DNA of 64,000 nt from Macrostomum lignano (taxonomy: Eukaryota): contig NIVC01001892.1 of assembly GCA_002269645.1 (NCBI GenBank), positions 160,570 through 224,569 on the forward strand, read 5' to 3'. Made by a program: the position numbers and the translations under genes. Below the pieces are notes generated by a model. It made no database searches and was not told the origin of the DNA. It was given only the letters and a program-made list of their open reading frames with translations. This document shows positions 1 to 64,000 of this stretch, in pieces (position 1 is the stretch's first letter; every line of letters begins with the position of its first letter).

Positions 1-334
1 AAACACAAAAACGCTGGCATTGTAAGCATTTGGTCGGCCCAGTTTAAGTGCGCGAAATACTGACGGATCAATGGAATTGCGGGCGGGCGGGCTGGGCGTG
101 CGCAGCATGAGCACAGAGTGTACTTTGTACTGTACATTCAGACTTGCTGACAGCAGACTTTCGAGTTTCACCTCTGTCATTTTATATGGAAGAACACGTA
201 TAATGCAGCTCGGGTATTAATATGTTCAACTATATTTCAGGAACTTTCTGCTTTGGGAAAACTTTCAGTTTGGGTTAGCCTTCCGGTTTGGGGATAAACT
301 TCTGGTTCGGAGAATTTTCTGGATCGAGAAACTT

Positions 335-565
335 CCGGTTTGGTGAAACTATCGGTTTGGGAACTTCCGGTTTGGGGAACTTCCGGTTTGGGGAAACTTC
401 CGGTTTGGGGAACTTCCGGTTTGGAGAACTTCCGGTTTGGGGAACTTCCGGTTTGGGGAAACTTCCGGTTTGGGAACTTCCGGTTTGGGGAACTTCCGGT
501 TTGGGGAAACTTCCGGTTTGGGAAAATTTCCGGTTTGGGGAGGGAAACTTCCGGTTTGGGGAAAC
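335..565. repeat. 16-17 bp minisatellite (GGGAACTTCCGGTTTG)
   Basis: Visible tandem units just 3' of the DIC stop codon. Confidence 0.9.
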
Positions 566-734
566 TTTCGATTTGGGGGAACCGATCTTTCGGTTTAAAA
601 GTTTTCGGGGAAGGTTTCGTGGAATTCCAGTTTGGAAGAAAACTTTGTTTGCTTTTGAGAAATTTCCATAACTTCTGGGTAATTCTTGTTGGGGAGGGAA
701 CTTCCGGTGAGGTGAGTCAGAGGGCACAGAGCTC

Positions 735-3700
735 TCAAGCCCGAGCCTGTCGGGCCTCGTGCAGAGCCCGCAACACCAGCTGAGCCTCGTCGGGCCGGGG
801 CGAGGCCAGCGCCTCGGACAGCTCGAGCAGCGCCACCCGGCCAAGGTGGTCGCCAGCCGTCAGCACGCAGCCGGTCCGGTTGAAGCAGCAGCGGTTCAGG
901 CCGGCCCCAGAGGCTCCCATCGGCTGGCAGCGGGCCAGCGGCTGCTCGGGGTCGGAGCCGAGGCTCCAGAGGTCCAGGCGGCCGGCGGCATCCGCGGTGC
1001 ACAGCAGGCCGGGGTGCGCCGGCGACCAGCGCGCGTCCATCACGTAGTCGGCGGCCGCTTCCAACGCCAGCGGCTGCTCAGCCGGCTCGCGCAGAGACCA
1101 GACCCGAGCAGTCCAGTCCATGGAGGAGGAGAGCACCACGTGGGACAGGTCCGGGCTCGGGTTGGCCGCCACCGAGGTGACTGGCGCCTGCGGACAGGGG
1201 CAGGAGGACAGTAGGTTAACGGCAGGTTAAGGGATCTACAGGGAGCTGGGTTGAGAAAGTGGGAGTGGAGTAAAGTGGAGCAAACTTGGATCACGAGGAT
1301 CGAACTGGGGTTGCGGGTTCAAACGGGCATCCAAGGGATCAAAATGGGACCTGGGATCAGGGGAATGAAAAATTGAATCAGCCGGATTAGTAGGAATATT
1401 AGAGATTAGTGGGATCAATTTGAAATCAGTGGGATCAATCTGGGATCAGTGGGACCAAACTGAGTTAATTAGGATCAATCTGGGATCAGTGGGACCAAAC
1501 TGAGTTAATTAGGATCAATCTGGGATCAGTGGGACCAAACTGAGTTAATTAGGATCAATCTGGGATCAGTGGGACTAAACTGAGTTAATTAGGGTCAATC
1601 TGGGATCAGTGGGACTAAACTGAGTTAATCAGGGTCAATCTGGAATCAGTGGGGCCAAACTGATTCCATACGAATAACAGGGTCAATCTGGGATCAGTGG
1701 GACTAAACTGAGTTAATTAGGGTCAATCTGGGATCACTGGGACTAAACTGAGTTAATTAGGGTCAATCTGGGATCAGTCAGCCAAAACTAAGATCAGTAT
1801 CCAGTTACCTGGTGGCTGGCGGCCAGTGAGGTCATGACCCCGGCCCGGACGCCGTGCCGGCAGCCGACGCACAGCATGGCGTCCTCGGTGCCGGCCACAA
1901 AGCGGTTGCCGTCCAGCATGTCCAGACAGGTGGCCGCCAGGCTCCGGATGGAGTGCCCGGCAGCCGACAGCATGAGATCGCAGGTCTCAACAGGCTGAGT
2001 AAGCGACTCCAGCGACCAGGTGCACAGGCGGGCGTCGCTGGACAGGGTGGCCAAGAAGTTGGCGCGCTCGGTGCCCAGAACGCGAGTGAAAACGCACGGC
2101 TCCGTGTGGCCCTGGGCGCCAAGGGTGCTGCGCTGGACAGGCGTGCGTCTGCAGGCAGATAATTTATCATGTTTAGGTGCGCATAAACTACTTGACAACT
2201 CAGCGTCTGTTTGGAGCTTTTTTAGAAAGCAAAAAAATGCACTTCACTATAGATTTCAAATTTTCAGCTTCATTGCAGTGCAGCGAAACCTGCAACCTCA
2301 AGGAATTCGTTAATTAGAAGACTCTCACGGGGCACAGTGGCGGTTCGTAGGTGCGCAAATTAAGCGAGGCTTCAGGCAGAACTGAAGCCCAAAAACTGCA
2401 AAAATATGCAACAAGAAGCGAACAGCCAAGTCATAGCTTGTAAAATTAAAATGGACCATTTGATAGGAAGAGACAACTGTAGCGGAGGGAGAGGGGATGG
2501 AGGGTGAGGAAGAGGGGATGGAGGGTGAAGAAGAGGGATGGAGGGTGAGGAAGAGGGGATGGAGGGTGAAGAAGAGGGATGGAGGGTGAGGAAGAGGGGA
2601 TGGAGGGTGAGGAAGAGGGGATGGAGGGTGAGGAAGAGGGATGGAGGGTGAAGAAGAGGGGATGGAGGGTGAAGAAGAGGGGATGGAGGGTGAAGAAGAG
2701 GGGAAAATGGCCCAGAGAGCTAACCTATGAGTCCTGGTGTCCCAGAGCACCAGCTGCCCGGAGTAGGTGCCCCCAACGATGAGGCAGCGCTGGTAGGTGG
2801 CAAAGCAGGCCGACGTGACGGGTGACTGGCAGTGGAGCGCGAACTCAGGACTATCGCAGCGATAGCGGGCGTTCCACACGCAGACGACGCCATCGGAGTC
2901 TCCACCGGGATGCGACTGCTGCGACTCGGCGTAGGCGGCCAGGCAAAGCTCCTGGTAGTGCGGCGACCAGTCCAGGGCGGTGACGCAGCGGCCGCGGGAC
3001 CACCTGGCGCGGTGGTCGGTGGTTCGAGTTCATATTACAGTATTAGACTATACAGACATCTGTGAACGCTCGATCGAGATGATACTTCTCGATCTATAGA
3101 CACTCTCTTTACAATCTATAGACACTCTCCAGACAATCTATAGACACTCTCTTGACACTAGACGAGTTCCCACAACTCAAACGCAGCCTCCTCACTTGTC
3201 ATCGTGGAAGGTGCGGCACACGCGCACGCTGGAACCCCCGGCCACGGCGCCTTCATCATAGGCGTCGCTTCCGGCGTCGGCCTCGCCGTCGGTCTCAAAA
3301 TATTCGGTCTCGGTCTCGGCCAGGGCCCGCTCGACAACCCGGCTGGCCCGGGCGAAGAAGGCCTGGAAATTGTCGGACAGCAGAATCTGCTGCCGCTCGG
3401 ACTCGGACAGCTCCCGGCAGTGCCGCTGCTGGTCGGACAGAGCCACCGTCGAGGTAGTCGGCGTCGGAGCCGGAGTCGGCGGCGTCGCTGTAGCAACATC
3501 GCCGTCCGACGTGGCGACAGCGGTGGCAGCGGCTGCGAGGCCGTTGACGGAGCGCAGTTGGGCCAGCGCTGCGGTCGCAACGTCGGGGAAGTCGCCAACT
3601 GAGAGCTCCGACTCGGACACTGAGCGGTGAGCACGGAGGTATACGGAGCACAGATGAGATTTCCACTACGCGCTGAACTCTCAGCCGTTAGATTTCTAGA

Positions 3701-6700
3701 ACTCGCTGAACTCTCACCCTTAGATTTCTAGAACTCGCTGAACTCTCACCCTTAGATTTCTAGAACTCGCTGGACTCTCACCCTTAGATTTCTAGAACTC
3801 GCTGAACTCTCACCCTTAGATTTCTAGAGTAAAAATAACCCCTTAGATTTCTAGAGTAAAAATAACCCCTTAGATTTCTAGAGTAAAAATCACCCATTAG
3901 ATTTCTAGAGTAAAAATAACCCCTTAGATTTCTAGAGTAAAAATAACCCCCTAGATTTCTAGAGTAAAAATAACCCATTAGATTTCTAGAGTAAAAATAA
4001 CCCCTTTGATTTCTAGAGTAAAAATAACCCCTTAGATTTCTAGAGTAAAAATAACCCCTTAGATTTCTAGAGTAAAAATAACCCCTTAGATTTCTAGAGT
4101 AAAAATAACCCCTTAGATTTCTAGAGTAAAAATAACCCATTAGATTTCTAGAGTAAAAATAACCCCTTAGATTTCTAGAGTAAAAATAACCCCTTAGATT
4201 TCTAGAGTAAAAATAACCCATTAGATTTCTAGAGTAAAAATAACCCCTTAGATTTCTAGAGTAAAAATCACCCATTAGATTTCTAGAGTAAAAATAACCC
4301 CTTAGATTTCTAGAGTAAAAATAACCCCCTAGATTTCTAGAGTAAAAATAACCCATTAGATTTCTAGAGTAAAAATAACCCCTTTGATTTCTAGAGTAAA
4401 AATAACCCCTTAGATTTCTAGAGTAAAAATAACCCCTTAGATTTCTAGAGTAAAAATAACCCCTTAGATTTCTAGAGTAAAAATAACCCCTTAGATTTCT
4501 AGAGTAAAAATAACCCATTAGATTTCTAGAGTAAAAATAACCCCTTAGATTTCTAGAGTAAAAATAACCCCTTAGATTTCTAGAGTAAAAATAACCCATT
4601 AGATTTCTAGAGTAAAAATAACCCATTAGATTTCTAGAGTAAAAATAACCCCTTAGATTTCTAGAGTAAAACAACCCATTAGATTTCTAGAGTAAAAATA
4701 ACCCCCTAGATTTCTAGAGTAAAAATAACCCATTAGATTTCTAGAGTAAAAATAACCCCTTAGATTTCTAGAGTAAAAATAACCCATTAGATTTCTAGAG
4801 TAAAAATAACCCCTTAGATTTCTAGAGTAAAAATAACCCCTTAGATTTCTAGAGTAAAAATAACCCCTTCGATTTCTAGAGTAAAAATAACCCATTAGAT
4901 TTCTAGAGTAAAAATAACCCATTAGATTTCTAGAGTAAAAATAACCCCCTAGATTTCTAGAGTAAAAATAACCCCTTAGATTTCTAGAGTAAAAATAACC
5001 CATTAGATTTCTAGAGTAAAAATAACCCCTTAGATTTCTAGAGTAAAAATAACCCATTAGATTTCTAGAGTAAAAATAACCCCTTAGATTTCTAGAGTAA
5101 AAATAACCCATTAGATTTCTAGAGTAAAAATAACCCATTAGATTTCTAGAGTAAAAATAACCCCTTAGATTTCTAGAGTAAAAATAACCCATTAGATTTC
5201 TAGAGTAAAAATAACCCCCTAGATTTCTAGAGTAAAAATAACCCCTTAGATTTCTAGAGTAAAAATAACCCCCTAGATTTCTAGAGTAAAAATAACCCCT
5301 TAGATTTCTAGAGTAAAAATAACCCCTTAGATTTCTAGAGTAAAAATAACCCCTTAGATTTCTAGAGTAAAAATAACCCCCTAGATTTCTAGAGTAAAAA
5401 TAACCCCTTAGATTTCTAGAGTAAAAATAACCCATTAGATTTCTAGAGTAAAAATAACCCCTTAGATTTCTAGAGTAAAAATAACCCCCTAGATTTCTAG
5501 AGTAAAAATAACCCCTTAGATTTCTAGAGTAAAAATAACCCATTAGATTTCTAGAGTAAAAATAACCCATTAGATTTCTAGAGTAAAAATAACCCCTTAG
5601 ATTTCTAGAGTAAAAATAACCCATTAGATTTCTAGAGTAAAAATAACCCCTTAGATTTCTAGAGTAAAAATAACCCATTAGATTTCTAGAGTAAAAATAA
5701 CCCCTTAGATTTCTAGAGTAAAAATAACCCATTAGATTTCTAGAGTAAAAATAACCCCTTAGATTTCTAGAGTAAAAATAACCCCCTAGATTTCTGGAGT
5801 AAAAATAACCCCTTAGATTTCTAGAGTAAAAATAACCCCTTAGATTTCTAGAGTAAAAATAACCCATTAGCTTTCAATATACGAGTCAGAATTCCATTGC
5901 TTTGCAAATCACACGGAAATCCATAACCCATTGATAATTCTCAACAGCCAATGAGAAACACGGACTGACTGTGAATCATGGATTCCGAATAGCACTGCAC
6001 ATCATCGCTGATTCGCTGATTTTCATTGCCTAAGCCTTGCCCTCAGGCAACAGCGCCAATTCGAGTCTAAGGAATTATGATTTACTTTATCCAAAAAATC
6101 CTTAATAATGATTATTCTGATTGCAGTCTCTCCATCGCTACGGCCAATCTATGCAAACTGGGTGAGGAACGAAGGGTTGCTCGCTTCATGCCCTAGCTAG
6201 CCTGCCCAGATGCCGTAGCAATCAATAACTTGAGTGGATTGGAGGCAAAACTCAGCAGCAGTTGCGACTGTGGAGTCCAGTGTCTAGAAGAGCGCCCAGT
6301 TTGGCCACGAAGAGAAACACTTTGAGAAGACTTTAAAGGGGCCGAAAGTTTAACCGTAGCAGGTGCGAGAAACTGAGTGCCTAATGCGCAAAATGGGGAG
6401 TCAAAAGTACAGGGGTGTCAAATCGGGTGTCAGGGGTGTCAAATTGGGTGTTAGGTGGTGTCAAATCGGGTGTCAGGGGGTGTCAAATCGGGTGTTAGGT
6501 GGTGTCAAATCGGGTGTCAGGGGGTGTCAAATCGGGTGTTAGGTGGTGTCAAATCGGGTGTCAGGGGGTGTCAAATCGGGTGTTAGGTGGTGTCAAATCG
6601 GATGTCACGGGGTGTCAAATCGGGTGTCAGGAGTGCGAAATCGGGTGTCAGGGGTGTCAAATCGGGTGTCAGGAGTGCGAAATCGGGTGTCAGGGGTGTT

Positions 6701-7677
6701 AAATAGGGTGTCAGGAGTGCGAAATCGGGTGTCAGGGGTGTTAAATAGGGTGTCAGGGGTGCGAAATCGGGTCATGCGGCATCAAGAGCGGCGAAGAAAT
6801 GGCAGACACGAATTCCTGCTGGGCAAGCCTATAACCTTCACACCTACGCTTTCCTAATCAACAATGCCTATAAAGCAAAAAAGTACTTTGAAAAACTAAG
6901 CAGCAAGGCGCAGAGCAATAAAAGTACATACGCGCCATCTGGTGATTGAACTCGTCGTCCCATTCGAGCGTAGACAGAAACCTGGGCGAGTCAACTGAAA
7001 GGGCAAAGAGAAATCTATCTGTTGTTGTGTACAAATAGAATTGAATTTGCACTACTAAAACTCACCGTGCGACTCGGAAAGTCGACCTGAAATTAAAAAT
7101 AAAAAGTGCAAATTGTCAAATATTGTTTCAACTTGTATTTCCTAAAGGGGTCATTAATCATTCTGCGTATGCTAATTTTATCTCACTTGAAAAACATAGT
7201 TTTATAGGAGTGAAATTGTAAATTATGCATTATGAATTATAAATTTTAAGTTCAGAGGCTCTCACTATCGCGATCCCGCTCGCAGACCTGCTGCAGAGTC
7301 TGCGTCTCCTTGCAGTAGTGCGCTGGCTGGCAGACGCTGGTCTGGGTGAGCCGGGACACGCTCAGGTGCTTCAGCGGCTTTGCCTGCGCCTGCGGAGCGT
7401 CGGGTGGCGGCGGCGACAACTTTGATGATGACGGTGGCGAAGTGTCCGACAACTTTGGGTCGACAGGCGCCGACGGTGTCGGGTCGATGCCCAGCTCGCG
7501 CAGAATGTCTTCGGCAGTTTCGGTGGTGGCAACAGAAGTTGCTGCTGCAGACTGCTGTGGGTTGTGGTGGCCCGAGGTGGCCCCAGCAGTTGCGGCGGCC
7601 GCAGCCTCGGCCTTCTGCTGGCGCAGGAGGGCCAGACGTGCCTTCCGCTTCTCCAGCTCGCCCTTGAGGTCGGACAT
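735..7677 (-). CDS. DYNC1I: Cytoplasmic dynein 1 intermediate chain (WD40), 6 exons, 656 aa
   Basis: Exons complement(7266-7677, 6932-6994, 3196-3619, 2725-3003, 1809-2148, 735-1187). All junctions are GT/AG with matching phases; total 1971 nt. N-terminal MSDLKGELEKRKARLALLRQQK, LC8-site YCKETQT, LC7-site LSESERQQILLSDNFQAFFARASRVVERAL, WD40 motifs VTALDWSPH, GGTYSGQLVLWD, SSSMDWTARVW, DARWSPAHP match the DIC family. Confidence 0.93.
1432..1790. repeat. 40-bp intronic minisatellite (GGATCAATCTGGGATCAGTGGGACCAAACTGAGTTAATTA)
   Basis: About 9 units in the last DIC intron. Confidence 0.92.
2484..2704. repeat. 20-21 bp purine-rich intronic repeat (GGAGGGTGAGGAAGAGGGGAT)
   Basis: Tandem units in a DIC intron. 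Confidence 0.9.
3673..5870. repeat. 27-bp minisatellite (AAAAATAACCCCTTAGATTTCTAGAGT), about 76 copies, preceded by 32-bp variant units
   Basis: Fills most of DIC intron 2; gives rise to the spurious GYFYSRNLR ORFs. Confidence 0.97.
6410..6775. repeat. 21-23 bp repeat (GGGGTGTCAAATCGGGTGTCA)
   Basis: Tandem units in DIC intron 2. Confidence 0.9.
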
Positions 7678-10573
7678 TGGCGGCGGGTTATTGGGTGTAA
7701 AGTGCGATGCTTGCTAAGCTGTGCGCGATTCAGGGGGTGGGACCTCCCACAGCTGCTCTGCCAACTGCCCTCAAGGATAGCAGTAGTTCATAGGAGCTGT
7801 AAGGAAGCATTGACAAAATATTGCATGAAAGTATGCAAAGCCAAGAGGAACATATCAGACATTATAATATTCAACCCACCATTAGTTTGTCTTAAAAGGG
7901 TTCTAAATGAGTTATCAAAAAAATCATAATGTGACTTGAAGCTAATTTAAATTAAGTAATTATTTCTATAACCTAAAAATCTGCTAAAATATTCACAACA
8001 TACTTGTAGTATTGAATAGTTATTAAATAAAAATCTAATCTCTTTCTGAAATTTGGTAGAAAATGCCATATATAATTTTTATAAAATGTGTCTTTGTTAT
8101 GTTTACAGCTCTATTAAAATGTAAAATAGTTTATTTCATAACACAGTACAATTTTGACACCTAGTTAAATTTTGGAAATGAGCTAAATTAAGTTTAACTA
8201 AATTTACCTAAATTTAATCTAAATGTTAAATTTATTCATAACAATTTTTTTATAAATAATGAATAAGTTTAGTCGTGTCATACAGTTACTAATATATTAC
8301 TAACAAACATACATAGATCCTTTCAATTTTTAAGTAGAAATCTTATAGACAAACTTGACCTTTGCAAATTTAAATTATATATACCATAGTTATATTTATT
8401 ACTTTTGTTGTTAATTCATAAAACTTATAATCTGACCTTTATGAATATCTGCCAATAGCAGTATATAATAGATCAGGGGTCTAATACAACATTTTATCAG
8501 TTTAAAATTGAAGATTTAATTTAAATACTCATTTTTCCTTTAGTAAATTTAGCCCTGTTTTATAGACAGCAATATCAAAAAGTTCAATTTTAACCTCAAG
8601 GGTCATGTTCAATGTTTACAAAGCAGTTTTATTTTTTAAAAGCAAATTAAGATAGGACTACAGTTCAGACAAAATACAACTTTATAATTATAATTATAAA
8701 AAATAGGTACATTTAGGTACATTTAATTTAAGGTTTATAACTGTTTACTATAAGTATACTATGCATTATTTTTTGTAAAATTTATGCTGTAAACAGCTCG
8801 TTTTAATTTATTATTTCTTTTAAATTTGAAATAAAAAGTTATGTTTTTTTAAGCCAAGTCCTGGTAAATTCTATTTGAAGACTAACTTAGGAGTTAAGAT
8901 TCCAAAGTCAAACAAGCAAAATTGCAAAATTGCTTTTTATATAAACTATAATAAAATGTAGGCTGTTGTTAATATAACTAATATATTCTTTAAATGAACG
9001 CACGAAACTCTGTACTAACCATACACACTATAAGTAAAAGTATTAAGCTATGACTCATTCGCTACTGGATGGACTAACTCATCACTTCTTACTCGATGAA
9101 ATGGCAGCTATTTGACACTGGGCAGTACTATTTAATGGCGTGCATGCTAAGGCCAAGGGTATATTATAAAGCTATAATAGCAAAATAGGATACACATGAT
9201 TCATTATTCAGTATTCAGGCACCAATCAGGCTATGTACAAATACAATTAACATGTAAACAAACAGTAAAGCCACGATAATAATAAAAATCACGATATTTC
9301 ACATTTCGGAAATATTGAAGTAATAAAACAAATAGTTGCTGCGGCAATCAATTTATAAAGTCTGATGTACTAATTACTTTTCATACAACTTTACAATAGT
9401 AATATTTAATCTTTTTTTTTAATTTAAAGTAAAGTGGACTTATAATATGCATAAATGTATTTTTATTAAACACAGTTTCGACCACGTCCACGCAGATCGA
9501 AATTTATATATTAATATTATTGTGGTTGTTTATTACAGAGAATGCAAAAATCCGACAAGCTAGCTTGTTTTTTAATAAATATTATAATATACTCTACACA
9601 TACATGTACGTGGTGCTTGGGCGAAATAAATGACCACTATAGAAGTTACCATTTAATTTATCTTATTAGGACACCAAGAATTTACGTCCTGATCACATCA
9701 TTACACTTAGCTTCGCACCCAACAAAAATCTGAAGAGGGAAACAAATATTTGTTTGCATTCAGGTGCACTTATTAACTAGTCAGCATTACGTGAAGTCTA
9801 TAGTGTCTGTACGTGCTCAATTTAAAACTAAACAGCCTATTCTGTTCATGGATAAAAGTTTGCGCGGTAAAATTGTAATGCATGTACATGTAAATTTAGG
9901 TGTTGCGTATTTTTACTGCATACATTACTGCAGTAGTGCTTCAGTGATTAATTTGACGTGGCTGCAAGAACCACAGTAGAAGCTACCGTGTAATTTGGTT
10001 TTGGGCTGCTGTTTAGTTAAGAAATTTATAGATATTACTAATACACTTAGTAGCATCAAGGAAAAGAAACAGTAAGCAATAATAGTTTTAAAGTATATTA
10101 TATTAGATTTGTTACACGAAAGTGACGTTCTGATAACAGTGGTTGAGTTAGGATAATGAAGATAAAAAAAATCTTTAGCAGCTGCGATATCCAACCGTGA
10201 TCGGTCCGATAATTTTTTAATTATAGTTTACACGGACAATATTAAAATAATAATTAACTACTTACAGTGAAACAAAAATTAAGCCTGAAGCTGACAGGAA
10301 GAAATACTTGATCGAGAGCACAATGGTTGCAGTGCAATCTGCACTTAAAGAACTTCTGGGCAAAAAATACTCAAAAAATCTGAAAATGAAACGAGTCTAC
10401 ATTTATAAGGTAAAAATGAAATCGAAGCCTAAGAAGCTGCGTGAAGCACATTGGCAAAAGCAAAAAATATCCCTGCACCGATGCAAATTAACAGAAAAAA
10501 ATATGAGAAGGATTAGCAATGTTTGCTGGTATTGTAAGATTCTGCGTTCAGAGTTATGGTGGCTAAGGAAATG

Positions 10574-10915
10574 GAGAGATCAGAGGGGAGATATAGGAAG
10601 GGGAGATCAGAAGGGGGAGATCCGAAGGGGAGATGAGAAGGGGGATCTGAGGGGAGATAAGAAGGGGTAGATTGGAAGGGGAGATCGGAAGGGGAAGATC
10701 GGAGGGGAGATGGGAAAGGGAGATCGGAGGGGAGATGGGAAAGGGAGATCGGAGGGGGGATGGGGGGTCGGAGGGGAGATGGGAAAGGGAGATCGGAGGG
10801 GAGATGGGAAGGGAAGGTGGAAAGGGGGAGATCGGAAGGGGGAGATCGGAAGGGAGAGATCGGAGGGAGATGGCAAGAGGAGATGGGAAGGGGAGATGGG
10901 ATTGGGAGATCTCGG
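10574..10915. repeat. Degenerate purine-rich repeat (GGAAGGGGAGATC)
   Basis: Lies 3' of the CDR2-like stop codon. Confidence 0.85.
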
Positions 10916-10996
10916 AAAGGGACAGCAAGCAAAGCAGCCGGTCCACCAGGAGCCACAGGAAGGACAGTCAGCACTATCAATTCAGCAGCCGCAGTC

Positions 10997-13664
10997 TCAT
11001 TCCTCGTCCAGCCGCTCATCCAGCAGCAGCCGCAGGCGGGCCCGCGCCTCGGCAAAGATGGACCGGTAGGCTGGCTCGTGTTGCCCGCTGGCCAGCCGCC
11101 GGCGCTCCCTCCGGCCTACATCAGCGTCGGTGTCGGTGTCGGACTCCGACAGCTCGGCGCCCTGCCGCTGTAGGCGACTCGTTGGCGGTGGCGCCGATGG
11201 TGCCGCCTCCCTGAGGCGTCGATTGCCGCTGGCGCCGGCAGACGCGGCGCCGTTCTGAAGTTGAAGCGGCAAGATTAGAGATTACTTGCGAGTCTTCTGT
11301 GCTGATTGAACGTGTTAACTTAATGATGGGATTCTCAGTAAAAGCGAAATGGAAATCAAGGGGAGGTCAGAAGATCGGAAGGAGAGGTCAGAAGATCGGA
11401 AGGGGAGGTCAGAAGATCGGAAGGAGAGGTCAGAAGATCGGAAGGGGAGGTCAGAAGATCGGAAGGGGAGGTCAGAAGATCGGAAGGGGAGGTCAGAAGA
11501 TCGGAAGGAGAGGTCAGAAGATCGGAAGAGAGGTCAGAAGATCGGAAGGGGAGGTCAGAAGATCGGAAGGGGAGGTCAGAAGATCGGAAGGGGAGGTCAG
11601 AAGATCGGAAGGGGAGGTCAGAAGATCGGAAGGGGAGGTCAGAAGATCGGAAGGAGAGGTCAGAAGATCGGAAGGGGAGGTCAGAAGATCGGAAGGGGAG
11701 GTCAGAAGATCGGAAGGAGAGGTCAGAAGATCGGAAGGGAGGTCAGAAGATCGGAAGGGGAGGTCAAAAGAAGATCGGAAGGGGAGGTCAGAAGACCGAA
11801 AGGGGAGGTCAGAAGATCAGAAGGGGAGGTCAGAAGATCGGAAGGAGGTCAGAAGATCGGAGGGAGAGGTCAGAAGATCGGAAGGGAGGTCAGAAGATCA
11901 GAAGGGAAGGTCAGAAGATTGAACGGGGAGGTCAGAAGATCAGAAGGGAAGGTCAGAAGATCGAACGGGGAGGTCAGAAGATGATCGGGAAAGGTTTTCA
12001 AGATGCAGCACCGATGAGGCGCCGCTCTGACCTCTCCGCGTGATTTCCGTTGCTCCTGATGCAGCGAAGCGGCGGGAATCTCAGGAGCCGCTGTTTCCGA
12101 AACAGCAACAGCAGCCGTCCGTCCCGGCCAGCTGCCGCGTCGCCGCCCCGCGGTCACCGGCCCAGAGCTGCGGTCTGGGACTGCAGCAGCCACTGCCGCC
12201 TTGTTGGCCTCGGCCAGCCGCCGGCGCAGGTCCTCAGCTCGAGTTTCGGCGGCGGCCTCCCCGGCGGCCAGGGCCTCGACGCGCGCGGTCAGGCGGCGAC
12301 GCTCCAGGCGCAGCAGGTCATTGCCGCGTTCCAACTCGGCGCAGTGCCGCTCGACCTCTTCGCAAGCGCGCGACCGGCCTTCGTCGAGGCGGCGCGCCGC
12401 TGCCAGGCTGGCGGCCAGCTGGGCGGCCTCGCGGGATCGGTCGGCGGCAGCGGCGCGGGCGCGGCGGAGGCGCGACGTAAGACAGCGATTGCGCTCGAGT
12501 AGCGCCTTGCCTATTTCGGGATTAGGAAAGGGGATTAGGAACAAGGGATTAGGAAAGGGGATTAGGAAAGGGGATTAGGAACAAGGGATTAGGCGATTAG
12601 GAACACGGGATTAGGAAAGGGGATTAGGAAAGGGGATTAGGAACAAGGGATTAGGCGATTAGGAACACGGGATTAGGAACAGGGGATTAGGCGATTAGGA
12701 ACAGGGGATTAGGAACAGGGGATTAGGAACAGGGGATTAGGAACAGGGATTTGGAACAGTGGATTAGGAACAGGGGTTAGGAACAGGGGATTAGGAACAG
12801 GGATTAGGAACAGGGGATTCGGAACAGGGGATTAGGAACAGGGGATTAGGAACAGGGGATTAGGAACAGGGGATTAGGAACAGGGATTAGGAACAGGGGA
12901 TTAGGAACAGGGGATTAGGAACAGGGGATTAGGAACAGGGGATTAGGAACAGGGGATTAGAAACAGGGGATTAGGAACAGGGGATTAGGAACAGGGGATT
13001 AGGAACAGGGGATTAGGAACAGGGGATTAGGAACAAGGGGATTAGGAACAAGTGATTGGAAGCATGGCACTTGGAACAGGTGATTAGAAACATGTATTAG
13101 GAACACGGGGTTAGGAACAGGGGATCAGGAACAGGTATTAGGAACATGGATTGGTAACCGGTGGATTCAGTGCAAGGAATTAGCTGCTCATCTACGAGTA
13201 AATATACTAAATCTCTAAGGTTTGTATGCTTGTCCATATACTAAAAATTGTTTGTCTGTGTGTCTATGTGATCGATTAAAGAAAAATAAATGAACTAAAA
13301 TTAGTACAATTAGTACAAACACATTATCGTATTGACTATTGCACATGTAAATACCCAATTCGGCAGCCACAATGAGGTCATCCTGGTGCCACACGACGCG
13401 GTCAGCCAACGATGAGCACAAATCCTCGTCATCATCTTCCCCATCTTCATTATCTTCATCATCATCGTTCTCGTAGCCGTTGCCGTCGCCGTACACGCCG
13501 CTGCTGTGATGGTCATTGTTGGCAGCGCTGATTGCAAAATGGTGCGCACCGTCATCCAGCTCGGGCGCCATATCGGTGGATTCGCAGCAGCCAGAGTCGT
13601 CAAAGGCCGCAGGGCCAAACTGCAGTGGACAATTCTGCTGTTGCTGCTGTTTAGCCATGGCCAT
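10997..13664 (-). CDS. CDR2: CDR2/CDR2L-like coiled-coil dynein activating adaptor (CC1 box), 3 exons, about 348 aa
   Basis: Exons complement(13355-13664, 12032-12510, 10997-11254), phases 1/0 match, 1047 nt. Splicing assembles DDLIVAAELG|KALLERN (CC1-box; CDR2 QDLQLAAELGKTLLDRN), then a coiled coil, then C-terminal EPAYRSIFAEA resembling the CDR2 PEYKALFKEI helix. The start could be ATG 13664 or 13658. Confidence 0.75.
11361..11985. repeat. 21-bp intronic repeat (GAAGGGGAGGTCAGAAGATCG)
   Basis: About 29 units in CDR2-like intron 2. Confidence 0.93.
12518..13150. repeat. 14-bp intronic repeat (GGATTAGGAACAGG)
   Basis: Fills most of CDR2-like intron 1. Confidence 0.93.
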
Positions 13665-16220
13665 GAGTCCAGAAATATAAATAAAATAAGTCACTCGGCA
13701 GAGCTTTTGTAAACGTTCAGAGTGCTATCGTGTGCGAAATATCAAGAGGCTGCTCTGAGAATGTACTCTTAAATTGCATTAACGCACGGGCATTCTCAAG
13801 CGGCTTAAATGATTGATTGAACGAACTGGGAGTCAAAGCAAGCAGGCGCTAATTTTCTATCAGGCAAAAGGATTGACTGCATGGGGCCGGCTGGTCCTCA
13901 CGGCTGGGCCTAAAAGCCACCCACCAAATATAACTGGGGTAGAGAGGGAATGTGCGATCTGGGGTGCGCGCGCAATGTACATTCACTGCGGAGGGAAGGC
14001 AGCGAAACGGCTAATAAAGACAGATAGATGATGGATGTACGCAAAGAGCCCCGACCCCTTTTCCTTATCTAGCATCACTTGTACACTCCAGTTTAAGGAA
14101 GGATTCGCTGTGGCAGAGGCGTGGGTGGGTGTGGAACAGACTAGTGAAGGCTTGCTAATCGATAGAATCCGCTGGGCCGTCCCGTCCGTTCAGTACTCGT
14201 ACTTTGTTATAAAAAATTTATTAATTTTTCCTTGGGTAAAGTGCAACACGTGCATTAAAAATCCTACGTTACGACGGCTCAATAGGCTCGTGCTTAACGT
14301 GCCCATGTTCGTATTTATTATTGTCATTTTGCGATTGACTAGCTGAATTTTTGTATTCCTTTCAAATAGTCAGTTGTAAATCTGACCTTAATTATTCCTG
14401 AATCCTGATTCCGTTTCCTTAGCATCCTGATTTCACCTGCGACTTGATCGTTGGTTGCCATAGATATGTACATACCCCATTGACCCACCCCCCTGCATCC
14501 GCCACTGAGCTCAAGCTCCAAGCTTGAGATACATTAAAGCAATATAACAACGATAAGGCAGACGAAAAAATTCCTGTTTCCTGGCGGGGAGGGGGGTCAT
14601 GGCCCTTTTAGTTTCCTCGGAGAGGGATGGGGGTCAGCCGGCCCTCTTGACCCCCTGGATTCGCTGGTGTTTCCGTCTCTTCCGTCTCAGAAGCACTCTT
14701 TTAAACTGGAATTGAAAAACTTTTTTCACCTCAAAGGCCAGATAAAAAATCTAACGTAAAGACTGCGGGCCAGATGAGAGAGGAGAGAGAAGAGAAAGAA
14801 GCGAGGAGTGTAAAGAGACTGGAGAGGAAAGAGGAGAGGAGAGAGTAGACAGAAGAGAGAAGAGAGAGGAGAGAAGTTCAGACCCCGAGGCCCGGATAGA
14901 GGCTTCGCGGACCGCATGTGGCCTGGCGCCGGATTTTGCCGACCCCTTATTTTAAACAAAAAATAAATAAGTCAGATGATGACAGGTCAGTGTGCAAGTG
15001 CATTGATAATTGTCTCTTATTATCGGGGATCCGAATTCAATGCTGTGGGGATATTAGTAGCCAAGCTGGAGCCCTTCTCACTCGTCACCCGCGTGCTTCT
15101 CGTATTAATTGCAGGCAGTTCACTAAAATTGAAACAAAAATGGCATTGAAAATGGAGAAATCTCTCGCCGCGGTGCAGTGTGTGTACAGGGCGCAAAAGT
15201 ACATATTGCCGGCAAAGAAAAATATTCGATATTAGAAGGCGTAACGCTACAGGAAATTCGAACTGGACTGGGGTGGGTTGCACTTAGACAGCAGAGGAAC
15301 CGCTAAAATGGCGAACTGACTTACTTGGCAATGGCTGAGACTGAAAATTAGCAAACAGACTCCTGGAAATCGTGGCAAATAGAATAGTAATAATGAGAAT
15401 AATAATAATGATAATAATAGTAATAATAAAGTGAAAACGCAATGACGACGAAACGCAGTTTTGCAAACAAAGACTACCTCCATACTTCTAAAATTTTGCT
15501 CGGAATCGCAATGAACAAAAAGAAAAACAAAACAGGAATTTGAAAATGCGCGCGTACGGGGAAATTGTGTGTAAAACAATTTTTAAAAAGGTGCACAAAA
15601 AGTTAGCGCAGCTCAAGGTTTGGAGGTCAGTAACAAAAACTGCTGCAGACACGGACAGAACTTCATGGATAAGACAAAAAAGAAAAAATGATTTTGCGGC
15701 ATTATTACATCGGCTTTCCTGTTGCTATTTGTAGGGCTCCTTTCCTGCTCGCACAGTGAAACACTCAGTATCCATATTTAATAGCTTTGGGCAATTATAG
15801 ATTGCAATGTGTGGGATTAGTTTACGATGGAGCAAGTCAACAACGCTACAGGCGCTGATAGTGAGTGAATGAATGGGTTGCATTTACTACGCGAATTTTG
15901 CTTCCGGAAATGAAGCGAAAAGTTTGCACATGGAGCGGTTTAGGTCATGCAGTACAAGTTGGTTTATGTAGCAGGCCAATGCCTCAACGATTGTGCTGTT
16001 AAAATTGCTTTGTGCGCGATTCAAATTTTAATCACTTCTGTGATTTTTCTACTTAAAGTAGCGTTCTTGGTTTCACTATAGTATTCTGTTGCATTTGCTC
16101 TACTGTAAATAGCGCACTTCGAGACTTTTTCTAATTTTAGCATTTTTTGACCCTTTCGTTTTCCGCGGCGTGATTGGGGGCCGGTTAATATCAGCGGTAT
16201 TTCAGCGCTCTGTCAACTGC

Positions 16221-17484
16221 TTACTGTACAAGGTAGGGCGACCACCGGATTTCCGCTGTTTCAGCCGGTTTCCGCCGTCTGGACTTGCTGCCGAGCATCT
16301 CGCGGACCCACTGGCTCCAGGGCACAATGATCTGCTTGGGCGGCACCAGGATGCGCTGGTAGCGGTCGGGGTCGCGGGGATACCAGATTAACGACTGGGC
16401 AGCGTTGCAGTGCGGCGCCTTGGTGGACTCCTCCGGCAGGTGGGCCTCGTCTGGCTCTGACACCTGAATTTAATCAATAAAAATGAGTGAATTCTCTGGG
16501 TCGCAGGGGCTTTGACCACTTCCGCGTCGAACATGAAGGTGACAGCTGACCTGCAGCCAGCGAGGAGGTCAGAATTTACATTAATCCCATTCTGCTAACT
16601 GCTGAGCACATGGGCATGCAGGCACATGCTCACGCAGTGTGCGCAACAGCCCTGACTCTCCAATTGCGAGATATGTACACACGCTGTACCTTGGGGTCGG
16701 CCTTCATAAGGCGCGTGAATTACACGACAAACCGCCCTCCCTCGTACAAGTATTTCCATGCGTACAAGTATCCCAGTGTCTCTAATTCAAACAATTTCGA
16801 AATTAACAGACGGCTCACCTGCGGAGGCTCCGACTGGTACTCAGTGAACCAACGCACCCGCTCGCCCACAGGCAGGTGCGAATCCACTTTCATTCGCAGA
16901 TTGTAGTCCCAGCGGATCTTCTTCAGCACGTGGACCTCATCGGCTGGCGACTGTGCCTCGGTGAGCACCCCGCGTCGCCGGTGCCGCACGGCCACCAGCC
17001 AGATGAGGAACTGCTGCTGCCGGTGAATGTCGGTCAGTCGGACCCGCCCAGAGTAGGGCAGCTCCCACACCACGCTGGGGTGAAAGTAGTCCTTGATCTG
17101 CAGCTCCTTGTTGGTCTTCCAGTGGTGCCCCACTCGGATGGTGTGCACGCTCTGCGTCACGGAATAGAAAGGATACATGCGGCCGTCGGAGTCATTCATG
17201 AGCTGTCGCCGGCCGCTCTTCAACGGGTGAAACTCCCAGTAGGAGCTTCCCCGCTGCTCGTAGTCATTCTCCAGGTACATGTAGTTGCAGGCCTGCACCA
17301 GGCCGATGCTCCAGTCGCGGTCGGCCACGCAGCTGGGAATCTCGATGCTCACCTTGCAATAGAAAGTCTGCGTACGGTAATAGAGCATGTTCTCCGTCTC
17401 CTCGATCAGAGTCTTCGAGTTCTTGTCGTAGTACGCTCGGACGCATTTCACGTTGATGTTGTCGACTGTCAGTTTTCCGGTCAT
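16221..17484 (-). CDS. FAM78: FAM78A/B family protein, 2 exons, 302 aa
   Basis: Exons complement(16819-17484, 16221-16463), phase 0. Motifs YRTQTF, WSIGLVQAC, NDSDGRMYPFY, DYFHPSVVW, QQFLIWLVA, CNAAQSLIWYP, ILVPPK align with recalled FAM78A motifs (YRTPHF, WVVGWIQAC, SDSDGVNYPWY, DNFYPSVTW, NDAQVLMWRP, VVIPPK). Confidence 0.9.
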
Positions 17485-18285
17485 CTAGCCGCCTGCCGCT
17501 AGCAGCATGAATAGCTGCCGCCTGGTGCCGGTGACCTGGCCGCCGAGTGCAGCTGAGCTAATTAGCGACCTCTCCCCTCTCTCCTGACTCTCCGATAGAG
17601 AGCTCTCTGGCAGTCTGTGCGCGATGATCTGGGCGAGAATCAAGTAGTAATCGTGGGCCGAGGGAGAGAGAGAGAGAAAATGGGAGGAAAAATGAAGCGC
17701 GCGAGCGGTTCTAAGCTCGACAGATTAAGTGTTGGCCATAGACTAAACAGATCGGTGACTTCTGACCGGCAAAGCTTGCGATCAAAAAGAGCGTGTAGCG
17801 TTGCATTTTTAACTGCTTCATCCAACATCGCAGTGGGAAAATATTTTACCGCGTTGTTTCTAAAGCTCACGTTTCAAAATTGTCTCAAAGAATTTCATTC
17901 TGCTTCGTGGTTACAACCACTTTTTGAGGTGACTTCTTTTGGGATCCAAATGGGTAATAGTTTATTCCCAGCTCCCATTTGACACCACACCACAGTCTCT
18001 ATGGTGTCAAACCTTCATTGTGGAGATTCTCCTGGAATGTCTACAACCTGCTGACGACAATCTGGCAGAAGTGAAACCAAACAGCCTCGCACTTCGGCAT
18101 TGCCTTGCCTGCCAGAAAGTAGAAAGCTCGACGTACCCTATTGTGAGAAGGCCTGCACCCACCCAGCGAGAGAACTGCACCGACTTGATGGGAGAGCTGA
18201 ATAAGCCAGTGTGTCTTATTATTCTAACTTCAAGCGGCAGGCATTCAGATGCGCGCTTGTGCCCGGACTCATGTATTGGAAATGT

Positions 18286-18830
18286 GCGCTTTGTCACACT
18301 GACAACTGTTTATAAATGCGCGCTTTGTCACACTGACAACTGTTTATAAATGCGCTTTGTCACACTGACAACTGTTTATAAATGCGCGCTTTGTCACACT
18401 GACAACTGTTTATAAATGCGCGCTTTGTCACACTGACAACTGTTTATAAATGCGCTTTGTCACACTGACAACAGTTTATAAATGCGCGCTTTGTCACACT
18501 GACAACAGTTTATAAATGCGCTTTGTCACACTGACAACAGTTTATAAATGCGCGCTTTGTCACACTGACAACTGTTTATAAATGCGCTTTGTCACACTGA
18601 CAACAGTTTATAAATGCGCGCTTTGTCACACTGACAACAGTTTATAAATGCGCGCTTTGTCACACTGACAACAGTTTATAAATGCGCGCTTTGTCACACT
18701 GACAACTGTTTATAAATGCGCTTTGTCACACTGACAACAGTTTATAAATGCGCGCTTTGTCACACTGACAACAGTTTATAAATGCGCGCTTTGTCACACT
18801 GACAACAGTTTATAAATGCGCGCTTTGTCA
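18286..18830. repeat. 32/34-bp minisatellite (CTTTGTCACACTGACAACTGTTTATAAATGCGCG)
   Basis: About 16 units upstream of FAM78. Confidence 0.95.
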
Positions 18831-20060
18831 TGCGGGCCTATTAATGTGTCCCAAATAAAATTGTCGGGAAGACAAGTGGGCTTGACGATCGTAATTTTTT
18901 TCTTCGAATTTTATACCATTCGCTTCCACGAAATTTTAATTTTTTTTCAAAACATTTTAATTTCTGGATTAGACAAGGGGTTTTATTAAGGTCGAGGTTA
19001 TTGTGCTATAGGGTCAGGTTAGAGCTAGTTTCTGTTCGGCAGACTCGCAAACAGCTGACCATATTCATGCATGGCATGTGATCACGTAGAGAGGTCATAG
19101 AGGTCATGGTGAAGCTTGTGCATTGCTGTGATTACTGTGACCACTCTACCGAATTATCTGGCCTAATGGCTTATTTACCGAATTTGAATTGTGAATGCCT
19201 GTCGTCACAGCTCGTGTGAAGTAACCTGACCAAAAGTGCGGAGCGCGTTCACATGCGCAGCATAGGAAATGGTGGCGATGGCACAACAGGCACAATCCAC
19301 TGCATTTTGCGTATTAGTAAACAGGTACTTTGGATTCACATTAACACTTGAAGCTCTCCAGTGCCCTGGATTTTCTACAATCAGCCCCGAAGCTCAGGGC
19401 AGAATTGCTTTCGGAATGCGCAAATTCTGCATTTCCTGTACTTCGCTTGCCCCACCACCCCCCGCACATGCATGGCCCCGTATCTGCGACCGATCGCTGG
19501 TAGGAGTATCTGTCGGTCAAGTGTCACGTGGCTATCATTGCCTGACAATACCAACTTTTCCAACAGCAGAGCAGTAGAGTACGATACGATAATGAACGGA
19601 GCGAAAAGCAAGGTTTTTATCAGATTTATTTGTTTTAGTGTGTGTGAATTCCACCCGATCGAATTTTAATTCAACATGGGCTAGCTCAGCTAGAGTACGT
19701 GAAATTCGAGGCCTAACTTATATCCCATTGTTTTGAAGATCTCGTACGTTCTGAGTCTGACGTGGAAGATCAATCACTGGGGTTCTGAATCTGTGTATAC
19801 TTTACTAATACATCAATACCAATGTATTGGTATGTTAGGGGGTTGTTTAAGTGGTAATGTAGGGGGTTGTCGCCTATAGTGGTTAGAGTGCAGGACTCAC
19901 AACTGAAAGGCGACCCACCGATCGAAACAATTTGTCATTGAGCAAGACACTTAACTCTGCATTGCTTCAGTTCACCCAGCTGTAAAATGGGTACCAGCAT
20001 TAGCTCGGGTAATTGAGGATGTGTGACGTGTGTGGCGTGGCGACTCCTCACGGCCCCAGT

Positions 20061-21699
20061 GCCGCGGGCACTCGCTTTAGCGACGCAGGCACTCGCTTTA
20101 GCGCCGCAGGCACTCGCTTTAGCGCCGCAGGCACTCGCTTTAGCGCCGCAGGCACTCGCTTTAGCGCCGCGGGCACTCGCTTTAGCGCCGCAGGCACTCA
20201 TTTTAGCGCCGCAGGCACTCATTTTGGCGTCGCAGGCAATCATTTTAGCGTCGCAGACACTCATTTTAGCGTCGCAGACACTCATTTTAGCGCCGCAGGC
20301 ACCCATTTTAGCGCCGCAGGCACTCATTTTAGCGCCGCAGTCACTCATTTTAGCGCCGTAGGCAATCATTTTGGCGCCGCAAGCACTCGCTTTAGCGCCG
20401 CAGGCACTCTTTTTAACGCCACTATTTTTAGCGTCGCAGGCACGATTTTAGCGTCGCAGACACTCATTTTAGCGCCGCAGGCACCCATTTTAGCGCCGCA
20501 GGCACTCATTTTAGCGCCGCAGTCACTCATTTTAGCGTCGCAGACACTCATTTTAGCGTCGCAGGCACTCATTTTAGCGTCGCAGACACTCATTTTAGCG
20601 TCGCAGGCACTCATTTTAGCGCCGCAGGCACTCATTTAAGCGCCGCAGGCACTCATTTCAGTCGTAGGCACTCATTTTAGCGCCGCAGGCACTCGCTTTA
20701 GCGCCGCAGGCACTCATTTTAGCGCCGCAGGCACTCATTTCAGTCGTAGGCACTCATTTTAGCGCCGCAGGCACTCGCTTTAGCGCCGCAGGCACTCATT
20801 TTAGCGCCGCAGGCACTCATTTCAGTCGTAGGCACTCATTTTAGCGCCGCAGGCACTCGCTTTAGCGCCGCAGGCACTCATTTCAACGCCACTATTTTAG
20901 CGCCGCAGGCACTCGCTTTAGCGCTGCAGGCACTCATTTTAGCGCCGCAGGCACTCATTTTGGCGCCACAGGCACTCATTTTAGCGCCGCAGGCACTCGC
21001 TTTAGCGCCGCAGGCACTCATTTTGGCGCCACAGGCACTCATTTTAGCGCCGCAGTCACTCATTTTAGCGCCGTAGGCAATCATTTTGGCGCCGCAAGCA
21101 CTCGCTTTAGCGCCGCAGGCACTCTTTTTAACGCCACTATTTTTAGCGTCGCAGGCACGATTTTAGCGTCGCAGACACTCATTTTAGCGCCGCAGGCACC
21201 CATTTTAGCGCCGCAGGCACTCATTTTAGCGCCGCAGTCACTCATTTTAGCGTCGCAGACACTCATTTTAGCGTCGCAGGCACTCATTTTAGCGTCGCAG
21301 ACACTCATTTTAGCGTCGCAGGCACTCATTTTAGCGCCGCAGGCACTCATTTAAGCGCCGCAGGCACTCATTTCAGTCGTAGGCACTCATTTTAGCGCCG
21401 CAGGCACTCGCTTTAGCGCCGCAGGCACTCATTTTAGCGCCGCAGGCACTCATTTCAGTCGTAGGCACTCATTTTAGCGCCGCAGGCACTCGCTTTAGCG
21501 CCGCAGGCACTCATTTCAACGCCACTATTTTAGCGCCGCAGGCACTCGCTTTAGCGCTGCAGGCACTCATTTTAGCGCCGCAGGCACTCATTTTGGCGCC
21601 ACAGGCACTCATTTTAGCGCCGCAGGCACTCGCTTTAGCGCCGCAGGCACTCATTTTGGCGCCACAGGCACTCATTTTAGCGCCGCAGGCACTCATTTT
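20061..21699. repeat. 21-bp minisatellite (TTTTAGCGCCGCAGGCACTCA) with a 715-bp internal duplication
   Basis: Identical ORF translations at 20366-20635 and 21081-21350. Confidence 0.95.
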
Positions 21700-22733
21700 C
21701 TCATTTTCCTACGCGTTCCTCTCACTGGCTCTCACTTGCGGAATGAAGATTCCCAGGGTCGCACAAAGAACAGCGGAGAGGGCCAATGTACGCACGAAGT
21801 GTACATTTAATGTACACATATGGGAATGGTGTATTAATTGCGAGCGGGGATAGGGAGGCCCCATGACAAGTGAAGGTCAGCTACTCTGCAAACCTAAATA
21901 ATGCCGCGTAAGCTAAAATATGCGAAACCGGTTTAAACTTGTTCCAGTTCCAGTCCTGTTGCGCACTTTCTGTTGTTTTTTCAAGCGGTAAAGTTCGCAA
22001 TTTTAATTGCAGTCCAACACAATAAAATAACAAGTGCTTTGTTATCTTTTGCTAAAACGTGCTTCACTTGCTTATCTATAACGCCCAACCCCCATTTTCT
22101 ATCCCTACTACTCCCAACTAAAGGGTTTGAGATTCTATCCCAGAGCTGAGACGAGCAGAGGGAGACATGTACATGTAGATTGTAGGCTTGGCCTTTTTAT
22201 CAGAAAAGTGTCGCGGCGTCAACGTAAGTGAAACGTCTGATCTGCAGTTGACCTCAACCTCTCAGGTCGAACACTTATTATCTAATCCAGTTCAAGCCCA
22301 CATTGGCGTTGCCTTGGCAGCCACTTGGACCGGCTCTTGTTAGCGGAATATCCACTATCTGAAGCCTCTGTAACTGTAACCAGTTTTTTTGAGAACTGGC
22401 CTAAACCTGTTGCTTGAAATCCCGCAAAAGGGGCCTCATTGAATGCTCGATTCTCAAGGCTAGTTTTGCCGAAAAACATTCGAACTTTCCAACCAAGCGA
22501 GTGGCGGAGGTTGGGGTTGACCCGCGCCACTTTTCTGCTATAAAAATTCAACCCGTGCCGAATTTTTGATTTGGCATTGGTTGGAAATCTCCACTGTAGC
22601 TGGCACTATACGCTAGATTCGCGTCCAGAAAGAACTTTCCACTCTGTTAATTAACTTGACCCGGTCTCATCACACGCCTAATTGTGTAACAGTTTTTACT
22701 TCCGAATACCGAATATCGTTTAAAGAAAAGCCA

Positions 22734-24236
22734 ATGACTTCAGTGGCCATCGAATCGTTTTTGGACCCTAGTAACAGCAGCAGCCAAGAGGCGTACAGCC
22801 GCAGTCAACAGACAAACGGCCTCGTTGCTGTCAAGTGGATCAACTATCACCAGATTGAGGATAATCACGATGGTAAGTTAAGTTGAGAGTGATAAGAGAG
22901 GCTCTATTGCACTGGAGTATGTTGATCTATGGCCAAACTTGCATTTGAGAACATAGAGCAAGCGGGGAGTCTATGACCAAAGTTGCTAGCGCTAGTGTCT
23001 ATCGCCAAAACTGAACAAACATGAGTCTATCCATTAGCCAAAGTTGCTAGTAGTGTCTATAGCCAAAACTGAGAAAGCGGGAGTCCATATCCATAACCAG
23101 AGTTGCTAGTGTGTCTATGGCCAAAACTGAGCAAGCGGGAGTCTAACCATAACCAGAGTTGCTAGTGTAGTGTCTATGGCCAAAACTGAGAAAGCGGGAG
23201 TCTATCCATATCCAAAGTCGCTAGTGTCTATGGCCAAAACTGAACAAACAGGAGTCTATCCATAGCCAAAGTTGCTAGTGTCTATGGTTTTAGTCTATGG
23301 CCAAGCAGTCACTAAGACTAATCACTAAGCCAAATTTTAATTCCTATGCAACTAACAGACAGCAAGATTCTGGTGTGTGGCAGCGGAAGCCAGATCAAAT
23401 GCTTCCTGGAATTACTGGAGTCAGTTTGCGAGCAGAGGACAATCAAGCGGCTGATCTGCGCGGCTGATTGCGAAGTGAGAGGCTGAGAGAGAGCGAGACT
23501 GCTGCTGTGTGTTTGCGAAACTCGAATAGCTATTATTTGATTTTGTCCAACCTGTATTTTAGCTAGCCATGCTGACGGACTCAAAGTTCTGGACTGAGTA
23601 CGGCTGCCGGATTGTCTCCTGGCGGAAGGAAGGTGAGCTCTTTTCTGGGTCATCCCAGCTAATTAGTATGTAGTTAGGTTGTCGCTACAGGGCTGAGCTT
23701 AAGTACTTATATAACTTAACATCACGCCGCATCTTTGCAGAATACGAGGACGACATTGTCCGCCGGACTCGCCTTGCTGCCAAACAGAAGCCCGTGTTCA
23801 CAGTGATCGACTTTGAGCCCACTCTACGCCGCTTGCACCGCCAGTTTTACATTGTTGCAGAGGTAGGAATTATTTTTTATCTTTTTGTATCCCGTATGTT
23901 CTGTTAGAAAATTTCAAATTCAGCATTCTTTTGCACATGTGCGCTACTTTGAGTAGCATGATCAGGCTTTTTTGAATAGCGAAAAATCTGCTTTCCAAAT
24001 TGCAGTGCGGCCGAGTTCTGCTCTTCCAGAAGCGCCAAGCCCGCTGGGCGGAGATCTGCGCGCCTCTGCTGCCCGCCCTGGCTGACCGCGGCGTTGTTGT
24101 GGAGAATCTGGAGGACGACTGCCGCTACCTGATGCCGGCAGAGGACCGGGACTGCGCCGGGTCAGAGGCGTCCTCAGATGATCTCGCCTATTCGTCCTCG
24201 ATGTCGTCAAGCGATTTCCCGGAATGCGATCGATAA
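22734..24236 (+). CDS. Small protein with degenerate MDR/alcohol-dehydrogenase-type Rossmann domain, 5 exons, about 225 aa
   Basis: Exons 22734-22872, 23359-23474, 23563-23632, 23741-23862, 24006-24236 join in frame (678 nt) at strong GT/AG sites. KILVCGSGSQ (beta1-Gly loop) and VFTVIDF...VAECGRVLLF resemble ADH_zinc_N VDVVFD...GGRVVVVG. The family call is by eye, and upstream coding exons are possible. Confidence 0.6.
22950..23300. repeat. Degenerate ~55-bp intronic repeat (GTTGCTAGTGTCTATGGCCAAAACTGA...)
   Basis: Lies in intron 1 of the Rossmann-domain gene. Confidence 0.75.
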
Positions 24237-25331
24237 ATCTCCGTGACCAAATAGACTGCGCATGGATAATTCAGATTCATATTCAGAATGGATTGCAAAA
24301 TGCACGCAGTGACCTCTGAGGCTACAAATGCCTTCAAACCCTGGGCAAACAGGAATTGGCCTCTGGGCCGAGAGAAGCTAAGAGTCACACACAGCTGGGG
24401 TGCCTTTGGGGCGCTGAATCTCACTTTGGGGCGCCAAGTTGGATTTCTCAAGGCCTCTCAAGAACAGATCTCAAATGCTGCAGAATTTCAGCCTTTTTGC
24501 CCAGGGCGATAGCTCAGACCGAATGTGTCAGGTGGAACGACATGTCATATAGTTATCAATGCTTTTATTCATAATGTCGTACCTGTTGCAGTGAACTACA
24601 CTTTAATCTATGATTTATTGGTGCTGTCACAATTTGTGGATGCCAATTCTGGTCATCTTGCTGCTCATTCACGGGTTTTAATGTGCAATTTTGTGTGTAC
24701 ATAGAAACTATTACATACTTGCTCATTCATTTCTCTTTAATTAAACCTTATTCGTTTCTCGGAAGACTTATAACCAAAATTACAAAATTTAAAATGCCAC
24801 CGGTTGGTAAAATTGATGTTTTTATCATGTACTCCTCATGTACTCGTACATTTGCTGTCCTTCTGGCGCACCTCACTGCATTTTATTCAATCGAAGGTGC
24901 TCGCCGAAGGCGGAAAATAAAAAATCTGTATTTTTTTTTAATTTAGCGCTGAATAGCTTCACTGTTATAAGAATGCTGTTCATTGTTCGGCTGTGAATGA
25001 ATTCTTTATGCCTAGTTTATTTTTTATAAGCTGGTATTGCATGCACTGGCTGATGTGCTCAGCTAGCGGCTCAGCTGACTCATGCGCCATGCAGCTGAGC
25101 ACACTGCGGTGGGTGAGTTTGAGCAGCTTATGAGCTGCTGTGAGTCATCCAAAGCAAATGTGCATCAGTGCTCAAGGGCTTGAAATTTGTATGAAATGAG
25201 CTGCTGAGAAAGGAAATTTAATAAGGGACAGATATGGCAGCCATATACAGTATGAAATACATGCAGCATATAATGTACATGTACATTAACTTGTATACAT
25301 CCAGTCATGCAGGGCTACTGCAGCTCCACCT

Positions 25332-26311
25332 TCCCAGATCCTCAGTTGCTGGGCCAGCCTCCCAGATCTCCAGTTGCTGGGCCAGCCTCTCAGATCCTCA
25401 GTTGCTGGGCCAGCCTCCCAGATCCTCAGATGCTGGGCCTCCCAGATCCTTAGTTGCTGGGCCAGCCTCCCAGATCTCCAGTTGCTGGGCCAGCCTCCCA
25501 GATCTCTAGTTGCTGGGCCAGCCTCCCAGATCCTCAGTTGCTGGTCCAGCCTCTCAGATCCTCAGTTGCTGGGCGAGCCTCCCAGATTCCCAGTTGCTGG
25601 GCCAGCTTCTCAGATCCTCTGTTGATGGGCCACCCTCTCATCAGATCCTCAGTTGCTGGGCCGGTGCCATTTTCCAGATCCTCAGTTGCTGGGCCGGTGC
25701 CATTTTCCAGATCCTCAGTTGCTGGGCCGGTGCCATTTTCCAGATCCTCAGTTGCTGGGCCGGTGCCATTTTCCAGATCCTCAGTTGCTGGGCCGGTGCC
25801 ATTTTCCAGATCCTCAGTTGCTGGGCCGGTGCCATTTTCCAGATCCTCAGTTGCTGGGCCGGTGCCATTTTCCAGATCCTCAGTTGCTGGGCCGGTGCCA
25901 TTTTCCAGATCCTCAGTTGCTGGGCCGGTGCCATTTTCCAGATCCTCAGTTGCTGGGCCGGTGCCATTTTCCAGATCCTCAGTTGCTGGGCCGGTGCCAT
26001 TTTCCAGATCCTCAGTTGCTGGGCCGGTGCCATTTTCCAGATCCTCAGTTGCTGGGCCGGTGCCATTTTCCAGATCCTCAGTTGCTGGGCCGGTGCCATT
26101 TTCCAGATCCTCAGTTGCTGGGCCGGTGCCATTTTCCAGATCCTCAGTTGCTGGGCCGGTGCCATTTTCCAGATCCTCAGTTGCTGGGCCGGTGCCATTT
26201 TCCAGATCCTCAGTTGCTGGGCCGGTGCCATTTTCCAGATACTCAGTTGCTGGGCCGGTGCCATTTTCCAGATCCTCAGTTGCTGGGCCGGTGCCATTTT
26301 CCAGATACTCA
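25332..26311. repeat. 33-bp minisatellite (CAGATCCTCAGTTGCTGGGCCGGTGCCATTTTC) x~20 with a degenerate shorter-unit leader
   Basis: Homogeneous from about 25644; the leader shares the CAGATCCTCAGTTGCTGGGCC core. Confidence 0.95.
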
Positions 26312-26723
26312 GGTTGGCCGCCACTTCAGAAAAAATGAGGATAACTTCATTTTTCGCATTAAAATCGCCAATGGCTGAATTTGCTAAAATGTTATTTATT
26401 TACAGATCCAATCAGCGGTTTGAGATCAGACAGGTGCAGCAGAATGCAGCAAAAAATCAATTCTGAGTAGCCAAGCAAAACATAGGCAAATTATAAACTA
26501 CAAGTGTAACCAATAGTTTAATATTGGAATGCATTGCGCAAGATTTGTGCCTGTTTAAAATTAGCAGCATCATAGACAGCATAAGCGGACTAAAGTTTAC
26601 GAATGCTACTTATAGTAGCACAAGTGAACATTGGCAGATAACAAGTAATAAGAAATGTTTGAAAACACCTTGGTGGTTTGTATCAACCGGCTGAAAATAG
26701 GGTGCTGACCCTGAATGCTGAAT

Positions 26724-27360
26724 AGAATGCTGACCCACTCTGGTTCAGAATGCTGACCCACTCTGGTTCAGAATGCTGACCCACTCTGGTTCAGAATGCT
26801 GACCCACTCTGGTTCAGAATGCTGACCCACTCTGGTTCAGAATGCTGACCCACTCTGGTTCAGAATGCTGACCCACCCTGATTCAGAATGCTGACCCACC
26901 CTGATTCAGAATGCTGACCCACCCTGATTCAGAATGCTGACCCACTCTGATTCAGAATGCTGACCCACCCTGATTCAGAATGCTGACCCACCCTGATTCA
27001 GAATGCTGACCCACTCTGGTTCAGAATGCTGACCCACCCTGATTCAGAATGCTGACCCACCCTGATTCAGAATGCTGACCCACCCTGATTCAGAATGCTG
27101 ACCCACCCTGATTCAGAATGCTGACCCACCCTGATTCAGAATGCTGACCCACTCTGGTTCAGAATGCTGACCCACTCTGGTTCAGAATGCTGACCCACCC
27201 TGGTTCAGAATGCTGACCCACCCTGATTCAGAATGCTGACCCACCCTGATTCAGAATGCTGACCCACTCTGGTTCAGAATGCTGACCCACCCTGATTCAG
27301 AATGCTGACCCACCCTGATTCAGAATGCTGACCCACCCTGATTCAGAATGCTGACCCACT
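26724..27360. repeat. 23-bp minisatellite (CAGAATGCTGACCCACTCTGGTT)
   Basis: About 27 units with two variant types. Confidence 0.95.
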
Positions 27361-27533
27361 CATTCATTGTGTCTGGCCTAAACCTGACTAGACTGAAACT
27401 AATGACGGGATGCAACGATAAACCACTAAATAGTAAGCATGAATAACTTCATACAGTTAAAAAATTGCAAAAATGACGCAACCAAGTTTGAGCTTTCAGT
27501 AAAAACTTTGGCGTTTCATCCATCGGCAGTCAA

Positions 27534-29068
27534 TTAAACCCTGGAGTTGGTGCTGCTCCCGCCTCTGCTCTGTTGCTGTTGCTGCTGCCACAGCCACGTG
27601 CCGCCGCCGCCGCCGCCGCCCCTCCTGCGGCAGATCACGTGGCCGATGGCCGAGAAGCAGGCGCCCAGAGTCCACTGGCCCGGCTTGCCCGGCGCCGTGC
27701 TCAAAGGCGCCGCAGCGGAGGCGCCCGGCCGGCCGAGGATCAGCGGCTCCTCCTGGGCGGACGGCGCCGGCGGCGCCCGCACCCGCAGCCGGTCGAACAC
27801 CTCCTCGAAGGCTTCGTCCACTCCGTCGCCTGTGAGGGCGGAGGCCTCCACGGTGGCGTGCAGGCCGTGGCGGGCGGCGAAGGCCGCTGCCTCCTCCGGG
27901 GACACCTGCGATGAGATTGGGGCGGGGGCAGTTGGTGTGGGATGAAGATTGCTGCTGAAGTCAGATCCTAATTCTCCATAATCAGTTCCCCATATTCAGA
28001 TCCCCATTCGCCATAATCAGATTCATATTCCCCATAATCAGATTCATATTCCCCATAATCAGATCCCCATTCCCCATAATCAGATCCCTATCCCATGTTC
28101 AGATCCTCATTACCTATATTCAGATCCCCATTCCCCATAATCAGATTCATATTCCCCATAATCAGATTCATATTCCCCATAATCAGATCCCCATTCCCCA
28201 TAATCAGATCCCTATCCCCATATTCAGATCCCCATTCTCCATAATTAGATCCCTATTCCCCATTAAACAGATCCCCATTATCCATAATCAGATCCCCATT
28301 CCAAGCTTCCAGATCCCCAGTCCCCACAGTAAAATTGTCAGTTGCAGATTTCAACTCCCCGATCCCAAACACGAATGACTAAATTCCCAAATTTCCCAAC
28401 TCGACTCCTATACCCACAGATTTGAGCTTCCCAATCCCTGTTCCAAGTTTTACCAAAAATCAAACCCTCACATTGTCAGTCTGCCTCCCAGCTCACCTGC
28501 CGCTCAGCAGCGGAGCAGTCGGCCTTGGCGCCAACCAGCACAATGACGGCATCGGCTGGCGCCTCCTCCCTCAGCGCCGGCAGCCAGTCAGCTCCGGCGG
28601 CCGTCAGCGAGTCCTTGTTGGTCAGGTCGTACACCAGCAGGGCGGCGCGGGCCCCGGCCAGGTAGCCGCGCACAATGTGCCGAAAGCGCTGGTGGCCGCT
28701 GGCGTCCCAGAGCGAGGGCTGTGGCGGTGTATGAGGAGAAAGGTGAGATCACAGATCGTAAAAAGGATAATAATAGCACACCTAAAGGAGCGCAGGGAGC
28801 ACCTAATTCCTAACTAAGGCTAAAGGGCACCAAGAAGAGTCAACAACAAGCTAGTGGTAGCTCGTGTAGAGATACTGGATTTCAGAAACGCGCTCACCTT
28901 CAATCCGCCCGTCTGCTCAGCCAGAAAGATCACGTCAATACCAACCGTTGCCAAACAGTTGGCGTCGAACACCTGATCAACGTAGCGGCTAATTAGGCTG
29001 GTTTTGCCGCAGCCCGGTGCGCCAACAACGATCACGGCTGGTCCTCTTTGGTGCGCGTTCAATGCCAT
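27534..29068 (-). CDS. Atypical Rab-like small GTPase, 3 exons, 254 aa
   Basis: Exons complement(28898-29068, 28497-28718, 27534-27905), all phase 0, 765 nt. G1 GAPGCGKT, G2 ATVGID, G3 LWDASGHQRFR, RabF YLAGARAALLVYDLT, G4 LVGAKAD, G5 VEASAL. Confidence 0.85.
27960..28300. repeat. ~21-bp degenerate intronic repeat (CAGATCCCCATTCCCCATAAT)
   Basis: Lies in Rab-like intron 2. Confidence 0.85.
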
Positions 29069-29659
29069 GCTGACGAGAGGACTGGAGGCAGGTCACAGGT
29101 CCGCTTGCTTTCTTTGTGTTGAAGAAATAGGCCGATTTTGCTCTGCCTTCAAAAACGACAGTTGGACTTAGGCTTTGTCTGCCTTGTGTCTTGCACGTGA
29201 TTCATTTATATAAGCTTAGGACGACGGGTTCAAGTTTCATCCAAGTGTTGAGTTTTTACTCACCCCCTCTATTTCCCTTTCCTGGTATAGCGCTAATTGG
29301 TGCGGGGTGCGGGGGTTGTTTGGTTGAGGGGGTAGGCACCTAACGGCCCGCCGCTAGCGGAGCCCATCCCACGCTAAAAATAGCCCGTTAACGGGACCCA
29401 GCCCACGGTGGGATGGGCTCCCTTAGCGCACCTAACGGCCGTGGGCTAGCCAGACAATCCACTAAACAAAAAATACGTGGCTAGCCAGGTGGCTCCACCG
29501 TGGACCCACACAGGCTAGCCTAGAGAGTCCACACAGTGCGCACAGTGATAGTACGCTAGATATGCCAAGGAACGCTGCTATTGGTCCGTGTAGGCTGGGG
29601 TCGAGTGCACCGCGGACGGGAATGAGAAGTCTGGGAATTCTGAGTGCTAAAAATAGACA

Positions 29660-29735
29660 CCGCTAAAAATTGGTCGAGTGGCCAGTGCGCCTGACTTGAA
29701 ATTGGAAGGTTTGAGGTTCGAATCTTGCTAGACAA
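29660..29735 (+). pseudogene. tRNA-Ser(UGA)-like relic or tRNA-derived SINE head
   Basis: A-box-like TGGTCGAGTGG (29671-29681), GACTTGAAAT anticodon-loop-like segment, B-box GGTTCGAATC (29715-29724). The stems do not pair into a full cloverleaf. Confidence 0.4.
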
Positions 29736-30144
29736 AATATTTTCTTGATGTAAGTATTGTGGGTGTAAAAAAAGCAAAACAGGCAGAAGACCAAAAATTA
29801 GAATTTAAGTGAACAACATTAAATTATGGTAAGGATTATTACTATTAAAATTAGAGGATTATTAAGTTTAAGCGATGAAAATACGCGGATTAGAAAAGTA
29901 GTATTGAAAGAGTAAAAAGTATTATTTATTCGAACATAAATAAAAACGGTGGAAATGATTTTTTAAAATTTAGTATTAGCATTCATACTTCGTCTGTAAT
30001 CATAGTACTTTAAATCAGTAGCTCATTTTGGGTTTGTAGAATTTAAGTGATTAAGCTGGTGATAATGCATTGGAGAGCCACTCATAAGCCAAATTGATAT
30101 ATTATCGGGTTAGCCAATAGCCTTAATACTAAGATGCACAGCAC

Positions 30145-33100
30145 AGGTAGGCTCCTTGCATGCACGCGCTCACAGCTCACACTGCTGCCAATATCAGCAG
30201 CAAGCTCAACCGCCTGAAAGTTAGCGATGTGGCAGTCCATTAATGTGGCAGTTGCAGGCCTAAAGTTAAGTAACTCTTATGAAGTCATGCACTCATCACT
30301 CATGGTCTGTGTTTTTTTGGTTTGTTTTTGTTTTGGCACGGTTTGAGTCTAGCAGTGCTAATATTGAACACTTAGTAATCTTTTGTAACACTTCGGGTGA
30401 AGCACATTTAGTTCCTGTCATATTTATTGTCATTGAAGTCGAAGATCAATTATACCGGTACCGTTTCGACGTATCGTAATTATTAAAAAAAGAATCTATA
30501 TTTGAAAGTTCAACTGTTGTGCCACCTTAGATACATTTTTTCTGGTAAAAAAGTCTTAAATGTTTTATGTATTGCAATAAAACTTAAAAACTCCCCTGCT
30601 TTTATCATGGACGAGTAAAAAAATCGAAAGGTAAGTTCAGTTTTGTTAATGTTTTCGTAGCTGTTGACAACAAGAACTCAGTTACTTTTTATTTAATGTA
30701 TCGTAAATTTATGATTTTAAAAGTTCATATGAGAATGCAGCCTAATTGTTATTATGAATTGTCATGCATTTAATACAGTTCTAGAGTAAAGTAAAATTAT
30801 TCAGACACTTTCTCAAGACCTCAGGCAGTACATTCGCGGCATTCGCCGTGCAATTTTATAATTTTTGGAGGCTAATATCCATCAAAAATAACAGTGCGGA
30901 TGCGGAGACAGAAAAAGCGTCATTTTTGCATCACAAAATCAAGCGATAGCATTTGATCTCGGTTAATGAATACTACCATTCTTTTAATTTAGGATGCAAA
31001 GCATGTCAGTCTGTTGTATTATATACATGTATGTTGCCTGTTGGGTTTAAAAAGTTTTTGCCTAATATAGATTATATTTAGATTTAATCTGAATATAATT
31101 TAGATATAATTCTTTTTAAAATTTTTACAAGCCAAAGGTTATAAATACTCACTAGTGACATTAGTATCAGTAGCCGAAATATTTTGTTTTGCTTTGTCTT
31201 GAAACAAGTATATATTTATAATGTAGCATATAAAGTGTGAAGAAGGGACACAACAGTAAAAAAATTCATAAGTGTATTAAAAATGAAAACTAGGTAGGCT
31301 CCTTGCATGCACGCGCTCACAGCTCACACTGCTGCCAATATCAGCAGCAAGCTCAACCGCCTGAAAGTTAGCGATGTGGCAGTCCATTAATGTGGCAGTT
31401 GCAGGCCTAAAGTTAAGTAACTCTTATGAAGTCATGCACTCATCACTCATGGTCTGTGTTTTTTTGGTTTGTTTTTGTTTTGGCACGGTTTGAGTCTAGC
31501 AGTGCTAATATTGAACACTTAGTAATCTTTTGTAACACTTCGGGTGAAGCACATTTAGTTCCTGTCATATTTATTGTCATTGAAGTCGAAGATCAATTAT
31601 ACCGGTACCGTTTCGACGTATCGTAATTATTAAAAAAAGAATCTATATTTGAAAGTTCAACTGTTGTGCCACCTTAGATACATTTTTTCTGGTAAAAAAG
31701 TCTTAAATGTTTTATGTATTGCAATAAAACTTAAAAACTCCCCTGCTTTTATCATGGACGAGTAAAAAAATCGAAAGGTAAGTTCAGTTTTGTTAATGTT
31801 TTCGTAGCTGTTGACAACAAGAACTCAGTTACTTTTTATTTAATGTATCGTAAATTTATGATTTTTAAAGTTCATATGAGAATGCAGCCTAATTGTTATT
31901 ATGAATTGTCATGCATTTAATACAGTTCTAGAGTAAAGTAAAATTATTCAGACACTTTCTCAAGACCTCAGGCAGTACATTCGCGGCATTCGCCGTGCAA
32001 TTTTATAATTTTTGGAGGCTAATATCCATCAAAAATAACAGTGCGGATGCGGAGACAGGAAAAGCGTCATTTTTGCATCACAAAATCAAGCGATAGCATT
32101 TGATCTCGGTTAATGAATACTACCATTCTTTTAATTTAGGATGCAAAGCATGTCAGTCTCTTGTATTATATACATGTATGTTGCCTGTTGGGTTTAAAAA
32201 GTTTTTGCCTAATATAGATTATATTTAGATTAAATCTGAATATAATTTAGATATAATTCTTTTTTAAATTTTTACAAGCCAAAGGTTATAAATACTCACT
32301 AGTGACATTAGTATCAGTAGCCGAAATATTTTGTTTTGCTTTGTCTTGAAACAAGTATATATATAATGTAGCATATAAAGTGTGAAGAAGGGACACAACA
32401 GTAAAAAAATTCATAAGTGTATTAAAAATGAAAACTAGGTAGGCTCCTTGCATGCACGCGCTCACAGCTCACACTGCTGCCAATATCAGCAGCAAGCTCA
32501 ACCGCCTGAAAGTTAGCGATGTGGCAGTCCATTAATGTGGCAGTTGCAGGCCTAAAGTTAAGTAACTCTCATGAAGTCATGCACTCATCACTCATGGTCT
32601 GTGTTTTTTGGTTTGTTTTTGTTTTGGCACGGTTTGAGTCTAGCAGTGCTAATATTGAACACTTAGTAATCTTTTGTAACACTTCGGGTGAAGCACATTT
32701 AGTTCCTGTCATATTTATTGTCATTGAAGTCGAAGATCAATTATACCGGTACCGTTTCGACGTATCGTAATTATTAAAAAAAGAATCTATATTTGAAAGT
32801 TCAACTGCTGTGCCACCTTAGATACATTTTTTCTGGTAAGAAAGTCTTAAATGTTTTATGTATTGCAATAAAACTTAAAAACTCCCCTGCTTTTATCATG
32901 GACGAGTAAAAAAATCGAAAGGTAAGTTCAGTTTTGTTAATGTTTTCGTAGCTGTTGACAACAAGAACTCAGTTACTTTTTATTTAATGTATCGTAAATT
33001 TATGATTTTAAAAGTTCATATGAGAATGCAGCCTAATTGTTATTATGAATTGTCATGCATTTAATACAGTTCTAGAGTAAAGTAAAATTATTCAGACACT

Positions 33101-33583
33101 TTCTCAAGACCTCAGGCAGTACATTCGCGGCATTCGCCGTGCAATTTTATAATTTTTGGAGGCTAATATCCATCAAAAATAACAGTGCGGATGCGGAGAC
33201 AGAAAAAGCGTCATTTTTGCATCACAAAATCAAGCGATAGCATTTGATCTCGGTTAATGAATACTACCATTCTTTTAATTTAGGATGCAAAGCATGTCAG
33301 TCTGTTGTATTATATACATGTATGTTGCCTGTTGGGTTTAAAAAGTTTTTGCCTAATATAGATTATATTTAGATTTAATCTGAATATAATTTAGATATAA
33401 TTCTTTTTTAAATTTTTACAAGCCAAAGGTTATAAATACTCACTAGTGACATTAGTATCAGTAGCCGAAATATTTTGTTTTGCTTTGTCTTGAAACAAGT
33501 ATATATATAATGTAGCATATAAAGTGTGAAGAAGGGACACAACAGTAAAAAAATTCATAAGTGTATTAAAAATGAAAACTAGG
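30145..33583. repeat. Tandem triplication of a ~1145-bp AT-rich unit
   Basis: Units start AGGTAGGCTCC at 30145, 31292 and 32437; the array ends with AGG at 33583. Near-identical copies with few substitutions or indels. Confidence 0.95.
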
Positions 33584-34287
33584 ATGATGAAACTTATTAA
33601 CGCGCAACTATTAGCATATAAAATAAAGTAGAGTAACATGTTGTGCACGCTATATTAAAATAATGGTAGTCTTCATCCTTCAGAATGAAAAGCTTTGGGT
33701 AATATATTTTGTTAATGATATATTCTCCAGTGTATTTTCACGGAAATCAGCCTCTAAAACAATTACAGGATCTCTGAATCTGACTGCTTTTATTTAATGT
33801 ATTGATTGTATTCACAGATAAATGTATCGTGGGTTGCTTTCACAAGCTCGAAATTTCACATCGAAACCAGTTATTTTCATAAACTCGAAATTTCACAACC
33901 TCGAAAACCATTTTGAACTCGAATAAACTCGATAAACTCGAAAGCAAGTTTAACGGAAAACCAATTTAAGTATTTATGCACTTTCTGCAGTCCGTCTAGA
34001 CTGTGTTGTTTATTGCAAAGGCATGCTAGTCTAAATAACGGCGGCAAGGAATGAGTACGTTAGTATTCCTGAAGTACAAGTACGTAGCAAGGTTTTACAA
34101 ATTGTAGATACATCTAGACTGCGCATATCTCTAATTCCCCAATCCGGTATGTTCTGAAGTTCTGTCCCAGTCAGGTGGTATACAGTTACTACAGCAATCG
34201 TTAGGTAAGTACATGTAAGTGACTGCAGCAAGGTTTTTTAATGTTTTCAGTATGCCATTTGTTGTATTCCCGAATGCAACAAAATCA

Positions 34288-34490
34288 GTTTTAGCGCCGC
34301 AGGCACTCATTTTAGCGCCGCAGTCACTCATTTTAGCACCGCAGGCACTCATTTTAGCGCCGCAGGCACTCATTTTAGCACCGCAGGCACTCATTTTAGC
34401 ACCGCAGGCACTCATTTTAGCGCCGCAGGCACTCATTTTAGCGCCGCAGGCACTCCTTTTAGCTCCACAGGCACTCATTTTAGCACTAAA
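34288..34490. repeat. Short dispersed array of the same 21-bp unit as 20061-21699
   Basis: TTTTAGCGCCGCAGGCACTCA x~10. Confidence 0.9.
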
Positions 34491-35263
34491 AGTAAGCACT
34501 GGTATTTGGGCCTTAGAAAAGAATACCGACAGGCAACTCATTTTTATTATATAAGATACAGACAACTCATTTTTAGGATATATAGGATGCCCGGCGCTTC
34601 AGCTTGGCCGGCTCTTACGCCACTATGTATTATTATATTTCAAATATTTTTACAGTATTGGCTACAGTTTGTATATAATGGTGTGCGAGTAATAAAGCAG
34701 TGCATCAATATAAATAAATCGAAGTACAGTATAAAATAAATCGAATAAAAGTAGAGAATTGATATTTGAAAACTGATATGTATTGAATTGTAAAATAGGA
34801 TTTGACATTATGGAATTAAAAGATATCTCACTTATTAGGCAATAAAATATTGATTACTATTGTGATGGATTTAAGTAGTAAAAAATAGTTTACAGGTATT
34901 GTCATGGATACAGAGTAATAAGTGACTGTGGATATCAGTTAATTGCTCATTAATTGGTAACGTATGTAAACAGTCAACATTCAGTGTAAATTTATAGCGT
35001 AGCATGACTAGAGAGCTTTATGGTTGCTATAGCGAAGATATTAAAATTGTCAATGTTAGTCAGTTAATTCTGTTTTCACTGAACTAAAGTTACTAAACCA
35101 ATAATTAAACTGGTTTTAAATAAGCATTCATATGCTTCTCACTTTCAACTCGTTTTGCTATGGTGACAAAAGTATCCAGGTATCCAGGTGCAGATTTGTG
35201 GTGCCCCTATGGCATCGCAGCGGCCAGGCCATAGGCGTTGAATATCCTGGGCCCCAGGTCCGG

Positions 35264-38200
35264 CTAGATTAAAAAGCCGGCAGCCCAGAGCTCCGGCAAC
35301 GGCAGAGCGCGCTCGAAGCCCTCGTAGCGATCGGGCAGAATCTGAGTGAGAGTGCAAAATGTTTTTAACTGGTTAGTTTTGTCTTCGTTACATATTGCTG
35401 AAGATTCTGGAGGGTAAAGACCCAGGGTGGATTCTGGAGGGTATTTGCTTAAGACGAACGAGTCAATTGTGGATGGAATGTACTTATCTGTTGTAGTAGG
35501 ATGCAATAACTCGTAGGATGGTAGGATGCAGTGCCGCCAAGTATCAGAACGTAGCCGAGTGGCCAAACCAAGGCTGCTGGGGGCTGGAATTGAACTTAAT
35601 TGGTTGCATTGAACAGCAGTCCTAAGTAATGTTTTTTTAATGTAAATCGTAACAGTGTGCAATGCTTTTTTACTGATTACAACTTGCCAAGCTTATACTA
35701 TGGTATGATCAATAAATAAGGAAGAAATTGAAGGCAAAGATTTTTAATCCAAAAAGGGGGCTGGGTAAGAACCCTCGGGGCGAACCATTTTACTTAATGC
35801 AAAACTAAACAAAACAACAAAGAACAAGCACTTCAAACCATTTCGCCCGAGGGTTCATATCTGATTGTAGGGAAAGTTCTCGGAATTGTCTGTCTGTCTG
35901 TCCTTCTGTGTGTCTGTATGTATGTCTGTATCGGTTCGCCTGCCTGTCAGTCTGTCTGTCCTTCTGTATGTCTGTCTGTATCGGTCTGTCTGCCTGTCTC
36001 TCCTTCTGTATGTCTGTCTGTCCTTCTGTATGTCTGCCTGTCTCTCGGCCTGTCTGTCTGTCTGTCTGTGTCTGTATGTATGTCTGTATCGGTTCGCCTG
36101 CCTGTCAGTCTGTTAAAATGTTAAAAAATTCCGAAAACTCTCCCCACAATCAGATAGCCCAGCCCACCCAGCGCAATTTTACACAATTTTACAATTTTAC
36201 GCAAAGTTTTTAAAGCCGCAGGCCGCTGCTGCGGAGGCGCCGAATGCGGCGGCGCTGAGCCAGCGGCGGCGGTGGTGGCGGTGGTGCCGGTGGTGGTGGC
36301 GGTGGCGCCGGTGGTGGTGGCGGTGGCGCCGGCGGTGGTGGCGCCGGCGGCGGTGGCACTTGATCCTGATCCTGATCCATCTGGAAAAGAAACCAGAGTT
36401 GAGTGAAAAAAACCATTTTTCGCACCATCTTGAAACCATAATGATGAATTGCGTCACTTAAAACATGATGCTAGTGTATGTCTAGAAACCATAGTGCACA
36501 TGTCCTCCTCATACTAATTTTAGTAGCCTACTCTTCCTAGTTGTCTCGCAGGTCACTCAGATACTCAGGGTGAACCTCCTGGATTTAAAGGTCTGTGTTC
36601 AGTATATTGCTTGTGTATAGGAAAAATTTGTGTGCTTTGGGAGCACTAGAAACGGTGGGAAAGAGAAAAGTGGATGGCTATGTAATCCTACTAAATTAGT
36701 TACGCCATGAAGATTTTAACATTAAGATTCGCATAAGGTAATTTTTTAAATCTAAATGGCCTCCTAAAAATGCATGTTTCCTTGGTTGTTACACTGCCGC
36801 AGACTGTGATGGAGCTGGAGATACACAAATTCCTCTTAGGGCTGCTGATTGATTAGTTTCAATATTTAAGTTTTAATTTCAAGTTGAAATAGGAAGTTTC
36901 AACTCTGTAACTCAACCGAAAAAGAAACTGTAAGCATGTGAAGTTTGTCTGCTTTTTCTGTTGTTTTTGCCACTCACTCACTCATTCCCCCAGCCCAGAC
37001 GAAGGGTCAGGCGATAGGGCTGAATGTACATAGCAAATGTACCGTGTTTTAGAATAACTTTTTAATAGCCTTCTGTGTACCCCGCGCGTGGAAAGGCTAC
37101 GTTTAGCCATGACAGTTTAGTGAGAAATTCTAACCACTGTCCTCTGTATTGGCAAACTCTGCAGCAGTTTAACAGTGGATGGCAAATCGAGGGAATTCAG
37201 CATGGTTTGTAAAAGCGAAAGATTTATGAAAAGGCGATGCAATGCAATACAACCCTACTAAATTAGTCACACCATGGAAATTTTAGGTTTCTCTTAAAAG
37301 TACTTTGAATTTTAAATTTCCTCCTAAGAAATGCGTATTTCCTTTGTTGTTAAACTGCTGCAGACTGCAGTGGAGATGAAAATACACAAATTCCTTTCAG
37401 GACTGCAAATTGGCAAGAAAGAAGACATGATCAAAGCATGAGAACAGCCATGAGAGTACTAAGAGAGGAAAGAAGACGGGAGAGAGAGCAGAGGAGAGAC
37501 AACGGGAGAGAAGTGGAGTAAGACAGACACTAAGAAAGACATTGGGACAGACACTAAGATAGACACTAGGATAGATAACAGATATGACAGAAATAACTAT
37601 ATATAGCTTATTACTAAATATATATATATAGCTTATTATGAACTGTAAATATCCACCTATAATAAATGTCTAAGTCTGTTATAACTAAATGCGCATAGCT
37701 TAAAACTCACTATATATGCTTATAACTAAGCAAATATTGGTTATTATGAAGCGTATTATCAGAGTAAGACTCTAGGAAGTCGAACAATTTTAAAGTTCAA
37801 AATGCCATCCACAATTTGTGCAAGCGAAAATCACAATCAAAAAAACGTGGCGCCAAGTCTTATGACGTCGTTAAAAGATTAATCTAATATATTCCATTGA
37901 AAAAACTTGATATCGTGCGCTTGCAGCAAAACTGAATTTTACTAAGAATTATTCAAACAGTGGCATTTTCGCTTTAAAATTATTCGATTCCTTGAACTTA
38001 CCTGTATTTAAAGACAAATTAAAAATAACCAAGTATAGCCGTTAAGCTTGCGCTCAAATATTTATACTCTATGCAGGCCTATGCTTAAAATGAGACAAGG
38101 ATAGAATTTTCTTTCCAGCTCTTTATATAAGCTCCTTGATACTGGTGAATAAAGCCACAAATTAACTTACACCGTGGGTGGTGGCCGTCGTTGAATCAAA

Positions 38201-41200
38201 AAGCGAGAGGCTCATTAATCAAAGGGAAGGGTTGGCTTGCCTAACTCACCGTGGGAGAATTCTCATTGGCCCGCGTGCTCAGTTTTGGGGTGGGTGTAGA
38301 ACGGTGGCCCTCTCTCAATGTACGATAACTCCTAGTAGGCTGCTTGCAAGTCAGCGTTCAAACTTTTATGGGAAAACTATTCGACTATATATAATATACT
38401 AGAATTTAGAATTAGAATTTATAATGTATATTAGTACATATAGAATATATACGAGCGTATGGTCAGACACACAAGACAGACAAATCTGCTGACTCATCAG
38501 TTCAAGTGCTTGGAAGGTCAGTTTGTCATTGTGGGGGGACAGAATACTCTCAAGTCGCAATCAGATAGCTCGTAGTAGGACAGTAGTTGAATTCCTTACT
38601 GTACTGTCATGGCTTAACGTTACCAGAGAAGGCTATAAAAAATTATTTCAACTTTCCCTCACAGTTATCCCTATCACCTGATCCTTGTCTGGGGGAAGGG
38701 TGGCTGTCTTGCTGACGAAAAGCAGACTAACTTTAAAAGCTTTAAAAGCGCGGGAAAGCTCGAATTGGCGCCGGAAGCTAAATTTGGCGCCAGGATCCCC
38801 AAATTGGCGCCAGGATCGCCGAATCTGTCTGTCTGCCCGTTTATCTGTCCTTCTCCGTGTTTTTCTGTCTCTCTGTGTGTCTGTACAGGTGTCTGGACTG
38901 TACATGTATGTGTCCAAAAAATTAAATTTTGTGTGTTGAAAAACAAATGGTGTCCTATGGCAACTTACCAATGATGGAAGGGCTGGCCGCCTCGCCCTCG
39001 TCCCCCTCGCCCTCGTCCCCTCGTCCTCGTCCCCCGCCTCGCCCGCCCCGCAAGCCGAATCCAGTATTTCTGTAAAGTTCAAAAGTCGCAATGTAAGTTT
39101 TTTTGAGAGGCGCGCAATTTGTTCTATCAAGATATTTCGGGTGGGGCGGGGATGGGACGTGAATAAGGTCTCTGATAGCGAGAACATTAGAACCAGAGAA
39201 CAAGTGTAAGTTTTACTCTGAGAACTGTTGTTTATTTCATTTATAGTAAATTGCTTATTAACTCTAAACTGCTCAGCTTTTGATGCACAGAGACGTTATA
39301 CATAAACTATAGTTGTGTTGTGTATGAGGCTATTCTGAGATTAACATGAGGAAATCAGATAGGAAGATATGACATTCAGGGATAAGGATGTGAGAATCAG
39401 GAAATCTGGAGATTCGGGGATGCCTTCTCTGACCAGCTACTCCAAGTAGACAGCTACGAAATGTGTCGATTTTAGATTTTAGATTTTGGGTTCTGAAGGG
39501 GCATCCACTGAAGGATCTGAGGGGGCACCCACTGAAGGACCTGAGGGACCAGCCAGTGCAGCCACTGAAGGAACTGCTGGGCATCTAAAAGGTGTTTGAC
39601 AGTGCTGAGAATTAATGAGGTCTTTAGCATAGAGGGGGAGGGATTTTACACCTGAAAATCTGAAATCTCCTACGATCTGCGAGCAGCTTCACTTCTGATC
39701 CCTGCAGCCCTATAGCCTTCTTTTGCTAGCCTGCATATGTATAAGGTATCACCCCATGGACTGATTTATCTGGACCACATACAATACTGAGGACTGTGTT
39801 GATGGGCCGAGACGAAGCCGATCTAGTTACGATTTAAATCGTAAATGAAAGAAATTAGACTGCATATTTAGGAGTATACATTTTAGCATTCAATATTTGA
39901 AAAATATCTAACCCAGCCAGCTGGCCCAGCAGCTGGGCTTGGAGCAGCTGCAGGCGGGCGACGGTTTGCATCTGGAAATAAATTAATATTTACACAAATA
40001 AGCTTGCTGAATTTAATTCTGTGTAATGTAATGTCCTAGTGCATGACCATCAATCTGAAAGCTCAGTAAAGCTTATTCTAACTTGAGACTGTGTCTCGAA
40101 TCTGAGATCTGGAACCTGAAATCTGGAATCTGAGATCTGGGATCTGGAACCTGAAATCTGGAATCTGAGATCTAGATAGCAAAGATATATATAGAAATGA
40201 TTTAGGCAGCAAATGCACGTACTAATGTCTCTCGTTTGCGGACGCGGGCCCAGCGGCGGCCCGCCCGCCGTCTGGCAGCCGCCTCCGCCGGTGCTGCCTC
40301 CGCCGGTGCTGCCTCCGCCTCCGCCGGAGCCGGAGCCGCCGCCGGAGCCGCCGGAGCCGCCGCCGGAGCCGCCGGAGCCGCCGCCGGAGCTGCCGGCGCT
40401 GCCTCCGCCGGAGCCGCCGCCGGAGCTGCCTCCGGAGCTGCCTCCGGAGCTGCCTCCGGAGCTGCCTCCGGAGCTGCCTCCGGAGCTGTCTCCGCCGCCG
40501 CCGGAGCTGCCTCCGCCGCAGCCTCCGACTCGGCGGCCCAGTCAACAGGGCCCTTTTTGGGGCCCTCTTTTTATTCCTTTTTGCCATTGCTGCAAATGAT
40601 TACAGAAATTCTATTATATAAAATTCTAATCCTTTCGAAATTTATATTTTTATATACTAAATATGGGAGAAATGGAAGAAGTGACAGATAGGGTGAATAG
40701 GGAAAAATGGGAGAGAAGTGACCTATAGGGTGAATAGGGAAAAGAAATGGGAGAGAAGTGAGAGCTGGGGTGCATTGGGAGATGGGAGAGAGATGATACA
40801 CGATAGAGGAGGGAGTCAGTAGAAAGAAAGAGGAGACAGAGAAGAGAAGAGGGAGTTGGAGTCGTGTGAGTTCTAATACACAGGTATTTTCATGAGAAAA
40901 CAAGACATTAAGAATATATGCACAATATAGGTAATGACTGTTGTATTTTATATATTTAAAAGTTTAGAATCCCGGGATCTGGGATCTGAAATCTGAGACT
41001 GGGATCTGAGATCTGAAATCTGGGATCTGAGATCTGATATATGAAATCTGAGATCTGAAATCGGGGAGATCTGGGATTTAACTAGGGGGCGACCGGGACG
41101 GCCAAAGTCGGGCCCGGGTCAGGCCCGGGAATGAGGACTCGGGCCTGGGTCGGGCCTCGGGAATTCGGGACAAGATCTTTAGGACAGCTCAATAATTGGA

Positions 41201-44200
41201 AAAAAATCATAATAAATATTAATACTTTTAGCATATGCGGATTACTATTAAATATATAATAAATATATTAATATATTAAATCTAATATAATATATTAAAT
41301 GTATAATAAATATATGATAAACATTAAATATATTATAATATATGAATATATTAAATATATAATAATATATAAATATAATATATTATATTAAATATATAAT
41401 AAATATTATTTTTATTTAATACATTAGTTAAGACTTCAGAATAGATAAGAGTTACATTAAAAGACTTAATACTCAAATATCAATATACTCAATAGTTCAA
41501 ATTCAATGTCACTGTGTGGCACAAGTACTGTGTGTGTGCCAGTGACAGTGACACTAACACTTAACAGGCAGTGAGGTAGGCAAGCAGGCACTGCGGTAGT
41601 GCGGCTGGCACTGGCAGTGGCAGTAAGCAAAAAGAAGAAAAGCTGAAGCATTAAGTGTAAGGCACTTGGCATTGGAAGCAGTAAGGAAGTAAGAACCAAA
41701 TCAATTGATTGATTCTTTTATTTGAATTTTTAGTTCCTTTACATAGCTTCAATATAAAGAGCCATGTACACAGTCAGTATTCAGTAAGACAACAAGACAA
41801 GACAACAGAACAGAACACAAGTGAAGTGACAACACAACACAACACTCAACTGTCTCAACAGAACAGGCAAACAGACAATGGAAATACAAGTAATTAGCTG
41901 ATACCTGCCTACCTGCTCACCTACCTACCTAAACGAATATGATTACGAATACGATACTGAGTCTACGACTACAACTACCTACGAATACAATACAAATATG
42001 AACACGATTACAAACTCTGATAGATAGCAAACTTCTTGGAAAAATGGTAGCCTTGGCCCTTAATAAGTACTTCTTGGAACGTAAATAGGAAATGTTATTT
42101 ACAAAAGCTTAAAAATGACAAATCAACTTTTTAAAGAATCATATTTTTGCTTTTAGCCTGCAGCCTGCAGCGTGTAAAGTGGAATCAATATTGCATCAAC
42201 TATGTTTTAATTTTATCTTCCTGGAAAAAATCCGATCTTCCTGGAAAGTGGAAACTGGCTGTGGCTGACGCTCACGGTCACAGACACTCACGCTTAGAGC
42301 CTACTACGAATCAATGATATTGCTACTTCACATCATATCATCTATTACTATTACTGCAGTCGTGCAGTGCTTGAGTCTTGAGTGCTGATGCAATGCTTAA
42401 CTGAGTGTTGTGCTGTGCTGTGAATAAAAATAATTTTATTCTTATTTGCACGCAGTTAGTGCCTTTAGGGAAAAAAGACTTGTCCCGATTTCCCGACTTT
42501 TTTAGGGTCGGGCCCGGGCCCGGGTCGGGCCACGATTTTGGTCGGGATTCCCGACTTTTCGGGCCCGGGCCCGGGACTGGGTCGCCCCCTAGATTTAACT
42601 AGCTATATACTAACTGTGATTGTTAGCCAACCGTGTTTTTGTGAACAGGGTTGTTGCCTCTCCTGCACCACGCAGAGGTCATCACAACGCAGGAGTGGGG
42701 ATCTGGATGTATGCAAAGTGACAATAATTACCCCAGCAAAGTATACAGAATTGATTTGCAAAGTGGGCAAAGTCACAGCAGTGAACCAGATCTTCTGCCA
42801 CAGCATTTTCTGCAAAGCGGCCAGTCTTGCAAAGAGACTGAGGATTGCTTTACTGAGTATAACATCAGTTAAGTTTAAAACAGACAGTTTTTTGGCTCTT
42901 TTAATTCGAATAGATGCATGCTTAACTATAGCGAAAAGCAGCCGAGCGGCCAAATAAACTGATAGTAGTCGGATTGGCTCTCGTCTCTATAGCTGAATGA
43001 GACATACCTGTTTGATTACTGTTAACACTTGAGACGCAGGCGTTAGTCAGTACAATAGCAGCTCCCTGCGGCTGCGCTTGCACTGTTGCACTGCTGTTTT
43101 CCATGTGAAAAAATTCTCGATAAGCACTGATTCCAGGTCCAAGCTCGTAGTTATCAAACTCATCAGGTTTGTCTGCCGGGATGTTCACTTCAGCACTCGT
43201 GGCTGGTGTTGCAGTAGCCGTGGCAGGTGTTGCAGTTGCAGCGGCCGTGGCAGGTGTAGCAGTTGCAGCGGCCGTGGCAGGTGTAGCAGTTGCAGCGGCC
43301 GTGGCAGGTGTAGCAGTTGCAGCGGCCGTGGCAGGTGTAGCGGCGCTCGAATGCCCTGCACTTTCAATAAGATCAGAATGTTGGTAATTGACAAATACCA
43401 GATCCGTATTTTCCAACTTTTCAACCAACTGAACACATTCCGCCCTGTTTAAATGATGGGGTGACTTGAAATCGAGAGAAAATCTTCCGCGTGCAAATCT
43501 GGTTTTGTTTCGCTTGTCACTCTCCATTTGCTTCCATGGAATCGGGCCTCTGTTTCCAGCTCTCTTGAAAGCAGTCGTTGCTTTCTCCTGGATTGACAGT
43601 CTCAGCTTCTTCACATCACGAAAAGCGTTGGAAGGTCCGGTAGCTTCAGCTCGAACTGATGCTTCTGTCGTAGCTTCCATTCGGGCTTGAGAGGCGATTT
43701 TTTCTTCTCGATAATATTCCTCTCCTTTCTTGATGATATCAGAAAGCTGTTTCACCGCTGCAGTTAATTCCTCTTGAACTCGGGAAGATACTCCATCAGA
43801 TACGTAACATTCGGGCATATCTGTTGGTATGGATGGAGGAATAACGACGCAGAAAGATTTTTGAGCTCGTTTCAAGTCGACCAGAATGCTGCTTTTAAAA
43901 TCTCTCGGACGATCTTTAGCCCTCTGCCTAAGAGCGTTTTTCTCGTCCTGCGTAAGAGCCTGGTATTCAGCCTTGAGGGCAGGTGTCCATTCTAAAAGTA
44001 ATTGTGGAATGTATGGGATATACAGGAATCGTAGATTCAGATTCAGACGGACACACAGAGAGACAGACAGACGGACAGACAGACAGACGGACACTCTGAC
44101 AGACAGACACTCTGACAGACAGACACTTTGACAGACAGACACTTTGACAGACAGACAGACAGACAGACAGAAAGACGGACAGACACTCTGACAGACACAG

Positions 44201-44237
44201 ACAGACAGACAGACGGACAGAAAAACAGACACACTCT

Positions 44238-44279
<42 letters not shown>

Positions 44280-44959
44280 AAGACAGAAATACAGACAGAC
44301 AGAAAGACAGCCATACAGACAGACAGACAGAAAGACGGACAGACACTCTGACAGACACAGACAGACAGACAGACAGACACTCTGACAGACAGACAGACAG
44401 ACAGAAAAACAGACACACTCTGACAGGCAGACAGACAGACAGACAGACAGAAAGACAGAAATACAGACAGACAGAAAGACAGATATACAGACAGACAGAC
44501 AGACAGAAAGACAGACGTACAAACAGACAGACAGACAGACAGACAGAAATACAGACAGACAGACATACAGACAGACAGACAGAAAGACAGACATACAAAC
44601 TGGGTTTTTTTCGTCCATAACTTGGGTGCGATTTCGCACCCTGTGCTAGATTTCAGGGTGCGATTTTCAAGACCAGAATGCGCTGCACTGCTGCAGACAA
44701 AAACTTGCAAATATTTGGGTGCGCTTTTTGCACCCTGAGTCAAATTTCAGGGTGCGATTTTTAAGACCAGGATGCTATTCGCACCCATTCGCACAAAAAA
44801 AACCCAGCATACAAACAGACAGACAGACAGAAAGACAGAAATACAGACAGACAGACAGACCTGAAATCTGGAATCTGAGATCTAAGATCTGAGATCTAGA
44901 TAACGAAGATATATATAGACAGATATATATAGACAGACAGAGAGACGGACAGACACTCT

Positions 44960-44990
<31 letters not shown>

Positions 44991-45155
44991 GGACACCCTG
45001 ACAGACAGACAGACGCTGACAGACAGACAGAAAGACGGACAGACACTGACAGACAGACAGACAGACAGACACACTCTGACAGACATACAGACAGACAGAC
45101 AGACACATACAGACAGACAGACCATGACAGACAGACAGAAAGACGGACAGACACT

Positions 45156-45195
<40 letters not shown>

Positions 45196-45279
45196 CACTC
45201 TGACAGACATACAGACAGACAGACAGACACATACAGACAGACAGACCATGACAGACAGACAGAAAGACGGACAGACACT

Positions 45280-45321
<42 letters not shown>

Positions 45322-45656
45322 AAGACGGACAGACACTCTGACAGACAGACAGACAGACAGAAAGACAGACACACTCTGAAAGACAGACAGACACTCTGAC
45401 AGACAGACAGACACATACAGACAGACAGACAGACGGACAGACAGGCAGTAAGACAGACATACAGACAGACAGACAGACACTAAGACAGACAGACAGACAG
45501 ACGGACAGACACTCTGACAGACGGACAGACAGACAAAAAGACAGACATACAGACACGACACAGGGATAACTAGAAATATTTGACCAGACTAAAAAATTTT
45601 TACTCACTTGCACCTCCGTGCTCGCTCAAAAACTGTGTGGCTGCCGTGTGAACCAT
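35264..45656 (-). CDS. Tentative multi-exon gene: N-terminal HMG-box-like segment, low-complexity linkers, uncharacterised C-terminal domain (may be two genes)
   Basis: Candidate exons complement(45608-45656, 43008-43991, 40223-40589, 38969-39069, 36201-36380, 35264-35583) have chaining phases (1,1,2,1,1). E1+E2 read [41 protein letters not shown] (HMG-like). The 40223/39069 junction creates TA|A, so a single ORF is not established. Confidence 0.4.
35886..36115. repeat. (TCTG)n-type degenerate microsatellite
   Basis: Visible tetranucleotide tract. Confidence 0.9.
41083..42591. mobile_element. Non-autonomous hAT-like DNA transposon, 1509 bp
   Basis: TIRs TAGGGGGCGACC (41083) and GGTCGCCCCCTA (ends 42591). 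Exact 8-bp TSD GATTTAAC at 41075-41082 and 42592-42599. Subterminal GGGCCCGGG/GTCGGG repeats, AT-rich interior, no transposase ORF. Confidence 0.88.
44050..45550. repeat. (CAGA)n degenerate microsatellite, interrupted by a MITE
   Basis: Source of the spurious VCLSVCLS ORFs. Confidence 0.95.
44600..44807. mobile_element. 208-bp MITE inserted into a (CAGA)n tract
   Basis: TIRs CTGGGTTTTTTT and AAAAAAACCCAG. Exact 8-bp TSD CATACAAA at 44592-44599 and 44808-44815. Internal repeated GGGTGCGA motifs. Confidence 0.8.
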
Positions 45657-46139
45657 ATCTGAGAGTAAAAGTTGTAGGGAATAATTTCTCTTACGACTGT
45701 GTAATAAACAACAACAGAAAAACTGTTTTGTTGAGCATGATTTCTACCCCTAGAATCCCTGTAATTATTTTTATTACGCTGAATTGTAGTTCACTTAAAA
45801 CATACACACAAACAACGCGTCAGTTTTAGTTTTTGGAATCATAGAGTTTTAATTAGACTTTGGAATATTTAATGACTTAGATCATAGCGATTCAAACTAA
45901 GGCCCTCAATATAAAATCACTGAAATTTGCAGAATATGACAACGATCACTTAGCTAAGCTACTTAGTACTTTTTGTACTTTTTTGTCTTGATCGCCTGTC
46001 TGTCTTAAAATTGCCCAGCGATTAAAATTCGCTGGAGCTGGAGTGGCGACACTGCACCCGATTTAAAATTCAAATCAATTACGCTTCTTTATTCTAGAAA
46101 TTCAATTTCTTCCAAAGTCTCTAAAAGTCTCTTGATCTT

Positions 46140-47190
46140 CTACTCTCCTCTCCCCTCTACTCTACTCTCCCCCCTCTACTCTACTTTCCTCTCCCCTTCC
46201 CCTCTACTCTACTCTCCTCTTCCCTCCCCCTCTACTCTACTCTTCTCTCTCCTCCTCCTCTACTCTCCTCTCCCCCCCTCTACTCTACTCTCTCCTCCTC
46301 CTCTACTCTCCTCTCCCCCCCTCTACTTTACTCTCCTCTACCCTCTACTCTACTCTCCCTCCCCCTCTACTCTACTGTCCTCTCCCCCCTCTACTCGACT
46401 CTCCTCTCCCCTCCCCTTCTACTCGACTCTCCTCTCCCCTCCCCCTCTACTCTACTCTCCTCTTCCCTCCCCCTCTACTCTACTCTTCTCTCCCCTCCTC
46501 CTCTACTCTACTCTCCTCTCCCCCCTCTACTTTACTCTCCTCTACCCTCTACTCTACTCTCCCCTCCCCCTCTACTCTACTGTCCTCTCCCCCCTCTACT
46601 CGACTCTCCTCTCCCCTCCCCTTCTACTCGACTCTCCTCTTCCCTCCCCCTCTACTCTACTCTCCTCTTCCCTCCCCTCTACTCTACTCTTCTCTCCCCT
46701 CCTCCTCTACTGTCCTCTCCTCTCCCCCCTCTACTTTACTCTCCTCTACCCTCTACTCTACTCTCCCCTCCCCTCTACTCTACTGTCCTCTCCCCCCCTC
46801 TACTCGACTCTCCTCTCCCCTCCCCTCTACTCTACTCTCCTCTTCCCTCCCCCTCTACTCTACTCTCCTCTTCCCTCCCCTTCTACTCTACTCTCCTCTT
46901 CCCTCCCCCTCTACTCTACTCTCCTCTTCCCTCCCCCTCTACTCTACTCTCTTCTCCCCCCTCTACCTTACTCTCCTCTACCCTCTACTCTACTCTCCTC
47001 TCCCCTCTACTCTCTGCTCTCTCCTCTCCTCTCCATCTCTACTCTACGTTTCTACTCTCCTCTCTTCACCTCTCCTTCCCCCTCTACTCCTCTACTCTAT
47101 TCTCCTCTCCTCTCCTCAGCTCACCTCTCTACTCTCTCCACACTTCTCCTCTCTACTTTCCCCTCCTTATCTTTCCTCTTCCTTCTCTCC
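46140..47190. repeat. Polypyrimidine (CTCTA/CTCC) low-complexity tract
   Basis: About 1 kb almost devoid of G on the + strand. Confidence 0.92.
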
Positions 47191-47687
47191 TCTCTCCGTA
47201 CTCTGGCCCGAAGTCATGCGCTAAGTTGTCAATCTAGCCCTTGACGGCTTGAAGTAAAAATTTTGCCGACGTCTAAGTTAATGAACAAACAAACTGAAAC
47301 AAGCAAGGATCTATAATGACACTTACCTTCTGCGTTGACTCGAAAATAGACGCCTAAGTAGAAAGTGTAGAAAAAGTGAGAGTTGAATTAGAAAATTAGA
47401 AAGAAGTAAGAAAATTATTTAGTAAGAGAGCGTAGGAAGGAAACTGAGTTTCAGTTGCAAGTGTTTAGAGTTTAGACTGGAGACTGCAGACTGCAGAGTT
47501 AGAGTTCGACGAGCTTTCCAACCGGTTCAAATCGGTTTATACTGGACAGATTGCTTTGTCTGCTTTCTGGGAATTTTCCACTCCCCATTTTCCATTACTG
47601 TTGTTTACGGAAAGTGGGGGAAAGAAACTCCGTGCACTTAGAGGACAAGTGAGTTCGCATCTCCTCATCCAATGGCAGCTCGCTATT

Positions 47688-50635
47688 CTCTTCGGTGGCA
47701 GAGGAATAGAATAGAATAGAATAGAATAGAATAGAATAGAATAGAATAGAATAGAATAGAATACAATAGAATAGAATAGAATAGAATAGAATAGAATAGA
47801 ATAGAATAGAATAGAATAGAATAGAATAGAATACAATAGAATAGAATAGAATAGAATAGAATAGAATAGAATAGAATAGAATAGAATAGAATACAATAGA
47901 ATAGAATAGAATAGAATAGAATAGAATAGAATAGAATAGAATAGAATAGAATAGAATAGAATAGAATAGAATAGAATAGAATACAATAGAATAGAATATT
48001 CTTGGATACTGCACTGTCTAAGAAGAATTATTTATTCTTTTTTCTCTTTAGACTGTTATTTTTGGCTGCTAAGAAATTATTTTACCTCGCGTACTTCAGC
48101 CGCACTACTAAGTAGTGCAAAAAGGATATGAAAGGTAGAATCGTGTTTTATGCGCATAGCGAATGACTTTGCGACTGTCAATACACATTACTGGACTGGT
48201 CACCAGAGGAAATGTGCTATAGCAAATTATCTATGCAACAAACATACTGCGCGAGAACACACTGCCCTTCCATGGGGGCGCTGTATTTGGGAGTGCTGTC
48301 TTTGGGTGGCGCTTGATCTCGCCACACTGATTTTGGGCGAGATTCTTACCAGCCCTCTGAGATCCGCCCTCTCTCCCCGGATTCACCCAGCAGCGCAAGC
48401 CGGTGGTGGGCAGCAGGAGGCCATCGGGCTGCAGAGGCCCCAAACCGGAGCCCCACAGAAGCTGCTGCTCTTCGGTGGCAGAGGAATAGAATAGAATAGA
48501 ATAGAATAGAATAGAATAGAATAGAATAGAATAGAATAGAATAGAATAGAATAGAATAGAATACAATAGAATAGAATATTCTTGGATACTGCACTGTCTA
48601 AGAAGAATTATTTATTCTTTTTTCTCTTTAGACTGTTATTTTTGGCTGCTAAGAAATTATTTTACCTCACGTACTTCAGCCGCACTACTAAGTAGTGCAA
48701 AAAGGATATGAAAGGTAGAATCGTGTTTTATGCGCATAGCGAATGACTTTGCGACTGTCAATACACATTACTGGACTGGTCACCAGAGGAAATGTGCTAT
48801 AGCAAATTATCTATGCAACAAACATACTGCGCGAGAACACACTGCCCTTCCATGGGGGCGCTGTATTTGGGAGTGCTGTCTTTGGGTGGCGCTTGATCTC
48901 GCCACACTGATTTTGGGCGAGATTCTTACCAGCCCTCTGAGATCCGCCCTCTCTCCCCGGACTCACCCAGCAGCGCAAGCCGGTGGTGGGCAGCAGGAGG
49001 CCATCGGGCTGCAGAGGCCCCAAACCGGAGCCCCACAGAAGCTGCTGCTCTTCGGTGGCAGAGGAATAGAATAGAATAGAATAGAATAGAATAGAATAGA
49101 ATAGAATAGAATAGAATAGAATAGAATAGAATAGAATACAATAGAATAGAATATTCTTGGATACTGCACTGTCTAAGAAGAATTATTTATTCTTTTTTCT
49201 CTTTAGACTGTTATTTTTGGCTGCTAAGAAATTATTTTACCTCGCGTACTTCAGCCGCACTACTAAGTAGTGCAAAAAGGATATGAAAGGTAGAATCGTG
49301 TTTTATGCGCATAGCGAATGACTTTGCGACTGTCAATACACATTACTGGACTGGTCACCAGAGGAAATGTGCTATAGCAAATTATCTATGCAACAAACAT
49401 ACTGCGCGAGAACACACTGCCCTTCCATGGGGGCGCTGTATTTGGGAGTGCTGTCTTTGGGTGGCGCTTGATCTCGCCACACTGATTTTGGGCGAGATTC
49501 TTACCAGCCCTCTGAGATCCGCCCTCTCTCCCCGGATTCACCCAGCAGCGCAAGCCGGTGGTGGGCAGCAGGAGGCCATCGGGCTGCAGAGGCCCCAAAC
49601 CGGAGCCCCACAGAAGCTGCTGCTCTTCGGTGGCAGAGGAATAGAATAGAATAGAATAGAATAGAATAGAATAGAATAGAATAGAATAGAATAGAATAGA
49701 ATAGAATACAATAGAATAGAATATTCTTGGATACTGCACTGTCTAAGAAGAATTATTTATTCTTTTTTCTCTTTAGACTGTTATTTTTGGCTGCTAAGAA
49801 ATTATTTTACCTCGCGTACTTCAGCGCACTACTAAGTAGTGCAAAAAGGATATGAAAGGTAGAATCGTGTTTTATGCGCATAGCGAATGACTTTGCGACT
49901 GTCAATACACATTACTGGACTGGTCACCAGAGGAAATGTGCTATAGCAAATTATCTATGCAACAAACATACTGCGCGAGAACACACTGCCCTTCCATGGG
50001 GGCGCTGTATTTGGGAGTGCTGTCTTTGGGTGGCGCTTGATCTCGCCACACTGATTTTGGGCGAGATTCTTACCAGCCCTCTGAGATCCGCCCTCTCTCC
50101 CCGGACTCACCCAGCAGCGCAAGCCGGTGGTGGGCAGCAGGAGGCCATCGGGCTGCAGAGGCCCCAAACCGGAGCCCCACAGAAGCTGCTGCTCTTCGGT
50201 GGCAGAGGAATAGAATAGAATAGAATAGAATAGAATAGAATAGAATAGAATAGAATAGAATAGAATAGAATAGAATAGAATAGAATACAATAGAATAGAA
50301 TATTCTTGGATACTGCACTGTCTAAGAAGAATTATTTATTCTTTTTTCTCTTTAGACTGTTATTTTTGGCTGCTAAGAAATTATTTTACCTCGCGTACTT
50401 CAGCCGCACTACTAAGTAGTGCAAAAAGGATATGAAAGGTAGAATCGTGTTTTATGCGCATAGCGAATGACTTTGCGACTGTCAATACACATTACTGGAC
50501 TGGTCACCAGAGGAAATGTGCTATAGCAAATTATCTATGCAACAAACATACTGCGCGAGAACACACTGCCCTTCCATGGGGGCGCTGTATTTGGGAGTGC
50601 TGTCTTTGGGTGGCGCTTGATCTCGCCACACTGAT
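47688..50635. repeat. ~575-bp satellite, 4 full + 1 partial units, each with a variable (AATAG)n block
   Basis: Repeated ORF starts at 48150, 48730, 49305, 49874 and 50454; each unit begins CTCTTCGGTGGCAGAGG(AATAG)n. Confidence 0.95.
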
Positions 50636-50929
50636 CCATTGGCACTGGAGTTATCGCAGCTATTCTTAACAAAATAACTCAGGTTGAAAGAGATCTTGCA
50701 GAGTGGATCGCGAATAATATATATTTGCTACTTTTCCTCTGCAGTGCTTGAGGCTCTAGCTTAATCAGCTTTCCAGATATTCAATGGCGGAGATTCCGAA
50801 AAATTCTAATGTATTCAAATGGGGGAATTCGGGAAAATCAATCAGGAATTGCCAAGCTGTAGTAATAAACTCAGATTTGAGATTCTACAGATCATTAGAG
50901 CGTGCCAGTCGGTGTCTTCCGCAGAATGA

Positions 50930-51172
50930 AGGTTCTTGGGTCAGGATAGGAGATTCTTGGGTGAGGCTATTCTTGGGTCAGCATGGAAGATTCTTGGGTC
51001 AGGATAGGAGATTCTTGGGTGAGGCTATTCTTGGGTCAGCATGGAAGATTATTGGGTCAGGATAGGAGATTCTTGGGTGAGGCTATTCTTGGGTCAGCAT
51101 GGAAGATTCTTGGGTCAGGATAGGAGATTCTTGGGTGAGGCTATTCTTGGGTCAGCATGGAAGATTCTTGGG
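50930..51172. repeat. 58-bp repeat x4 built from three ATTCTTGGGT subunits
   Basis: Visible period of 58. Confidence 0.9.
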
Positions 51173-52104
51173 TACTGACACTTCGATGACATGTTTTATC
51201 AGTTTGAAGAATACCTTGCACGGCTTTAGACTCAGTTTTCGAGCTGGTATCTAAGCACAGTCTCATTCAAGCTGTAGTTAAGCCAGTATTATCTTCACTT
51301 CAGCAGCGCATACAACTTATCCGATTTCAGTGGCGTCCTGGTTCATTTTGCCCCTACTGAGCGGTGGAATCTCCATTGCCCTGTTCTACTTTATCCAGGT
51401 CTTCATCCTTATACTAAGGTGATTATGTAAAGCTTTAAAAATGTTTACTTTTAATTTGTGATTGTGTGCACAAGCGCGCACTAGCAGAGGCGCACACTGG
51501 CAGAGGCGCGCACCGGCACAAGAGCGCAGCAGCACAAGAGCGCACTGGCAGAGGCGCGCACTTTTGACACGCTGTAGCATAAGCGCGCTGTCTGTCTGTC
51601 TGTCTGTCAGACGGCATGTCTGAGAGAAACCCTACAAACTGAAACACACAGGGAAGGCAGAAACAAGTATTTGCAGAATGCGAGTAAAAACAGACGCCAG
51701 CCTATAAATTGGTCCATAAAATATTTCTTTATATTGTTTGTCACAGATAAGACGCCCAAGCTAATTACAAAAAAACAGCCGCAAAAAAGATTAAGCTGAA
51801 AATTGTCTGCCCAACCAAATTTAAAAACTGTTAAAAGACCAACAATTAAAGTAATAAAGTTGAAGAGAAAAAATACAATAGTAGGCACTATCTACTGCTA
51901 TAGGTAAAATTAAACGAGGCACTGATAAGAAAACGATAAAAAATATTTTACGAGCGTACTACCAAAGCGAGAGAAAAGTGAGGGATGGAAAAATAACAGA
52001 TAAAATTGAAAAAGTCCATAAACAGACCGACACCGCAGATAATAGTTAAACAGCTACAACTAGCTACTTAAGGACAGTAGTGCAAGCGCATGCTAGTGCA
52101 GTTT

Positions 52105-53598
52105 TTAAATAATCGACGAATTCAGCCGGAAATTCGGCTCCGAGTTCAGCTGCTGGTGACCAGACAGTGTGGCGTCGAATTCGCCCTCGTAATCTTCGTC
52201 ATCGTTATCCACTTTGACATCAAGATCGAGGTCGTCCTCGGATTTCGGATCGGCGGAGGCCTGCAGGTTAGGGGTGGCGACCGAGTTTTTGAAAGGCCAT
52301 TTGAGGACAGGGAGATGATGATAAATGAGGTCATTCAAGGATGAGGAAATATATGCCATGAAAGGTCGATATTTAGGGACACGGACAGGGGTCATGTAGG
52401 ACAAGACAAGGGGTTATTTAGGGACATGAGTATTGGTCATTTAAGGTCACAAACATCATGACGGTATCACATGTTTAGTTGCACGCATATAAAGTGGTGA
52501 GTCATACATTAACATGGGTTGATAAAATTTCCCAGCTCACCGATCGATTATAGCCTAGCCGGGAGTCGGTCTCGCCGTCTCGACTATCGTCGTTGCCCCC
52601 AGCCAGCGATGCGGCTAAACAAGCGGCCACATCGAAGGCGGTTGTAGCGGCAGCAGCGTTAGCAGCAGTCCTACTACCCATAGTATTGCTGCCTAACACA
52701 GCAGCGCCGGTAGTATTCGCCAGTGGCAAATAAATTTTTCTAGCCACCACCGTCTGCTTCTGCTGCTGCTGCTGGCTGTCAGAGCCGGTCGCTCCCGATG
52801 CCGGGTATCGCCGACGGCCGGAACGGGCGCGCAGCTGCGGCTCCCCTGCACTCAGGCGTCTCTGCGCGAGAGATAAGAATAGGAAAGGGGTCAAATGAGG
52901 ACAATAATTCTAAGCAGAGGTCATTTCAGGACAAAAATCAACCCTGGGGTCAGTTGAGGACAAAAGTCTACCCAGGGGTCATTTGAGGACAGAATCTATC
53001 TGGAGGTCATTTGAGGACAAACTAATATACGTAAAGATCATTTGAGGGCAAACATCTACCGTGGGGTCATTGAAGACAGAGGTTATTTGGGGCAAAAAAA
53101 GTGCGCAGGGGTCAACTGTCCTTACCTGGCCAACAGTTGTGACGGCGGCGGCGGAGGCGGCGCACCACCCCGTCGGAACAAGGCGGCAGCGTCAGCGCCT
53201 TTGACAGTCGCCGATTGGCCCGCCTGGGTCGGCCGCCGAGATCGCCAAGACTGGGCGACATGGACGACGCCTGCTCCGTCGAAGACTGCTGCGGCAGAGT
53301 TGTTGTTAAAGAGTCGGTGGCCATCGACGCGGCAGCGGCGACGGCGGCTGCGGCCGTGGCGTCGAGTAGAGGCTGGTCCAAGACAACGGCTGCCGACAGC
53401 TGCTGGCGAGAGCAGACGGCTCGACTCGAAGGCTCTGCTGGCAGGCGCGGCAACAGCGGCGCCGAATGATGAAGCGCAGTTTAGCCGAACGATCGCGCTC
53501 CGCAAGGACCTGCAATTGCAGCTGCATGCGAAGATTGGTCAGGTCCATCTGGAGGTCGTCCACACGATGCAGGCGTTTCTCGTAGTGCTGCCGAATCT
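52105..53598 (-). CDS. MAP3K13: 3' exons of a dual leucine zipper kinase (MAP3K12/13, DLK/LZK/wallenda family); kinase exons not in window
   Basis: The exon starting at 53598 encodes IRQHYEKRLHRVDDLQMDLTNLRMQLQL versus recalled DLK [28 protein letters not shown] (14/28 identical). Further phase-0 exons lie at 52541-52861 and 52105-52260 (acidic SEDDLDLDV...YEGEFD, stop). The splice path through 53126-53510 is unresolved. Confidence 0.7.
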
Positions 53599-53952
53599 CT
53601 GGGGGCGAAAGAAATGACAAGAGACTGTTAGGCGGCAAACAAGGACACAGGACTTCTAGAGGTTAAAGGACACAAAAGGTCTCTTAGAGGTCGAATGAGA
53701 ACACAGAACTATAAGGGTAAAATGAGGACACAGGACTGTTAGGGGTCAAATGAGGACACGGGACTGTTGAGGGTCAATTGAGGACACGGAGCTGTTATGG
53801 GTCAAACTAGGACACGCGGGGACTGTTGTTGTGATAAGTTTTTGCATCATGTAGCAAACAGACCATGGCACATTTGCACTAATGCACCATATCTAGACCA
53901 GCAGTATCTGAAATAGAAGCAAAAGCCATTTATAAGATAATATACATGTAGG

Positions 53953-54244
53953 TCAGTGAAGCAAATATCTAAAATTGTTAACAGAAGTATAAAAGAAAAA
54001 TGAACAAGAAAAAATGGTGCTCAGTTAGCCGATTCTAAAAGTGAATCGTGGATCCCCTGAGCCACGAAGAGGCCGAACACCGTTCAGGGGGTTAATCCAT
54101 AGTTCACTTTGCAGAGCAAAACAAATTCCACAGCACAGTAAACAGTGCACAGCGGTCTTTTGCAGCATTGAACTAAGGATCAATCCCGCCACTAAGAGCG
54201 GGAAGCCACAGCAAGAAATGCAAAGCGGCCAGCTTTTTGAAAGC
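53953..54244. repeat. 292-bp direct repeat, copy 1
   Basis: Identical by eye to 57933-58224 (offset 3980); starts TCAGTGAAGCAAATATCT, ends CTTTTTGAAAGC. Confidence 0.95.
54016..54090 (-). ncRNA. HDV-like self-cleaving ribozyme candidate, copy 1
   Basis: Minus strand: P1 CCCCUGA/UCAGGGG, P2 GGUGUUCG/UGAGCACC, P3 GCC/GGC, L3 UCUUCGU, P4 CGAUUC/GAAUCG, J4/2 GCUAA, in correct double-pseudoknot order. Deviations: C rather than G at +1, weak P1.1, one extra C before P2'. Confidence 0.55.
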
Positions 54245-54312
54245 CGATAAAATCTTATAGCGAACTCCCCATGCAACGGGGGCTGATGGTTTCAGAGAAT
54301 AAACTTAGCCTT

Positions 54313-56274
54313 TCAGTCTTTAAGCCACGGATGCAGTCGAAGCACATCCGAGCGCCTTTCTCCATAATCGTAGAGTAGCTCCTCGCCTCGAGCAATGTCT
54401 CGAATGGCTTGGAAGACCAGATGCGGTTTATTGTTTACATCAGCAACAATCGGCTTCAAGTTATTTCTTCGCCGGCTATGGTTAATGTACCGACCGACGT
54501 ACTGGAAAGTGTTGGTTGCGTCGATGCAATAAGCTTGATCTCGCCAGGAAAAGAAAAACAAGAAGCAGCATGGCTTCCCTTGCTTTACAATATCTTCCTC
54601 CCGGGCGAGGCGTGCTTTTTGTCCTTGGATTAATTCTCCACCGTAAGTACAGACGACAGTGCCTTTTGGGAGGTCCGTACGGGCAAATGCCCCCAGACCC
54701 TCTGCGTCGACGCTACCGGCCTGAACCACGACGTTGCCGGTAGAAATCATTGTCTGTCGAACCACATCGGCCATAGTGAGTTGCCTCATAGACGCCATTT
54801 CGGTCGGCAGGGATCGCTCTGGACTCCCACGGCTAGCTCGGCCGTGAGGCGTCACGTGAAGGAGCGGCGTGCATGCTCCGTCCGGAGTTGTGATAGTGTC
54901 CGGGACTAGACGCTCGCGATTAGCTGCCATTGCAGGAGGGGCAACCGCAGCAGCGTGGCTATTTGAGTCCTCAGGCGAAGTCACAGTCGGCTCGAAAGGC
55001 GGATCATTGGACAGGCCATCTTTATTGGCTTCTCCTCTTTGGAGCCGAACGCTAAGGGGAACCTGACAGTGAAGAAAATGAAGAGGACAAATGATTCATA
55101 GTGGTAACGGCATACAAATGCAGATTAACCCCAACGCTTTAATCTTTGCATTGAATAAACATGCAACAAAATTGTTCCTAAGAACACTGTTTCACACAAT
55201 AAACTGTGGACTTCATTTAGTTTGACCAACTTACTTCATTGGAGGTCGCCGGTACAGCGTCGGTAGATAAGGCGACGTCTATAGTTGCAGCAGCGGCAGA
55301 CTCCGGGACCAGAAGCTCGCGATTAGCTGCCATTGCAGGAGGGGCAACCGCAGCAGCGTGGCTATTTGAGTCCTCAGGCGAAGTCACAGTCGGCTCGAAA
55401 GGCGGATCATTGGACAGGCCATCTTTATTGGCTTCTCCTCTTTGGAGCCGAACGCTAAGGGGAACCTGACAGTGAAGAAAAAAGTACATCATAATGGTTA
55501 CAACATGCAATTAAAGATGAACGTAACCCTTTGTTATTTTCATTAAACATACATGCAACCCAGCTGATGGTAAGATAATTGCTCTACACCATAAACCATG
55601 GGCCAGCATAAAAGACCCCACCCCTTGTTGTTAATCCCTAATATTTCCTTTTGAGCAAAGTATCTAAAAGCTTTTATTTATTCATTTTTCACTTTCATCT
55701 TCTCAAATTTACCAAACATTCAACTTTTTAAGAAAAGTTGCGACCTGACCTGACCCGCGACCTGATGCTTTCAAGGTTACAGGCCGCAGCGTTTTAACAA
55801 CAAAAAACCATGGACACAAATTTTAGTTTAACACACCTCATTGGAGGTCGCCATTTCAGCGTCGGTAGCTAAGTCCGCGTCCATTGTTATAGCGGCGGCA
55901 GATTCCGGCAGGCTTTCAAGCGGCAAGGCTGGATTAAGATTTAGTTGAGGCCGGATGCCGTAAAAGGCCAACAACCGCAGGCCCTCAATTCTGTCATATG
56001 CCCTTGCCCTCGCATCAGCTACGGCTGCACGGCCGACAACAAATGCTTCGCCGAAATGGCACAGCCGCATGTGTTGTCTCATATTAGAGGCGGCAAATGA
56101 GCTGCACAGCTGGCAAAGCTTTAAATCTCTTTTGCCATGCCAACGTTTGTAGAGAATGTAGGCTTCGACTCGATCGTAGTTTGCTGTATGCTTGCTTCGA
56201 GCGTGTCGAAGGAGGGTGGCGGACCGATTGGTGGAATAGTCACACATCGGGCAAATAAACTGGTCAGGGTCCAT
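54313..56274 (-). CDS. C2H2 zinc finger x2 fused to PR-Set7/SETD8(KMT5A)-type SET domain, 3 exons, 472 aa
   Basis: Exons complement(55837-56274, 55235-55465, 54313-55062), all phase 0. Fingers CPMC-x12-HARSKH and CQLC-x10-HMRLCH. SET motifs GLGAFA, VCTYGG, YCIDAT, GRYINHS, GEELLYDYG, C-terminal HPWL match the SETD8 family. Confidence 0.85.
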
Positions 56275-56636
56275 ATTGAATTGATTCAAGTTTTCAACGT
56301 AAACGTTTAGAGTAAAATTTAGTTCTCGATAAAACGTGTCGCGCAAACTTTCTGAAAATGAGGAAAAATCAAAATGAAACCTTTAACTACGGTGAAAGAT
56401 GAATGAACTAGGCATCTTGGTAATAGGTACTTTACAATGCACTCTTAAAGACTGTCAGACTGAAAGCAAAGAAGGCATGTTCCGCTCGCTCGTAGTCTCA
56501 GGACAATAATAAAAGGCAGCTGAACAGATCAAATCAAATGTTTATTTGAAAGGTTGGGCGATACAACGGACTTGATAACGCATTACAGTCCCGAATTTCT
56601 GCATAGTAGCATTAGGTTGCCAGTCACACTGAAGTT

Positions 56637-57254
56637 TTAAAGCAAATCGAGTAGTGAAACGGAATTCGAAATTGTAGGATTTGCATTTTGTTGCAACGAA
56701 ACGCTGGGAGAAGCTGGATTAAAAAAGCCATTGAAATCATTGTCTAACGTAGTTACACTACAACTGTGGCAGGGGCATGTACAATGGCTATCAGGGCAAT
56801 TGAAAATGTTTGAACGTAAAACACTTGGACCGGAGAGCTGTGAATCGGCACACTTTTCGGAGGGGTTCCTGGCGGCTAGTGATTGCAGCTTAGAAATTAA
56901 AACTTCAGCGTTTTCTTTAGCCTCGTCTAAGTTATAGGTAGATTGCGAATTTCCATTTGTCTTAGATTGCTTTCCATGTTTTACCCTAACATGGCTTGGT
57001 AAATTCGAAGTGATAACACTGCAAACAGGACACTGATAGAGGTAACCCGATTCGGTTCGCTTCTTTGCCTTTAAAAGTCCAAAAAGGCGGATTGTGGCAT
57101 CAATTTGCTCTTCAGTGGCATCAGGGTGCTTTCGATTGCAATGTACCTTGAAACCAGATGCGCGTCCTGTCCAAGCATTGCAGATCAAACAGGAAATCTG
57201 CGTATGAACCTGCACCATGTGAGACATTGTCCCGCGGGTGACATTCAAGAGCAT
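56637..57254 (-). CDS. C2H2 zinc finger x2 protein (cargo ORF; start uncertain)
   Basis: CLIC-x12-HCNRKH and CPVC-x9-HVRVKH, followed by a Cys/His-rich tail. Stop at 56637 and AATAAA on the minus strand at 56541-56546. Confidence 0.65.
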   Translation of the reverse strand: MLLNVTRGTMSHMVQVHTQISCLICNAWTGRASGFKVHCNRKHPDATEEQIDATIRLFGLLKAKKRTESGYLYQCPVCSVITSNLPSHVRVKHGKQSKTNGNSQSTYNLDEAKENAEVLISKLQSLAARNPSEKCADSQLSGPSVLRSNIFNCPDSHCTCPCHSCSVTTLDNDFNGFFNPASPSVSLQQNANPTISNSVSLLDLL

Positions 57255-57932
57255 CGGGAAAACGTTGTGGGCTTATTATTATACTGCTTCCAGGGAGGTT
57301 AGGCAAATTAAGTCTTAATTTTTGTATTCTAAGACAATGACGGAGAGGAAATGCTTTAGAGTATAAAAAATTCTGAATCTCACATCTGAATCTCCTATCC
57401 TCTGATCGGAACCAGGTCTATCTTCCAACATGAACATCCTTTCCTCTCAACTGAAACCCTCGAGTCCGAGTCAATAAGGCTACAGGCCAAGCAGGGTGCC
57501 ATTAGTTAGTGTGGGCAGTTACATTTTCAATCTCCCCAGCCAAGCCTAAAGTGCTGCTATAAATGGGATAATGAGTGCATGGCGGGATGGGTCACTGCTA
57601 TTGCTTATGGTTAACACGTAACAAAAGTAAAAGACAAAAATGTGTATATCACGATTACTAGTTCCACTTTTATTATACTTTCGCGCTATCTTTGAAGCAG
57701 TATGCAAATATACTATTGGCATAGCGGGCGTCTAAACGCAGGCTAACATAAGAGAACTGACAAATTGCAGTGAGTGTCAAAGTGTAGTACAACGAAAAGG
57801 GACAAAAGTAAGACGCATATGCGCCTCTCGCTGCAACGACAGGCGACTGCATATAAATGCATGAAATATTAAGTAATACAAACGAGAGAATAAAACACAT
57901 TCAAGAAAGTTGCTCGTAGTTATAAATTTCAA

Positions 57933-58224
57933 TCAGTGAAGCAAATATCTAAAATTGTTAACAGAAGTATAAAAGAAAAATGAACAAGAAAAAATGGTGC
58001 TCAGTTAGCCGATTCTAAAAGTGAATCGTGGATCCCCTGAGCCACGAAGAGGCCGAACACCGTTCAGGGGGTTAATCCATAGTTCACTTTGCAGAGCAAA
58101 ACAAATTCCACAGCACAGTAAACAGTGCACAGCGGTCTTTTGCAGCATTGAACTAAGGATCAATCCCGCCACTAAGAGCGGGAAGCCACAGCAAGAAATG
58201 CAAAGCGGCCAGCTTTTTGAAAGC
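57933..58224. repeat. 292-bp direct repeat, copy 2
   Basis: Identical by eye to 53953-54244; lies 164 nt downstream of the transposase stop. Confidence 0.95.
57996..58070 (-). ncRNA. HDV-like self-cleaving ribozyme candidate, copy 2
   Basis: Same sequence and pairing as copy 1 (offset 3980). Confidence 0.55.
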
Positions 58225-58387
58225 TGAAATACTGCTTACTTTGGTAGGCTGTAAACTTTACAGTAAATTTCTAAGAGAAATCGGTATACGTTTATAAACT
58301 GGTTTAGAATTTCATGTAAACAAGCTAGTTTACATCCGAAATATGATTATCCTATGGATAACAGTTTCAAGTAATCGAGTTTCGGAA

Positions 58388-61178
58388 TTAAATACTATCA
58401 ATCCATTCTTCATCTGACTCAGACTGCTCACGACTTGATTCAACGTCTGAATGACTCGGGGCTTCAACGTCATCTGGCTGATTTACGTTGGTACCAGCGT
58501 CGTTTGGATGCTGCGCATCAGCAGCAGCAGCTTCAATGCTTGCGTCAATGTGATCAAAGCGAAGAGCTTGAAGTTGCTTTAAAATAGTCTGAAAGAGGCA
58601 TCGAAACTGGGCTGGCAATCCAGGTTGATGATGGAGTGTTTCACAGTGCTGTTCAAGTTTAATTTGAACGTCACGCCACTCTTGCACAATAATGATCTTT
58701 TCCTCCGCTAGACGATTCAGCTTGTGATACAAGTCAACCACCCGTCGCTTGAACCTCTCAGACACATCGATCGAAAGACCGAAGTAGAAGTCTGACTGGA
58801 AGTCGCGAAGCTGAATCATAGTGGGCACGCGAAGGCCTGGCGGAAGCGAGCGGGCGGCCATTCGAATGTCTGCATTTAAAGCCGCAACCTTGCGTAGACA
58901 TGCTCGATTTTCTTTTTGTCCATCTGAGCAGCCACTCTGACGGATCCAATAGAATCGTTCCAAAGCAAGTGCCTTAAGCTTTGCGTAAGGTTCCCTGCTC
59001 AATGGAGAGTCGCTATTGGGATTTATGGCTTCTGCATGCCATTGTTGAGCAAGATTTAAAATGGCTACCTCAGAGATTCCGGCAGGAATAGTTAATTTGT
59101 TGTTCCGCATCAAATCGCCAGCTTGTAGAAGCAATTGCTCCATTTCAGCTGAACAAGACGCGGCTGTGCGAGTTATTAGTTTTAATCGAGCAGAAAACCA
59201 ATTGGAGGCGTACAACAACTGATTAGCATTGAAGCAATGCAAAATGTAAGACATACAAGCACTTCTGCGATCGGACCGCATGTACTTTAAGCTTTTACCA
59301 AACGGTCGTAGTGCAGACCAAGCGCGCTCCGTATTCTCCCCGTCGCAAAGACCCGCTCCAGGAGTTACCCGCACGGAGTACTTTAGTTGGCATTGTCTCT
59401 CGTGGCCCAGCACATGAAAGGCGTTCACAGCGCACGTGACACTGTTAAGCTGTACACCAGATGCTGACACCATGGACTTGACACGATTGGAAATGCGACA
59501 ACCTGATTTTAGGAAAAAGTTTTTAAATGAATAAATAATTGAGCTTCGTGTCGCAGTACGCATGCACGTACATAAGTAAGCACAAGCATAAGTAAGCACA
59601 CACTATAAGTGTATAGTGTAAATAAGTGCAGCATGATAGAAACACGATAAAAATCAACTCACCAACATCATAGATAAAAATGAGATCCTTTGAGACGGGC
59701 TGTGTCATTAGGTAATGACGAAGAGTCTGTTCTGGATAGCACAGGCCCTCACCAGCTGTAATAATGTTGCAACCTGTCAGAAGCCTGTTATGCCGGCAAA
59801 ATAAGCCAAAGAAACCGTTGACATCGTGCTTGCTGGCCCTGATCACGGGTTTTTCTGTTCCAGCCTTCCAGTTAGTGCAGCCTTCTGCAGACACTTGTGT
59901 CGTAGGAGGCGGTACAGTTGCTGGTTCTACATGAATAAGCGGTGACGGCAATGAGCGTTCAGAATCTGGCACTAGACGTTGCTTCGAACCCATACTTTGT
60001 AGTCTTCGCCATCCAAATAGAGCATCAGCACAAACTACAGACTTCCGACTTGAATTTTGGTCAGGACACAAAAGACAACTAGCAGGCCAGCTTGCTGAAC
60101 ACCTCTGCAACTCTCGAAACCGCAGTAGGACTCCATTACGCTGCAATCTCTGATACACTCGATCGGCTAAACCAGGGTTCCAGCGACCTTGTCCTACGAC
60201 GGAGCCTTTGAAAAGACAGGTAATTGCACGAGACAGTGGCAGTTGACCGTCAAAGCACAAGGAGTCAAGAGTTGATAGAAAGCTAATTGAAAAAAATGTT
60301 AACAATTCGCCAACGCGTGACTCGCTTCCAGGAAAGTATCCTTTTGCTAGCATGGCATCAACTTTATCACAGGATTGGCACGTATAAATTCTGGCGCAAA
60401 CAATTCCGTTGATGTCAATAATCTGAATTTCGGATGATGTTGTATACTCAGAAGACAAGCTTGATTCGCTACAGCAGAATAGAGAGACAGGCTCTTCTTC
60501 TTGAATGTCTTCAAACATTAGCGATTGAGCCTAGGAAAAAGGGTTAAATTTTGTATGCGGTGTTATAAAAATATTATTCCGTACTAAGGCTATTAGCATT
60601 CTAAATACTTTTGTTTCACGTCAAATTTAATACAGCGTTATACTGCCAAATAGGCGTCATTGTTTTCTTCACAGTAAACTAATATCCTTAGAAATTGCAA
60701 TTTAGATTTTAAAACAACTTACATTCCACTGGAGGAACTTGTGAGCAGCAAAATTTCCATGCGTTATCTTTTTACAATCACTGCAGACATCGTACTGACA
60801 ATGAACACATCGGAAAACTCCAGGCTGCATGTCGCAACGAACACAGCATTTTAACTCGAATGACTGTTTATAACCGGCAGTGTAACTTTCCACAATGGCC
60901 GTGTAGTCTTCCCATTCCGTGAATTTAGGCGGCTGTTCAAACTTATTACTAATCTGTTCAGGCATAGAGTCATGGTTTCCTGCACCCAGATCTTGTGAAA
61001 GACTGCCGCCAGTGACTGTGGAACACGAGGAAGCCGTGGCAATCGATGTAGTACTTTCCAATGCATTAGGCGCATTAGACGTTCGCAATATCCTTGGCCT
61101 TCCGCGTTGGCCAGTCATCAGTACTACTTCAGATTGTCTTTTTCTCGATTTCGCATTTAGTTTTCTTGACGAAATCAT
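58388..61178 (-). CDS. KDZ superfamily (Kyakuja-type) transposase with N-terminal CxC zinc-chelating domain, 3 exons, about 812 aa
   Basis: Exons complement(60723-61178, 59663-60530, 58388-59502) join in frame (2439 nt). CCVRC..RCVHC..CSDC..H..H..W; IIDING..C..C..GYFP; CLLCP; VCADALF; GLFCRH; GEGLCY; YDVG|C; AFHVLGHERQCQ; GAGLCDGENTERAWSAL are KDZ signatures, with all three putative catalytic acids present. Confidence 0.88.
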
Positions 61179-62513
61179 TGCTGAAATTCGTGAGGATCAT
61201 TCTGAATTGTATATTACATCATATGCTAAGCTCAAAAGGTGTTTATCTATATCAGTGTCTTTTTAGAGCAGGTGCTTAGCCATCTGCTCAGCCACCTGCA
61301 AGGCAACCTGCTCAGGCATTGCAGCTCAGGCAGTGGCTGGCTTGGAGCATCAGCTGATTTGATTAAAGTTGATTAAAATCTAGCAGATTTATAGTCTATA
61401 ATTTGTTATCCATAGCCATATTGCATTGAGTTGTGTTTATAAGTATATAATAAGCAGCTTAAATTATTATTTGGTGTAATTGGGATGCTTTGGAATATGT
61501 TTTCTAAATTTTCCACTTCATCTTGTATTCTTGATTGTTGTATTTTCTTACAAGTCTTTTCTGGGTCCTTATGTCTATGAAAAAGGGTAGGCCTACCTGC
61601 ATATAGTGGCTCTTTGATTTTAATTTATAAATTTTAGATGTATACATTTTTTGTTTTAATAGTTGCAGTTTAATGAGCCACAACACAAATGCCCACAAAG
61701 TTTTTATCAGTTTTATTTTATTTGGAATATTCCAATAAATTATAATATATAAATATATATTATTTATCCTAACAAAAAGAATTCTATATGAATATTATAT
61801 TTACATATTTATAGTCACAGAATCATGCACTGAAAAAGTTCTTCTTAGGCTTGATAACAATATAGAAACATATAGAAACTAATAGATAAAAGTCTTAAAT
61901 AACATTTATCATTTTTGATATTCTGTTTTTTAATTTGACTAAGAACATCTAAAGAAATCATACTTTTTTATTAGAATATTTAAACTTATTTAAAGGCAAC
62001 AAAGGTACAAAAGAATAGGCAGCCTTATGGTCATAACATTATGGTTTTAACTTTTTTCTGTCAATTCACTAACTTTGAATTACCAATAGATTAAAAATTT
62101 AATAGATTATATGGCCATTAATGTTTATATCTAATTATGCAAATACTATAATTTTATCTATAGTTTGTTTCAATCTTCCAAAGCTTTTTATTTGTTTTCA
62201 AAAGGTACACAAAGTTAATGATGTCTTTTGCTTAAAAAAATGTCAATTTTTTATAAAAATAGCTTTTTGCCAACTGATATTATACTAATCCAACATTTTA
62301 CCATTCATTTTTGGCATTTGTTATTTGTCCAATGACTGGACAAATAGCCTTTTTGCTATTTGTCTGCTTAAATTGCTAACACAAGTATCTGTTTGTTTTA
62401 TGATGAATATTCTAAATTTTTAAGACCTTTTCTTGTATATTAATTAATATTTTCTTATATACTGTTAGCAAAGCAATGTATTCAATTTGGCATAATTTTG
62501 TATATAAGACACA

Positions 62514-62665
62514 CTAGTTCCCAGTGAGCTCCGCGAAACCCACAAACCCAAGGACACGCGCGAAGCGCGTGTCCTTGGGTTTGTGGGGTGAGCGGAGCGA
62601 ACGCGCGAGGCACAAAGTGCCGAGCATGAGGAACAAACAGCCAGCCAATGCGCGAAGCGCATTGG
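62514..62665. mobile_element. Helitron/Helentron-like terminus with GCGAAGC-loop hairpins
   Basis: CTAG at 62514-62517, a perfect 23-bp stem with GAA loop (62539-62587), a 5-bp hairpin (62609-62621) and a 9-bp stem with GAA loop (62645-62665). The class assignment is inferred. Confidence 0.45.
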
Positions 62666-64000
62666 GTGGTCTGGCTTGTGACGAATATAATAATATGAGA
62701 CGTGTGCATCGAAAAAATGACAAGAAAAATCTCACAAAAACTGCTGTAACTTCAAAACTACAAGTGCGAATTTCACAAGTGAGGTGTCATTTTAAAGAGA
62801 AGAATCTGATCTATTTAACGAGTATAGTTTTGTATGGATTCACTGCGGAGAAAAGGAACAGGCTTCAGTTGAAATGTTTGTCTTAAGATTATGTCTTTAC
62901 AAAAGTGCATTTCCTCATGCACATTAAAACTCGAGCTAAAAATGTTCGAGGGTTATAGGTGCGCCTTACTAAGATGCATAACATTATTGGGTTGTTTTTT
63001 TCAATTGTATCAAAAAGTTGGCACTTTGGTTGCAAAAAATGCAAAAATTGAAAATGTACTTTTACAGTTTTTTGCATTTTTTTCTATACTGCTAATAGTT
63101 AAGCATACATACTATGCACCAATTGATGCGCAATTCAAAGATACACAAGTGTGGAAGTTTTCAATTCCTAAACATTTGAAATCAGAAAGTTATCGACGAA
63201 AGACTAAAAATCATGATCTCAAACTGATTTGAGGAAAAGTGCTCATTATAATTTTTGGAATATGGAAGAAACAATTCAACGCCGTCATCTAATTCCAAAC
63301 TAACTGTACTTTAAGGTACTGCGATGATTTTTTTATTGAAAGAGCGAAACCTGTTTAAATATTTGAAAAAATGGAAAAAAAGTACCTTTTTTCATAGAAA
63401 TACACTCTTTTGACTGCTTAATCCGATTTCCAACAACAAAATAGTTGCTTTCCTGCTGGTGCAAACCGTTATTAGGGTGAATTTTCAAAATTGCATACTG
63501 TGCCAAAAGTAAACTGAAGCTTAATATTTATAAACATTAGAAACGGGACCACTAATGGGTATTTTACTTTGGTTACTTACTATGGACTAAACTGGCACTG
63601 GCAGAGACAGATTTGAGAGAAACTAATTGCTCCATTGTATTTGTATTTGGCTCCAGCGTTACAAATTACAATAGCTATTTCGGGGTCTAACCGGCTAAGT
63701 TATCAAAAAAGCTAGATACCAATCACCAGTTTCATCATCAGCTATACCTACCACATTTTATAGTCACATGCAACAGTAATACCTCCTTTAAAAGTTTTCA
63801 ATATCTAAAATGATGTGTTAAATTTTATAAAATTTCATAAACAGTGAAATTTTAGCTGTTTACGTGCTGGTGGTTTGAACGTAGCTACTTTGTGCGAAAA
63901 TACACTGTCATTAATACCGTACCTATTATTGTATTTATTGTATTGAAAGTTGATGTGTAAATTGTACTTTTCTATTTTTTTGTCATTCGTTATCGCACTC

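Follow-up and report, generated by a model that had tools for sequence, protein, structure and literature searches.

Fungal KDZ transposons accompanied by TET/JBP dioxygenase genes were reportedly described by Iyer et al. in 2014. The carriage of such genes is documented for the Kyakuja, Dileera and Zisupton groups; Kyakuja elements have CA..TG ends and target-site duplications of 7 bp, and the elements of Zisupton and Dileera have terminal inverted repeats and duplications of 8 bp (PMC12730594). SET-carrying transposons are known from oomycetes, namely the HarbingerS and MuDR families and the Phytophthora proto-Helentron (PMC12730594, PMC4067079).

The window analysed here (the whole stretch of 64,000 nt from Macrostomum lignano) encodes three intact genes, all on the minus strand: a KDZ transposase, a small zinc-finger ORF (ORF A) and a gene coding for zinc fingers and a SET domain (ZnF-SET). 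The preliminary description had placed a zinc-finger ORF and a ZnF-SET gene on the same strand near a transposase, and this arrangement is indeed present. The region is best explained, with modest confidence, as one of two anciently diverged, low-copy KDZ element lineages of M. lignano with two accessory genes, hereafter family 1 (the window) and family 2. The features of the window are as follows:

60723..61178, minus strand: KDZ transposase exon 1, with the ATG at 61178 and the splice donor AAT/GTAAGT
59663..60530, minus strand: KDZ transposase exon 2, encoding a CxC-like cluster plus the N-terminal half of the KDZ catalytic domain
58388..59502, minus strand: KDZ transposase exon 3, encoding the remaining half of the KDZ domain plus the C-terminal region; stop codon, 58390-58388
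57933..58224, minus strand: R292 copy 1, a non-coding module starting 164 nt past the transposase stop codon
56637..57254, minus strand: ORF A, zinc-finger ORF of 205 aa with two C2H2 fingers
55837..56274, minus strand: ZnF-SET exon with a double C2H2 module paralogous to ORF A
55235..55465, minus strand: ZnF-SET optional linker exon, product of a 403-bp tandem duplication
54313..55062, minus strand: ZnF-SET final exon, linker and SET8-like SET domain, C-terminal end ...ELLYDYGERRSDVLRLHPWLKD*
53953..54244, minus strand: R292 copy 2, a non-coding module starting 68 nt past the SET stop codon
52887..53815, no strand assigned: two arrays of 28-29-nt repeats (53623-53815 and 52887-53078), core GGGTCAWWTGAGGACA

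These gene models agree exactly with transcript-derived GenBank CDS, and the prefix Mlig004599 is common to the KDZ gene, the ZnF-SET gene and the next gene. The GenBank annotation pipeline of M. lignano is RNA-based, with genes named by transcript cluster, and transcripts overlapping annotated repeats were excluded from it (PMC5730564); therefore, the genes of the trio were not flagged as repetitive. A 1347-aa UniProt model combining KDZ, SET and the downstream gene was regarded as a gene-prediction fusion and not as evidence of a fusion protein. The M. lignano expression papers searched did not mention the identifiers of the trio genes.

The preliminary description had proposed a three-exon intact transposase of about 812 aa with D/D/E residues, and both points were borne out. 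Indeed, the introns are of the GT-AG type, their phases join cleanly, and the spliced CDS of 2439 nt yields an 812-aa product that does not differ from GenBank protein P0010 and is present on four M. lignano GenBank contigs. Its assignment to the KDZ superfamily was confirmed with the Pfam KDZ profile PF18758 (118.7 bits, cut-off 26.6, profile positions 4-212 of 217). The exon 1 product has a basic N-terminus and a B-box-like Cys/His cluster, which matches the Pfam B-box below threshold (~18 bits, cut-off 24-27); the CxC-like cluster of exon 2 is likewise sub-threshold for Pfam CxC1 (15.5-17 bits, cut-off 26.9), and the aligned region of the Tubulanus and Branchiostoma KDZ relatives passes the CxC1 or CxC2 threshold. 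Exon 3 encodes the motifs NAFHxxGHxxxCQ ... DGENTER. In the alignment with a fungal KDZ protein, the acidic, His and Cys residues D321, D388, D440, H471, H475, C479, D495, E497 and E500 are invariant; when the paralogues are considered together with a fungal KDZ protein, the invariant set is D321, D440, H471, H475, C479, D495, E497, E500 and R501. The pattern D...YD.xC...FHxxGHxxxCQ...DGExxER agrees with the consensus of 147 relatives, and the intron following IYDVG lies at the identical position in the family-2 KDZ paralogue. The protein is an intact member of the KDZ superfamily that keeps all family-invariant residues. Its best fungal matches are from a Polyporales species, an order in which, among the TET-carrying KDZ elements, only Kyakuja has been reported (PMC12730594); a Kyakuja-type placement on this basis is suggestive only.

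ORF A, which has an AATAAA signal 91 nt past its stop codon, shares a two-finger module with the N-termini of the ZnF-SET proteins, with C8, C11, H24, H29, C54, C57, H68 and H73 invariant; the closest relatives of finger 1 of ZnF-SET are CTCF fingers (E=3e-7). The two ZnF-SET isoforms are contained exactly in transcript-based GenBank proteins P0001, in which the optional exon is skipped, and P0020/P0021, in which it is included. The derivation of this exon by tandem duplication is based on repeat D2 (54899-55078 and 55302-55481, 99% identical). The annotated ZnF-SET mRNA starts just past an AG at 56353-56352, which is possibly a trans-splice acceptor.

The SET domain was recognized by Pfam (E=3.3e-20), and its best PDB matches are KMT5A/SET8 (E=2.8e-27), followed by the EZH2 family (2.4e-13). 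The KMT5A motifs Y..GE, NHS, ELLYDYG and HPWLK are kept, these being cofactor and catalytic motifs and, for HPWLK, a C-terminal one. By homology, the domain is therefore SET8/KMT5A-like, as had been claimed. The ZnF-SET protein does not behave as an orthologue of host KMT5A: its N-terminus consists of the C2H2 module found in ORF A and not of the KMT5A N-terminal region, and the protein exists as two paralogues, each located beside a KDZ gene.

A second M. lignano locus (family 2; copies L001, L007 and L008) carries the same three genes on one strand. Compared with family 1, identity is 48% for KDZ, 40% for the SET domain and 31% for the finger ORF (E=6e-12), and the gene order differs, being KDZ, ZnF-SET, finger ORF in family 2 and KDZ, ORF A, ZnF-SET in family 1. 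Searches by tblastx and blastn between the two trio loci revealed homology confined to the three genes, and no conserved non-coding termini were found by them. Linkage of cargo and transposase thus recurs in two diverged lineages, with the family-2 ZnF-SET gene and finger ORF directly downstream of KDZ. Because another, highly diverged locus holds the same trio, the KDZ/SET/finger linkage is real and old, and the three genes have been passed on together while their proteins diverged by roughly 50%. The association of transposase and SET gene put forward in the preliminary description therefore withstands the comparison.

The description had also noted identical repeats around the two accessory genes. 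Indeed, R292 forms direct repeats of 292 nt that are 100% identical, with only two copies in the window and no further copies there or in the unrelated loci compared. Family 2 contains a module of its own, R553, whose sequence is unrelated to that of R292: 553 nt, identical, occur twice, flanking the SET gene on both sides, together with a 254-nt partial copy. Since R553 starts within the coding sequence of KDZ (46 nt inside it) and the partial third copy comes after the finger ORF, R292 and R553 are best classed by their positions as a family-specific non-coding module recurring after genes, and not as a cassette terminus. Hence, the bracketing repeats are present, but they are not the boundaries of a mobile cassette of its own. 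In a further copy of family 2 (L006), precisely the SET cassette and one of the R copies are missing, which would simply be explained by a repeat-mediated deletion via the R module. A SINE origin of R292 was dropped because no Rfam match was obtained and no clear tRNA-like sequence was seen by eye. The arrays of 28-29-nt repeats sit just downstream of R292 copy 2, and their membership in the KDZ/SET unit is uncertain. The GGGTCAWWTGAGGACA motif has 10 matches against 0.17 expected; it is absent upstream of KDZ and from family 2, and the arrays were rejected as subterminal binding sites, being found on one side only and in family 1 only. The downstream satellite arrays of the two trio loci have only a (GAATA)n microsatellite in common.

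When the ZnF-SET protein, the KDZ protein and a KDZ profile built from three sequences were used as queries in word-indexed protein searches, other animals were not reached; apart from M. lignano proteins, the matches consisted of two KDZ proteins from fungi and two SET proteins. An exhaustive KDZ profile search gave 2725 matches, including Branchiostoma, Apostichopus, Lytechinus, Tubulanus, Priapulus and Astyanax; neither a SET domain nor the finger module was present in any of the best 147 relatives from this search (0/147). Relatives of this KDZ clade are multi-copy in Apostichopus and in Tubulanus, where members with >90% identity lie on five chromosomes, and the KDZ loci in Tubulanus and Priapulus have no SET gene or finger partner. 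In M. lignano itself, there are six or more diverged KDZ genes, which are low-copy and rich in introns and of which one spans 11 kb; around four other KDZ lineages of this species, neither a SET gene nor a finger gene lies within 10 kb. Co-occurrence of cargo and transposase therefore extends to the second diverged locus but not to the other KDZ lineages examined.

The window is 99.3-99.9% identical to contigs NIVC01000910.1, NIVC01001944.1 and NIVC01002504.1. The family-1 copies (the window, L003, L004 and L005) are collinear over >13 kb including both flanks and are a handful of substitutions apart; the fetched family-2 copies are likewise collinear in their flanks and nearly identical. Among the copies retrieved for the two families, a set that leaves out three additional contigs of family 1, no dispersed copies at different genomic sites were found. 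The Mlig_3_7 assembly contains 180 Mb of duplicated blocks (PMC5730564), and the near-identical collinear copies fit assembly redundancy. A comparison of dN/dS between same-locus copies, attempted for separating host-level from element-level selection, was discarded as the copies were too similar (0-2 substitutions per gene). A search for terminal inverted repeats yielded only AT-rich 11-14-mers, with no target-site duplications and no independent insertions to compare, and element ends could thus not be defined from copies as had been proposed. There is no evidence of mobility of the KDZ/SET unit, which the preliminary description had taken to be a transposon: all fetched copies share their flanks.

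A possible, though doubtful, alternative to the two-lineage element is that an ancient KDZ element and its accessory genes were immobilised, co-opted for a host chromatin function and copied once by segmental duplication. It accords with the single locus per family and its collinear, nearly identical copies, with genes that are expressed, intron-containing and not annotated as repeats, with the lack of element termini in the searches above and with the resemblance of the diverged low-copy KDZ genes of M. lignano to a host gene family. It accords less well with an inter-locus homology that ends at the three genes, without flanking paralogues, or with a rearranged gene order and a SET cassette present or absent among otherwise identical copies, which would be unusual for a conserved host cluster; moreover, every residue invariant in the transposase family is retained, and in other animals members of the related clade have the multi-copy behaviour of transposons.

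The repeats could instead be taken as the ends (LTR-like or long target duplications) of a separate mobile or recently captured cassette, formed by ORF A and ZnF-SET, that landed beside an unrelated transposase. The R292 repeats do bracket exactly the two accessory genes, the R553 repeats bracket the family-2 SET gene and one copy is without the cassette; however, the placement of R553 inside the KDZ coding sequence and after the finger ORF, the unrelated sequences of the two modules and the simple deletion that would produce the SET-less copy make this very unlikely. Furthermore, divergence is of about the same extent in the accessory genes and in the transposases, a sign that they have long resided together. 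Least credible, to the point of being nearly dismissed, is an ordinary KDZ insertion by chance beside a host PR-Set7/KMT5A orthologue. This explanation would account for the KMT5A enzymes being the best solved relatives of the SET domain and for the one locus of family 1, but it is contradicted by the second locus, which has the same neighbours and homology confined to the three genes, as well as by the N-terminal fingers shared with the adjacent ORF and by the SET-domain identity to human SET8 of only 39% (family 1) and 29% (family 2).

In the preferred reading of two old, low-copy lineages, each comprises a transposase with B-box-like, CxC-like and KDZ domains, a small double-C2H2-finger protein and ZnF-SET, in which a paralogue of the finger module is fused to a SET8/KMT5A-like lysine methyltransferase domain through an intron-joined exon. 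The fingers may bind DNA sequence-specifically, the SET domain would then monomethylate a lysine on nearby nucleosomes (H4K20 by homology), and the SET-less finger protein could co-bind or compete. The trio may come from one transcription unit cut by trans-splicing; the R292/R553 module is probably a 3'-end or intergenic processing element and would leave the SET cassette prone to loss by recombination. Since each lineage is at a single locus, it would be an autonomous element of very low copy number or else one that has been immobilised. A bolder version, which is unlikely, is an autonomous animal KDZ transposon with its own sequence-targeted SET8-type writer, whose double fingers would guide H4K20me1 to the element or to excision/insertion sites, the mark tuning silencing, replication timing or break repair, and whose SET cassette would be gained and lost via the R modules. 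RNAi is routine in M. lignano. As transgenesis is also feasible in this species (PMC5730564), experiments could address the question of whether a writer linked to a transposase marks the locus that encodes it. If domesticated, the trio would exemplify the joint co-option of all the genes of a transposon module.

In summary, the M. lignano unit resembles the fungal KDZ elements with TET/JBP genes in its transposase superfamily (PF18758) and in having, next to the transposase and on its strand, a gene for an enzyme that modifies chromatin or DNA, and the best non-animal matches of its transposase are Agaricomycete KDZ proteins. It differs in that the predicted cargo enzyme, which has a finger module of its own, methylates protein lysines and is not a DNA-base dioxygenase, in that the host is a flatworm, and in that fungal KDZ elements are multi-copy with defined ends, whereas neither ends nor dispersed copies were found here. 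A SET-domain histone methyltransferase as accessory gene is shared with the oomycete elements, which belong to other transposase superfamilies and non-animal hosts and have no reported fused finger module; the proto-Helentron SET domain is Clr4/Suv39-like and that of M. lignano SET8-like. Since SET-carrying transposons are known from oomycetes, the kind is not new, and what is new is the combination and the host group; no report of an animal element with a histone-type methyltransferase, or of KDZ with a SET8-like domain, was found in the literature searched. KMT5A/SET8/PR-Set7, the H4K20 monomethyltransferase, is the closest solved relative and shares with ZnF-SET the motifs for cofactor and catalysis as well as HPWLK at the C-terminus, but it has a regulatory N-terminal region in place of the double C2H2 module and lacks the pair of 40%-identical paralogues tied to KDZ. 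Some two-gene DNA transposons encode a DNA-binding accessory protein, such as the Myb-like ORF2 of PIF/Harbinger or TnpA of En/Spm, and by analogy ORF A could play such a role, although, unlike in those systems, no binding sites or subterminal repeats were matched at both ends of the unit. Finally, primate SETMAR, a fusion of SET and mariner transposase, is a single host gene that arose from a transposon insertion beside a pre-existing SET gene. What the M. lignano trio has in common with SETMAR is that, in an animal, a SET methyltransferase is associated with the gene of a DNA transposase; unlike in SETMAR, the genes are separate, the SET domain is SET8-like and two diverged lineages show the association.

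The DNA of the window originates from Macrostomum lignano, a free-living flatworm, and shares 99.3-99.9% identity with contigs NIVC01000910.1, NIVC01001944.1 and NIVC01002504.1. A KDZ transposase, a small double-C2H2-finger protein (ORF A) and a related finger module fused to a SET8-like SET domain (ZnF-SET) are all encoded on the minus strand, together with two copies of a 292-nt direct repeat (R292), in the following order:

61178-60723, 60530-59663 and 59502-58388, minus strand, KDZ transposase of 812 aa in three exons, with GT-AG introns and compatible phases
58224-57933, minus strand, R292 copy 1, downstream of the KDZ gene
57254-56637, minus strand, ORF A, 205 aa, after R292 copy 1
56274-55837, 55465-55235 (optional exon) and 55062-54313, minus strand, ZnF-SET gene, after ORF A
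54244-53953, minus strand, R292 copy 2, last in the series, after the ZnF-SET gene

The preliminary description had reported an intact three-exon transposase of 812 aa, with a finger ORF and a ZnF-SET gene behind it in the same orientation; this is confirmed by the splice models and by the identity of the spliced transposase with GenBank proteins on four contigs of GCA_002269645.1. It had also placed identical repeats around the ORF A/ZnF-SET segment, one of them after the transposase, and indeed the two R292 copies are 100% identical. Elsewhere in the window, GC-rich exons of a WD40-repeat gene are present at about 700-3600, and long tandem or microsatellite arrays (3784-5867, 10500-12000, 19935-20640, 25454-26466 and 42922-47244) generate spurious long ORFs in several frames.

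The transposase matches the Pfam KDZ profile with 118.7 bits, nearly the whole profile being covered, while its CxC1 and B-box matches are under the Pfam threshold. It keeps D321, D388, D440, H471, H475, C479, D495, E497 and E500, a set of invariant residues defined by the three closest M. lignano paralogues and one fungal KDZ protein, and the consensus of 147 relatives displays the same motifs. According to an exhaustive profile search, its KDZ clade is widespread among animals (Branchiostoma, a sea cucumber, sea urchins, the nemertean Tubulanus, Priapulus and Astyanax), in which the relatives are often multi-copy and located on several chromosomes.

The closest solved relatives of the SET domain are all KMT5A/SET8 (E=2.8e-27), followed by a Cryptosporidium SET protein (2.6e-17) and EZH2 (2.4e-13). 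This domain shares 39% identity with that of human SET8 and retains the Y-x-G-E tyrosine, the NHS motif, ELLYDYG and the C-terminal HPWLK. A two-C2H2-finger module with eight invariant zinc ligands is common to ORF A and the ZnF-SET N-terminus; its profile matches best the fingers of CTCF (E=3e-7), and it is thus of the classical type and plausibly DNA-binding. In ZnF-SET, an intron separates this module from the SET8-like exon to which it is spliced, and the protein is not a canonical KMT5A. The optional exon, product of a 403-bp tandem duplication (window 54899-55481, 99% identical), adds 77 codons of linker. The GenBank proteins P0020 and P0021 contain the long product exactly and P0001 the short one; since the GenBank annotation of M. 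lignano was derived from RNA-seq and a de novo transcriptome (PMC5730564), the splice forms with and without this exon are transcript-supported. Two automatic 1347-aa models (P0005 and P0023; UniProt A0A1I8J3S7 and A0A1I8J1A4) fuse parts of KDZ and ZnF-SET with exons of the next downstream gene, leave out ORF A together with some stretches of the KDZ domain, and look like prediction artefacts.

The same trio is encoded at a second, diverged locus (family 2, the window's locus being family 1). Its KDZ protein (P0006), the closest paralogue of the transposase with 48% identity, is encoded on a separate contig; a 300-aa ZnF-SET gene lies directly downstream in the same orientation, and its product shares with that of the window 41% identity in the finger region (over ~80 aa) and 40% in the SET domain. 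A 272-aa homologue of ORF A comes next (31% identity, E=6e-12), the order of the accessory genes being the reverse of that in the window (SET before the finger ORF). Outside these three genes, the only resemblance of the two loci that tblastx or sensitive blastn detected is a (GAATA)n microsatellite. Judging from these protein comparisons, the trio is kept together across 50-70% protein divergence, which excludes chance adjacency to a host PR-Set7 gene; the transposase-SET linkage put forward initially therefore stands.

At least four further KDZ lineages are present in M. lignano. No SET or finger module was found within 10 kb of four of them, nor at the Tubulanus and Priapulus KDZ loci, and SET or finger domains are absent from the 147 top KDZ relatives (0/147). 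As far as these data reach, the cargo is restricted to the common ancestor of the two M. lignano lineages that carry it. In Tubulanus polymorphus (L015, OZ123231.1), a KDZ gene is followed by a same-strand 497-aa C2H2 zinc-finger gene, the fingers of which share no significant similarity with the M. lignano module, and then by one that matches GTF2I and Chromo domains.

R292 begins 164 nt past the KDZ stop codon (copy 1) and 68 nt past the SET stop codon (copy 2). A 553-nt module of unrelated sequence has the same layout in family 2: the start of copy 1 precedes the KDZ stop codon by 46 nt, that of copy 2 lies 66 nt beyond the SET stop codon, and a third, partial copy (254 nt, 97% identical) lies 140 nt past the finger ORF. 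In L006, a family-2 copy, precisely the SET gene and one repeat copy are missing, as expected from recombination between direct repeats. In view of this loss and of the layout in both families, the most plausible reading of the repeats is a non-coding module that recurs behind the genes. It might serve in 3'-end or intergenic processing within a trans-spliced transcription unit, a reading that fits with (i) the absence of an AATAAA signal within 400 nt of KDZ and SET, (ii) an annotated ZnF-SET mRNA that begins directly after an AG and (iii) one transcript-cluster prefix common to the genes. L006 and another family-2 copy (L001) are an inverted pair on the same contig, NIVC01001431.1, within a large tail-to-tail inverted duplication (arms of ~19 kb or more, spacer of ~3.4 kb) with the SET cassette in one arm only; this may be a genuine palindrome or may stem from the assembly. 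Repeats of 28-29 nt with the common core GGGTCAWWTGAGGACA form two arrays of about seven units at window 52887-53078 and 53623-53815. This core (10 matches versus 0.17 expected) has a single orientation, lies immediately past the R292 copy of the SET gene and is absent upstream of KDZ and in family 2.

Family 1 is present on at least nine contigs and family 2 on at least eight in the cluster listings, and the accessions of the ZnF-SET proteins run consecutively with those of the KDZ proteins. The fetched copies of family 1 (window, L003, L004 and L005) and of family 2 (L001 and L006-L009) are collinear on both sides well past the genes, and differ in unique sequence by 0-2 substitutions per gene, three family-1 contigs being left out of this comparison. 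The Mlig_3_7 assembly contains 180 Mb of redundant sequence, in blocks duplicated at >=95% identity, because the sequenced line carries extra large chromosomes (PMC5730564). Taken together, the fetched contigs of each family are one and the same locus and not transposed copies. The GenBank annotation left out transcripts overlapping annotated repeats (PMC5730564), so that the genes of the trio had not been marked as repetitive. Unannotated copies may exist elsewhere. At window 47700-50640, (GAATA)n blocks recur every ~575 bp as a long-period tandem array; the contigs of L004 and L005 end inside the (GAATA)n array, which helps to explain the appearance of the locus on many contigs. The window (62518-64000, running past its end) and L004 (5330-8659) share a 3.3-kb insertion, with a 6-bp duplication (ACTAGT) on its two sides, which L003 and L005 lack although they are collinear in all other respects. 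A 34-nt hairpin (62528-62598) marks the KDZ-proximal edge of the insertion, which contains no long ORF in which a domain could be recognised.

A search for inverted termini at the locus found none. With the transposase residues kept, the trio conserved in two families and a single locus for each, the window's locus is, by a slight preference, an old, low-copy KDZ element with cargo; that it is a domesticated gene cluster is a rather unlikely reading of the same data. The four further M. lignano KDZ genes that lack a SET or finger partner (L002, L011, L012 and L013/L014), strongly diverged, intron-rich, transcript-annotated and low-copy, one of them spanning 11 kb, could be domesticated transposases. 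As an element with cargo, the locus would work as follows: the transposase would mobilise the element by cut-and-paste if it is active, ORF A would serve as a DNA-binding accessory protein, and the ZnF-SET fingers, of the ORF A type, would direct a SET8-like monomethyltransferase to particular DNA sequences, where it would plausibly write H4K20me1. The putative binding sites might lie in the element itself, and the mark might influence silencing or repair.

Fungal KDZ elements, which carry TET/JBP genes (PMC12730594), are the closest known systems in transposase and in logic. SET genes are carried by HarbingerS, MuDR and proto-Helentron of Phytophthora (PMC12730594, PMC4067079), so that transposons with a SET cargo have precedents; the SET domain of the proto-Helentron resembles Clr4, whereas that of the M. 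lignano cargo is SET8-like. In the literature searched, no report of a KDZ+SET element, or of any animal example, was found, and what is new here is the combination of KDZ and SET together with the animal host.

Follow-up and report, generated by a model that had tools for sequence, protein, structure and literature searches.

Do the two direct repeats at this locus encode RNAs that cut themselves, and what would such RNAs do just past the ends of protein-coding genes? HDV-like ribozymes are known from deltaviruses, retrotransposon 5′ ends, one mammalian intron and phages. The earlier note, working from a 64,000-nt stretch of Macrostomum lignano DNA (the window), placed a further pair on the minus strand of two 292-bp repeats, within what it called DNA-transposon cargo. 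With confidence a little better than even, we read three sites in the window, A, B and C, as genuine HDV-like ribozymes that are set in a hairpin module and putatively cut sense transcripts past genes.

The repeats themselves are as described: 53953-54244 matches 57933-58224 at every one of 292 bp (100% identity), and the 20-nt windows that flank them share just 10-45% identity, i.e. the flanks are unrelated. The 75-nt RNA quoted in the note is an exact minus-strand match at 54090->54016 and at 58070->57996, and plus-strand G54028 and G58008 do correspond to the C of its GCUAA.

54016..54090, minus strand: candidate HDV-like ribozyme A, 75 nt; aligns to RF02682 positions 1-74 of 74 (21 bits) and matches the descriptor
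57996..58070, minus strand: candidate HDV-like ribozyme B, identical to A; Rfam and descriptor matches
53953..54015, minus strand: tail of the 292-bp repeat behind A, a pyrimidine-rich tract ending UUUUAG, then 16 nt
42614..42695, minus strand: candidate HDV-like ribozyme C, 82 nt; RF02682 37.9 bits, descriptor match, covariation with A and B

The same tail follows ribozyme B at 57933-57995. Every helix that had been proposed for A and B pairs throughout: P1 over 7/7 positions, P2 over 8/8 including two G.U pairs, P3 over 3/3 and P4 over 6/6. The order P1-J1/2-P2-P3-L3-P3'-P1'-(P1.1)-P4-J4/2-P2' is found in A, B and C. Cleavage is predicted between 54091 and 54090 in A, with the minus-strand C at 54028 as the putative catalytic residue, and between 58071 and 58070 in B, with that at 58008. 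J4/2 reads GCUAAC in all three copies, which supplies the cytosine of the C-N-R-A pattern; CUAA is also the J4/2 of antigenomic HDV and R2. L3, closed by a 3-bp P3, is UCUUCGU with GCC/GGC in A/B and UCUGCGU with ACC/GGU in C, retaining the U...CG (equivalents of U20, C24 and G25) listed as an HDV-like feature (PMC6326823).

Three caveats attached to the original proposal are correct: position +1 is a C paired to G, P1.1 is weak, and one extra C follows GCUAA. In A/B and in C, this C1-G pair at the predicted cleavage site closes the 7-bp P1, and G1 is absent. P1.1 of A/B consists of one Watson-Crick pair (U-A) and a C.U mismatch. The classic descriptor demands G1 and a two-pair G-C P1.1 (PMC6326823), from which A/B deviate. 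A shifted, 6-bp register of P1 gave A/B no better P1.1.

The Rfam and descriptor searches that had been proposed as a check both match A and B, with Rfam scores that are sub-threshold. RF02682 (HDV-like) aligns end to end at all three sites, with 21 bits at A and B and 37.9 bits at C (E=0.002 for C over the whole window and all families), all below its gathering cut-off of 44 bits; the model derives from a single bacterial lineage, and P2 and P1.1 do not enter its score. At gathering thresholds, Rfam finds no match anywhere in the 64,000-nt window. RF02682 is the sole Rfam family match in 53500-58600 and the top match of the whole window. A generic HDV double-pseudoknot descriptor matches the window exactly three times, at A, B and C, the last as 42695->42613. 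Dinucleotide shuffles of the whole window, searched on both strands, gave 5 matches in 400, or 0.0125 expected per shuffled window, so the fold at A, B and C is beyond chance. Neither the strict nor the relaxed descriptor finds a further site in 241 kb comprising the window and loci L010-L020, mostly M. lignano contigs.

Site C lies elsewhere in the window and is a diverged homologue of A/B. It likewise has C at +1 and GCUAA, with the putative catalytic C at 42626, and its P1.1 is canonical with two pairs (U-A, C-G). The comparison of homologous copies suggested by the earlier note shows that, between A/B and C, both partners differ yet still pair at 13 of the 26 base pairs (two in P1, seven of the eight in P2, one in P3 and three in P4), a count drawn from just two different sequences, aligned by hand to the structure. 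In that alignment 96% of cells pair and no internal pair is broken, as against 34-47% paired and one to three double changes in slid controls. The unpaired core is kept, with L3 as UCU(U/G)CGU and J4/2 as GCUAAC. Near-identical copies at L011 and L018-L020 add no further covariation. Taken in aggregate, the Rfam alignment, the descriptor and the compensatory changes in copy C support the HDV-like double-pseudoknot reading.

The same data bear on whether the fold is catalytic. As an alternative, the structure could be conserved or merely inherited, either as a relic that has decayed or as structured RNA or DNA that serves some other purpose, and its likeness to HDV would then be of no functional consequence. 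Sub-threshold Rfam scores (21 and 37.9 against 44) and the departure of A/B from the classic G1 plus two-pair G-C P1.1 (PMC6326823) are compatible with this, and the near-identity of the copies could mean recent duplication rather than selection. Such a fold sits poorly with the 13 compensatory double changes between A/B and C, which leave every internal pair intact, with the presence of all descriptor-essential nucleotides (L3 U...CG; the J4/2 C in CUAA), and with natural ribozymes that share these deviations and are highly active (PMC13635239, PMC3185411). We consider a non-catalytic fold quite improbable.

If the units are catalytic, what they are attached to becomes important. Homologous sequence in A/B and C is found upstream of the cleavage site and goes no further than the 3′ end of the ribozyme, where the alignment to C stops and the tail behind A/B has no counterpart; tblastx and blastn comparison of the copy-C and A/B regions found no wider homology. 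The upstream homology corresponds to a structured leader.

54091..54245, minus strand: structured leader of unit A (RNAfold), with H0 (54245-54231), H1 (54230-54204), H2 (54203-54184) and a long H3 (54183-54092); H0 and H1 homologous to those of C
58071..58225, minus strand: structured leader of unit B, identical to that of A from 58224 down
42696..42840, minus strand: structured leader of unit C, with H0, H1 and a long H3 and without H2

The resulting module of ~230 nt contains H0, H1, H2 (in A/B only), a long H3 and then the ribozyme, such that ~150 nt of hairpins precede the cleavage site. The predicted fold of the unit A leader is -60.7 kcal/mol (z = -5.4). H3 closes 1 nt ahead of the cleavage site in A and 4 nt ahead in C; the predicted hairpin architecture is alike in A/B and C, but H3 does not keep the same base pairs. 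All three units share a discrete 5′ start. H1 of C is the same GGCCGC-UUU-GCA-loop-UGC-U-GUGGC hairpin as in A/B, and the 14-mer CTGGCCGCTTTGCA together with GCTGTGGC at fixed spacing is confined to the three units. An H1-type hairpin, CTTTGYA-N5-TGCTG, is also located 20 nt past the KDZ stop in L010, from another sample, where the KDZ gene is only 38-48% identical; this motif has no match in 184 kb of control DNA. Scans of viral and metagenome DNA with ribozyme-core or H1 patterns returned no relatives of the module, only three chance matches in bacterial genes of the metagenome.

The stems of H0 and H1 are kept with different sequence in C, as is that of H1 in L010, which favours a role at the RNA level over a promoter in this upstream region. 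A tRNA-derived SINE is also disfavoured, as tRNA-like sequences are absent.

Next, the position of the units was compared with that of the surrounding genes.

58388..61178, minus strand: B-box/CxC1/KDZ transposase gene (Pfam KDZ, CxC1, B-box)
54313..57254, minus strand: C2H2 zinc-finger/SET-domain gene, several exons (Pfam SET, zf-H2C2_5)
42922..43980, minus strand: unrelated ORF, no Pfam match, with its stop 81 nt before unit C
47288..62518, minus strand: multi-copy repeat unit of at least 15.2 kb, holding the KDZ gene, unit B, the zinc-finger/SET gene, unit A and satellite-like repeats

Units A, B and C are each on the strand of the preceding ORF and start 68-163 nt past its stop codon: 68 nt for unit A behind the zinc-finger/SET gene, and 163 nt for unit B behind the KDZ gene. 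The KDZ gene comprises ORFs at 61178->60702, 60518->59523 and 59599->58388, and its protein is 93% identical to M. lignano PAA74961.1. The zinc-finger/SET region is annotated as one SET gene in M. lignano contigs; GTAAGT donor sites are evident in the D6 repeat in this gene. When the SET ORF and the C-terminal KDZ ORF were put to word-indexed protein searches, nothing or distant bacterial SET proteins came back; M. lignano was reached by an exhaustive search of representative proteins. No AATAAA or ATTAAA occurs between the stop and unit A or B, or within 1 kb after A.

Splice-like sequence around the units raises the prospect of a CPEB3-type regulator, situated in a 3′-UTR intron or ahead of a trans-splice acceptor, in which cleavage would compete with splicing and thereby tune the flanking genes. 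The pyrimidine tract ending UUUUAG lies directly behind A and B, and GUAAG-like motifs are found 12-20 nt before units B and C; CPEB3 itself is an intronic HDV-like ribozyme (PMC4836649), and SL trans-splicing is widespread in M. lignano (PMC8629364). Yet the 3′ splice-like tract is missing after C, the donor-like motif is missing before A, the acceptor consensus of M. lignano is YTNCAG or CAG (PMC8629364) rather than UUUUAG, and motifs this short are common by chance. An intronic or outron role thus appears improbable.

The surroundings of A and B also address the suggestion of DNA-transposon cargo. In its favour, both lie inside the KDZ-bearing repeat unit, which is common to four M. lignano contigs at 98.8-100% and has end flanks that both differ from those of locus L020. 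Another four genomic copies carry units A and B without change. Copy C is outside the unit, and neither an inverted-repeat search nor comparison of the junctions with L020 found TIRs or TSDs. The near-identical copies could also be explained by the duplicated genome of M. lignano. More distant M. lignano KDZ families (L012-L017) contain no HDV-like match and no H1 motif, indicating that the KDZ transposase family does not require the module. Within the literature searched, a DNA-transposon-like element is a setting without description for this ribozyme class.

A retroelement could generate a related arrangement. In a ribozyme-bearing, retrozyme-like unit, the 3,980-nt RNA between the two sites would be excised, circularised and possibly copied back, leaving 292-bp repeats as LTR-like junction duplications and copy C as a solo or decayed unit; the ends would be 5′-OH and cyclic phosphate. 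Known retrozyme and Penelope-like repeats combine a hammerhead ribozyme, a short internal region, TSD/PBS/PPT and circRNA. The A/B repeats have instead an HDV-like ribozyme, a 3.7-kb gene insert and no TSD at their edges. That most known HDV-like ribozymes are in retrotransposons (PMC7761336, PMC3774820), that retrozymes place ribozyme-carrying direct repeats around an internal segment (PMC4918200), that the A/B repeats are 100% identical between unrelated flanks and that their discrete 5′ start is common to C are all consistent with such an origin. Set against this, there is no sign of a reverse transcriptase, poly(A) tail, TSD, primer-binding site or polypurine tract; the intron-containing zinc-finger/SET gene (3.7 kb) fills the space between the repeats; sequence is conserved ahead of the cleavage site and no further than the ribozyme 3′ end, the reverse of a 5′-ribozyme retrotransposon; and the arrangement is copied as a whole within DNA of 15.2 kb or more that also carries a transposase gene. 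A retroelement origin is unlikely. A 5′-terminal ribozyme of a non-LTR retrotransposon does not fit, as homology is upstream and the Pfam matches are to KDZ, SET and zinc fingers, none of them to RT.

Returning to ribozymes that cut sense transcripts past genes, beyond the sequence, fold, covariation, position and copy structure described above, we infer catalysis and, with greater reserve, a biological role. If A, B and C are active, the reaction likely involves: folding of the ribozyme during synthesis of the sense transcript, with H3 probably shielding it from upstream sequence; action of the J4/2 cytosine (54028, 58008 or 42626) as general acid; and cleavage directly 5′ of C+1. This would leave the upstream protein-coding RNA with a terminal hairpin and a 2',3'-cyclic phosphate, and would free the downstream RNA with a 5′-OH. 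In M. lignano, 30% of genes are trans-spliced and 15% are in operons (PMC8629364). In a host with polycistronic pre-mRNAs, the position of the units suggests a likely use in ending or separating transcripts of neighbouring same-strand genes. It would be unusual for an mRNA to end in a hairpin and lack a poly(A) tail, which counts against this reading.

A bolder and rather doubtful extension would make the module a portable cassette of hairpin cap and HDV-like ribozyme, with which the KDZ element and at least one other gene cut Pol II transcripts past the ORF, producing hairpin 3′ ends or splitting polycistrons without the cleavage/polyadenylation machinery. Two tandem cassettes could then free a 3,980-nt zinc-finger/SET RNA with ligatable ends, which might be circularised.

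The locus thus offers a covarying ribozyme family on the sense strand just past coding regions, fused to a hairpin leader, with two copies in a KDZ-bearing element. Should the ribozymes cleave, they would represent natural ribozyme-defined transcript ends or cistron separation in an animal and, within the literature searched, the first link of the HDV-like class to a DNA transposon. As a laboratory model, M. lignano is open to transgenesis, and tracks of RNA-seq, spliced-leader and poly(A)-end reads are public (PMC8629364), which makes the idea quickly testable, largely on existing data.

Among known systems, the L1Tc and R2/RTE-type 5′ ribozymes are likewise HDV-like folds in mobile elements, and the R2 consensus shows flexible helix lengths and a U where antigenomic HDV has C (PMC3185411, PMC3774820). 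In L1Tc, R2 and RTE, the ribozyme forms the 5′ end of the retrotransposon RNA and ORFs follow, whereas here conservation is upstream, and the element hosting A and B encodes a KDZ DNA transposase and no reverse transcriptase. The best-matching curated model, RF02682 (HDV-F-prausnitzii), has a similarly short P4. A looser core pattern applied to viral contigs recovered genuine but unrelated HDV-like ribozymes, used solely as comparators; these have A at position 1. One of them (L001, 68.6 bits) contains the GCCUCUUCGUGGC...GGCUAA core, its P3-L3 core GCCUCUUCGUGGC and CGGCUAA junction being identical to those of the units. Among the phage and giant-virus comparators, the ribozymes of viral locus L004 lie between tRNA genes; here they follow protein genes in a eukaryotic host.

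Mammalian CPEB3 resembles the module in having an HDV-like fold within a cellular protein-gene transcript and a weak P1.1, of one G-C pair plus U-U, which adds a further precedent for a weak P1.1 in an active ribozyme (PMC4836649). It differs in being single-copy, deeply conserved and intronic with G at +1, and is unrepeated, has no transposon link and does not lie just past a stop codon. The literature searched contains no example of an HDV-like ribozyme used for transcript 3′ ends. At MALAT1/mascRNA, an RNase P cut leaves a structured, non-polyadenylated 3′ end. The likeness to the module is of function alone, and putative here. By analogy, mammalian 3′-UTR hammerheads (cited in PMC7761336) may offer another parallel, as they also cut downstream of the Pol II transcript body, with a ribozyme of a different class.

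The HDV-like ribozyme of C. briggsae (crystal structures 22KX/22KS), a cellular animal ribozyme, shares with A/B the double pseudoknot, C at +1 and the make-up of P1.1 (U:A plus C:U), and cleaves at 9.3 per min (PMC13635239). The numbering of its catalytic C, 57 as against 63 here, shows that helix lengths differ; the text consulted describes neither conserved upstream hairpins nor a place 3′ of a gene. The L1Tc ribozyme of Trypanosoma cruzi is also active with C1 and a single-pair P1.1 (PMC3185411). These two precedents weaken the worry that C+1 and a weak P1.1 may cripple cleavage by A and B.

The window very probably contains a genuine family of HDV-like ribozymes, the best reading of three minus-strand sequences, given their predicted fold, their covariation and their conservation in all copies. 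The candidates (A, B and C) and the two genes interleaved with A and B are:

54090 to 54016, minus strand: candidate ribozyme A
58070 to 57996, minus strand: candidate ribozyme B
42695 to 42614, minus strand: candidate ribozyme C
61178 to 58388, minus strand: B-box/CxC1/KDZ transposase gene, first in order and followed by unit B
57254 to 54313, minus strand: multi-exon C2H2 zinc-finger/SET gene, following unit B and followed by unit A

Here, each unit consists of a hairpin leader with the ribozyme on its 3' side. The earlier note had described two identical 292-bp direct repeats, and the two blocks match exactly (53953-54244 and 57933-58224, 3,980 bp apart) between flanks that are unrelated (10-45% identity in 20-nt windows). 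The 75-nt RNA quoted there is present on the minus strand at A and at B, its GCUAA cytosine lies at plus-strand G54028 and G58008 as described, and every helix named is fully paired: P1 over 7 bp, P2 over 8 bp (two of them G.U), P3 over 3 bp and P4 over 6 bp.

Rfam at curated thresholds gave no match across the window. A permissive scan of 53500-58600 with 4,227 families returned two matches only, both to the HDV-like family RF02682 (HDV-F-prausnitzii); each covers the full model (1-74 of 74) at exactly the coordinates first proposed for A and B, with a score of 21 bits (E = 1.3), short of the 44-bit cut-off. Because RF02682 leaves the P2 and P1.1 pseudoknots unscored, a generic HDV descriptor was written, comprising: helices P1 (7 bp), P2 (6 bp or more), P3 (3 bp) and P4 (4 bp or more), with one P1.1 pair as the minimum; L3 as U...CG; and J4/2 as C-N-R-A. 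This search, suggested in the earlier note, matched three times in the window (A, B and C, all on the minus strand), and 400 dinucleotide-preserving shuffles of the window, searched on both strands, gave five matches in total (0.0125 per window); the descriptor was drafted after the candidate was known, so these figures are somewhat generous, its terms being nonetheless generic. Strict and relaxed forms found no further match over 241 kb, made up of the window and eleven comparison loci (L010-L020, mostly M. lignano contigs).

Copy C is the best match of the permissive whole-window Rfam scan (RF02682, 37.9 bits; E = 0.002 when calculated over all families and the full window). Its RNA reads CUCCUGC-G-UUGUGAUG-ACC-UCUGCGU-GGU-GCAGGAG-AGGCAA-CAACC...GGUUG-GCUAAC-AAUCACAG. 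Homology to A/B extends beyond the ribozyme: the 14-mer CTGGCCGCTTTGCA, with GCTGTGGC six bases on, forms a pair found at A, B and C only, and its spacing from the cleavage site downstream is similar in all three. The homology ends at the 3' end of the ribozyme. Directly after ribozyme C stands a G+C-rich palindrome (GGGCCCGGGCCCG...CGGGCCCGGGCCC, 42506-42582), which has several weak microRNA-precursor matches and resembles a small hairpin or MITE-like insertion.

A/B and C were aligned by hand, with N padding for explicit columns, and pairs were counted with the full pseudoknotted structure. The 26 pairs, in five helices, hold a standard pair in 96.1% of cells; the non-pairing cells are the terminal P2 pair in C and the second P1.1 pair in A/B. 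Compensatory changes, which the earlier note had sought among genomic copies, are present: 13 pairs differ on both sides with pairing kept (two in P1, seven of eight in P2, one in P3 and three in P4), a count drawn from two distinct sequences and from an alignment fitted to the structure. Controls in which the 3' partners were slid by 1-3 columns gave 34-47% paired and 1-3 double changes. The P2 pseudoknot, absent from the model that detected C, keeps its register with nearly every base replaced, and the unpaired core is common to A/B and C (L3, UCU(U/G)CGU; J4/2, GCUAAC).

In A/B, the 155-nt stretch leading up to the cleavage site is predicted to form four hairpins (-60.7 kcal/mol, z = -5.4):

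H0: small hairpin
H1: GGCCGC-UUU-GCA-5 nt loop-UGC-U-GUGGC
H2: hairpin between H1 and H3
H3: long imperfect hairpin, its base closing 1 nt before the predicted cut

The leader of copy C has H0 with another stem sequence, the same H1 hairpin with another loop, and a long hairpin closing 4 nt before the predicted cut, and is without H2; A/B and C differ in the details of pairing inside H3. The H1 core CTTTGYA-N5-TGCTG occurs in the window at the three units only and has no match in the control loci (184 kb). One H1-type hairpin (GCUCUGC-UUU-GUA-UUGGA-UGC-U-GCGAGC) lies at 2316-2350 of L010, a Logan contig from another sequencing run (SRR19430222), 20 nt past a KDZ stop codon; the KDZ gene there is only 38-48% identical to the one in the window. 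The hairpin has the architecture of H1 and its outer stem covaries; the contig stops 61 nt after the KDZ stop codon, short of any ribozyme position. In genomic HDV, an upstream hairpin beside the cleavage site can shield the ribozyme against misfolds that involve 5' sequence. Cleavage by the L1Tc ribozyme is likewise modulated by upstream sequence (PMC3185411).

The units start 163 nt (B), 68 nt (A) and 81 nt (C) downstream of stop codons. In an exhaustive protein search, the nearest relatives of the KDZ transposase are Macrostomum lignano proteins (PAA74961.1, 93% identity); the ORF before copy C is unrelated and without Pfam match. Upstream of the copy-C gene, 44000-44600 carries low-complexity repeats with (LSVC)n-like ORFs. 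The zinc-finger/SET gene has internal duplications, 54899-55078/55302-55481 (180 bp at 99%) and 55228-55306/55830-55908 (79 bp at 80%), which repeat an exon end (...ATSNE followed by GTAAGT) and part of the SET ORF N-terminus.

Contig NIVC01003083.1 matches 62518 to 52386 at 100% identity over 10,134 nt, which marks the window as M. lignano DNA, and the KDZ-unit-SET-unit order recurs in four contigs at 98.8-100% identity with the ribozymes unchanged. The window and L020 have a common block from 62518 to 47288 with both flanks differing. This places A and B inside a transposase-encoding unit that is at least 15.2 kb long and present in several copies. The earlier note had called them DNA-transposon cargo. 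Their position inside such a unit fits this, but neither TIR nor TSD was found by inverted-repeat search and junction comparison with L020. The M. lignano genome is duplicated, which could also give near-identical copies; cargo status is therefore probable rather than established. Copy C falls beyond the unit, 4.6 kb away, and the more distant M. lignano KDZ families are without the module.

Several repeats occur in and around this unit. Inside it, a satellite-like tandem repeat (47874-50635, period about 570-580 bp) has a microsatellite of (GAATA)n repeats within it (about 50208-50300) and varies in copy number among genomic copies. A 34-nt perfect-stem palindrome (62528-62598, 91% complementary, 3-nt loop) stands just outside the 62518 boundary, where the window departs from four other genomic copies. 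Elsewhere, a 27-bp unit forms a long tandem array (3670-5900, at least about 77 copies, 96-100% identity) that gives long spurious ORFs, and a 78-bp motif (38748-38825) recurs as a satellite of about 159-bp period in three comparison loci (L011, L013 and L018).

The favoured role is co-transcriptional cutting that would end or separate transcripts of adjacent genes, because the units lie on the sense strand, just 3' of ORFs, with a hairpin right beside the predicted cut, and because A/B lack a canonical poly(A) signal nearby: neither AATAAA nor ATTAAA occurs from the stop codon to the start of unit A or B, or in the 1 kb after A. The biology of M. lignano also favours it, since about 30% of genes are trans-spliced and about 15% are in operons (PMC8629364). 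The predicted ribozyme would cut the nascent sense transcript during transcription, leaving an upstream RNA with a hairpin end and cyclic phosphate and a downstream RNA with a 5'-OH. One alternative is that the two predicted cleavage sites, separated by 3,980 nt, define a retrozyme-like or circRNA unit. Another is regulation from within an intron or outron: a tract of pyrimidines ending UUUUAG lies directly 3' of A and B, but it is absent after C, and the M. lignano acceptor consensus is YTNCAG.

The earlier note had also given as caveats the C at +1, paired to G, and a P1.1 of at most one pair. The C is there, but A/B and C alike have it, making it a family trait rather than damage. The classic HDV descriptor has G1:Y and C-G/C-G at P1.1 (PMC6326823), and the viral comparator ribozymes have A or G at +1. 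Precedents for the deviations are: the active L1Tc ribozyme, which begins at C1 with a single-pair P1.1 (PMC3185411); the C. briggsae HDV ribozyme, with C1 and a P1.1 of U:A plus cis Watson-Crick C:U, the same make-up as A/B, whose cleavage rate of 9.3 per min puts it with the fastest of the nucleolytic ribozymes (PMC13635239); and CPEB3, whose P1.1 is one G-C pair plus U-U (PMC4836649). A viral HDV-like ribozyme scoring 68.6 bits has a P3-L3 core (GCCUCUUCGUGGC) and CGGCUAA junction identical to A/B. By analogy with these precedents and this shared core, the deviations are no argument against activity of the predicted ribozyme; a relic without catalysis remains the alternative. Among the viral loci, a giant-virus MAG contig (L004:7100-8600, IMGVR_UViG_GVMAG-M-3300023210-15_000001) carries about ten tRNA genes and eight RF02682 matches (27-43 bits), all on one strand, one between successive tRNAs, several with A at +1.

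A, B and C, with predicted catalysis, add a new member to the HDV-like class. The new elements are the composite hairpin-ribozyme module and its placement, 3' of protein-coding regions and, for two copies, within an element that carries a KDZ DNA transposase. Within the literature searched, no relevant report linked DNA transposons to HDV-like ribozymes or the KDZ family to ribozymes, and the one listed paper in which M. lignano and ribozymes both appear deals with another subject; function is addressable in this tractable model. Retrotransposon 5'-end ribozymes (PMC3774820, PMC7761336) have the opposite layout, whereas in A/B/C the conserved part is upstream, not downstream. Their idiosyncrasies place A/B/C nearest the C. 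briggsae and L1Tc ribozymes; by core sequence the nearest type is RF02682/phage.
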